Origin: Chrysomallon squamiferum
Lineage: Eukaryota; Animalia; Mollusca
Direction: 5' to 3'
Length of the DNA: 64,000 bases
NCBI GenBank assembly: GCA_012295275.1
Contig: CM022667.1
Coordinates: forward strand, 5,642,001 to 5,706,000
Of the stretch, positions 1 to 64,000 are shown piece after piece; positions within the stretch are counted from its first letter, which is position 1; each line of letters begins with the position of its first letter. Under the pieces are notes generated by a model. That model saw only the letters and a list, made by a program, of their open reading frames with translations, had not been told where the DNA came from and ran no database searches. Position numbers and translations under genes: made by a program.

Positions 1-105
1 AGACAATGTTCTACAAATAAAACTTATTAAATTATACTCGCAGTATAAATCCTTTTCTAACAGATGATCGTGTTCTATGAATTAACATTATTAAACTATA
101 CTTAC

Positions 106-844
106 AGTAAACATAGAGTTGAAACTGTTCAGATTTTTCCACTGATGTTATCGGGTTGTTTGCTGTACATTTATATATTTCACCTGTCTGCTGTCTACTG
201 ATGTGAGGCAGAGTTAACTGAGAAGTTGAAGAACATATTTGATTGTTGAGTGACCAGGAATAGGAACATACAGGATTACAGAGAGAAGTACAGGTAACTG
301 TCAGTGTGTCACCTTCTACAACTGTACCAGGTAATGATGGACTGAGTCTGACACTGTCTGGACCATCTGAATGTACAAATGTGATAACTGTTTAAAAATT
401 ACATTTGATTATATCATATAATTTATATTTCAGAATCTGTGATGCCTAAAACAAAAATATACTTCAGACGTTAGCCCTAAATTTAGGAGTTATAAGTCAT
501 CATTATAATTTTAGCAATGTCTTGGTAGATATCAAAATAACTCTTCTTTTGCCATCTAAATGTTAAAAAAGTTATTAATTTCTTAAAAAAATTAAAAATT
601 TAAATAAATAAAATAAATAAATAAACAAATAAACAAATAAATATATATAAATAAAAATAAAATAAAATAAAATAAGTAAATTCAAATATTTAAAAATTAC
701 CATTTTCACCAAAAGTGGAACAGCCGCCAAGATTGAATCTCTAGAAACGTAATTTCACAAAGTAGCCATTACTTAATTTTTCTGGATGATGAGGAATAAC
801 ATTATTTTTATTTAATTTGATTATTACTATTGCTTCTCCTTCTT

Positions 845-875
<31 letters not shown>

Positions 876-2432
876 TTATTATTATTATTATTTATTTGTT
901 TATTTATTTATTTATTTATTTATTTATTTTCATATATTGTAAATAATAAAATAAATTCGAGTTGAAGAATAGTATTAAGAGTTCATTTAAAGACCTCAAG
1001 AGATATCAACAACAAATGAGATGCATAAACATATTGATGTGAAATATTATATGTTCAGAAATGTAATAGAATTATGTATTGAACGACAAATATAATTTAA
1101 AAAAAAATAATAATAATAATAATAATAATAATGATGATGATGATGATACTACTACTACTACTACTACTAATAATAATAATAATTATAATAATAATAATAA
1201 TTTAAAAAAAATCTTAACTTACATATTTTAGTCTTATTGCATGTAGATGGATTTCCATTAGCTCCATCCTGACAAGTCCATATTCCAAAGTCTGTTGCTG
1301 TGTTAAAAGACTGGATAGTGAGAGTAATAGTCTGTGTTGTTGAGTCAATGTGAGCAGAGTAACCAGTGAAACAAGGAAACAGTCGACATCGAGTATTTTG
1401 TGTGCTACACTGAACAACATTTTGTGATGATCCAGAAGTAGGTCGAGAAAAGAGAATTCCACTTCTAACAGTACCACTAACTTTACACACCAACTGTGTA
1501 CTGTGTCCTTGTTGTCCACCACCCATACACTCAAGTGTTGTAGTAGCCTCACCTGTCATTATTATTAAATATCAGGTATATCTATTATTTTTAATATTAG
1601 TTATTTTACATACTGTGTACCTGTTGTACATACAGTCAAGTGTTGTAGTAGCCTCACCTGTAATTATTATTAAATATCAGGTATATCTATTATTTTAATA
1701 TTACAGTTATTTTACTGTGTACTTGTTGTACATACAGTCAAGTGTTGTAGTAGTCTCACCTGTAATTATTATTAAATATCAGGTATATCTATTATTTTTA
1801 ATATTACAGTTATTTTACATTCTGAGTACTTGTTGTACATACAGTCAAGTGTTGTAGTAGCCTCACCTGTAATTATTATTAAATATCAGGTATATCTATT
1901 ATTTTTTAATATTACAGTTATTTTACATACTGTGTACTTGTTGTACATACAGTCAAGTGTTGTAGTAGTCTCACCTGTAATTATTATTAAATATCAGGTA
2001 TATCTATTATTTTTGATATTACAGTTATTTTATATACTGTGTATTTGTTGTATGTACAGTCAAGTATTTTATAATTATTATAAAACAGTAATAGCAGATG
2101 TCATATGTCATACTGCTTGAAATGAAAATATTCCACCAATGAAAATATGTTTTTAAAAAATAAATTTTAAAAACTGCATTGATCATGAGATACTTTCGCT
2201 TTCCCAATTAGAGATATTAATCTAATTTTTATGTTTTTCATTCACTTTATCTTCTAACCAAACATTTTAGGATTTGATTCTTTGTATGGTTGTATCTGCG
2301 GATCCTTAGTCTTAACCCAAAATACTAAAACAAGTTTGTGTAAGCTTGTGACAATGGGTCTCAGATTTTACCTTTAACTACAGAGATGAGACAAATGACG
2401 AGGGTAACTCCACTCATGATGTTGTTAACCAT
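106..2432 (-). CDS. Gene A: IgSF receptor, 5' part (leader, V-like Ig, C2-like Ig); continues off the left edge
   Basis: Leader 2432-2372 (MVNNIMSGVTLVICLISVVK, donor G|gtaaaa), V-like exon 1552-1223 (GEATTTLEC...LVCKV...WTCQDG...STCNKTKI) and C2-like exon 366-106 (YGPDSV...VTCTSLCNPVCSYSW...YKCTANN). All have GT/AG boundaries and phase-1 junctions. Close paralog of the first exons of gene B. A possible non-coding first exon ends at 3344 (gtgaga donor). Confidence 0.85.
1529..2066 (-). repeat. Tandem ~102-108 bp repeat containing the V-exon acceptor and first 24 nt of the V exon (gene A)
   Basis: Unit on minus strand: ttaataataattacag|GTGAG(G/A)CTACTACAACACTTGACT|gtatgtacaac. Candidate micro-exons at 1974-1951, 1866-1843, 1759-1736 and 1657-1634, ahead of the real acceptor at 1552. 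Confidence 0.92.
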
Positions 2433-5400
2433 TGTAACCTAAAAACAAACGGATAAATAACTGAATAAATTAACATATTAATATATTTATTTATTTACTT
2501 CATGCAAGTATAATTATGATTTAAAAAGAAGACAGTGTGTATTCAAATATTTTCAGTTCACTCAGTTTCACACATCATAGAAACTATATATTAGAAAATT
2601 ATTTAGTACTTAGTGGCTCAACTTTTTAGCATTTATTCCTGGTACAATAACTCACTAACTCGATAACAATTATTATTAATATTCATTATCATAAACAGCA
2701 GCAGCATCGTCATTATTATTATTAATTATTGGGGTTTTTAAAGACACTTTTCTGGCAAGAATGATAACATTTTAACATTGTCTTTAATATCGTGCTTTAA
2801 CCAATTTTATCGGCAAAACAATAAATAATTTTATTCAAAGTGGAATTTATCATTTTTAATTAAATACTCTAGGTTGATCGGTTAATGATAGGCTCATACA
2901 AATATAAAGAAAGAAACTGTGCGTTATATATATATAAAAGCCTTTGAGAAGATGTGTGTATGTGTGCGTGACTGTGTGCGTATGTGTGTATGTATATATG
3001 CACACACACACACACCTTCTCAAAGACTTCAAATACATTCAAGGGTTAAACTACTGAGTAACAGTTTACACTCCCACACTGTGTAAACAAGCACTTTCAA
3101 AAAATAGAATACCTGACCTACATAACCTGTTAACTCAAAACACGCTTTTAGCTTTTGTGTCAAACAAAAGAGATAAAATATAATTTCAAATAATTTATGA
3201 TCTTTATAAAAAAAAATAATGATCATAATAATATATTGATTATACAATACACTGTGATATAATACATAAAAAAACACTTACAGATATATTTATCTGCATG
3301 AAAAAGAAATGTTCAGCAAGTAAATTAAACAGCTAGGTCTCACCCGTTGAAACGTCGATCGCTTTTCGTTTTGATTCTGTGGACTCGATTTACTGGTATC
3401 CTTTCATTGACAGTTTTACCTCTTCACATTTACAAACAACTTATACCAGTGGAATTAATTTCGGTAGATTACTAAACACTTATAAATAAAATTAATACGA
3501 ATATCCTTGTTGACACACAACTCGTTCGTTCCGATTTCAAACTTAAATTATTGCCATCTGATCTTTAACAGATGATTAGTTTTAGCTCAGTTTTGTCTAA
3601 TTTGTAAAGTTAATTAGTCTTTAGAAATGTGCCAAACTGAACGAAGCAACCTGCACATATAAGATTACATCAACAGTGACACCTGCTGTGCTGCTATTTT
3701 ATTTAGATCATTACAAACTAGTACATTTATTTTAAAATATTTTTAAATTCACATTCAACTCCTTACTGTATATGATTTAAATATTTCATTAAAAGATCAT
3801 AACATCTTTAATTTGGAAAGTAATGAAGAAAAAACGTTCTCATCTAAAATTATTTTTTAGAGATATCTCTGATTTTTTTGTTTTTTGTTGGTGACTGAGC
3901 AGTATGTACAAGTCTCAGGTAAAGCAGACTGTTAAGTAATCAGTACAGCAACACACACACATTTATTGTGTGTGGATTTAGTGCAATAGGGTCACGTTGT
4001 AAACTATAATTATATAAAATTGTGTAAAACGACAAGCTCACTTTCCTCAGCTACAGTTTCCTAATTTATAGTCAGTGGGAATTTCAAATTTTCATACTCT
4101 TTTATAATCCTATTTTAAATTTACTTTCTTCAGATAATAACTTTTTTTTTGCGAATTATTTTCATCAGACATAGGTCAGTTTTTCAGTGTAGATACGATT
4201 CTCAGTGGTAACATTAATTGATTTCGTTTTATTGTTTCCTTTTATTTAATTACTGATGATAATGACGGACGCACTGAACGACATTTTGTCGCAAAGATAA
4301 CAGTTTAGGTCAAAAAGTGAATTTTATAAAAATTAATTCGTTTTCTTTTATTTTTTTTATTCATTTATCCACTCTTCTTATCTATTTATCTGTCTGTCTG
4401 TCTATCTATCTATTTAGATATAGACTTGGATACACACCTCCGTTCACAGACAGAGAAAGTGTCATAGGTAATTCAAACGTCGATTACTTCCCTTGGTATA
4501 TAAAGAGCAGTGTGTTAAGCGTTCCAGGGTCGCGTGTTTCTGCGGTGCAGGGCCTCTTCACACAACACATATCTCCACCGAGATTTTAAACAACTTAGCA
4601 ACTGACTGACACACTTGACTAATATTTGTTATAAATGTATAGTGTCAGTATGTTATACTGATTCTGTGAACCAGTTTATTTGGAGAGGGGGGACGTAAAC
4701 GACGGTCAAAAGGGCCGGAGTTGCTAGGCGGAGAGTCTAGGGTGATGCCCCCCACCATGCACGAAATTGTTTTCAATCTACAATGCAGGAAACGTTAAAA
4801 CACATTTCTGCTGTGCATTACGACACAGGCTCGTTAAGACTTAATACAGTTCACATCGTCAGACGATTGTTTAGTTTTTTACACACCCTCGTGGACTGAA
4901 CAGACTTTGGAAGCGTGAGTAAACTCAGGTTGTGTCTGTGGAATTGTCAACATTCTCACGAAATGTTAAAGAGTTTGAACTGAACTACAGTCATGTAATG
5001 AAAGATGATTTCTTTAACAAAAAAAAGGCAAACAGTGTTTCATTAGTAACTTTTTTGATAAAGTCATTTTCTACACTGAATTATATTCATGATTTTTAAT
5101 GTTTGTACATGCATGTATTAATTACTAATACAGTTTCCGTCAAATTACGAAATTCAAAAATACATTTATTTCTGATTATGTTTTCCTATTAGTTGTGTCA
5201 TTTATTGATTTTTTTAATTTAATTTTCCAAAACGTAAAACAAACATCATTCGTGTATCGGTTCTCATAAATATTTGAAATTCGTTAACTCGAACCTCCAG
5301 ATCCCTTCCAGTTAGAAATATCGATATTTATCTATCTATCTATCTAATATATATGTATGCGTGTGTGTGTGTGTATTTATGTGTGTATTTGTGTGTGTGT

Positions 5401-5731
5401 TTGTAAGTAAAAACAAAGAAATATGATTACTCTTTACTCAAAATTAAATATTAAATGTTATTGTAATTCGGAGTCTAGTCATGACAACAACAAAAAAGAA
5501 AGTAAATAAATAAAAAATTATATATATATAGTCAATTTAGTAATCTTTGAAGTTAGAATATTCCTCTCTAATTCACTTACTGATGAACAAACACACACGT
5601 CTCACTATGGATGTTACTTAATCATTATCTGAAAATATCCTCGAATGTGAGATTTAGTTCAGTTTCCTTGACATCACATTTCTTTAAATAAACAAATATG
5701 ATATACAATACACAAACAGAAACGTCTGAAT

Positions 5732-5841
5732 TCAGCCTCTGACTTGTGTGTTTTCATAGACGGTGAGTACAGAGTATGGTGAGTCTTTTCTAGCTTCCAG
5801 TGATGAGTAATGGTTTGCGCACTCTGTGTTATTGTCAGTAT
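5732..5841 (-). pseudogene. Orphan terminal ITAM exon (DTDNNTECANHYSSLEARKDSPYSVLTVYENTQVRG*)
   Basis: 110-nt exon with tttcag acceptor. Same length as, and near-identical to, the last exons of genes C and D. No TM exon was found upstream of it. Confidence 0.8.
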
Positions 5842-6821
5842 CTGAAACATAAACCAGAATTTAATAGCTGGACAGCGTTAATACTACTATTAGTAGTAGG
5901 AGTACTGATAGTAAAAGTACTACGTATAGTGGCAGTAGCCACATATCTGCATGTCATCGGTAAAATCAAATTTAAACTTTTCTCTGTAATATTATTTGTT
6001 TTTACTCCTGCTTGAGAACACTGAGAGTTTCTACTGACTGTTATTTTATTTAAATAACTATTTCACTGAAATACTGTCTTTAATCTGTACCATTTAAATA
6101 TTGGTATGAACTATTTAAGATGTTTTTCAAAATTCCTCTCAGATCAGCTACTGAACGCGGACATGTATTTCTTAGATTATTGATTCACTTCTAAGGAGCG
6201 TGGTCATACTGATTTGGATTTGTTTTCTACAAAATAAATAACTTAATTTTTAAAGACTTTTTCAAAGATGGCGTCGCCCATTTCCTGTGCTGCTCAGTGC
6301 ATTTTTTTAATCGATTCACAAGAACCGTGAACTGCAATCGCCAAACACTAACCTCCCAAAATCATCACAGTTCAACCCACATACTTTAGATAGTTCAATC
6401 ATTCAACGTCATTCCATGTTGTTTTTTTCTTTCTTTTCTTCTTCTTCTTTGGGTTTCTTTTGGTTTTGTTATGAGTTATACGATGTGCAAGTTATGCTGT
6501 ATTTACATCTGTCAGTGATCTTGATATGTTTTAGTCGTGTTTTAGGAGAGAGCCACGATGCTTGCCATGGTAATCAACGACGAGTTATAATTGTTTATTA
6601 TTATTATTATTATTACTATTATTAATGATTTTATTTTGATTTTGCATTATTATTTGGCAGTATAATTTATATTCAGTTAATATCTTACTTTAAGGTTTAA
6701 TACAGTAAAAATATATCAGGTGTATGTATGATAACACTTTAATTTTATATTTCTTGCTGCAATATATAACTGTTAAATTTGTTAATTCTTTATGTGTAAA
6801 ATATCTAAAGAAGATTTTAAC

Positions 6822-7084
6822 CCTCTCTCATTATTTCCTGTTCCTTGGTAAACTATTTGAATCGAAAGTAGTTATAAGCCAAAACTCGAATCAGATATCT
6901 GGTGTTTGGTTGTAAACTAGAAATCTCTGTTGTGTGATTTGTGTGAAGACCTTTTTCACCAAACGGTTCAGTGAGATTTGTCCACTCAGATGTTGTGTCT
7001 GCTCGATACTGTACAAGAAATGTTTGTTGTGATCCTCCATTAAATTCTTCTGTCCAAGACACTGACACTGAATGTGGACCTGTG
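6822..7084 (-). pseudogene. 5'-truncated FN3 exon fragment with in-frame stop
   Basis: Encodes TGPHSVSVSWTEEFNGGSQQTFLVQYRADTTSEW...RVLAYNYFRFK then TAG. Near-identical to the FN3 exons of B, C and D but lacks the acceptor and first codons. Confidence 0.85.
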
Positions 7085-7118
7085 AACTCTTTACACGCTT
7101 TCTGTTTGTCTGTTTCAG

Positions 7119-7824
7119 ACAGGTTAAAACTGGAGTACAGGAATCATCTGTCTATGATGATCTTCAACAAAATCAAGGTTAGTTTACTGTTACTCTTTTG
7201 TGGTTGTTTTCTTTTTTTATATATTGGAGAATAGAATCATCAGTTAAAATATTCAGTAATATTAATTTAGTTGTTTAAATAAATAATAATAATGACTGTA
7301 AACTCTCAGTGTTTTCAAATAAATGTGAAAACAAATATAACTAATATTAAAAAAAAATGTTTAAATTTGATGACACACTGACAGAATGATGCACAAATAT
7401 ACAGCTAATTATTTATTTTCATGTTTAGTGGTTTGCAATCATTACTACTGTTCCTGTCACCAGTACTATAACTATTACTAGTGTTACTATTACTGTTACA
7501 AATAGTGCTACTAACACATACTACTAGTAATGCTACTACTGCCATAAAGACTACTCTTACTACTGTTAGTACTACTGCTACTGTTAGTAAATTTAAACAC
7601 TTGTGTTTTGGCTGCCATCTTGTACACCACTAATAATAATACTCCAACTACTGATGCTATTATTATTCCTGTACAACTATTAAATTTTGGATTATTTTTC
7701 AGATTCTGAGAGAAACACGGATACTACAAACAATTACTCATCACTGGAAGCTAGAAAAGACTCACAATACTCAGTACTCACTGTCTATGAAAACACAAAA
7801 GTAAATAATACCAATGCAACATAG
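7119..7824 (+). pseudogene. Orphan plus-strand cytoplasmic-tail exons (YDDL exon 7119-7177, ITAM exon 7703-7824)
   Basis: tttcag|A CAG GTT AAA...SVYDDLQQNQ G|gttagt, then tttcag|DSERNTDTTNNYSSLEARKDSQYSVLTVYENTKVNNTNAT*. Paralogs of the C/D tail exons, with no plus-strand ectodomain upstream. Confidence 0.8.
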
Positions 7825-7913
7825 ATCATATGTCTCTTTCTTTTATATAAAATATTATAACATTATTTATTAATTCATTGACTGACAGATGTATGGGATT
7901 TACTGATTTGTGA

Positions 7914-7974
<61 letters not shown>

Positions 7975-8073
7975 TAAATAATAACAGTAATATGAGAGAA
8001 AGGACAAGAATACACTGTACTTTAGAACTGTTTATATTCTGTTTTTATATTTCAGTACTGTTTTAGAATATTT

Positions 8074-8432
8074 ATCATTGAATCTGATCACTGAGCTTGA
8101 TAAACAGCGTATTTGTGAGAAAGGAAACAGCTCTGTTAGAGATAAACAGACATCTTATTTCAGACATCTATTTCTTCTTATAATAATTATCTTATTTCAG
8201 ACTTCTATTTCTTCTTATAATAATTATATTATTTCAAACTTGTATTTCTTCTTATAATTATATTATTTCTGACTTCTATTTCTTCTTATAATAAATATCT
8301 TATTTCAAACTTCTATTTCTTCTTATAATAGTTATATTATTTCTGACTTCTATTTCTTCTTATAATAATTATCTTATATCTGAATAAGAAAACTGAAAAA
8401 ATGACATTTGAAACTGGAAGTAATAAAACAAA

Positions 8433-8509
<77 letters not shown>

Positions 8510-8648
8510 CTCTCTCTCTCTCATGTATACAGTGTAATATATTATTATATATAAGATTATGAACTTGCAATAATTCCTAAACTAGTTAAATATTTGTTAA
8601 AAATCACAGATATGCTGTTTATCAAGCTCAGTGATCAGATTCAATGAT
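8074..8648. mobile_element. MITE-like element: 45-bp inverted repeats enclosing ~38-bp tandem repeats and a (CT)n tract
   Basis: atcattgaatctgatcactgagcttgataaacagcgtatttgtga (8074-8118) matches the reverse complement of 8604-8648 at 43/45 positions. About six copies of atcttatttcagacttctatttcttcttataataatt lie at ~8150-8380, and (CT)n at ~8435-8522. Confidence 0.6.
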
Positions 8649-10513
8649 ATATATATATATATATATTATAAACACGCGCACACACATATGCAAACATCCC
8701 TTTACTTTAGAACTTGCTTTAAAACATATTTTAGAAGAAATTGCTTTATTTTCTTTTCATTTTGATATGTTTGTACAAGTGATTGATATTGTTAAAGTTT
8801 TATGATGTGTTAGATAAGATATTCCAACTACTTAAGCTTGCAAAACAAAGAAAATAACACAATCACAAGAAAATAATAAAAATAAAATACACTGATACCT
8901 AATATACAAATCATATGTTTCATATTCCTACCAAAAAATTAGTTAGCTGTCTTCATTTCAAACTTGAACTGTTACTTTTTGTAAATTATCAAATGATTAT
9001 TATATTTCATTTGCAACTAGTATTCAGTAACTAAATAAACATAATTTTCACGTACTATAAATGATGCATGGAATAAATCCAAATCATTGTAACATTTTGT
9101 AAATATTTTTGTTTTCTTTGAGCAGTTAGGCGAACTGACGAGAACGTTAAACAACAAGGTCAACACGACTAAGCTGATTGGTCTACGTGATCAGACCACC
9201 GCTTGCACTTCCTAGTACTTCTGTCGTCATAGCATCAAGATAAACACTGTACCGGTTTGGTGAGAAACTGGTTTTAGCTGCTAACCCACGACTGATCGTC
9301 TGCAGTTCTTTCTTCAGATTTCTGTAGACATATAATCATAATAGTGTACAGAATAAATCTAATGGATATTTGAAGTTATGTTTTTACATATAATTATCAT
9401 ATAGAAGGAAGATCTAATTGTATGGTTTTTCAAAGCAATAGCATATACACATTTTTATTTTTATTTTTCTTTATTTATTTACTATATATTACAGTTTATT
9501 TTTGTCCTTATACATACTTATCCTATAAAAGAACGACAACTTGTATAAGATCTAATAAGATCTATTATATAATCTATAAATAGATTGACATGAAATTAAT
9601 TTATTATTTTCAACGTCTGAGCCATCTAGTTACTGCATGAAGTAAATATAACGACAGCACTGTAATATTTATTTATTATCATAACTTTTTACAATTTATT
9701 TTCAGTGACTCATTTTGTTTGGAAAAGTGCCAATGAGTAAATAACGTTAAGTGACAACTCTGTGTTACTTATATATTTATTCAGACCATACACTCACACA
9801 TTTCGACCTCTCTCGCACTCCTCTCTGCATATATATATATATAATTATTAATCCTTACAGTTTGATAGATATTTACATAAGAATTACACAGAAAAGGTGT
9901 GTTTGTGTATGTGTCATTTATTGATTCCATTTGTTAAATTGATTGTCAAAGAATCATATCTGCACTGAATTTGTTATATTTGTTCTGAACAAAAAAACAC
10001 AGACCACTTTATTACTTTATTAATCATGACAATATTTATAAATAATACATAACAGACAGGCTTATAAATGTATAAAAATATTACTTGTAAAGTAAATTTG
10101 AATATTAATAGATCAAACATGAGAAATAAAGTGTGTTACACATATATGCAAATACTTATTTATGCAATGTGTGTGTATGAGTGTGTTTGTTTCAAATAAA
10201 ACATTCATGAGAAATAAAACACGTTACACATAGATGTTAATACTTATATATGTAGTGTGTATATAGAGCTAAACTGTTTCCTTTTTCTAAATGTGAAATT
10301 GTGATATTACACAGCATAGTCATGTAAAAACAGTTTCTGAAGAAAGGTTAGCATTGATTTCAAAACATTTCCTGCATTGTTTAATGTGTGAATTAATTTT
10401 CTTTCCGACTTCAACAGTTTTAGTACGTGTTTTTTAAATATAATTATACTCTGATAGATAAATAAAATGGAAATGAAAATGTAATTATGGGGGAAAAAGA
10501 AATATATATATAT

Positions 10514-10518
<5 letters not shown>

Positions 10519-10597
<79 letters not shown>
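10519..10597. repeat. (GA)n microsatellite
   Basis: Directly visible. Confidence 0.95.
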
Positions 10598-10600
<3 letters not shown>

Positions 10601-12107
10601 AAATAACTATGTCGGTTTCAGATAGCTGTTAGATGAGTTTCTAAAACTAGTTTAATGCAGTACTGCACATTGATAAAGAGTTTATTCTCAGGCTTTATGA
10701 AGAACGTAATAAAAGGACAAACAAAACAGTCCTGCTGTACTTGTATCTTCCTGGTTGTGGGTCAGAGATTGTATTGTTTGACAACTGAGAAGTAAAACAA
10801 ATCTGGGTCAAAGCAAATACCTGATCTGTAGTGGGCCAGACTTTGTGAACTTCCTAGTTTAAAACACACTTCTTTGTGTCAGCTACATGTGACTTGAATC
10901 ATAAATAATCTCATGCAATAGATGTTTGCGACTTTTAAAATGTTAAGTGTTTCTGTAGAATAGCATTGACTACTTTAGAACACAAAGGAATGTATGAATG
11001 CAAGTGAAAGATTGGGCTTAACAGAAATTATCAGTGATATATGGTTTTATCTCTGAATGTAATCACCTGAAAACAAAATAATAAAATATTTATTTTATTT
11101 ATTTTACATTATTATTTATTATCTGTGTTTAAATGAAGCAGCAAAAACACATAATAATAGATACACATGTATATTTATTTAAAAGTGACAAAAGCTCATA
11201 CAAAGATAGTAAAGATATGAAAACATAAATAGGTGTTTAACAAATCTAGTTAAAACACTATTAAAAAAAAATATATATAAAAAGCCCGGTGTTTACTAGA
11301 CAAGAAATAACTAGCATGATAATAACAAAACAATTAACTAGCATGAAAATAAGAAAACAATTACTGATTCAAGCATAAACAGATACATTACAATTTACAC
11401 ATGATTTAATGAATTCTTTAAAAAAAAATTAATACACATTTTATTTCTTTATTCTTCTTGTCCAAATTTTTAATTCCAATATTCACAATATAAAATGGAA
11501 CATACTAAAATGCAAACAAAATACGTGTAATTCTTATCATTAACATTTTAGTTTTATTACATTTATTTTAAACAGCTTGATTTGAATAATACAGTTTTGT
11601 GTTTTGTTATGATCAGTGATACTCTGATTATAAAAACAAATCTAAATTTATCTCAGAAAATAGATAAGACTAAGAATGTTTAAATGTAAAAACATATAAT
11701 AGTAATAAAACAAATAAATAAATAAATAAGTATCAATTGTTACAGTAATAAGCAGTTATAAATATAAGAACTGCAAACACACACTAAGTAAGAGCAAAAT
11801 AAAAAACTTACATTTACCAAACATGTTACAGAGGCGTGCCATGATTAAATACATCATGAAACAAACCATTTAGAATATTTACTCTTTCCATAACCAACTT
11901 TTATAACCATCACTGTAAATGTTTATGTCTTTCTATTCATAATAATAGGACGGACATTTATTATGCATATATATAAACAAATTATTATCCATTTAAATTA
12001 ACACCTTTGACCATGGCGTTCAAACAAACATTAACAAGAAAAACTTGTGTCTGATTATCAACACCCAGAACAATCTCTTACATTACTACTACTACTACTA
12101 CTACTAC

Positions 12108-12163
<56 letters not shown>

Positions 12164-13070
12164 TAATAATGATAATAATAATAATAATAACAATAATAAT
12201 AATAATAACAATAATCTATTGTGTTTTGAAAATGTTTTGTTTACACTGTAAGTATGAGTACACATGTTGTTGTAATCTAGAAATTAAAAACTAATGACAC
12301 TTGATTTCACCGGATAATGTTTGACACTTTTGTACTAATACAGTTTATATATATCATCAGTGTATGATAGTGTATGTATGGTATGTAGGAACAATCAAAT
12401 TATCTGGCAAATGACATAATTAATTCAGTTTAAAAAAAATATATATTTTGTTACCGCATCAAAGATATTTCAAGCGAGTTTCAACAAATACCAAGTACAT
12501 ACAATGTAGAAAAGAGTATAAACAGTAAATCTAGATGATTTAATAAAATGTTATATGAAATGAACAATGGTTGTTAACGTATTATTTCTCTTAGTGTCTA
12601 GTGTTAAGCAAATCCTCTTACATTACATTGTGTAGTGTCATCTTAAATTGTGTTTGTGTTGTTCCATTGGATTGTGATACACATGAAAAATCAATGTAGC
12701 AGTAGTTTCACATTAATTATGTTGAGTGGTTGTCCACACCACACTCCTATCAGTGTCTGGACAAATCTGTAACTTATTTTCTTATATTGTATAGTTCCAT
12801 CTCTAGTTTGTGTTTGTGTATTGAATTGTGTGGTACACAAGAAAAATTACTTTATCATTAGTTTCAAATTAATTTTTAGAGAAAAAAAGAAAAGTAAAGT
12901 ATATGTTTTACACTCACATTGAAACTAAATTCATATCATGTTTTCAGAAATGAAATTAGCATAATTTTAATTACAAATCTGTTACAAAATAGCCTCAGTC
13001 TGCTTAAGTTATTAATTTTTCTTATAATTTTATTTAAAATTTTCATTTGACATCTTTTTGACAAAAACTT

Positions 13071-16000
13071 TCATTTGTTAAGAGGTGTTCCAGTTTCATT
13101 TCTTAGTTCTTGACAATTTCCACTGACAGGCTTCGAATCCTTCTTACCTGTTTGGAAGAATAAAACAGACAGTAAACTTCAGCAGTTGAAATAAATCTTC
13201 TTAAGACTGCAGTGCTTAGACAAATGAAGATGTGCAAGTGATTGAAAAGTTATCTTTATTATCATTTTATCTTTTCATCTTTAAGCCAAGGTCATATTAC
13301 ATTAAAATCATCATAAAATCAATTAATAAAATAATTTAAAAAATAATAATAATAATAAAATTAAAAAACAATTAAAATTAAAAAATTAAAAAATAATAAA
13401 ATAGAATAAAACAAATAAAGCACTGTCTTTCCCCAGTCTCACAACTTTAATTTCTACTTCTAACCTCTTGTCATCAATTTCTCACTGATATGCTGGTCAT
13501 AATTTTGTGTATTGTCTGCTTCTACCATAGTTAGAACTTTACAATCAAATATTAAAACAGACCTATCTAGGAAAGACATCCATTATATTTAAATAATTTT
13601 CAATTAAAACCTATTCACATGTTTTAGAAATTATTAAAAGTGTATCTTAAAACTGTAAAACCACATTATAAAGTCACATTTTATATTTTTCATCAGTATC
13701 TGAGACCAACATCTTTGTATTATTTGTTCTCGTCTTTCCTCTTCTTCTTGTTGAACTCTTGTTGAAATTCAGTGAAATGTAACAGGTCTTACATCTTTAG
13801 CAAAATCTGACTCAAGTAAAAATTACAGACATTCCTTATGTGCTGTTTCATTAAATAATGTATATACTATTAAGAGAAAAAAGAAATTAAATATAAAATG
13901 TACTGTTTTGATTTATAACTAGTACAAAAAATATTAATGTTTTTGAAACTCACTGAGCTTTGACATCTTGATAACACCAACAGCACAGAAGACAGCCCCA
14001 AAGAGAAAACCAAGAGCACAGAATGCAACTGCTGCAATCCATGGCCCTTCAGTTTTGTCAACTGAAAGACAACACAAGTGTTGTAATGTTTGCTATATGA
14101 ATGTTGTTACCATGTAATCAGAATAATACAATAAATTAATGCATTCCTCTTCCAGATATACCCAACTAGTTCTTAAATATAATTAATAGTGATCAAATGA
14201 CAAGTAAAATATAAAACTGAAAATGTTTTTTGAGTTAACTGAAAGCAGGAAAATGTTTAATGCTGAACAAAATGTCTACTTACCATCTGTCTTAACAGCC
14301 AAGAGAATAGCTGTAACAACTGCAGTTACGATAACACAAGCTCCAACCACTATCAAAACTATTCCCAGTGTCTTCAGAATTTTGTCTAAAATTACACAAT
14401 AAATTCAATTAAACTGTAAATAATAATAATAATAAGAAGAAGAATAATAATAATTAAAAAAGATGAAATTATATAAATAATAATAAACAAATAAATAATC
14501 AGATTGAATAATATAAAACAGCAGTAGAAAAGAGTAAATAAAAAATATAAAGAAAAAAATAAGAATAACATAAATAAATAAATAAAAACATGTACTACTG
14601 AAAATAGTTCATTGTTAATTAGTTTCCAAAAAGTTTACTTTTATAGAAATCATTTCATGAACAGAGAAGTGGTGCACAATTTTTGTTTATGTAGAAATGT
14701 AAGATTTTACATTCGTTGAACCTATACATCTGTAAATAATATCTGTCAAAATTTGTCAAAGATTTGGAAAGCAATCTTTGAAACTCAAAGTCTCTGCAAC
14801 CAATGGCCCAAACTTCATAACAAAAAATACTGGTCAGTGTTGAACTGCATCCTTCAAAGGCTTCTCATCACTTCCAGTTATCACCTTTAGAATAAAATCT
14901 CTACCAAGTTATAATACCAGGAGGATATATGAAAAAAAAGAGAGAAAAGTCTGAGTCTGGAAAGGATTTTTCTTTTAGCATTGACATGTTTAATGCACTG
15001 ATATGTATAAACAGATCAGTATGGATTACTGCTTCAGATATACGTAATTTGACTAGGGGCTACATATCAGGACTTCAGTGTGTGTAGCTGCTGACAGATT
15101 CATCCAATACAAAATATATCCTATGGCCTCAGACATCCATACCTTGATTCCTGACTTGTAAATCAATTATGTCTAGATTTGTTATATTTTCTTATTGACA
15201 TCCTGGGCTGAAGATCATTTAAAGGTTACATAATACACAAGGTCAAACAAAAGGTAAAATGGTTATGAATACTCGAATTCTTTACTAGAAGTAATACATT
15301 TTTTGTTTCCTATAAATTTACTTTCCAGTAATAGCAGTGGAATGAACAATTGGTTGCTGTGAACATACATACATACAAAAGAAAAATGTATCCACACACA
15401 CACACACGCACATAACACACACACAGTTTGCCACGTCAATCACCTACTAGAACAAAATGGTCCTATGCTAACTGGAAACTAGATGAAGTAGGTTACTAAT
15501 ATGGCAAAACACAGTGTTACACACTACTTCAATCATGTAGCACAACCCAGCCACGTTTTGTTCAGTGTCAACATTGAGTAAAATTTAATCTTATTAAGAA
15601 ATCAGAAAGAAAACAAAATACTCTGATGTGACTGTGTGCCTAGCATGATGAGTTGTGGTATGTATAACATGTTTTTCTGTGTCATTTGTATCTACATATG
15701 CAACATTGGATGAATCTCAAAGATAAAACAAACAGAAAAACTAAAACTGACCATCAAATGGCTCCTTCACCACTAGAATGAGGATGACAATTCCAACTAC
15801 AATCAGAACTGCAAGTACAGCAGACACTGCAATACACCAGTCAAGTGATTCACCAGGACCTGTAATAAATAAATATACATTAACAGCCACCTTCTTCTTT
15901 CACAGAAATGTTTCTTTGTGTCAAATATTATATTAAGGTACTTTAGTTATATATGTGAAAGATCATACAAAGTGTGAAATGGTCAACCTGAAATTTCTTT

Positions 16001-16953
16001 ACTCATTTTCAAACAAACAAAAACTATTCTGAATTACATTAATAATAATAACAAAAATAATAATAAAAAAAACACAAGGTCTGAAATTGGTAATGATCTT
16101 GGAAAATTCTCATAGAACATCCAAGGCTTTCTGTTTTACAAGGTTGTCTTAGGAAGATCTCAAAGAACCTAATCTGCTGTGAGACTGGCATTCAGATACA
16201 TTGTGGAAATAGCTTTACATCCTGTTACTGTCTCTGGTGCAGTCTTACACAAGTTTACAAAGGTTATGTTACCCTCTACTTTGATAGTGTACTTTACAAC
16301 AGCTTGTTCTGATTACCAAATTAATTATTTTCACTTCATTGACTCACTACTTTGACCCAATAAAAACTAACTACAAAATTAAGCTCATTTCAAATCCAGA
16401 CATTATTATTGGCACCAGCACCTCATAAATGCACACAAGAGAGACAGAAGATATAAGGGTGGTTATGCTAGCAGCTGGCATTTTACAAGGTTGGGCATAT
16501 ATGGCAGTATGTGTGTGTTCATAGAAGCTGTGTTTTAAACTGTTTTATTAGAAACATTTTTATTAATCAGTCAGATTGTTTTCCAACAGCAACAGTTTGA
16601 ATGTTGGTGTTTAAAATTCTAATCATATTTATACAACTTGATGTAAAATTTCACTTGGATAGAAATAATTTACACTTCAGTTATTGCATTCAGGAAACTA
16701 TTGTTTAAACTCTTGAACATATTTATAGAAACTTGATTTAAAACTTGACTGGAATTTGAAACATTAAGTTTATAGTTAGACTTACCAATGCTTTCATAAT
16801 CATGGTAATATTAATATGTTAAAATGCATTACTGAAAGCAACATTTATAAAAACGTTGTTTATTCATTGTTGATGAGATTTTAGATTTCGTTTCCTGGTT
16901 GCATTAACAGAAAAAATAAAAATAATATAAGAACAATAATAATAACACTAAAT

Positions 16954-17003
<50 letters not shown>

Positions 17004-18164
17004 ATTTAACATGCCTCTTAGCTGATGATGAGTCAAAAACAGAAGAAAAAATCCTTAAAGGCCGAGACTTTAATATTTTTTGTTATAATATCATATCACT
17101 AAAATGAAGTAGTAATATAACTGAGATGCTATGGTAAAGTTAGCACAGCACAAGTTAGTTATTTGTGTTGATGACAGCACCAGCAAATATCTTGATAAAG
17201 AAGAAATTGCAGGGAAGATGTGTGATAAATAGAATGAAGCAAATTAAACAGAAAGTACATGTTTAGTACATGCAGAATATTGATCAGTGTCACAATACTT
17301 AAATACTTCAAAATTATGATTGAAAATAAATGGCTAAAAATGAAATTCTGCATTCATTGTATAGTAAATTAAATTTAAATTAATAATTATTTTTCTTATA
17401 GTAATTTGCAAAATAGAATGACATTTATGTGATTAATATTTCACTCATACAGTCCCTTTATTATATTAATACTGGAAACACAGAATCATTACCCACAAAA
17501 TTATTTAAAATTTTATTAAATTAATACATTTTTAAGTTATAAAACACAGTTTATGTATTAAGATTTTATGACAATGATTAATTTTAATTTTACAAATATC
17601 TTACCTGTTTGTGGTGTTGTACTTTGACCTATGACATTGAAAAAAGAAAATTTAAATGAAGTAATAATGTTCTTTTTATTATTTTGTTTATCTTATATAT
17701 GTATATATTTATAGACACACACACACATACACACACACACACACACATATATACATACATACATGCAGTCTATTCAGACGTACGTAAGACAGAGAATATT
17801 CAAAATCCTAAACTACATACTTGAAAGTCGCAGGTTTCCCACCAAAAAATAGATTCACGCAAAAATTACGAAAGACAAAGAACGGCGTGCTTCGTGGGAA
17901 GCGATGATTACCCTTGGTTACTGAGAAACCCTTTTAAGGTTGTCTCGACGGCCGAACGGTAATATCGTCCGCCTTCGGAGTGCGGGCGAATGGGTTTGAG
18001 TCTTGTCATTATATTTGACGGGGTTTGTGATGTCCTGACTTTGTCCTTCTGCGCCAGTGCGTAACCAAATATTGTCTATGTGCAGAGTCTATTCAGACGT
18101 ACGTAAGACGAAAAATATTCAAAATCCTAAACTACACACAAACATGCATACATACATACATATT

Positions 18165-18196
<32 letters not shown>

Positions 18197-20236
18197 TACA
18201 TACACATTTAATACGCCTCTTAGGTGTTCATATGAGTCAAAAATGATAAATACTTTTTAATTGCAAATGACTCTGATTTTAACTTTTTTCAGGCCTTGAC
18301 CTCCACTTTTTTGATTGGTAGCCCACAATAGATATTGGTAATACATTTTTAAAATAAAATAAATGATATGTTTTTGTTTTTTATCTCCAAACAACAATTT
18401 TATACATGGGTTAACATTTTCTTTTCTTCGTTGAACATCACCATTCAAATTCCTTTCATGAAGGCAGAAAAAGGCCTCCAGAGCCCCCTTTTTAATAGAA
18501 AAATAACTGAAATGAGCTTTACACTGTACAGACTGTATTTTTAAAATTATTTATGTAATGCTAATGCCACAAAATACAGGCTTTACTAATACCTTTATAT
18601 CAATTTTTGTTTGTTTCAGGTTGTTAGGAAAACTACAAATAAAATGACAAATATATTCTTCTATTTCTGTAGTCACATTGCACAACTGCCAACATTTCAT
18701 GTCAATACCAGGTTTGGATTCTGGCATCTGAGGTAGATATCAGTAGACTCGGCAATATCGGTGCATACAATCTGTGAACAGTCGCTGTTGGCTCTTTGAC
18801 TGTCTATCACATTATGAAACAGAAAACACAGCTAAGGAATATTATGCATATAAATATTTAAACCTTAATTTCATATACTTGGATTTGTAGATTATCTATC
18901 TTACTTACATAATGACAGTAACATGTTTAGATAATAAAGATTAATTTATATCAACTTACTTTCACATGTTACTCTGTGTTTGTTGCTTTGTGTTTTATCT
19001 TTTTGAAGTGAGCACCACCAGTCAGTAAGATCTCTATCTGCAACATTATTTATCTTCAGATTGTAAGTTTTACTTTCTGATGTCGTTTCTTCTGTTCCAC
19101 TTCCACAACTTACAACATAACCTGGCGGTGGATCACCGAACACACCACATCCTCTTGTAGGAGATTGTTCTATTGAAGTAATGGCAATTGATGATGTTTG
19201 CCTATTGAACAATACAAGATCATCAAGCCCAGCAGCATCTGTCACTGTACAGGTCAGAGTGTAAGATGGACAATTCGGTGAGCCGGACAATTTCAATGAA
19301 AAACCTACAAGACATGAAACAAAAAGTAAATAAATTAAACTTTTATTATTAGACTGTATTATTATGGTGAGTTGTTTTTCTTCAGGGTTTTTTGTTTGTT
19401 TCTTTGTTGTTTTTGTAAATTTATTAATTTTAATTTATGTGCTTCTAAAATGTATTTCATAGATATTACTTATTGATGAAAACATTATAAATAAACAAGA
19501 GAAATAAAAAAATGAAGTAAACAATAACAGATCACAAGATCAGGTAAATACTGGAATTTCAAACTGAACACACATTATCATGTCTAAGCATTATTTATGT
19601 ACCTCCACCAATACTGTTTATAGATCACCAGTTACATGCTGTCAAATTCAAAGATCAAAATGATAATTATTTAATTATTCATATTTTGTGTGATGTCATA
19701 TGCACTGACTCAGTAACAACATTTCAGGATAATGAGAACTAATATGAAAACACAGTTAAATGTTCAACAACCAAACATAATGTTGTGTTCATAGACAAAA
19801 TACAATGCTATAATATAAAGTGGCTAAGGTACATACAGCATAACATTTTTATTTTCATTCCTCAGCTATTTTATTTTCTTTATTTTAATATTTTATTTGT
19901 TGTTTTTTATACACATTAACTTTTAAGTCAGACAAATGAAAGCATATATGTGTCTGTGTTATTTCACCATTGCAAACGCTTGTATTTGTGCGTATATTTT
20001 ACGTTCCCAAAACCATTTATTGTATCCGGCAAAATATTCGATATCTTAGAATATACAACGGTAACTGTATCACAGTTATCTGGTGAGTGACCTAATATGC
20101 AAGATTACCTAATAATAGTGAAATCAATTATTTACACAAACACTGAAAGAACATCCCAGTGTAAAAACTAACCTAAGCAAATACCAACATGTAGAAGAAA
20201 TATCCACAGAAACAAACACCTCAAATCAGACGCCAT
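13071..20236 (-). CDS. Gene E: single V-like Ig domain plus three transmembrane segments (~275 aa)
   Basis: Leader 20236-20173 (MASDLRCLFLWIFLLHVGICL); V-like exon 19304-18960 (LTCTV...LFNR...WWCSL); 24-nt stalk 17628-17605 (SQSTTPQT); TM1 15859-15752 (WCIAVSAVLAVLIVVGIVILILVV); TM2 14385-14284 (LGIVLIVVGACVIVTAVVTAILLAV); TM3 14061-13954 (WIAAVAFCALGFLFGAVFCAVGVI); last exon 13147-13071 (SKKDSKPVSGNCQELRNETGTPLNK*). All junctions are GT/AG and phase 1, giving an open 828-nt frame. Confidence 0.8.
17764..18135 (+). mobile_element. tRNA-derived (SINE-like) insertion bounded by ~55-bp direct repeats, in an intron of gene E
   Basis: Direct repeats (gtctattcagacgtacgtaagac...aatattcaaaatcctaaactaca) at ~17764-17816 and ~18081-18135. 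The CpG-rich interior has A-box-like cggccgaacgg and B-box-like gggtttgagtc at ~17941-18010. Flanked by CA/CATA microsatellites. Confidence 0.55.
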
Positions 20237-20621
20237 TTTCCTTTTTGTACAAAGAATCCTAGTTGTACGAGTCCTTTCAAGCCAACTGGTTTAGGTGGCT
20301 GTGAGTCGGAAAAATGAAAAAGGCAATCAAAAAAGAAAAAAGAAAAAAAAGAAAAAAACAGAAAAAAACGATATTCTGTCAAAAACTGATACTATTATAA
20401 TGTATGGCATAAACTCTATTTCAAAAACATTTCTTTATTTTCACGTTATTGCTTTACTGTCTTATAAACCATGTTTTAACCACTTTTAATAACCTCAGTC
20501 AAGTTTGCTGTTATTTACAAACCAAAACCTAATTCGGTTGTATTGAATGGTCCCGATGCCTGCTTATTGATAATTTACTTCCTGCCCTGTGTCGTGATTC
20601 CGGGCTAACGACTCTACATCG
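20237..20621. promoter_or_regulatory. Candidate bidirectional promoter between gene E (minus) and gene B (plus)
   Basis: Gene E ATG at 20236 sits in a YY1-like aaaatggcg context. A CpG-containing plus-strand segment with an ETS-like acttcctg (~20577) ends in a strong donor, catcg|gtgagt, at 20621. No TSS data. Confidence 0.45.
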
Positions 20622-22737
20622 GTGAGTGCTTTTTCATTTTTGAATTCATTATTTCTGTATAATATTTCAGTAAAAATGTCAAACGATACAAAAAAATGTT
20701 TGCTCATATCTAACATCGTTTGCTACTTTAAGTACATATTTTATTATTTATTATAATTATGTATCTGAGAAAGAGTACAGCCGTTTTTCTCTCAAGTATT
20801 TTTTCTCTTCAATAGGGACACTGAAAAGTGAAACAGCTTTTGTTGTGAAAATTTAAGAAAGGTATATTATTTATTTCAGTTATGTAAATTATTTATGTTT
20901 CTTTGATAAGCGTTTTCCTTCAGTAAGAATCAATCCCAACAACTGCGAACAAATACCGCAGGTAAATATCAATATGCAAGAATGCTATATATGTATTTAA
21001 TTAAGGAAGTTTTGTATAAAGTTATGTTTTTCATAATAGCTGGGGATGTTAAATTGATTATGGCTGTTACAACTGAATGCTTAAATCCACAATCACTGAT
21101 ATAACCTTTGCTCACAAAGATATATGGCTTCATCTCTCCCCGGACTGTTGTATATTCACTTATGCATTTGCATTAAACATAGATCCAGAGTTATATTTGA
21201 ATTGAAGTTAACAAGCAAGTTGCTAAAAGGACAGAAATTAATGCTCATGAGACATTGTTTGTCCCTCCACCAAATCAAAATTAATATAAAAAAGTAAAAG
21301 TTTGTCACAGCATAGTTTAAGGGGAGTAAGAATACCATCTAAATTTGCAATGCAGAACTAAGTTAACCCACATGATTAGCAGAGCAAGCGGAAACTTCAG
21401 CTTGCTGATTTTATGATTATTGCCTTCAAATAATGTCAGAAATTTGTATGGCTGCCAGAAATATTTCATGCACCACATTGTATTGCTTTTTTTGTTGTTT
21501 ACTGTTTAATATTGCATAAACATAAAAAAAACAAGAATGCTAAGGAAATAACAAAGATCTCAAGAATTACCTACCCATGTGCAAACTTACACATGATTGC
21601 TTTACTGTCTTACAAACCGGTTTTGACAACTTTTAATAATCTCATTCAAGTTTGCTGTTATTTACGAACCAAAACCTAATTCAGTTGTAATGATTGGTCC
21701 CGATGCCTGCTTATTGATAATTTACTTCCTGCACCGTGTCGTGATTCCGGGCTAACGACTCTACATCGGTGAGTGCTCTTTCATTTTTGAATTCATTATT
21801 TCTGTATAATATTTCAGTAAAAATGTCAAACGATACAAAAAAAAATGTTTGTTCATATCTAACATCGTTTGCTACTTTAAGTACATATTTTATTATTTAT
21901 TATAATTATGTATCTGAGAAAGAGTACAGCCGTTTTTCTCTCAAGTATCTTTTCTCTTCAAAAGGGACACTGAAAAGTGAAACAGCTTTTGTTGTGAAAA
22001 TTTAGGAGACGGAGATTATTTATTTCAATTTTGTTAATTATTTATATTTCTAAGTAAGCGTTTTCCTTCAGTAACGATCAATCCCAACAGCTGCGAAAAA
22101 ATACCGCAGGTAAATATCAATATCCACCAATGCTAAATATGTATTTAATTAAGTTAGTTTTGGATAAAGTTATATTTTTCATAATAGAGAGGAACGTTAA
22201 ACTTGATTATGGCAGTTAAAAGTGAATGCTTAAATCCACAATCACTGATATAACCTTTGCTCACAAGGATATATGGCTTCATTTCTTCCCTGACTGTTGT
22301 ACAGTTACTTATGCATTTACATTAAACATAGATCCAGAGTTATATTTGAATTGAAGTTAACAAGCAAGTTGCTAAAAGGACAGAAATTAATGCTCATGAA
22401 ACATTGTTTGTCCCTCCACCAAATCAAAATTAATATAAAAAAGTAAAAGTTTGTCACAGCATAGTTTAAGGGGAGTAAGAATACCATCTAAATTTGCAGT
22501 GCAAAACTAAATTAACCCACATGATTAGCAGAGCATGCGAAAACTTCAACTTGCTGATTTTATGATTATTGCCTTCAAATAATTTCAGAAATGTTGATGC
22601 CTACCAGAAATATTTCATGCACCACATTGTTTTGCTTTTTCTTGATTACTGTTTAATATTTCATAAACATAAAAAACAAGAATGGTAAGGAAATAACAAA
22701 GATCTCAAGAATTACCTAGCCATATGCAAACTTACAT
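20450..22737 (+). repeat. Tandem duplication, two units of ~1147 bp, each with the candidate non-coding first exon of gene B
   Basis: ~20450-21596 and ~21597-22737 align along their length. The matching donors at 20621 and 21768 are 1147 bp apart. Confidence 0.92.
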
Positions 22738-22744
22738 AAACTGC

Positions 22745-22877
22745 TACAAAAATATCAAAACGGAGACCAGAGAAGGCACTGAGTGAAAAATAAACAATAA
22801 TGCAAGCTGGAATCAGAAAAGTGACTGAACATGTTAGAAGATGGAAGTGGTCCTGGGCTGGACACTTCAGTAAATAA
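22745..22877 (+). mobile_element. Degenerate non-LTR retrotransposon (RTE-like) fragment
   Basis: One frame reads AGIRKVTEHVRRWKWSWAGHFSK*, resembling the KWxWAGH motif C-terminal to the RT domain of RTE-clade LINEs. It abuts the end of the tandem duplication. Confidence 0.45.
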
Positions 22878-24358
22878 TCAAGACTTAAAAAACCTGTGAT
22901 GACAGGAATATTTACATTTTTTATAGACAGCACCCTAAAATTACATAACTGATCTTGCAGGAACTTTTACTGTTTAATACATATTCATAAATGCACTTTT
23001 TATTATTTGTTATTCAACAAATTCATAAAATCGGATTATTTTGTCTGAACAGAAATATGGGAGAACACTGGCTTTGTTAACTCTGTTCTATTCTTGTACG
23101 TTGATATCAATTCAGTTTTGCAGTAAGTAGAAATAATACAATAACTTTGAAGTATACAAAATATATATAGACTATTTCTTTGAATGTAAACTTGTATCTT
23201 TGGTGTATCTTCTAATCATGCATTTCTTTTCTCAGATAATTATGTTTCTATGATTTAAAAATTGTGGATGTTCCAGTGTTAGATGCCAGTTTCGATACGT
23301 TAATGATGATCATTTCACACACACACACATACAGACACACACACACACAGACACACACGCAGACACACACACAACACCAGCAACAGCAACAACAATAAAC
23401 ACACACAAATATTTTATGTAAACACAATTAATGAAAAGATGAAATAGTATTCAGCTAAATAATTAAAAGTTAATGATAAGCTGGACATGAAAATAATTAA
23501 CATTAAAAAAGTTACTTTTAATCTTTATTCTAATTTTTTTTCTGCTTATTTAATATAAAGAAATTAAAACAATTGAAAATCTAAACCAAACAAATAACTG
23601 CTAATAAATGATAACTTGAAAACAGTGTTTTCTCTTGTAGTATTCATACACCTAGGTAAAAACATAATCATCACACTGGAGTATTTCATACCTTTCAGTT
23701 AGGCCAAACAAGCTTACTTCAATTTGTCCATGATCTGAAAATGTTCCTCTTTCAGCATCAGTACCGAATTTGCACCACTGACCTTTTTTTTATTAGAAGC
23801 ATTTTTTCAAAGCGTTATTCTTGCCTTTCTATCCTGTATTTATGGAATCCATTTAAAAAGCCCAAATAATTAATCAACTGTTATGATTATTTTGTCACGA
23901 TATAGGGAGAACAGATTGAGCTCCAGGATGTAGTAGTTTTGTTATCTTTTTTTCTTTTATCAGAACATCGTAATGGAGATTTGTATTCAAAATAAATTAC
24001 AAAAATAATGATACTGCATGATGTCATTAGTTCTTCTTATCTTTTAACAATTGTTGGCAATGAATGACAGATGTTTCATTTCCAAGAAATTGTCAAGAAA
24101 TTATATTGAAAAGTTAGACAATGTGTACAATGGCCAACTGTAGATGCTGACTGTAAAATATATATACATACTTACATCATCCGTTTGAATTTGCCACAAT
24201 AATAATTTATCAGTAAATCATTGCAACATAAAATACATTAACACCGATCCACGCATTTTGATCTAGATTGTCCTGTTGTTGTAATAATAATAATAATAAT
24301 ATTAAATGATCTGAATGAAATCATTAATATTTACTAATATGACTATTTCTAGACTAAC

Positions 24359-24444
24359 ATGGATTTGAAAACAATCACTGAAGTTGCACTGCTCCTCTTT
24401 CTTCCTGCTTTTAATGCAGTTAAAGGTAACTATTGAGTATTTAT

Positions 24445-24481
<37 letters not shown>

Positions 24482-27400
24482 GTATGTATAAATATGAAAA
24501 ACAAAAACAACAACAGCCATAGATCACAGTGTTTTATTATTTCTTTGGTATGTCTCTATGTGGATGATGTGATTTTAAACTATGAGTAGTAGATAACAAG
24601 TACACAGTATGTAAACTAATATAAAAAATAAGAGATATACCTGGTATTTAATAATAATTACAGGTGAAACTACTACAACACTTGAATGTATGTACAACAA
24701 GTACACAGAACGTAAAATAACTGTTTATTAAAAATAATAGATATACCTGGTATTTAATAATAATTACAGGTGAGGCTACTACAACACTTGACTGTATGTA
24801 CAACAGGTACACAGTATGTAAAATAACTGTAATATTAAAAATAATAGATGTACCTGATATTTAATAATAATTACAGGTGATGCTACTACAACACTTGAGT
24901 GTATGTACAACAAGTACTCAGAATGTAAAATAACTGTAATATTAAAAATAATAGATGTACCTGATATTTAATAATAATTACAGGTGATGCTACTACAACA
25001 CTTGAGTGTATGGGTGATGGACAACAAGGACACAGAACACAGTTGGTGTGTAAAGTTAGTGGTACTGTCAAAAGTGGAATTACCTTCTCAGCACCAGGAG
25101 GAACACAAGTTGTAACGTGTAACTCAGACAACACTCGGTGTGTAGGACAACCTGGTTACTCTGCTGTTGTTGACTCACAAACACAGATAACTCTAACTAT
25201 TCAGTCTTTCAACACTGATACAGATGCTGGAACATGGAAATGTCAGGATGGAGGAGATGGAAATCCATCAACTTGTACCAAAACTAAATTATGTGAGTCG
25301 TTCTGTCCACTGGTCATTATCTATGTAGTGTTATATCTTCTATATGACTTTTGTATTGTCAATATTACATTCTAGAAATATTTGAAATCTTCAATTAAAG
25401 GGAATTGATTTATTTTCAGTGAAACAGAATGGTGTTTTAATTTTTATTGCTTAATTTTTTTAATTTTAATTTTTTTATTTATTCCTTTAATGGAGTGTTT
25501 TCATACATACGTGATTTGAGACTTGATTTCTTTCTTTTATTTTTTGTTTGTTTTTAGTGGGAGGAGTGTTTTTATGTTTCTGTTCCCTAATTTTTCTAAT
25601 TGTATTTATTTATTTATTTAATTTTTTTATTGTAATAACAATCTGCAAAACTATTTATATTAAAATAGATTTTAGTTCTTTTGATTTTTTTTTTTTTAAT
25701 GTAATTTGTCAGTTGAACAAATAGGATGAAATTAGATAAACATTATTTTGTATCACTGACTGTTCAGTTAAGGTAGCTGGTCTATTTCACATGAAATGGT
25801 ATGATGGTAGCTGTATTTGTTTTAATTTAGATTTCTTTTTTGTAAAATGCGTCAGTTGAAAAAGAGAAAAACGAAAACAACAAAACAAGATAAACATTAT
25901 TTTATATCATGACTTTCTGAAATTAAATATTCTTGTCTTCTTTCGTTTAAGCAACAGTTTATATGTATTGATATATGGTTTCCTAATCAGAAATGAATAC
26001 AAAATGAAAATGGTAAGAAAGGAAATAATTGGTATGCACAACAAAACAAACAGAAATGGAGAGAAAACTGACAGAGACACCTGTTTCTGCTAAATCTGTA
26101 TATAATAATGTCAGAATTAAATACTTTCATTATTCATAATTGTAATTCACAATCCACTTATCAACAGTTTCACTTTGGTGATTCCTAAATAATTGTACAG
26201 TAAAATGGAGGCCACTGAAAAGCAGTATTGGAATAACTGTCTCACTATCTACATGAGTTAATCAACAGAAAGAATGTGATTTGTTTAAAATGTTTCGTGA
26301 AATTCAAAATAAAAACTCCGCTCACATCCTAGAAGTGGAAACAGTGTTTATAAAGTTGCCTGAATAATATTTATTTTACAGTAAATTTATAAATTGAAGA
26401 AATGGATGAGAAAAAGAAAGGCAGAAATAAAAAGAGAATTGTAAAAATTATCTCAAACATTTATCATTTATAATTGTGTTGGACAAATTGTAATATCAAT
26501 TGTTAAGATTTTGATCACCAAATAATAAAATATTTCTTTTCATTTCATTATTTTATTACTATTTTTTTCCCAACGATTGTCTACAGATAGATATATAAAT
26601 ATATTTTAGGCCAGATTAAGAAAACCCAGCTTACTGGAAATATTACCAACATTTGCAAGCCTTGTTAGTTAAAAGAGCAAATATAATATCTGGTTTTAAT
26701 CCGGATTTCACTCTTTAATTTTTAATTTTATTATTCATTCTTTTCATGCCTCCTTTTTGCTTTTTTTTAATTCGTTTTTCTTACTTTCTGTTTTTTAATT
26801 CTTGATTGTGTTTAAAAAATAATATCACCTTAAGTGCAATAGTTGTAATCAGTAATTGTTATTAATGTAGAACTTAAACAAAACCATTAAATAATGATGA
26901 TTATAATACAATTAAAGACAAACCAATTCTAAACTATAACAGCTAAGAAATGCAGTCAGAAAATTAGTGTATTCATGCACGAAATCCTTACTGATCTGAC
27001 ATGGTTATAGAATGTCCCTGTTACAAACTGTCAAATGATAATCATCTTTTTTTCCTTGCCTTTCACATTCAGATGGTCCAGACAGTGTCAGACTGAGTCC
27101 ATCATCACCTGGTACAGTTGTAGAAGGTGACACACTGACAGTTACCTGTACTTCTCTCTGTAATCCTACATGTTCCTATTCCTGGTCACTCAACAATCAA
27201 ATACTTTCTACAACTTCTCAGTTAACTCTGTCATATGTCAGTAGACAGCAGACAGGTGAAATATATAAATGTACAGCAAACAACCCGACTACATCAGTGG
27301 AAAAATCTGAGCAGTTTCAACTCTCAGTTCACTGTAAGTATTGTTTAATAATGCTTCTTTGTAGAACATTATCTAGTTTCAAACAAACATTTAACCAAAT

Positions 27401-28522
27401 CTTCTACATATTTAGAAGAAATGTTTATCAGAACTGTGAACTGATATATTCAAAACAAATATTACAACTAAGCAGTTTCGTTAACTTCATATATTTATCT
27501 ATTTATCTATGTCAGAGATCAGAAAAAATATGTTTTAAAGTGTTTGTGCTTATATGTATTTACTAAAAACGAAACAATTATTATTTTATAAGATATAGTA
27601 TTCATCTAGGTGTGTATATGTGTAAATGTTTTTCATAGAAATGCAAGAACCTCCGTATAATAATATTTTATTTGTACTTTAGATGGACCAGACAGAGTAA
27701 AAGTAAACGTGAGTTCTGCACTGACAGTACAGGAAGGTGATGATGTGGCTGTGTTGTGTGAAGCAGATTGTCGTAAATCTTGTTCTTTCACGTGGAAGTT
27801 TGAAACTCACACAAAGTCTACAAGTGCTGTGTTGACTTTAAATGATGTAGACAAGTCACAGGCTGGTGTCTACACGTGTACAGCTGTCAACACAAACTCA
27901 AACAAATCAAATTACACAACAGTTACACTGGATGTCCTGTGTTAGTTTATTTTATTAATTAATAATTTAATTTCATTCTTTAATAATACTGTTTTTATTA
28001 GGATTAGAAAAGTCTAACCACACTGTTATAATCATGCCAGTGTAAAAGAAAAATAACATTAATATTGTGAACGTGTGTGAGAGTGTGGAATGTGTGTGTG
28101 TGTGTATGTGTGTGTGTGTGTGATAGTTAAATTCTTTTCATTTTTCAAGGCAGTCTTTTGTGTTTATTTCGTGCTGTGGACATTTTTAATATGGTAGCTG
28201 GAACAGAAGACTTTGTTTTTTGTTTGTTTGTTTGTTACGAAAAAACAGAAACAAACAAATAAACAAAAACAACAACTTATAAATATAAAAAATGTATCAA
28301 AATGTTTCTTTTTTCCTAAACTGAGAATATGTCTTTCAGTTAACATCTATGACAGTTATGTATTTAGTTAAAATTGATTGAATTTATCATTCCAAATATT
28401 ACATTAGAAGTTAGATTTTCTATCATCATAAATGTGTCTCTGTGTGGATGATGTGGGTTTAAATTTAATATTTTATTATTACTTAGTCATCAGATTTTAC
28501 CTAATCATTATTTATTTATTTA

Positions 28523-28595
<73 letters not shown>

Positions 28596-31500
28596 TTAAT
28601 AGTTTACTTATTTATTTATTTATTTAATCCACCTGTCTACAATATATTTTTCTATGAATTTAACTTATGTTACAGATCAGACTTCAATAACTTCTTTGAC
28701 TTTAAACTCGAAGTCTGCAGAGATAACAGTTGATGAACTGACTCCCGTGTCTCTGAGATGTGAAGTTGACAGTAATCCAGCATCTCACATCAAACTGTTA
28801 AACAATTCACACATTCTACGTGAAGTGAAAAACTCCAAGTCAGTGGAGTACAGCTGGAATGAAGCTGGATGTCTGGATACAGGATTTTACACTTGTGAAG
28901 CAGGAAACAACATCAAGTCTGATGTCAGTCAAAGTGTGCAGCTTCTTGTTACTTGTATGTAATGTTGTAATATAATTTGTACTTGTTTAATAATATTGAA
29001 AGATATCACTTAAAATATGGGTCATTCTATGTCACATCAAGTTTTATCCCATTGAAATCGGATGTGAAATGCTACATTATTTCTTGCATTGGATCATTAG
29101 TTTTGGAAATGTCATATAATAATAAAGTCTGGATTTATTCGTTAAGAAAGGGTAACAGCTCACTTCTTTCTCGGTATCCCAAGGATAAACCTGAATAAGC
29201 ATGGCATCTTCAAAATATCTGTGTGTGTGTGTGTGTGTGTGAATGTGTGTGTGTGTATGTGTGTGTGTTAAAAGTTGATATTCTCAGCCTTTTCTAATTC
29301 ACCTTAAATTTGAACTTGCAGTCATTTTAGCTACAACATTCAAACGAAATCCAAAATGAAAAAGTGTTATTCATTTATTTATTTAGTTTGATTTTTTCAT
29401 TCCAAACCAAAAGACATTATAAGTGTTTTGCTTTAGGAATTTTTATTTTCTAAAGAAAGTAGATTCCACATATTATTTTTGTAAATTAAATCAGCTCCAG
29501 TATTAAGTAATAAAAGATTAAAATGAAAATACTTTTTTATTTTGAAATCATCTTTATTGTTATTTAAAAAAAAAAATCAAAAATCAATAAATATATCAAA
29601 AGAAAAAAAATCTTTCATTGTTATGTCTTCTATTTTATAGTATGTTAAATTACTGCTATAATAGACTTAAATTTGTATAAGTAAATATTTGTTTCAATAC
29701 AGTTCTTATTGGTAACAGTAATCACTAGTTTCACTTTTTCAGGTTCACCAAGACTTGATCATCGAGTTACATTTCAGGACAAATTTGCTTCTGTAGAAGA
29801 TGGAAATGTAACTCTACACATTTCTGTGATTGCCAAACCAGTTCCAACATTTTTCTGGTATAAACTCACAGATGTAAACAATAAAAGTCTTGGATCTACA
29901 CAACCTGTACTCATTACAAATGTGTCTGTTATAGGTGAATATAAACTGACAAAAGTGAAACAAGAAGATTTTGGAATCTATCAGGTTGTTGTGTCAAACA
30001 GGGAAAAAAGAACAGATCTTTCTGTGAAACTAAATCTTACTGCAGAAGGTAGCAATACGATACTGATGCATTGAATTATTATTATTATTGTTATTTTAAA
30101 ACTAGAAATTAATTCCTATTGATCAACTCCAATATTAATAGACAGAGGAATACTATTTATTTACTTTATATGTATTATTTTGTTTAAACGTACTAAATAT
30201 ATATATTTTTAATTATGTAGTTTTCGGAAGTACGTACTAAACAGCTGCATGTTTTCATGGATAAACAGATTCTTACAAATATTACTTTTCAGCTTCAAGC
30301 TTAATTTTACTCTTTGCTGTTACACTTTTTAATGTTTACTTATCTGCCTTGAATGAAAAACATCTGAATTAAACCTTTTTTAATTTATTTTTTTATATAA
30401 AATAATTGTTTATATTTTTTAATTATCTTATTTTATTATCTTTTTTGTTTTCACTAGTCAGTAACCTTTAGCTGCCTGCTGAACATATTTATTAATTGCT
30501 TAGCATTTGCATCTCTTTTTCAAACCCTTGATAACATTTCCTCATCCTCTTTGCCACAAGATGGGAAGTTTTTAGAAAACATTTATCGAAACAAAATTAT
30601 AAATGTAGAGAACAAAATTATAAATGTATTTAACAAATTTATAAGCAGATCACTGCTGACACTATTTAACAATTTTGTTACGTTCTAAACTCAAAGGTCC
30701 TCCAACTGTTCCCTCTGACGTGAGAACTTGGATCACTGGTTCACATTCAGTGTCAGTGTCTTGGATAGAAGAATTTAATGGAGGATCACAACAAACATTT
30801 CTTGTACAGTATCGAGCAGACACAACATCTGAGTGGACAAATCTCACTGATCAGTTTGGTGAAAAAGGACTTCACACAAATCACACAGCAGAGATTTCTA
30901 GTTTACAACCAAACACCAGATATCTGATTCGAGTTTTAGCTTTTAACAAATTTGGTTTCAAAAATTTTACTAAGGAAGAGGAATTCTTGACAGAAGGTAA
31001 ATTACCATCATTGCTCTTTATTTTACAGTTTTAAATTTAAAAATAATTTTAGTATTAATAAAAAATAAAAATATAATTTTAAGTGTAAATGACACACATT
31101 TGCAAAGATACAAAGTGTATTTGTTGCCTAACTAGTGTGGATCGTGAAAATGTAGCTATTCTTCTGAAAATGCTATTATCAGCTCTCAGCAGTTTTTACT
31201 GCAATTAATTCTAGCTTGTGTTTAACCAATTTATTAGACATTCAGAGAAACATTTCATTACGAAAATTTACATTTCTGTTATTTGTAAATTTGTTAGCAG
31301 CAAAAGATCCTGTGGCAGTTGCAGCTGGTGTTGCTGGTGCTGTTGTTGTTGTTGCTGTGGTTGTTGTCCTGCTTGTTGTCCTGCTTGTGTTGTTCCTCAG
31401 ACGAAGAAAGCAAAACAAAACACCATCTGACAGAGCTGTTACAGGTAATTTACTTTTAATGTTACAATGTTAACTTTTGCTTATTAATCACATTAGTGAT

Positions 31501-32380
31501 CTGTAATGCTTTCACATTAATAGGAAAATCAGTGTGCAGAGATTGATATGAGTTTTGCCAGAAAGGCTTAACATTTCTTTAATGACAGGTAAGATTTCTC
31601 CAAGAGTAATTGAATTTTATTCAGTCCTTTATTTACTTAATTAAGACAAAAAAGAAAAATGTATAATTGTGTACCAAGTTCTGTAAAATTGCATTTGATA
31701 AATAATTATTCCAAGGAATTTCTATTAGAATGAAATTTTTTGTTATTTTCATGTTATTTTATTTTTGTTATAGCTAATGCTGTCCTTATGACTACTGACT
31801 GATATTATTGAAAGAGACCAGTAATTCCCTCTGAGTTTATATTGTTATACTACCATTTTATGTTTCTGTTCATTACTTTCTAAGACTAGGAAAATGATGT
31901 TAAATGAAAAAAAAACAGAGAAAAGAAATGAAATAACTACTTATTTTTAATTTTACTTTAAAACACGTAGATGGAAAGCACATCTATGGAAATGACAATA
32001 TGGCCTTTGTTGAGGACAAGAAGCCAAAGAAGCCACAAAAAGAAAAAACTGAGGTACGTAAAATATATTTCCTTTATTCTTAATTTAATTTAATTACATA
32101 TTTCTTAGTTACAGTTATATCAGAATCTCCACCAAATTGTATTTAAAGGAACAAAAAATTAAAAATAAATAAAATAAAATGAATTTCATTGTTTTTACAG
32201 CCAGCAACAGCTAAAAGAAGAAATGAACGTCAGCTGGTTTACACTGAAGTTGAGTTTACAAATGAGAAAATGTCACAGCCCATCCACAAAAGAGAAGAAC
32301 CCACAGTGTACATTCAGATTGACTTCTCAAAGAAAGCACCACCCTTGTGTGATGATGATAATCAACAGAACACAAAATAA
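24359..32380 (+). CDS. Gene B: type I IgSF receptor V-C2-C2-Ig-Ig-FN3-TM with YxN, ITIM and ITSM tail (~729 aa), predicted inhibitory
   Basis: Leader 24359-24425 (MDLKTITEVALLLFLPAFNAVK); V 24984-25292; Ig exons 27073-27333, 27683-27940, 28676-28954 and 29743-30048; FN3 30697-30996; TM 31298-31444 (NAGNAG acceptor, Val/Leu-rich helix then RRRK); 31971-32053 (HIYGND); 32201-32380 (LVYTEV...TVYIQI...QNTK*). GT/AG throughout with compatible phases, 2190 nt open. Confidence 0.88.
24594..25011 (+). repeat. Tandem 106-107 bp repeat containing the V-exon acceptor and first 24 nt of the V exon (gene B)
   Basis: Candidate micro-exons 24664-24687, 24770-24793 and 24877-24900, each ttacag|24 nt|gtatgt, precede the real V exon at 24984. 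Confidence 0.92.
32201..32380 (+). CDS. Gene B last exon with ITIM (LVYTEV) and ITSM (TVYIQI)
   Basis: Acceptor tttttacag, phase 0. The motifs match (I/V/L/S)xYxx(L/V) and TxYxx(V/I). Confidence 0.88.
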   Translation, partial: PATAKRRNERQLVYTEVEFTNEKMSQPIHKREEPTVYIQIDFSKKAPPLCDDDNQQNTK

Positions 32381-33013
32381 AACATCCTGATTATGTAAAA
32401 TATGCATTCATAAAAATTACAGAAGTATTTTAAAGATATCTAAGTAATGTTACTCGTTTTAGACAAAAGTTGAAAACTTTATATATTTAAGAAATATAAA
32501 GTAAAAGACACAGACAAAAAATAAAATTATGCATTCTGTACTGATGTGAATATAACACAAAGTATGAAAATAAGAAATTTCTGAAAAAATGCTGCGGAGA
32601 ATTATTAATTCACTTACAGAGATTTAACAATTCAAACTGTAGAAATTTCTACATGTATCCATCCTGATAGCATTATAAAAAAAAGTAACAGTAAAAAGAT
32701 TTCAAAACTTTTGTGTAAAACAAAAATTAAGAACTGACAGAAAACTATTGAAAAGAGTTCAAAATGGACAAATGATTTCAAATTTGGAAAATCTATTTAT
32801 ACAAGTTTTGTTGTATTTTGAAGACACCTATACAATTTTATTTAGTGATTGGAAAACAATATAAAGACCACACAGATAGTTTAGGCAAAAGTATCTCATA
32901 CTGACTTGTTTTTATTTCTCTATTCATTTATTTGTTCTTGTCTTTTTAAAAATATTTTTTTTATAGATTACATTAATTATTTTAGATTTTTTTTATTATT
33001 AATGTTATTAATT

Positions 33014-33063
<50 letters not shown>

Positions 33064-36000
33064 TATATATATATGTATGTATATATGAATTATCAGAATA
33101 TAAAATCTTTTAATACTTTTAATATACATTTATGTTACATTTGAACTATGCAGATGTTGCATGCATTACTTTGATAATTTTGTTTGTTTACTGATATATC
33201 TAAATTTATAATGTTCAAGGTTTATTTTGAAATAACTAGTTCAGATTGTTTTATATTACAACCACTTAAATGATTTGGTTTTATTAGTTATGTATAGACA
33301 TGTTTCTTGGTTGTTGTTTTTTGTTTGTTTTCTTAATTATTATCAAGAGCTTTTTATTTTTCTCTTAATTTCTTTTTAAATTTATATATACAGTATATAG
33401 ATGGATAGATGTCACAAACAATAGATTATAGCATTTTTATCTTTTAATTATTAATATTATTATATTTGTTTTCAATATATATATGTTGATTTTTTATTTG
33501 TTTAAAAATATTTTTAAATGTTATTTATCATGAACTACTTAAAAGCTTTTTAGAAATTTTCAGTTATGTTTACATTTTCATTAATGATCAAAATTGTGTA
33601 AATATAATAATTTATATATGTAATTGTACTTTTCTCCGGGTTTTTTCATAACTGAAATTTTTAATATTTGAATTTTTTATATTTTTATCTATACATTGTT
33701 ACAGGCTTGTTATTTAATTGTTCTGTGATAATAACATAGTTTTATAGAACTTGTCTCTTACTTCATTTTCCTTTAAAAAAAACTTTTTGATCTATTACTT
33801 AATGTGTCTGTCAACCTCTCATACTTTCTGTCTGTAAATAAACCTTTTTCATTTTCTGAATTGTTCATAATAAAACTCAAATCCGTTAAAATTGTTTAAT
33901 CATTTTATCAATATTTTTATATGATGTGATAGTGTACTACAGAAAATATATTTGTTATACCACTTTATAATTTGTTTGATGTTTTGTATGAATGAACATT
34001 CCAGATATTTTTATTTTTTATTTAATGTACAGCAGTTATTTTTGGAGATAGTAAACTTTACACAGTGTTTACACTATTTGTTATTTTTGTAAAGTAGTTT
34101 TAAGTACTTTTCAAAATTATAAAACTGATCAAAACAAACACCTGAACCATTTTGAACATTAAGTGTCAGTTTGTTTTTGTTTTGGAGACACTATTTGATT
34201 ACAGTTATTTAAAAAGATAATATTTTAATACATTCCTGTTTCACCAACATGTTGAAACAAAAAACAAAAATGTCTCTATAATGTCAAATCATATATATTT
34301 GTACATAAAATTATGTCTGTTACTTATAGAGAAATCCAATATATGAAATATTCTTCAGTATTTTCTCTATAATATTTCATTCTCAGATTTTATGAAGTCA
34401 TGATCAGATTGTTCTAATCATGTCATATTACATGTTTTGATAATCAATTTTTTTCTACACATTCGTTACGTATTTTATTTAAAACGAATAAAAATATATT
34501 AAATTCTAAATTATACTAATTTATTTGATTCTTAAACAGGATTCTTACATTGTTTATTTATTAATTTATTCTGTAATATTATTTTTATTTTCACTTTCAT
34601 TATAAATTTTGCTTGTATTTATTTTTATTCAAAGATTTATAACACAAATTACTAGTGATTTTGTACTGTTTCAGCTTTGATTATTTTGTATAGAATGTCT
34701 TTAATACATAATAAAAAATATAGTTAACCAGTTCTTCCAAATAATTATTTTCTACTGATAATTTTGACTAATTTGAAATTTTGTATAAATGGCTTAATAA
34801 TAACTTAGCAATTTTTTAATAAAGACATATATTTTCAGTTATTTTGTGTTCTGTTTATTGAACTCATTTTTTTTTTTTTTTTTTTTTTTTTTTATATATA
34901 TATAGTACAACTTATTGCATTATTCTTAAATTTAAAGAACAGTGAAACACATTTTCACTCAATCAAGACAGATAGATATAAAAACAAGTATCAATCAGGT
35001 AATATTAACTAGAATTACTAAGCAGTGAATTTTAAAACAAATTTAAATTTGAGTTAATATGAGTTTACAGGTCCACATTAACAGAATATGTAACATTTAA
35101 ACTATATTTATTTATTAAAAAAAATAATGAGAACCTGTATTATAATAATATTTGTAGGATGTGAGTATCCCTTAGTTATGATCACAAAAAAAAAACACAC
35201 CAAGAAAACAGAAATCTTTATTTGCTAAACATGAGATAAACAAAAAAGAATCATTAGAAACAGAATTAGACAAATGTTTTCTTATACCTTGCTATTTATT
35301 TGCTAAACATTGTTTATAAATATCCCAGTTAAAGTCTTTCCATTCAGCTTGGTTTTCCTCTCAGATAATTTTCTTGAGATAATTGTATTAAAAAAATGTT
35401 TTTCAGATTTGTTGAAAATTAATTAGGTGTTTTAAGCAGGTGACGTAGTAAACATGATACGATATGATATATGATATATGATATTATAGCATTAGGTTTC
35501 TCTCATTGGTCTTGTTCTGGTTTTGGTTTTGGTTTTATAAATTCAATCTACACTTTCTGTGTTAATCTAGTTACTATAACAGTTTTTGTGCTAAGATTGC
35601 AAGCGCTATGAAGAATTAATTACTTTGATGTACTTTACACCGGTGAAGTTAGTAGGAAGAAGAAAAAGTGCGTCGATAAAAACATTCATTTAGTAGGAAA
35701 ATATTCACTAATTATAGCAGATGAGCTGGATTTTACTACTAAAAACACACAAAAAATAAAAAAAATAAAAATGAAATAAAAATGATTAGTTTTAGTCTAC
35801 TTTGATGTCAGCTAGATTTTGTGACGAATATGTATATATATATATTACAAGATCCATAATGAATTTAAAAAAATTCTCATATAAACTATTTGTCATTTTG
35901 AAAACCATCACGCTATCATTTCACAGCTACACTTTTCTAATTTACAACAGCTGGGAATTTCAGATTTTCTAATTCTTATGCATAAACTGTATCTGTATGT

Positions 36001-36291
36001 AATTCAAATACTGACAAACAGGCGACATTATATTTACATTTTTAAATATATATTACTATTTAGACGTAAGAATAAATAAAGTATTGAAGACAGTTCACAA
36101 AATCATCCACTTATCTGGTCTTTATTGTTTCATTTTAAGTATAAGAGTGTACAAAAAAAAATCATGAAGTGGCACAATTTTCATTCATTCATTCATTTAT
36201 CTTCGTTTCTTTTTTTTTATTCTTTTTTTTCTTTATTGCATTTTAATATTTCATTCTTATTTATTTGTTTGTTTGTTTGTTTGTTTAATTA

Positions 36292-36341
<50 letters not shown>

Positions 36342-36529
36342 ACACTCAAGTCACAGTTCGTATAATACTGTACTAGAGTTCATAAGTTTGTATAGAAATG
36401 ATGAAAGAAAACGCAATGTATAAAAATAATCTTTATCTGAAATTAGATATTAAACCCATTTTATTAAAACTTTTCTATGAATATTAAACACATTGTTTAG
36501 ATTTTATATATAATCTCTCTCTTTCTATG

Positions 36530-36581
<52 letters not shown>

Positions 36582-39500
36582 GCATACGAAATTCAGGTTA
36601 TTTGTATGGATGTTACTTAATTATAATTTGAAGATATCATCAAATGTCAGACATCAGTTCAGGTTCATTCAATAAGCAAATATGAAATACAAGACAGAAA
36701 CAAAAACGTCTGAGTTCAACCTGTGACTTGTGAGTTTTCATACACAGTGAGTACAGAGTATGGTGAGTCTTTTCTAGCTTCCAGTGATGAGTAATTGTTT
36801 GTAGTATCCGTGTTTCTGTCAGTATCTGAAAAATAGTCTTGATTATAGAGTTACACAGTAAAATGGAACTGTAGTTCCCACAATATTACTAATAGGATAA
36901 AAATAAAAATAATAGTAATATCAACATAGGCAGCAGTAGTAGCATTTTGTGTTGCTTTCGTTGTTTTTATATAAGATTATTGACAAAACATAAAATAATA
37001 CTTACATTACTTTTATATAAATTACGTCTTATCACAGTTACTGTTAACATGTAATAACCAAGCTGTACACTTTCACCGATTATTTTCTTTCTTATTAAAA
37101 TGTATCAATGGAACTTTATTTTTTACCTTTTCAAGCTATATTTTACCGTAAATTCTGATCACATCCTTTACTGATAATAAAGACGATATTATTACTGTAA
37201 TACGACCAAAAAGGGCATTGTATTTCTGTACATGATTTCTTAGAAATTTTGAAAACAAAAATTACAGGCGTGTTTCTCATTTAACTGACCAGCATCACAG
37301 AAACTCTTTAACCTGTTACAATTTGTATTTATATAACATAAACAATGTATACTTCTACTGATTATTTTCCTTCATTTTAAAAATATCAGCTAAATCATAA
37401 AAACAAATGAAGTGTAAACATTTATTTTTATTATTTTTTATTTATGTTTTGCTGTAGATTTACCACTTTATTCTTTACCACAATTCCGGATCAAATCCTT
37501 CATATGTTAGGTATTTAATATTAGAACAATAAAATAAGACTTTGTACTTTAGGTATGTCTCAGTTATTCTGTAAACAAAGAAAGCAGACACACAGCATGT
37601 CTCTGATTTAACAGGCAGCATCACAAAAACTCTTTAACCTGTTACACTTTGTATGTATATACTGACCTTGATTTTGTTGAAGATCATCATAGAGAGAAGA
37701 TTCCTGTACTCCAGTGTTAAACTGTCTGAAACAAACAAACAACATCAAGAACAAAAAGAACAAGAACATAGCAACAACAACAAGAACAGAAACAAAAATC
37801 AATCAGAAGTGGAGAATTCTTGAATTTTAGTTTATTTAAAAGTTTATATTTGTGTGTGTCTGCGTGTATATATTATTATAATTATTTTTAAATTACCCAT
37901 AATATTAAGATATCAAAATGATATTGTTTATGCAGAAGTAAATCAGGGTTGAATTGTTGAGAAACTGATCAGATTTTCAATTATTTTTTTAATTGTTCAT
38001 TTTTTATTATTATTATTATTATTATTTTTTTTTTTTTTTTTTTGTAACTTTCATAACTTACCTTGATACGTACGTGCTCTCAGGTTTAGATTGATCTAAA
38101 ATGAGAATAATCTTGACAATCTAAGAAATATAAAATAATTCCTATTGATTTTTGTTTTACAAGAATTAAATATGAATTTTGTTTCTTTATTTATTTTGAT
38201 AAACAAGATTTATAAAATTGAAAAATTTAGGAGAAAGCTAAGAATGAACATTGTTTTTTTATGTAATATTTTAATGACGGCAGTGTATTTTTAACATTTA
38301 CCTTTTCTCTTCCAGCAGAAAAAGAAAACGATTGCCCCAATGAAAAGTTCTGTTGCCAGTAAAATTCCAATTCCAATTCCAATTCCTGCTCCTAGCAAAG
38401 TATCTTTTCCTTGCGTACATTCTGAAGATGACAAAACTGAAAAAAAGAAGAAAAAAAAGAAAAGAAACAAACATTTGTCAACTGCACACGTAAATACAGT
38501 CACAGCAGGTTCCATGTATCATGATACTAAACAGGACTTCCTTTTATTTATTTATTTATTATTGTTAATTATTATTATTATTATTTTTATTATTATCATC
38601 AAATGTATTAAACAACAACAATGATAGTTGAGATTTACTATCATAAAGGGAAGGGTTATTTTTTTTATACAAATAGTCATAAACACTCCAATATAGTTGT
38701 TTATTAAAGTTTTAAATTAATCACATTTTAAATGAAGGTTCTTTGTTACACGATTCTGTTCTGAAATATCCTTTTAATTTTTACTTTCTAAAAATCATTA
38801 ACGAAATTATACAGGGCAAGGAGAATAGAAAGCCATTTTTATTTGTTTTTGTTGTTTTATATTGTAAAACTATACAATATACATTAGATATACATCGAGA
38901 GTATTTGAAACAGATTGGACTATTATTTCAGGAAAAATCTGTTAAAAGCGAAAAGTATTTTTATTAGTATTTCAAGTACTTCACATAGATAAGTAATTTA
39001 ATTCATTTTTCTTACCACAGATACAAATCTGTTGTTCTTTCGTTGAGATTTTGAATCCAAACTTATTAAAAGCCAAAACTCGAATCAGATATATCTGGTG
39101 TTTGTAAACTAGAAATCTCTGCTGAGTGATTTGTGTGAAGACCTTTTTCACCAAACTGTTCAGTGAGATTTGTCCACTCAGATGTTGTGTCTGCTCGATA
39201 CTGTACAAGAAATGTTTGTTGTGATCCTCCATTAAATTCTTCTGTCCAAGACACTGACACTGAATGTGGACCAGTGGTCCAAGTTCTCACGTCAGAGGGA
39301 ACAGTTGGAGGACCTTCAAGTGTAGAACATTACAAAACTGTTAAATAGCACCAGTAGTGAACTGTCTATAATATATAATCTACATTTATAGTCTGCTTTG
39401 AAAAACAGTAAAATATTATCAAAATTATCCTATTAGAGGAAACAGTAGGAGAACTTTCGAGTTCTAAAATGTTATGAAAGTTTTAGAAAACATTTCACAA

Positions 39501-39769
39501 TGCAAAACACTTCACATTTATTCTTAAATAGCAGCTAAGAGCTACAAGCATTTCTGATTAAGAAAACAAATAGAAGAGGAAGAAAAAAAAGAATTTTATT
39601 TCTTGGAATCAAACCACACAGCCAAATATTGAGAGATATAACAGCAAAAAGCAGAAATACACTTGAAGCTGAAACTAATACATATGCCTTTAAATACATT
39701 TTCCATCAATCCTAAATATGATCACTAGGAAGCAAATTTTAAACATTAAAAAATATAAAACATTTTTTA

Positions 39770-39821
<52 letters not shown>

Positions 39822-40324
39822 TGTCAGTGCATCAGTTCAGTGATTTTACCTTGTTGAGTAAATCTTAGTTTCACAACCAGATCTCTTCTTTTTTCTCCAT
39901 TTGACACAACAACCTGATACATTCCAAAATGTTCTTGTTTGACATTTGTCAGTTTACATTCACCTACAGCAGACACATTTGTAGTGTTTACAGGTTGTGT
40001 AGATCCAAGACTTTTATTGTTTACATCTGTGAGTTTATACCAGGTAAATGTTGGAACTGGATTGCCAATCACAGAAATGTGTAGAGTTACATTTCCACCT
40101 TCTACAGAATCAAATTTGTTCTGGAATGTAACTCGATGATCAAGTCTTGGTGAACCTGAAAACAAATATTAGTTATGAATAAGGAATTTATTCAAGCATT
40201 TATTTTTATCTATAAATTGAATGTTTGTGTCCTACAGTAATATTTATCTAGCTGTAAGGCCTTATTATTTATAGGGCTCAATAGGCTAAACGCTACTGGA
40301 CTGTCAGTTTTTTTTATTATTTTT

Positions 40325-40503
40325 ATTATTATTATTATTATTACGATTATTATCATTGTTATTATTATTATCATCATCATCATTATTATTATCATTGTTA
40401 TTATTATTATCATCATCATCATTATTATTATCATTATTATTATTATAATTATTATTATTATTATTATTATTATTATCATTATTATTATCATTATTATTAT
40501 TAT
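40325..40503. repeat. (TTA/TCA)n compound microsatellite
   Basis: Directly visible; it produces the poly-Ile ORF at 40210-40533. Confidence 0.95.
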
Positions 40504-40644
40504 TTGTTTAGTCTTGTTTTTGCTGAGACTCAATTACTGCTACAGGCTGGTAAAAGACTGAAAGACTAAAAACAGGTGTTTGGGTTAAAATCATCCTGTT
40601 ATTTTAAGTAAATAACATTTTAATCATTTAATTATGAGTATTAT

Positions 40645-40678
<34 letters not shown>

Positions 40679-43600
40679 TTGTGTTTGTGTGTAATTATGT
40701 ACATCTGTGAAAGCTGTGTAAGATAAATCTAGGCCCAAGCATTGTTATTATCAACTAATAACAAAAAAATTAAAAACAATGCTAATATATTTAATAATCA
40801 CTATATATATATATATATGTTTCAGTTTGAATAATAAGGACACGACAGAAATTGAAAAAAGGAAATTAGTTTATATATATATAGTAATTTTTAGCCAGCA
40901 ATACTAACTTTTCAGTGAGGTAATAACTACACAAATTATTCAATATAAGAAATATTTGAATATTCCCATTTATAATAAACAAAACAGACAGTTATAGCAA
41001 GTACCAGAGAGTTTGGACAAACCATTTTTAATTTTAGATTGATCTGATTCATATGTTTTCTTACTTATATCTTAGAAATACTTGTTGAATATTCTGAAAT
41101 AAAATCTTAATTTTTTTTTTTTTAAATCAAATGTAAAAATAAAATAATGCTTATACAACATAAATTAAAGATAATACACATCTTTCTTTTTCTTTTGTTT
41201 TACCAGATTAATGAAGAAGTCTATATATAATGTTTTTTCGGAAGAAGACAAAAACAGTGCAAATAAAGTTACAACATTACATACATGTAACATTAAGCTG
41301 CACACTTTGACTGACATCAGACTTGATGTTGTTTCCTGCTTCACAGGTTTAAAATCCTGTATCCAGACATCCAGCTTCATTCCAGCTGTAATCCGCTGAC
41401 TTGGAGTTTTTCACTTCACGTAGAATGTGTGAGTTGTTTAACAGTTTGATGTGAGATGCTGGATTACTGTCAACTTCACATCTCAGAGACACAGGAGTCA
41501 GTTCATCAACTGTTAACTTTGTAGACTTTGAGTTTAAAGTGAAAGATGTTATTGAAGTCTGAACTGTAACAAGTAAAAACACTGCAAAGTATCTTGTTAA
41601 ATACATTTGAACATTAAGTAACGTATATTTTTTGCACATAAGTAGATTTAATCATTCATATTGGGTTGTTAACAAATCATTAAAATATTTGATATGTAGC
41701 ATGATATGGTTAAAAACAATTTTAAAGTTCTCTTGAAAGCATATGTATTTATTTTAAAAAGCAGAAAACAGTTTTACTTTTCACAGATTGTATTTCTGTA
41801 TTAAAAACCAAATCAATACTTTGAAGGAGACTCTGAATTTTAGCAGACACAGAAGTATGTGGATGTCACACAGTGAAGCAAATTTGAAAGAAAAAGAATC
41901 AACTAATTGAAATTAATCAACTGAAATTAATCATGTTTATAAAAAACAAAAAAAATGAAGCCCTTGAAGGAAAAGCATATGCAGTTAATGAATTGATGAA
42001 GAATGTTCTAGAGACGATGTAGTTAGAAACAGAGTCTACTAGATAACAACTGAAATTCTCCTGTGTAATATCAGACTGAAATAGAAAAATAAATAAATAT
42101 GATGTGAACACAACCTGAAAATAATTATGTATGTATGTATGTATGCATGCATGCATATTTGGCTGTTTATACAGCCTGAAATAAAGCATAAGTCACTTTT
42201 AAATTATTTACATTTAACAGTGATTAACATATAGTAAATTTATTTCATCTACTGTTATCTTTGCAAACTGAGTCTAAAGTCAAAGATATTACTAAAGCAT
42301 GATCTGTAACAAATAAACAATTACTGAATTTATTATGTTCGATAGACAATTCTCCAACAGTTGAACTGATTTATGTTGATGAAGAACTACTGAGCTAACA
42401 GGATGACGTCTGAATTTAAAAATTGTTATAAGCTCCTCTTTGTTATTTCTCTTTGTTGGTCTTTTTTTCTATTCTTTTATGTTTGTAATATAACCAGTCT
42501 ATATTTATTTATTCATTTATTTATTTATTAAATTATCTATGTTTTCAAGTAGGTAAACTGAACATAATTACCCTTGTAACCTTATTATAAATGTGTTTAC
42601 ATTATGTTTCTGAATGTATTTGATTTTGAAAACACATTTAGAATTGAAACTTTTGTCACCATTTTCCTGTCTTTATGTTTCTTTTTTCCCCCTTTTTCTC
42701 CTTCGTTTTCTTCTTTTTAACTTCTATATATATATATACACATATATATTCTTTTCCTTTTTATAAACTTTCCCTCTTTCTTTAATTTTGAGTTTTTAAT
42801 GTGTATAAAATACAGTACTTTTATTCAAGAACATCATTCATGTCATTATTTATTTCTATCTTTGTTAAACAAATATTAAAGTGCAAATATAAATCCTGTT
42901 TGAAAATCAAATTCTCTAAGTTTACTTACACTGAACATCCAAGGTAACAGTTTTGTTTTTTGACTTGTTTGTGTTTACATTGGTGACAATATACACACAG
43001 ACTCCAGCCTCTGTTCTGTGTATTTGTGTAAAAGAAAGTACAGCATCGTTTATTTCCTTTGTCTGACACTTCCACTTGTAAGAGCAGACTTCATCACAGT
43101 CTGCCTCACACGAAACAGCCACGTTTTTACCTTCTACTATCTGTACTGGTGAACTTCTGTTCAGTTTAATGTTTTCTGGACCAACTGAAAATGAAAATAA
43201 ATCATTTGGTTTGATTTTTTTTTATATGATAATAGTAATAGTGCTAATAATAAAAAAATAAATAAATAAAATAATTGTGCTTTCTCTCTACATTAACTTA
43301 ATAAATAAAATTAAAAAACAAAAATAGTCTAAATTTTATAATACTTATTACTAATTCTTTCACACGCACACATACCGAAAATTTACCTTTAAATTATTAA
43401 TAAAACATATGTTTAATAGTTCTTTCATTCTTCATATTTTTACTCTTTAAAATAAATGATTAAAATATGATAATTTGCAAGAAAAAATGTTAAAATGTAC
43501 AATTGTTCAAAAATGCCAATTTAGTTCAAATTACTTGTTTAAAATACTGAAACTAATCTTTGTTTTATACCAACATACATACATACATACATACATAAAA

Positions 43601-44294
43601 CAGTATTTCATAGATTTATTCTGCAGATTTATCACTCTGCTAATAGTAGCTAATAATACAAAGATAATTAACAATTTAGCACTGACAATAATAATTTAAA
43701 ATAATTTGAAAACATAAAAAATGAATTTAGATCAGTTATAAATAAATAAATTTCTAAGATTATTTTTAAGTAAAACTCACAGAGTACTTTGAGAGTGAAA
43801 CTTTTAGTGAGAGATTTGGCTGAGACTCTGTTAGTCACAGTATATGTGTACTTCTGTCCTGTCTGGTTTCTTCTCACATTTGTAACACTGAGCTCAGACC
43901 CTGACTCAGACTGTTGATTGTTAAGAGACCAGGAAAACAAACATGGCGGCTTGCAGACAGCAACACAGTTTACATTCAAATCATCTCCTTCTTCAACATT
44001 TCCTGGTGAAGTCAGCTCTACACTGTCTGGTCCACCTGAAAAAAAAATAATAACAACAAATAAAGAAATAAAAACATGAATAAATATAAGTATGCACAAT
44101 GAATAGAACACAACCTTGCCCGTCTGAAACAATGTTATAATTTATATACTTTTTTGTCAATCCACGTGATCTAAGCAATTAAAGTAAAGTCAACAAAATA
44201 TTGTAAAGTCAGAACAGTATTTTATGTGGAATGTTTATATATACAAAAAATATATACAAAATGTGATAAATAACAATAATAATAATAATAATAA

Positions 44295-44325
<31 letters not shown>

Positions 44326-45823
44326 CAGAAGAAGAAGAAGAAGAAGAAATAAAAAGATAAAAAATAAATTACTTAATTAAAACATTTCTAAACAAATTTA
44401 CAATTTTCTCTTTTATTGATTTTAATGAACTCAGTTATGAAATAAAGAAATAAAAGAAACAAAAAATAAAATTCTGTATCCTGGTAGATGGTAAATAAAA
44501 TATTCTATCTCTGCCAATCTTCATTACAAACCTAATGAATCTGTTTATATATTTAATATTTTATAATTATTAATCCATCATCTATTTTATTATAACCTCA
44601 CTGAAAGTTACATGCAGCAGGTTTCTCAAATTGTAAAGCCAAGGTGTTCTTTTGTTGGATCCATGTTCTGTTTCAGAGAAATACACTATTCATATTTGCA
44701 GTTTTGAGATTCATCATTAGAACAAATGGAAATTCAAGTTTCCACTGCATTTTTTTAATTATCTTTCTTACAAAAGACCCATAATATTTGATAAAATAAA
44801 CATAAGATAAACACATAAATTTGCATAAAACCAGTTAATTTATTTTAGAGTTTTTTGGTATTTATTTTTTAATGAATTTTTCCAACCTTTCAGGTTAGAG
44901 AAGATTTTGGCCCAATCTATATGATTATAAAAGGTTAGAGAAAACCAGAAATATAGATACATCAAGACATGTACACAGTAACTTATTTCTGTGGTATAAA
45001 AAATATAATTCAAATAATACAAGAATGTTTAATATATATATATGTTATATAAGGTATATCTTTTTTCTCAACTATTTTAATTTTTGATTCCAGAAATGCA
45101 GTTACATTAATAAACTAGGATTTATATAAATTCTAAGTAAAATATCAATACATTTTATTTTTTTACTATCAATAACATCTTTGTTATAAAAATATAATTA
45201 TTTACTTACTGCTCATTTCTAATCTCAGTGTGTTACTGGACTCTCCACCAGTATTCAGTTGACAAAACCAGACTGTGACATCCTGATCTGAAGCTTTGTT
45301 AATTGTCACAGAATAGTTCTTAGTGGTTGACAGTCTGCTGTTTGTCCCATCTACACACTCTACAGAATAATTCTGTCTGTCAGCTGGAGCATTCCACACA
45401 GAACACTGATCTAGTTTCTGTTCGAGTGAAGCAAAACTCACACTACCACCAACTTTAAAAAACACTATTCTGTCATCAAGATTTTCAGCACCTGACACTG
45501 TACAAGTCAGAGTAAACTGTTTGTCTTTGACTAAATGAGATGAAGATCCAGACAAAGTCAGTGAAACACAATCTGTAAAATAAAAGATAAAATCTTTGTT
45601 TTCAGTATATCTGTTTCTTAGTTTCTCAGGGTTTTTTCTTCTTCTTCTTTCTAATAACATTATTATTCAATTTTTAATTTGGAAACTATTTAGTATCTGG
45701 TGATTTGAAAAAATAAGTAGTTGGAGGGAGTTGTTCGTTTACAATATTTCATTACACTAAATCCAATTAAATAATAATAATAATAATAATAATCATAATA
45801 ATAATAAAAACAACAACAATAAC

Positions 45824-45875
<52 letters not shown>

Positions 45876-46480
45876 CCTCTTTTATGTCTAAAATGAATAC
45901 ATTTCTAGAATGACAACTGCATCAAGTAGAACATTTATTACAGAGATATATGATAGAGTTCAGTGTGTGCACTTTGATCAGGTGGCAAAAATACTTTTCT
46001 TACATTACTGCACGATGCCAAATATTTTTAGATAGTTAGCTATCGTCATGCATACATTTTCAACAAATGCAGAACAATGATATTAGAGGAAGCTGGTGCT
46101 TGTTTGTCAAAGGAAAGAGCTTTTTCCTCTTATATATCCTTTTGAAGAACTTCAACATAGGTAACCATGGAAGTTCTGGTAAATGGGTTTTGAGGTTTGT
46201 ATGTGAAATTATTAATTAGTCTTTTATTAAAACAAGCATTTTTCTATGAATTTACTAACACTACTAATTTTATGTAATGGATATGTGTTTTAGTATGAAA
46301 ATGACACTGATTAACATATAACAGTGTAAACTGTTTTATTTTTAAACAAGTCTGAAATTTTATTATTTTCTAGTTTTATAGAAAAGAGTGAACACATGAT
46401 TCAGAAAGAGTGAAACTGAAACTTGACTACTTTGTGCTGTATCCTCCCATCCCACTTGTCACACATCTTTAAACAACACA

Positions 46481-46640
46481 GCTGAGTGCACTCCTAACTA
46501 CCTGAGTGAACTCCTAACTACCTGAGTGAAATCCTAACTACCTGAGTGAACTCCTAACTACCTGAGTGAACTGCTAACTATCTGAGTGAACTCCTAACTA
46601 CCTGAGTGAACTCCTAACTACCTGAGTGAACTCCTAACTA
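46481..46640. repeat. 20-bp minisatellite x8 (cctgagtgaactcctaacta) in the first intron of gene C
   Basis: Eight adjacent units without spacers. The paralogous intron of gene D has a single diverged copy at ~63192. Confidence 0.95.
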
Positions 46641-47242
46641 CATAGAAAATGACACTGAACTCCCGTCTATTACACAGTCAGCTTGGGAAATTATTAAGAA
46701 AATTCCTATTAACAATTAATAGAGAAGAACAGGAATCTGTATTCTTATCCATTTATTATAATATAGTCAGCCACATAACACGTTAGTGGTATGAATTATT
46801 AAATCATATTTTTTAAATATAAAAAAGACACATCTAGCACTAGGATGTATATCAATATATACAAAGGTCAGTTGTTACATTAATGTTACAGAGGTTTGAT
46901 TAGTTAGATCCTAGGCTGAGTGTGGGAGATAACTCTTTCTACTGCCTGTCAGTATATTTATCCCTAGACTGTATACAGGCATAAGAAAATAGTAATTAAA
47001 CTGATTCGTGTAATATCATTAAAAGATTATTCGATTAAATGGTTATACATCTTTAGAACATAATAAATTTGAGACAATTAAGATGAAATAATAAGCACAT
47101 TATTTGTTATTAAAGTTATTAAAGACTAAAGTTCAAAAGTGTATCAAAAATGGGCTATATTTCTATGAAGATTTGCTAAGTAAGAATAAAGAAATTATCA
47201 ATGGTGACTAATAATATTATTTATTTATTTACGTATGTTATT

Positions 47243-47314
<72 letters not shown>

Positions 47315-48169
47315 TAATTTGTGTTGTTGTTGTTGTTATTACGTTACTGATGATGATGATGAAAAAATTAAAATATCAACAAAATTATGCTTGATCAGTA
47401 ATAGATGTTGTTTAAGTATGATCAGTTGAGTAGGCTTAAACAACATCCGTGACTCAAAATGAATAAAAGTATCTAAACTGCAATCAAAGAGGAACACTGG
47501 TCTGAGTACGTGACACACGAAATCAGATTTTAATTTTTACTTTTCAGAGAAATATCTTTTAATCAGAAATATGAGACCGATAACTGATAGTTTTTATTTA
47601 AATGTCAGAAATGTTTCAGTTTCATATGTTTCAGTATAACTCTATTCACTAAAACATTAACAAAAATAAAATTAAAATAAGGAAAAGGAGGTAGCTATCG
47701 TGAGTCAGAATAAAAGTAAAATAATTTTCACAGTTGATAGGCAATCAAGATTGAGCTTCAAGAAGATTTTTTAACAGTTTCTGTAAATTTACCTGAATAC
47801 GCAACACTTTTCAAGAACAACACGACTAAAATCAGTTTCTTATCGACAGCAGAAAATATCGCAGACATAATTTATTAACTGTAAACAGTGAAAATGTTTC
47901 AGATACAAAATCCCGTTCTGAGAAGAAACGACGCTTTCACTTGCTGTAAACTTCCTCGTTTGTTTCTGTCAACAATGCGTACTTTTATCCTGATTTAATT
48001 AATGCAGTAAGATTCCATTATAGATTTAAATTAAAGTTACAGTATTATAGTGACTAAATATCATACAAATCCTTGTTTTGATGTTTTATTAAATTACTGG
48101 CGATCATTTGATAGCACAGACTAACTCACAGCGAACTTCCACTAAGTTTACAGTATTGAATATAAACTC

Positions 48170-48295
48170 TAAAACGAGGCTACGTCCTACCTCTGCTGTG
48201 GGTGGGTACAAAGGGATATGTCCCGGGTGAGTGAGTGCTAAGCAGAGCGAGTTGTTGTGAAGCACGTCTGGGTCAGGCACGCTATTTAACAAAGA
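48170..48295 (+). mobile_element. Possible decayed SINE/LINE 3' tail
   Basis: GC-rich island ending tgtgaagcacgtctgggtcaggcacgctatttaa, loosely resembling the tgtaaagcgc...gcgctatataaa tail of L2-related elements. Weak. Confidence 0.25.
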
Positions 48296-50127
48296 CTTGA
48301 AATGTGTAAACTTGTATAAATTGTCCTGAAGTTAGTTCTAAGTCCCCGTACTCCTTAATCGCCTTAGACGTAGAGTGACAGGTGTGTGCAATCAAACGTT
48401 TAGAACGAACTAATTCTGTAACACAGTTATTAGCGCTAAGAACTTGTTTTACAGGTTATACTGGGACTGTTACAAAGTTTCATACTTAGGAGAATACTTC
48501 TTTATTTTTTATTTATTTATTTATTTTTATTTTATTGTGCTTGCTAGTTATTTAATTTAGGTATCAGTAAGCAGGAAGAAAATACAGGAATGTATAATTT
48601 AATTAAACACAAAGACAACTTTTAAACATTTTCATTAATTACTAAATTAACATTTTAGTAAATCTGTATTGATACGAGAAAATCCGCTATTCTTCTTTTA
48701 TTCTTATTCTTAGAAGTTAATAATTTATTAGTTACTGAATACGAGCGTTATTTCTTTTATAACTGGTCAGTCTTTGTCCAGATTAATGTTTGTAAACAGC
48801 TCAGTAAACATCACAGCACCTGAAATGTAACTTTGACATATTATGTAGAAATTGTTATGAAATTAAAATACTTGTAACTGAGACACTAATATATTTTTAA
48901 CAAAGTTGTCTAGAAAGCATACTAGTGAAGGTTATTTAACGTTTATCTGCAATATATCTATAGAAATAGGTTACAGAAGTGGTCACTCTCGTCCTTCAGT
49001 TGAAATGAAATTTTTAGATTTTGTAATAAACAGCGCATTTTGGAAATTTAATAATTCCCTTTTATAGTGTAAAAATTCTGTTTTTACGGTGAAAGAAATT
49101 ATTAAAGACACTGTAAAATAATAAATTCCTCCTGGCTTTCATACTCTATCTAATAGCGAACCTTTTTACCTAAAATTAAATATTACTGATCCGCTATTTT
49201 TCGAAATTGTAAGGATGGAAATACGAGGCGAAATACTTTTAACTGAAGGTAAATGATTAATTTCAAAATATAATGATTATTCTAGCAAACAGAAATATAA
49301 TATTAGCAGTAAGTGTTGTTTTTTGTTGTTGTTGTTTGTTTTCGTTCTTTTGGGGTTTTTTGTTTTGTTTTGCTGTTGTTGTTGTTTTTATTCAACAACT
49401 ATTAGGACATCTTCACAACGTATAGTGATGACGCAGAATGGTTAGGATAGACATTAAATTACGACTGAAAGATATTTATGTTTTTAATTTATTTTTTCAT
49501 TTTACAAATTAAAACAAAACAATATGGATACAAAGTAAAGAATCAAGTTTGAACGGGTATTCGGTTTTCTGAAAAAGTTTAAAATTCAGATTTTGCTTTT
49601 ATGTGGTAAACTTTACATATATAAAAACAAAGTTTGATTTACAGGTGAAGTGTTAAACAAATTTACAAAATATAGTTTACTGTTTCTGTTTTATATTAAA
49701 CAACACTGATAATACATTTTATTTCTATACAATTTGATTATCATTTCGATATTCAGAGAAGAATGGATTCTAGAGAATTTTAGCATTTAATTTATTCAGT
49801 TGACCACGTTAATTAATTATTTCGTGTAATTCCAGCTTAGTGAAAAGTTTGACAAAGCTAAATTTCGCTCCGTTTCTGAATTTCTACCAGAAGCAGAGTA
49901 ACATATCGTAGTAAAATAACAATACGTTTATCTAAATTTAAAACACACGAGAAATTCAACAACCTTACACACACATATCATCCCAACAAATGTCTAACAA
50001 AACATTTCTAGCAGCAAATTCATTTTATTTTCGCTGTAACCAGTTCATTTGCAGAAGCCCATTGTCTACAGCCTTTAACATTTTCATAAAATATATATTA
50101 CTCAAATCCAGCAGCTACTTGCTTGCA

Positions 50128-50151
50128 ACATATTATTATTATTATTATTAT

Positions 50152-50200
<49 letters not shown>

Positions 50201-50228
50201 TGTAGCAGTTGTAGTAGTTGTAGTAGTA
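50128..50228. repeat. (ATT)n(AGT)n microsatellite
   Basis: Directly visible; it produces the poly-Ser and poly-Leu ORFs. Confidence 0.95.
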
Positions 50229-51299
50229 AAGTGTGTGCGTTGTTGCTAGGATGGTTCTCTAGTTCTGCTACAGAGATGTTTCCTAGGATCTTGACACCTG
50301 ACTCTGTTGTTGCTCTCATCTCCCGTATCTTGCTGATCAGACAGACAGACAGAACTAAATGTAACGTGCTAATCAGACAGACAGACAGACAGAACAAAAT
50401 GTAACGTGCTACTCAGAGTGATAGGTACGCTGTCTGACAAAGCCAGGGGTGTGTGTATGTTCTGATCTGTATTTCAAGTCTTTTACTCAACTTTTTAACT
50501 TCCTTAGTTGACACATTTCTCTCTGACTCTGTGGTCATAACTATGTGAAGGCAGGTCGTTTTCTTCTCATTCCTGACAATGATATTCTATGTAGGCATAC
50601 TTAGTGCTCCGATTACCCATAGAAGGAAAACTTTGTGATTTCAAAATAACAATAATATAGAAGAAAATCTGTGAAAACTGAGTTAATCTTTTAAAACATA
50701 CATATTAAATACTTTACACATTTAATCTGCTACCTTAGTTAATACTGAGAAAACTCAGATATAGTGAACACTCATTTCATCTGTCGTGAGAAAAACGATG
50801 TCATCAAATGACACGCATCATGTCGGAAAACACTGCTCTACTCTGATCAGTGACAGATTACCGTTGTTTGATATTATTCAATAAAAACAAAAACAAAAAT
50901 GAGGTAACAACTTGTGATATATTTATTGTTATGTTATTATTTTGTTATTTTTATTATCACGTACATTAGATTTGTGACAAAATAATTATATGAATAAATT
51001 TAAAATAAATTCAATGAGTCATGTTGCATACCAACTTTCCTTGAAATTAAAATAATAATATTTATATTATGTTCATTATTCTAACTGAAATGGCATGATT
51101 ACGATACGATACAGTTTGATAAGAAACAGTTCAAAGTTTATCTGTCGGTATTGCATAATAATTATAATAATTATAATGATCGACTGAACTAAACAGATGT
51201 TATAAATATTCGGATTATTTTACGTTACGTCAGTTCCAGATAGCCTACTACTTAGTTACTTCAAAGTATACTATAATACACACCGTCATATACCAAGTA

Positions 51300-51670
51300 T
51301 GTTGTACTAGTTTAACCTGTAATTATTATTAGATATCAGGTATATCTATTGTTTTTAATATTACTGTTATTTTACATACTGTGTACTTGTTGTACATAAA
51401 GTCAAGTGTTGTAACAGCCTTACCTGTAATTATTCTTAAACAGTAAAACAGGTATATCTATTATTTTTAATATTACAGTTATTTTACATACTGTGTACTT
51501 GTTGTACATACACTCAAGTGTTGTAGCAGCCTCACCTGTAATTATTATTATTATTTTAAGTTTTTATTCGATTTATCTATTGAAACAGTTTTACATTTGA
51601 AGATTTTACCTTTAACTACACTCACGAGTGAAATGAAGAGGATAACTCCACTGAAAACGCTGATAACCAT
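51300..51670 (-). pseudogene. Orphan A-type leader exon and decaying acceptor/micro-exon repeats, V exon missing
   Basis: Leader 51670-51610 (MVISVFSGVILFISLVSVVK, G|gtaaaa, 61 nt as in gene A). Three repeat units follow: intact at 51535-51512, donor mutated at 51423, degenerate at ~51315. No V exon follows. Confidence 0.8.
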
Positions 51671-53117
51671 TGCAACCTAAACAAAAAGGATAAGTAAATA
51701 AGTAAATAAATAAATAAACTAATAGTACTATCTGAGATTTAAGAAACTTTATAATAGTTTATAACAGACCACGATTTATTCAAATATTTGTTAGTTCACT
51801 CAGTATCATATTTGTAGAATACGTATTAGAAAATTAATATCTCTTTAGTTGTTTATCGTTTTAACATTTACTCCTGTTCAGATAGTATTAAAAAACATGA
51901 CATTAGGGATACCTAAATTTCATACCCCCATTAACCCCAAAGTATTATGATAAATTACACAAGATACAGATATTCCTTTTAAGTTTTTTTTATCTCTCTC
52001 CTTTTGTAAGACACTGTTGAGTCACAATTCATTAAAATCTAAACGGAATGAAACGCTGCTGTCACACAATTTTGTCAGTAACAAATTCTGCTTATCACAG
52101 ACTAGAAAATACATACCAGGACTTCTGAAAACTTTTCATCGAGTCTACGAGAAACAAACGCAGTGATAGGGAGAATCTATGAAAACCGGAATTTATTGAT
52201 ATTTATTTTTTCAAAATTATCGTTGGAATCAGCGCCCTAGTCGGCTGCCTAGTTTCTAAAGCAGATTTATTTCTTTACAACATAAATATAAGTCAAAGCT
52301 AAAGCAAACTGTTAAGAAATCAATACAAGAACACACTGTACATAATTTATTACGTGGAGAAGTAGTGCAGTAGGGTTACTTTGTAGTCTGTTTGTGATTT
52401 TGTAAAACATCATCCCAACTTTCCTCTGCTACAATTTCCTAATTTACAGCCAGTGTGAATGTCAGGTTTACTACGTGATCTAATTTTACCCACACATTTT
52501 GCCCATTTCTCTTATAATTCCTCACGTTTTAATTGAACTTTTTAAATTATTATAATTTTGATAGGAATTCTTACGTAAAAACAGAATTGAATTATGATAA
52601 AACTTGAATGTTTAGACAAGTAATTAATGAGCATATTCTGTTCTGTTTATTAATTACTAAGCACATTATGCTGTTGTTGTTTTTTGTTTTGTTTTCTTGA
52701 CGATAGCATATCTATATATAATTCAAATAGTGACAAACAGGTGATATTGTATTTATGTTTATAAAATACTTATTAATATTCAGATCAAGATAAGAAATCA
52801 AAAGTATTTGTGTTGTAGATTACATGTGAAATCATTCATTTCTTTCCTCTCTCACGTAGAATGAAAGATCACAGATAAGATCATGAAATAAATGTAAAAA
52901 GAAAAACTCATTCATTTATTTATTTCGTTTATTTTCGTTTCTTTCTCTTTTTATTACACTTTGTTATTTTATTATTAGTATTTCTGTTACACACTCTTGG
53001 GTCAATTATTAATAGGGTTTGTGAATCTACATAGTAATAACAAAACAAAACGCGATACATAAAGATTCTCTTCATTTGAAATTACATAATAAAGCCGTTT
53101 TACTAATATATTTCTAT

Positions 53118-53171
<54 letters not shown>

Positions 53172-53333
53172 ATCCAGGCACAGACGGAGACACGGGTACA
53201 ATTCAGATATTTGTGTAGATGTTACTTAATCCGAAAATATCCTCAATTGTCAGACATTAGTTCAGTGTCATTCACATCACTGTTCTTTATATAAACTAAT
53301 ATGAAATACAAAACTCAAACAAAACATCTGAAT

Positions 53334-53443
53334 TCAACCTGTGACTTGTGAGTTTTCATAGACAGTGAGTACAGAATATGGTGAGTCTTTTCTAGCTTCC
53401 AGTGATGAGTAATTGTCTGTAGTATCCGTGTTTCTGTCAGTAT
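53334..53443 (-). CDS. Gene D last exon with ITAM (YSSL-x7-YSVL) and YEN motif
   Basis: tttcag acceptor, phase 1. Matches YxxL-x(6-8)-YxxL. The motif is preserved in four copies in the window. Confidence 0.85.
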
Positions 53444-55648
53444 CTGAAACATATTCTTGATTATACAGTTACACAGAATATAATTATACTAGTAGTTGTA
53501 ACAGTATAAAGAAGTAAAACAGTAAGTAACACAGTTTCTTCTCGCTGTACTAGAGATCACTAATAATATTTAAAATAATAACATGTGTTGTGTTATTTTA
53601 TTTTGTTTGTTTGTTTGTTGTTGCTTTTTTAATTCTCACAAATTACATTTCATGAGCAAATTAAAAGCAATAAATGTTAATATAAAACATAAACAATGTA
53701 TACTTCTACTGATCATTTTCCTTTAGTTCAAAAATATCAGCTAAATCATAAAAACAAATGAAGTGTAAACATTTATGTTTATTATTTTTTTTAATTTTAT
53801 TTTTTTTGTAGATTTACCGCTTTATTCTTTACAACAATTACTGATCAAATCCTTTATATGTTAGTCATATAATATTACAACAATAAAATAAGACTTTGTA
53901 CTTTAGGTATGTCTCAGTTATTCTGAAAACAAAGAAAGCAGACACACAGCATGTCTCTGATTTAACAAGCAGCATCACAGAAACTCTTGAATCTTTTACA
54001 CTTTGTATTTACATACTGACCTTGATTTTGTTGAAGATCGTCATACAGAGATGATTCCTGTACTCCAGTGTTAATCTGTCTGAAACAAACAAAACACTGA
54101 GAACTCGAGAATTATTGAATTTTGGTTTATTTAATATATTTCACATCTGTGTGTGTGTACGTGCATGAATACCTATGTGTGTATAGTTTTTCGTCCGTAA
54201 TAATTTCTTTTCTTTTCCAAATACCCTTTTGACTAATTAGCATAATATCTATTTTTCAGTTAAAACGAAAACGACTTACACATTGTGTTTCTATTTCTTC
54301 CTTAAATTTTCATAGCTTACCTTGATGTGTACGTGTTCTCACTTTTAGACTTTTCTAAAATAAAAAATAAATATTCAGAATATTAGAAATGCGAAATAAA
54401 TCTTATTCATATATGTTTATATATGTTACTTCTTTATTTTGATAAAGAAAATTTATAATATTAAAAATGTTGACAGCTCAAAGCAAAGAACATTATTCAT
54501 TATTGGTTATACAAATTTTTTCAGTGTACTTGTAAAGTTTACCTTTTCTCTTCCAGCAGAAAAAGAAAACGATTGCCCCAATGAAAAGTTCTATTCCCAG
54601 TACTATTCCAATTCCAATACCAATTCCTGTTCCTAGTAAACTATTTTTTTCTTGCGAAAATTCTGAATATTAAATAAATGAAAAAATATATTAGACATGT
54701 ACAGTATTAGCTGAGATTTACTATGATAAGATGCAGATTACTTTTTATGTAAACAATTACAAACACACCAGTATAGTTGTAAATTAATCACTTTTCAGAT
54801 GAAGGTTCATTGTTGCACGAATCAGTTCAAAAACATGAATTCAGGTTGTTTTTTTATTACCATAGATGAAAAGATGCTGTTCATTCGTTAAGGTTTTGAA
54901 TCCAAATTCATTAAAAGCCAAAACTCGAATCAGATATCTGGTGTTTGGTTGTAAACTAGAAATCTCTGCTGTGTGATTTGTGTGAAGTCCTTTTTCACCA
55001 AACAGTTCAGTGAGATTTGTCCACTCAGATGTTGTGTCTGCTCGATACTGTACAAGAAATGTTTGTTGTGATCCTCCATTAAATTCTTCTGTCCAAGAAA
55101 CTGACACTGAATGTGGACCAGTGATCCAAGTTCTCACATCAGAGGGAACAGTTGGAGGACCTTTGAGCTTAAATATGTTGACTGCATTTATAATTTTGCT
55201 TTGATAAATCTTTTCTGAAAATGTCCCATCTTGTGGCAAAGAGAATGAGGAAATGTTATCAAGGGTTTGAAAAAGAGATGCAAATGCTAAGCAATTAATA
55301 AATATTATCAGGCAGCTGAAAGTTACTGACTAGCTGACAGCAAAAACAAAATGATAATAAAATAAGACAATTAAAACAAAACTATTATTTAGATTTTTTT
55401 CACTCAAGGCAGATAGCTAAACATTAAAAAGTGTAACACCAAAGAGTAAAATTAAGCTTGAAGCTGAAAAGTAAGAATCTGTTAATCGATTAAAACATGC
55501 AGCTGTTTAGTAGGTACTTCCGAAAACTATATAATAAAAATATATATTTAGTACGTATAAACAAAATAATATATATAAAGTAAATAAATATTTTTCCTCT
55601 GACTATTAATATTGAACTTGATCAAAAGGAATTCATTTCTTGTTTTAA

Positions 55649-55682
<34 letters not shown>

Positions 55683-58600
55683 TACAAGTTTGATGTTTTT
55701 ACCTTCTGCAGTAACACTTAGTTTTACAAAAAGATCTGTTCTTTTTTCCCTGTTTGACACAACCACCAGATACATTCCAAAATCTTCTTGTTTGACATTT
55801 GTCAGTTTATATTCACCAACAGCAGACACATTTGTAGTGAGTACAGGTTGTGTAGGTCTAAGACTTTTATTGTTTACATCTGTGAGTTTATACCAGGTAA
55901 ATGTTGGAAATGGATTGGCAATCACAGAAATGTGTAGAGTTACATTTCCACCTTCTTCAGCAACAAATTTGTTCTGAAATGTAACTCGATGATCCAGTCT
56001 TGGTGAACCTGAAAAAGTCAAATTAGTGATTACTGTTATCAGTAAGGACCATATTAAAACAAATATTTACTTATACAAATTTAACTCTATTATAACACTA
56101 ATTTAACATGATATAAAATAGCAACACATAAAAATGACATTTTTTTTAATGTACTTATTGATTTTTGACTTCTGTTAAACCACAATAAAGATGATTTCAA
56201 AATAACAAAGTATTTTCATTTTAATCTTTTATTAATTACACTGGAGCTGATTTAAATTACAAAAATAAAATGTGGAGGCTACTTTCTTATTATTTCTTTA
56301 TGAATAATAACAAAAAAGACTACTAAAGCAAAAACACATAATTTGTTTTTCATTTTTGATTTCTTTTGAATGTTGTAGCTAAAATGACTGCAAGTTCAAA
56401 ATTAAGGTGAATTACAAAAGGCTGAGAATATCAACTTTTAAAATATATATATACACACACACGCACATAAATACACAGTCAAACACATTTTGAAGATGCC
56501 ATGTTTATTCAATTTTATTCTTGGGATACTGAGAAAGAAGTGAGCTGTTACCCATTCTTAATGAATAAATCCAGACTTTAGTGTATGACATTTCCAAAAC
56601 TAATGATCAAATGCAAGAAATAATGTAGCATTTCACATCAGATTTCAATAAGGTAAAACTTGATGTGACATAGAATGACCCATATTTTAAGTGATATCTT
56701 TCAATATTATTAAACTAGTACAAATAATGTTACAGCATTACATACATGTAACATTAAGCTGCACACTTTGACTGACATCAGACTTGATGTTGTTTCCTGC
56801 TTCACAAGTGTAAAATCCTGTATCCAGACATCCAGCTTCATTCCAGCTGTACTCCACTGACTTGGAGTTTTTCACTTCTCGTAGAATGTGTGAGTTGTTT
56901 AACAGTTTGATGTGAGATGCTGGATTACTGTCAACGTCACATCTCAGAGACAAAGGAGTCAGTTCATCAACTGTTATCTTTGTAGACTTAGAGTTTAAAG
57001 TGAAAGAAGTTATTGAAGTCTGATCTGTAACAAGTAAAAACACTGCAAAGTATTTTGTTAAATACATTTCAACATTAAGTAACGAATATTTTGGCAGATC
57101 CAGTAGTTTTAATCATTCATACTGGGTTGTTAACAAATCATTAAATGTTTTTATATGTAACATGATATGTTTAAAAACAATTTTAAAGTTCTCTTGAAAG
57201 TATATGTATTTATTTTAAAATGCAGAAAACAGTTTTACTTTTCACAGATTGTATTTCTGTATTAAGAACCAAATCAATGCTTTGAAGGAGACTCTGAATT
57301 CAGGTGGCATTCTTGTTGTTTTAACTCTAAAAACCAGTGTTGAATTTTAGCAGATACAGAAGTATGTGGATGTCAGACAGTGAAGCAAATTTGAAAGAAA
57401 AGAATCAACTAATTGAAATGAATCATGTTTATAAAAAAATTGAAGTCCTTGAAGGAAAAGGATATGCAGTTAATGAATTGATGAAGAATGTTCTAGAGAC
57501 AATGTAGTTAGAAACGGAGTCTACAAGATAACAACTGAAATTCTCCTGTGTAATATCAGACTGAAATAGAAAAATAAATAAATATCATTTGAACACAACC
57601 TGAAAATAATTATGTATGTATGTATGTATGTATGTATGTATGCATAATTGGCTGTTTATACAGGCTGAAATAAAGCATAAGTCACTTTTAAATTATTTAC
57701 ATTTAACAGTGATTAACATATAGTAAATTTAATTCATCGACTGTTATCTTTGCAGACTGAGTCTAAAGTCAAAGATATTAATAAACCATGATCTGTAACA
57801 AATAAACCATTACTGAAAATAAAAATTATGTTTGATAGAAAATTCAGGTGAAACTCTTTTTAAAAGTGTCCAACAGGTGAACTGATTTATTTTGATGAAG
57901 AATTACAGAGCTAAAAGGATGATGTCTGAATTTAAAAATTGTTATAAGTTCCTCTTTGGTATGTTTCTGTCTTCGTCTTTTTTTTTTTCTTTTTTTTTCT
58001 TTTTTTTTTTTATCTTTGTAATATAACCAGCCTATATTTATTTATTCAATCACTTATTTATTTATTACATTTTCTATGTTTTCAAGTCGGTAAACTCAAC
58101 ATTATTAGAAATGTATATCTCAGATAATATAAAAAGTTTAAAATAAGTAAAACTATTATAAATGTGTTCACATTATATTTCTGAATGTATTTGATTTTGA
58201 TGAATCGTTCAGAATTGAATCTTTTGTCACCATTTTCCTGTCTTTATGTTTCCTTTTATCCAAATTTTTTCTTTCGGTTTTTTTCTTTTTAACTTGTATA
58301 TATACAAGTTAAAAAGAAGAAAACGAAAGAAAAAACCTGGATCTACATATATATTCTTTTTCTTTTAATAAGCTTTCCTGCTTTCGTTTTTAATGTGTAT
58401 AAAATACAGTACTTTTATTCAAGAACATCATTCATACCTTTATTTATTTCTTTGTTAAACTAATATTAAAGTGCAAATATAAATCCTGTTTGAAAATCAA
58501 ATTCTCTAAGTTTACTTACACTGAACATCCAATATAACAGTTTTGTTTTTTGACTTGTTTGTGTTTACATTGGTGACAATACACACACAAACTCCAGCCT

Positions 58601-61600
58601 CTGTTCTGTGTATTTGTGTAAAAGAAAGTACAGCATCATTTATTTCCTTTGTCTGACACTTCCACTTGTAAGAGCAGACTTCATCACAGTCTGCCTCACA
58701 CAAAACAGCCACGTTTTTACCTTCTACTACCTGTACTGGTGAACTTCTGTTCAGTTTAATATTTTCTGGACCAACTGAAAATACAGATAAATTAATTAAT
58801 AATGATTGCTCTCAGTACTAAAATACTATACATTAATATATGTGTGTGTGTGTTCCCAAAGAAGAGAGAAATGTTTTATTTAAGGATGATGATGACAAAG
58901 AAAAGAAAACAACATACTTTGAATTGATTCATTTGTGTGTTATTTTATTTGTATTTTTATTTTTTACCAATTTTAAGTAACAAAGTAAAATGCATAAAAA
59001 GGATTCAGCTACCAAGGATCTAGTACTGTTATTATTTGTAGCAGAGGAATACTCTATTAGAAAGTGGACACATTTTGTTGTTCATTGAAAAATATTTTGT
59101 TTCAAAGTACGTGCATTTCTAAACAAAGAAGTATGTTATTATCCATTTCTCTAATAATCCTGTTTTAATACAAATTAAACAAAAATCAGATTATTGCTGC
59201 TTCTGCAAACAACCTTGAACTTTTTGTTTTGCTTTGTAAATATCAAGCAAATTCAAAGAAACATCTACAACTGTCAGTATGTAATCTTAATTAAATTCAG
59301 TTTGTGACGCAAGAAAACTGAAATATGCGAATATTTTTAACAATATTATTTTTTGTTTTATTTTGAATGCAGCTATTACTGGTCGGTCATCTATCAACAA
59401 CAACAACAACAACAATAATAATATAAAATAATTTGAAAACATACAAAAAATTAATTTAGATCAGTTATAAATAAATACATTTCTAAGATTTTTTTAAATA
59501 AAACTCACAGTGTACTTTCAGAGTGAAACTTTTAGTGAGAGATTTGGCTGAGACTCTGTTAGTCACAGTACATGTGTACTTCTGTCCTGCCTGGTTTCTT
59601 CTCACATTTGTAACACTGAGCTCAGACCCTGACTCAGTCTGTTGATTGTTAAGAGACCAGGAAAACAAACATGGCGGCTTGCAGACAGCAACACAGTTTA
59701 CATTCAAATCATTTCCTTCTTCAACATTTCCTGCAGAAGCCAGCTCTACACTGTCTGGCCCACCTAAGAATAAAATTAAAATAATAATAATAATAAAAAA
59801 GAATTCTGCTACTGCTACTAATAATAATAATGATAAAATTAAGCATGTGATCTTTTAATTTGCTAAATATAACTTCCATTAATGACCATGTGTTAAGGTG
59901 TAAAATAAAAAAACATTAAAAAAACAATTTCCGCTTTTATAACAAAGAAATGTTTTCTAGAACTATGCTAATTTTTAATTTCAATGATGGTTTAACCTGA
60001 GACAAAAGTTGCGTTAGAAATGCGAGGTAGGACAAAGACCCCAGTTAGAAAACAATATAGGACAAAAGACACTCCATACTGTTTCTCATCTGAACTTTTG
60101 AATTGTTTCCATTCTGTTAAATCTGTCAAGATTTTATCATTAATATTTTCAATTTCCTTTTTTGGGAGTGACAATCTATATATTATTTATTTGCTTTCGG
60201 AAATTACAGTCTGTTTTCAAACATACATTATTTCATTATGCTTTGATATAACATGTCATTTGAAACTGTATCCTTAATCCTAATTATGATTATTACTAAT
60301 TAATTATGTTGGTTAAACATATTAAATTGATAATCATGCCATTATTATTCTGATTTCGATAAAGAGATGTAGTATGTATAATTTAAGCAGTTTGTAGCAG
60401 AGCTGTTTTTATCTTTGGGTGGGCAGTTTGTCAAACATTGTTTTCATGCTGTTTTTCTCTGGGGGCTTTTGTTCTACAAAAATCCACTGGGGAAGCTTAT
60501 GTCCTACAAACTATTTAATCTTATCTATACACATCTCCTTTGAATTACACAATCACAGACAAACAAGATTTTCAGAATGGCAGATTTTTTTAGCTGGAGC
60601 CACAGGTTTGTAGTCAAGAAAAGAAAAATAAACTATTTCACTGAAAACTAGCACTATTTGTAAATAAGAGATTATTAGGAAGTAGATCTAATCTTCTGAA
60701 ATGCACCGTTAATTTTCTCATTATTTAATGTATTTCAACCTAGTAGTTAATAATACAAATTAAACTTAACACTAGCATAAACTAAACTATTAATAAACCT
60801 AAACTCTGATTATTCACCTGTGTTTGTTTGGTGATCAGCTGTTTTACTCCTGTACAGGTATTAATTATATTGTACACCTAACTATTTTTTGATTCTTTAA
60901 TAAAATAGCAAAATAAATATCAAGTGTTTATCAGCTGATACAATTTTCTTTTTTTCTTATCTTTGATCTTCTTGCAGTATTTGAAATTTATCAAAGTGCA
61001 ATTAATACGATAGCTAAAAAATTAAAACAATAATTAAGTAATTAATAAATAATAATAATAATAATAATAATAATAGTAATAATAATAAATAACATTAAAA
61101 TAATTATAAATAAAAAATGTCTTTCTTCCTTGTCCGTTTGATTGAAACTGTACAAAGAAATGTTCATTGTTCAAAAATATGTACAATATAAATAACCAGT
61201 TATATGTACATTAACACTGCAGAAAGAAATAATGTTGACATTACACAGATGTATGTACATCAACATTGTATAAAGATATTTTCATTATAAAGTAAGCAAT
61301 GTATTGGTCATTTCTCTTCAAAGCAAACAAAAAAATAACACATCAAAACAGTACATGACAGTCTATGATTTTCAATTTTAATAAGGATAATAAAAATAAA
61401 CATAATAAAGAAATCTTAAAACAAATTACATTAATAAAAAGTGTGATTCTTTCAGTATATTACAATTAAACTAAATTTGTGCTGCCAGTCAGATACACTA
61501 AATTTAATTGTTATATTTATCATTCACTGTTTCAGGGAATATAGTTAAAGTTTAAATTTGTTTATGAACAGATTTTATTTACTTACTATAATTAACATCT

Positions 61601-61992
61601 TTGTTATAAAAATATAATTATTTACTTACTGCTCATTTCTAATCTCAGTGTGTTACTGGACATTCTATCAGTATTCAGTTTACAAAACCAGTCTGCGACA
61701 TCCTGATCTGAAACTTTGTTAATTGTCAGAGAATAATTCTTAGTGGTTGATAGTCTGCTGTTTGTCCCATCTCCACACTCTACAGAATAACTCTGACTGT
61801 CAGCTGGAGGATTAAATACAGAACACTGATCTAATTTCTGTTTGAGTGAAGCAAAACTCCCACTGCCACCATCTTTATAAAATAGTATTAAGTCATCAAG
61901 ATTCTCAGCACCTGACACTGTACAAGTCAAAGTAAACTGTTTGTCTTTGACTAAATGAGATGAAGATCCAGACAAAGTCAGTGAAACACAAT
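53334..61992 (-). CDS. Gene D: type I IgSF receptor V-C2-C2-Ig-Ig-FN3-TM with ITAM tail, predicted activating; leader presumably beyond the right edge
   Basis: V 61992-61630; Ig exons 59763-59509, 58774-58520, 57024-56746 and 56008-55703; FN3 55160-54861; TM 54662-54543 (LLGTGIGIGIGIVLGIELFIGAIVFFFCWKRK); tail 54354-54321 (ENTYTSR), 54079-54021 (SSLYDDLQQ) and 53443-53334 (DNYSSLEARKDSPYSVLTVYENSQVTG*). All GT/AG, frame open. Confidence 0.88.
58265..58335. repeat. ~70-bp near-perfect palindrome in an intron of gene D
   Basis: ctttttaacttgtata|tatacaagttaaaaag core with extended imperfect arms. Confidence 0.85.
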
Positions 61993-64000
61993 CTGTAAAA
62001 TAAAAGATAAATTTGTTTCTTTTCAGTATATTTTTGTTCCTTTGTTTGTCAGTTTTTTTTTTACTTAATTTTTATTTAATTTTTAATTCTAAGGATTCTT
62101 ATTAACATTTTACTGCCTTTCATTTTTGTTTCACTAAATACATATTTTCTTTCATGATAATATTATTTTATTTGTAAGTGAAAATGTCATTGTTAAATAG
62201 CACATTCTGGTTGCTCTTAATAATTTTCCTTGAACATACAAAGATAAAAATTGATAAGAGATTTAGAATTTGTATTTTTCTAATATAAAGTCATTTTCTA
62301 AATAACATTTCTTTTTTTTTTATCAGAATGAAAAGACGTGTATGAAACTTAAGACTTTATTTTTAATGTTGCATTTCACTGAACCAAATCAGAGACACAG
62401 ATTACAAGTACAAAGTGAAATGATCAGAAACTAGAAAACTTAAGTTGATGTTACTGACTAATGTAAATGAATTTTAAAAGCAGATCTTTACAATTTATGT
62501 TTTAATGGGCACTGGTATTTAGTGGGAATAACCCAGTGGGGGTTGTCCCCCTTCATACAAATTATTTCCTTAAACAAAATCCTGTTGAAAAAAACAACAG
62601 CAAAAAAAAAAAAGTAAACAAATAAAATCAAACAAAATAAAATAATGTTAACAATAATAATAATAATAAAGTAACCCTGGTTCGATATCTAAAATAACCA
62701 GATTTCTAGAATCACAGCTGTCACATTTGGAAGACAGATTTCAGTGAGATTTGCCAGAGTTCAGTTTGTGCACATTTTTGTTTTATTTTGTTTCTTCCTC
62801 TTCACCTTTTGCAGTTTGCTTTAAATATTTTTTTAAGAACTTTAATAGCAGTAACATTGAAAATTTTGGTGAAAGGGGTTTCAGATTTGTATTTCCTTCT
62901 GTGTTAAATTATTAATTACATTTTTTTATTAAAACAATCATTTTTCTATGAATTTAAAACATAATTAGTTTTATCAAATGGAACACATATACTTTTGAAA
63001 ACAAAAAAAACCCTATTAACATATCACACTCTAAATTTAGATTTTTGTAAACAAGTCTGAGACAATTATTTTTAATTTTATGTAAAAGATAAACTGAACA
63101 TAACAGGATACAGTGACACTGAAACTCATATGTAACTAATTTCTACAGTGTCCTCTCATTTGTCACACATCTGATAACAACACATCTCATGGCTGAGTGA
63201 ACTGCTGACTGTATTGTCTCTACCTAGTACGGAATAATGGACTCATCTTCCTGTAGGTTATAGAGTCAGCTTAGGGAATAATTAAACAAACCCCTACTAA
63301 CAACTGAACACAAACACTGAACAGATATTATGTTAACATCCATAACATTACACATTCAGACACAACACAAAGCTAATATGAATGATACATGGAGCTCTAG
63401 GGCATATATTAGAGTGTTAGAGTACATATCAGTTTATACATGTGTGCAGCGAAGTTAAATTATAGTGGTTTGATTACTTAGTCACTAAGCTGTCTAGGGG
63501 AGACAATCCTTTCTAATGCCTGTGAATATATTTATCCCTAGACTATACACATTGATAATCAAACAACAATTAAACTTTTATCTAAACTGTGCAATATCTT
63601 TAAAACCTTCTCTTTTAAATAATATTTTTAGACAATTAAGATGAAATAATAAGTAAAATATGTTTTGGTATTAATTATTAATTCTAATAGAATATCAAAA
63701 ATGGCTTATATTTTTGTAAAGATTTTATCAGTAAAAATAAATAAATTATCAATGATGATAGACATAAAATTAAATATTTATTTGTTTTTCATGTTATTTT
63801 AGTCTTAAAAATAATAATAATAATAATAATAATCAAATCAAAAATTAAAATGTAAAAAAGTGTATCAAATCTTTTATAAATATCAGAAGTTTGTACTAAT
63901 AAATAATTCTTTTCTGCAATTTGTGAATATTTTAAAAATTACTACATAACAATTAATTATTTAATAACAGATAAAATGTTTTTAGCTAAATTATTTTCAC

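Follow-up and report, generated by a model that had tools for sequence, protein, structure and literature searches.

A gastropod gene with a likely single V-set domain on three membrane helices: a candidate partner of a head-to-head inhibitory-type receptor

The locus analysed here raised the question of what a gene that joins one V-like immunoglobulin (Ig) domain to three membrane helices does inside a cluster of Ig receptor genes. The gene, referred to as E, was found with the receptor genes A to D in a window of 64 kb, which is the whole stretch of Chrysomallon squamiferum DNA that was analysed. A preliminary description had seen in E a possible self ligand of the neighbouring ITIM receptor, in an arrangement analogous to that of CD47 and SIRP, or alternatively a gene whose three transmembrane (TM) exons are spliced in place of one another.

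Gene E consisted of six exons (Table 1) with AG/GT ends, all joined in phase 1 to give a single open frame of 267 aa in the order signal, IgV, three TM exons and tail. The splice ends and the frame confirmed the earlier reading of three phase 1-1 hydrophobic exons of 108, 102 and 108 nt before a Lys-rich tail without tyrosine (0 Tyr in the 30 residues past TM3), and none of the three TM cores contained a charged residue. Hydrophobic symmetric exons on both strands of the 64 kb gave nine entries at eight places, three of which were the TM exons of E, lying within 1.9 kb, and three the TM exons of B, C and D. An origin of the TM exons as tandem duplicates of one another could not be shown: in sets of 1000 shuffles, the TM1 to TM2 comparison was equalled by 49 at the protein level and by 45 at the codon level. 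Nor could an origin as copies of receptor TM exons (TM1 against the TM of C and D was equalled by 41 and 38 of 1000 shuffles). The remaining comparisons of TM exon pairs were equalled by more than 200 of 1000 shuffles.

Table 1. Positions in the window of the exons of gene E, of gene B and of the interval between them
Feature	Position	Length	Strand	Basis
Gene E exon 1: start codon and signal peptide	20236-20173	64 nt	-	ATG to GT donor, phase 1, hydrophobic; from DNA
Gene E exon 2: V-set Ig domain, C/D class	19304-18960	345 nt	-	Fold and V identities; TM1 joint taken from homologues
Gene E exon 3: TM1	15859-15752	108 nt	-	Joined to TM2 in RNA contigs, 3/3 runs (loose ends)
Gene E exon 4: TM2	14385-14284	102 nt	-	TM3 joint in RNA, 3/3 runs
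Gene E exon 5: TM3, conserved Cys and Gly pattern	14061-13954	108 nt	-	Tail-exon joint in 3/3 runs
Gene E exon 6: short Lys-rich tyrosine-free tail, stop codon	13147-13071		-	Model and RNA loose ends
Gene B: 729-aa model, predicted partner of E	24359..32381		+	Longest of the enumerated splice combinations, from DNA
Divergent E/B interval	20237..24358		.	Between the ATGs of E and B

The symmetry of the TM exons, all three of phase 1-1, would allow them to serve mainly as alternative cassettes that yield single-pass or secreted forms, and the Fester family (FF) genes of Botryllus are heavily spliced as well, although this mainly affects exons for the extracellular part and the tail (PMC12582321). 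RNA support came from short-read contigs of three runs from one study, and rare skipped forms drop out of such contigs. In all three runs the joint between TM2 and TM3 was present, and loose contig ends matched the last bases of TM1 and the first bases of the tail exon. Moreover, runs X1 and X3 each had one contig (1246 nt and 878 nt) that held TM1 (in part or whole), TM2, TM3 and the tail, and neither skip joints nor loose ends were among the features listed for 14061 and 14284. Thus, TM1, TM2, TM3 and the tail were joined in the main transcript, where the TM exons were not alternatives of one another as had been suggested. All three helices were also present in each of three homologous models from Gigantopelta aegis. 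The cassette explanation was therefore largely refuted for the main transcript and is extremely improbable as the main use of these exons. The contig of run X3 began precisely at the first base of TM1, which hinted at a branch there, to different exons upstream or to RNA left unspliced. A short Lys-rich frame near 13770 was rejected as an alternative tail, since the RNA instead spliced TM3 to the exon at 13147; positions 13582-13949 were covered by one low-depth unspliced contig only, with 22 differences.

The V exon of E was predicted to adopt a V-set Ig fold (pLDDT 97.2). Its best Foldseek matches were antibody V domains (E 9e-5, TM-score 0.75, 15% identity), and the matches in a viral fold library were confined to the Ig part, with TM-scores by query below 0.3. 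The claim that this domain was of the same type as those of C and D was borne out by identities of 38-43% to the C and D V domains; the identity to the V domain of one G. aegis homologue (P0020) was 46%. The entry for gene A in this set of identities was out of frame and was left out of account. In a quick tree of 44 V domains, however, the V domain of E was not the sister of that of P0020, on a support of 81.

The three-helix (3TM) module had homologues in the uncharacterized automatic models LOC121367147 (XP_041347222), LOC121367015 (XP_041347153) and LOC121386068 (XP_041372800) of G. aegis, and TM-module searches that required shared exact words matched G. aegis proteins only. The module was 40-46% identical between E and G. 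aegis, and each TM exon of E scored above 999-1000 of 1000 shuffles against the models P0020 and P0136. In these two models the V domain stood directly on the module, within about 10 residues of TM1, and the E model aligned to both without an insert at that place. The three-pass architecture, likely behind one V-like domain, was supported by the exon frame, the TM joints in RNA and, for the joint of V to TM1, the homologues. The AlphaFold model of P0020 placed helices at 197-226, 233-254 and 263-294 (pLDDT about 60-80, pTM 0.50). Flanking charges had been read as fitting an N-out/C-in topology; the K+R counts of E itself (3 in loop 1, 2 in loop 2 and 5 in the tail) were weakly informative, whereas the homologues, with 2-3 in loop 1 and 0 in loop 2 in 3/3, supported it more clearly.

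P0020 carried a V domain of the E/C/D class and P0136 one of the A/B class (48% identical to that of B), and while their TM parts were 77% identical, their V domains could barely be aligned. Judged by these sequences, the module forms a small multi-copy family with swapped ectodomains, unlike one CD47-like marker. Among the three G. aegis homologues, one had the A/B-class V domain, one had no V domain in its model, and one had an acidic N-terminus without a signal peptide. Matches of P0020 to the Pfam families MFS_1 and Tetraspanin were discarded as weak, below the cut-off and absent from P0136 and P0137; for Tetraspanin, P0020 reached 15.1 bits against a PF00335 cut-off of 32.1, and the module has three TM helices, whereas tetraspanins have four and a large extracellular loop. 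Against solved sequences the 3TM profile gave one match (E 1.6). The best ESM Atlas match of the TM part (0.78) belonged to no family, and the top rows for the V plus TM part were two mollusc clusters (0.90 and 0.89; 279 and 259 aa), which serve as leads only. In fold searches with the P0020 model the match lists were taken up by the V domain, so that the TM bundle was barely probed.

CD47 was not supported as the closest model. In CD47 a disulfide ties the IgV domain to the membrane part, and the protein, which is expressed nearly everywhere, restrains phagocytosis by way of an ITIM receptor. A cysteine at the outer end of TM1 was kept in 4/4 proteins (E and the three homologues), and E had one IgV ectodomain, as judged by its V-set fold and the V to TM1 join of its homologues. 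CD47 likewise places a single IgV domain on a multi-pass anchor, with four conserved cysteines, and E is predicted to engage an ITIM receptor of a paired family as CD47 does (PMC5413580, in excerpt). However, CD47 has five TM helices whereas E has three, as do 3/3 homologues, with TM3 spliced straight to the stop-bearing tail; the E-type module exists in several copies under exchanged V domains of two classes, and gene E lies beside its predicted receptor. The CD47 family was absent from Pfam matches at E<=1, and no CD47 chain was among the fold and sequence matches listed, which does not in itself exclude homology. Ig plus three TM was already known from Fester and Skint1. Mouse Skint1, a butyrophilin/B7-related protein that acts on gamma-delta T cells, shares with E an Ig ectodomain, three TM helices, a short cytoplasmic tail and membership of a multigene family (PMC4382165 and PMC4861494, in excerpt). 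It differs in having IgV plus IgC, while the models of E, P0020 and P0136 had one Ig domain each and no IgC, and homology between E and Skint1 was not found.

Gene B, on the other side of the divergent interval, had a model composed of a signal, a V domain of the A/B class (24984-25292), four more Ig exons, FN3, one TM and a tail with an ITIM (LVYTEV) and an ITSM-type motif (TVYIQI). The tails of C and D were ITAM-spaced (YxxL-x7-YxxL). E and B were head-to-head, with divergent ATGs 4,123 bp apart and intervening stop-free frames of at most 86 codons. The interval held a 1.15-kb tandem duplication (20439-21591 / 21587-22736) and a candidate first exon of B that is non-coding, lies 385 bp from the ATG of E and has its end at 20621 or 21768. 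From this common upstream interval E and B would probably be co-regulated and share a promoter.

When the V domains of E and B were submitted to complex prediction, the score was 0.80, compared with 0.07 for the best of three controls (unrelated natural proteins, not stated as Ig); the runs agreed in 100% of contacts, with a partner pLDDT of at least 89. The mark for this score was reached by 51/78 solved and 2/108 mismatched microbial pairs and by 39/65 solved and 2/126 unrelated eukaryotic pairs, and the value for E and B exceeded all four of the calibration mismatches that passed (0.34-0.59). Together with the head-to-head genes, it supported the proposal that E may bind the ITIM receptor next to it. 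The predicted contact involved the C, C' and C'' strands and the FG loops. Differences between B and A fell on this face at 13/21 positions versus 13/79 elsewhere (Fisher p 9e-5), and those between D and C at 7/20 versus 12/99 (p 0.018); with only surface positions free to vary, the enrichment was weaker (p 0.006-0.18 for B/A and 0.12-0.48 for D/C).

The score may also reflect mere likeness among V domains, since the controls were not stated as Ig and V-V complexes through that face have already been solved, and it is silent on which family member binds and on cis versus trans. It is thus conceivable, if unlikely, that E does not bind B, that the docking is generic and that inversions in an unstable cluster merely happened to leave the two genes in this layout; the ligand of E would then be foreign, a different member of the family or E itself. 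The window did hold inversions, truncated copies and orphan pieces, and a single head-to-head pair of the E/B type. Yet the score above every passing mismatch counts against this explanation, as does a hint of kept linkage in G. aegis, where a 3TM model and a C/D-type receptor had accession numbers five apart and were placed on contigs of equal length. The solved sequences nearest to the V profile included RIG-5, Dpr2, DIP-alpha and Kirrel1, all weak (E 5e-4 to 1e-2), with Dpr, DIP and RIG-5 chains coming from solved V-V complexes, and a G. aegis relative of C/D was automatically named nephrin-like. Both points would fit a developmental adhesion or wiring code of the Dpr/DIP or nephrin/Neph kind, in which E and B bind outside immune self-recognition. 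We consider such a code quite improbable, because the cluster mixes ITIM/ITSM (B) with ITAM-spaced tails (C, D), turns over fast and is apparently lineage-restricted, features that are typical of paired immune receptors.

The explanation that we favour, with a confidence just short of even, is that E, with its likely single V domain, three TM helices and tyrosine-free tail, is the linked binding partner of the head-to-head inhibitory-type receptor B. The V domain of E would dock on that of B, and B would respond to this engagement by inhibitory signalling through its ITIM/ITSM tail, presumably by recruiting SHP-type phosphatases, as is well established for ITIMs. Engagement would most simply occur in trans, between two cells, since the V domain of E sits on the membrane and that of B tops six domains. 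The 3TM module might then be a reusable, signal-less anchor on which the exchange of V domains gives each pair its own specificity, the role of the E/B pair would be a self-check, and E might act as a self ligand. A multi-copy family with RNA variants speaks against a single ubiquitous self marker. Against the pair reading, transcription of both genes from one promoter would make a single cell express E and B together, an outcome that suits a cis co-receptor just as well.

The nearest known design was that of Botryllus schlosseri, followed by Skint1 and CD47, and E differed from each in a defining feature. In Botryllus, FF genes (Ig, Sushi and three TM) lie head-to-head with Fester co-receptor (FcoR) genes for multi-Ig single-pass proteins with ITIM or hemITAM, and FF1 and FF3 combine a conserved TM half (91%) with a divergent ectodomain (37%) (PMC12582321, PMC12065747). 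E likewise had a signal, a V-type Ig domain, three TM helices and a short tail without a signalling motif, it formed one head-to-head pair with a gene for an Ig receptor with tyrosine motifs, and the conserved TM half under exchanged ectodomains recurred in G. aegis (TM 77%, two V classes). However, FF proteins have Sushi and spliced stalk exons, none of which was seen in the E model (its 3.1-kb intron between V and TM1 read from DNA) or in the homologues, and Pfam searches gave no Sushi match. B also differs from FcoR in its five Ig domains plus FN3, E and B carry two different V classes, and Botryllus is a colony that fuses, where the FF pair has a part in allorecognition, whereas the present host is likely a solitary snail. 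No sequence link to FF was found in the exact-word TM-module searches, FF itself being compared by description.

This design suggests a further arrangement, in which E and B are the two chains of one receptor displayed by a single cell, E contributing part of the binding site and the anchor and B the ITIM; the third ligand read might be, for instance, an allotype or the surface of a microbe or symbiont. The head-to-head layout, with the candidate first exon of B so close to E, would suit it, as would docking through the face used by VH/VL and CD8, and FF and FcoR are co-expressed pairs proposed to be heterodimers, although that heterodimer is itself still under test (PMC12582321). With the V domain of B six domains off the membrane and that of E upon it, B would have to fold back, and we judge the two-chain receptor improbable. 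The NKRP1-CLEC2 genes offer a looser parallel to the ligand and receptor pair, with receptor and look-alike ligand genes a few kb apart, including a proposed missing-self pair, but their products have a C-type lectin fold and are single-pass, and the genes are tail-to-tail (PMC3819593, in excerpt).

A broader and rather doubtful proposal is that two complementary V classes, each placed on a 3TM anchor or on a long ITIM/ITAM receptor, form opposite-class head-to-head pairs that were independently built. E with the inhibitory B would be one such pair, and its mirror would pair a 3TM protein of the A/B class with a C/D receptor of the ITAM type. The rule that follows for the whole cluster is that a 3TM gene and the receptor gene it faces should differ in V class.

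A literature search returned no mollusc report of such a pair, nor of a self marker read by an inhibitory receptor. If the favoured explanation is true, the locus would hold a linked molluscan self-recognition pair like those of sea squirts and mammals, and E and B offer a concrete testable pair of domains of about 110 residues, for which an interface is predicted and A, C and D are at hand as specificity controls from the locus itself. Proteins with Ig plus three helices would have arisen beside immune receptors in mammals (Skint), tunicates (Fester) and gastropods, and such a repeated origin would suggest that the three-helix anchor has a function of its own, one left unexplained in the literature found. 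Finally, if the two-class code is true, this would be a self-recognition locus in a solitary mollusc, arrived at by convergence with Fester/FcoR.

Gene E was real, expressed and conserved. Its predicted model comprised six exons (see the table), with AG/GT and phase 1 at every junction and an open frame of 267 residues; the helix cores had zero charged residues and the tail zero tyrosine. A scan of both strands of the window for hydrophobic symmetric exons gave nine rows at eight places, three of them the TM exons of E and three the single TM exons of the neighbouring Ig receptor genes B, C and D. Since its sequence was too divergent, the V domain of E (E-V) matched 0 Pfam families at E<=1. 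Its predicted fold, from an alignment of 91 rows, had a pLDDT of 97.2. In a Foldseek search this fold matched antibody variable domains with E 9e-5, TM 0.75 and 15% identity. The V domain of a Gigantopelta aegis homologue, P0020, aligned structurally with an scFv (Z 14.1, rmsd 2.1, 109 residues) and chicken CD8 (Z 13.8, rmsd 1.8, 101 residues). The second intron of E contained a 54-bp direct repeat (93%) around a GC-richer insert of ~265 bp (17767-18139), perhaps a small mobile element.

Exons of gene E and orphan C/D-type 3' pieces (window positions)
Feature	Position	Strand
E exon 1, signal	20236-20173	minus
E exon 2, V domain	19304-18960	minus
E hydrophobic exon (TM1), 108 nt	15859-15752	minus
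E hydrophobic exon (TM2), 102 nt	14385-14284	minus
E hydrophobic exon (TM3), 108 nt	14061-13954	minus
E tail exon	13147-13071	minus
Orphan 3' FN3 part	7077-6829	minus
Orphan ITAM-spaced tail	5845-5744	minus
Orphan second tail copy, inverted	7720-7800	plus

Three RNA-seq runs of one study (X1, X2 and X3) contained 5-9% of the words of E. Their short-read contigs, from which rare forms drop out, were aligned over 13430-14400 only, with the V-TM1 joint outside that range. In all three runs TM2 was joined to TM3, the loose end beyond TM2 was the end of TM1, and that beyond TM3 was the start of the tail exon. Two of the loose ends were confirmed as unique exact matches, and X1, likewise X3, had TM1, TM2, TM3 and the tail on one contig. 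Neither skip joints nor loose ends at 14061 or 14284 were among the features listed for these contigs. Because of this continuity and the lack of listed skip joints, the idea in the preliminary description that the TM exons are mutually exclusive alternatives failed for the main transcript, and we now find it hardly credible. The runs also held variant copies of E, either alleles or paralogues, with 2-7 differences per exon that were non-synonymous where checked; one version in X2 had a different tail start. Low-depth unspliced contigs ~94% like the last intron of E (X1 and X2, 13457-13949), one with a shorter intron, pointed to further copies or haplotypes.

A word search with E-V among longer proteins retained one of 143 candidates, a G. 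aegis receptor (50%), and a full HMMER scan with the V domain found 132 proteins. Hydrophobic segments after residue 40 were counted in these and P0003: 102 of the 133 had none, many being short single-domain fragments, 27 had one, and single proteins had two and three. Two long, repetitive proteins with weak partial matches had five and eight. The sole three-segment protein was P0020 (XP_041347222), in which V directly adjoined a 3TM module homologous to the three TM exons of E (each exon above 999-1000 of 1000 shuffles); its AlphaFold model had three helices at moderate confidence. Module searches added two G. aegis proteins, P0136 (one of two matches among 1,727 candidates; the second was the query itself) and P0137 (one match among 5,975). 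All 20 proteins looked up, a chosen subset, were from G. aegis, which makes a related gastropod the likely source of the window; no module was found elsewhere by word searches, which need shared exact words. The module of E was 40-46% identical to those of G. aegis, whose own copies shared 74-85% identity with one another. The N-out/C-in topology previously proposed from flanking charges was partly supported: the loops of all three homologues fit it (2-3 Lys/Arg in loop 1, none in loop 2), but the charges of E itself fit less well.

E had also been proposed as a ligand of its ITIM neighbour, and multimer modelling of E-V with the V domain of B (B-V) gave a complex score of 0.80 (three runs, 0.76-0.81) against 0.07 for the best of three controls, which were not described as Ig domains; close cousins can pass the score mark. 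All contacts (100%) agreed between runs, with partner pLDDT of at least 89. In calibration, solved pairs passed the mark in 51 of 78 microbial and 39 of 65 eukaryotic cases, compared with 2 of 108 mismatched microbial pairs and 2 of 126 unrelated eukaryotic pairs. The modelling supports a predicted binding of E-V to B-V, with the caveat that V-V complexes of this kind have been solved, Dpr, DIP and RIG-5 chains being among the weak matches of V. The predicted interface used the C, C' and C'' strands and the FG loop, assigned in E from its predicted fold and in B by analogy. Differences between B and A were found at 13 of 21 positions of this face and 13 of 79 elsewhere, and those between D and C at 7 of 20 and 12 of 99; the enrichment was weaker with only surface positions varying (p 0.006-0.18 and 0.12-0.48, respectively). 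We consider it unlikely that E and B lack specific binding, and a non-immune adhesion code appeared less probable still.

The ATG of B lay 4,123 bp from that of E on the opposite strand, and the interval had no stop-free frame above 86 codons. The exon carrying the B ATG opened at a splice acceptor. Upstream of it, the plus strand had just two strong donors, at 20621 and 21768, one in each copy of a 1.15-kb duplication. Since donor 20621 was 385 bp from the E ATG, a common promoter was suggested. Near-consecutive accessions of a G. aegis 3TM model (XP_041372800) and a C/D-type receptor (XP_041372795), on contigs of equal length, hinted that the linkage was kept. The longest splice model of B (729 aa) encoded five Ig domains together with FN3 and a single helix, and its motifs were one ITIM and one of ITSM type; the tails of C and D ended in YxxL-x7-YxxL, the ITAM spacing.

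ITIM signalling works through SHP-type phosphatases. At a little below an even chance, E and B form a linked ligand-receptor pair: E, the partner without a signalling motif, would engage B-V through E-V, and the ITIM/ITSM of B, the partner with motifs, would then damp the cell through such phosphatases. Contact between two cells would be the simpler geometry because the V of E is on the membrane and that of B atop six domains; a co-receptor of E and B on the same cell seemed improbable.

Through its membrane-proximal Ig and FN3 exons, B was ~84% identical in DNA sequence to C and D (28639-30980, plus, and 57058-54877, minus), in introns as well as exons; the V and tail of B differed from theirs. 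Judged from sequence, the ITIM and ITAM receptors of the cluster are mosaics. The FN3 exon of C was divided between two frames in tblastn (39029-39320, minus), by either a frameshift or an assembly error, and C may therefore fail to make a membrane form. The orphan pieces together spanned 5744-7800. The A/B-class V exon had its acceptor and initial codons within a tandem repeat of ~107 bp (24595-25038, 1499-2071, 51287-51550), which created several decoy acceptors; a truncated copy lay between D and C.

Botryllus Fester-family proteins, as outlined in the accessible text of two papers, combine a V-type Ig and a Sushi domain with three TM segments and a short tail that has no motif; their TM half is kept while ectodomains diverge, and their genes lie head-to-head with ITIM or hemITAM co-receptor genes (PMC12582321, PMC12065747). 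E was like this design in four respects. However, it had no Sushi, and no sequence link to the family emerged from the word searches with the module; therefore, we did not file it as a Fester-family member. E is likely a convergent variant on the already known Fester/FcoR-type design. Skint1 has IgV, IgC and three TM (PMC4382165, PMC4861494), CD47 one IgV and five TM (PMC5413580), and NKRP1-CLEC2 pairs, in which receptor and ligand are genetically linked, have a different fold (PMC3819593), according to the sections available. The accessible portions of an invertebrate IgSF review listed oyster CgIgIT2 and snail FREPs and not CD47 (PMC11999971), and those of a vent-snail genome paper lacked the word 'immunoglobulin' (PMC7736800). 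No description of this Ig+3TM family was found in the partial literature, with few subscription papers, on mollusc CD47-type self recognition, Fester-like three-TM proteins, gastropod IgSF ITIM/ITAM and Gigantopelta.

The V domains of the cluster formed two classes, C/D/E and A/B, ~25% identical over partial alignments. P0020 had a C/D/E-class V (46% to E) and P0136 an A/B-class V (48% to B), and their modules were 77% identical. Thus, the three-helix part is, on sequence grounds, a reusable anchor with exchanged V domains, unlike a single CD47-like universal marker, since the module bears either V class in G. aegis. Some G. aegis proteins (P0024, P0033, P0129 and P0032) carried both classes within one chain. 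If the two classes are complementary, such chains could self-close or zip head to tail.
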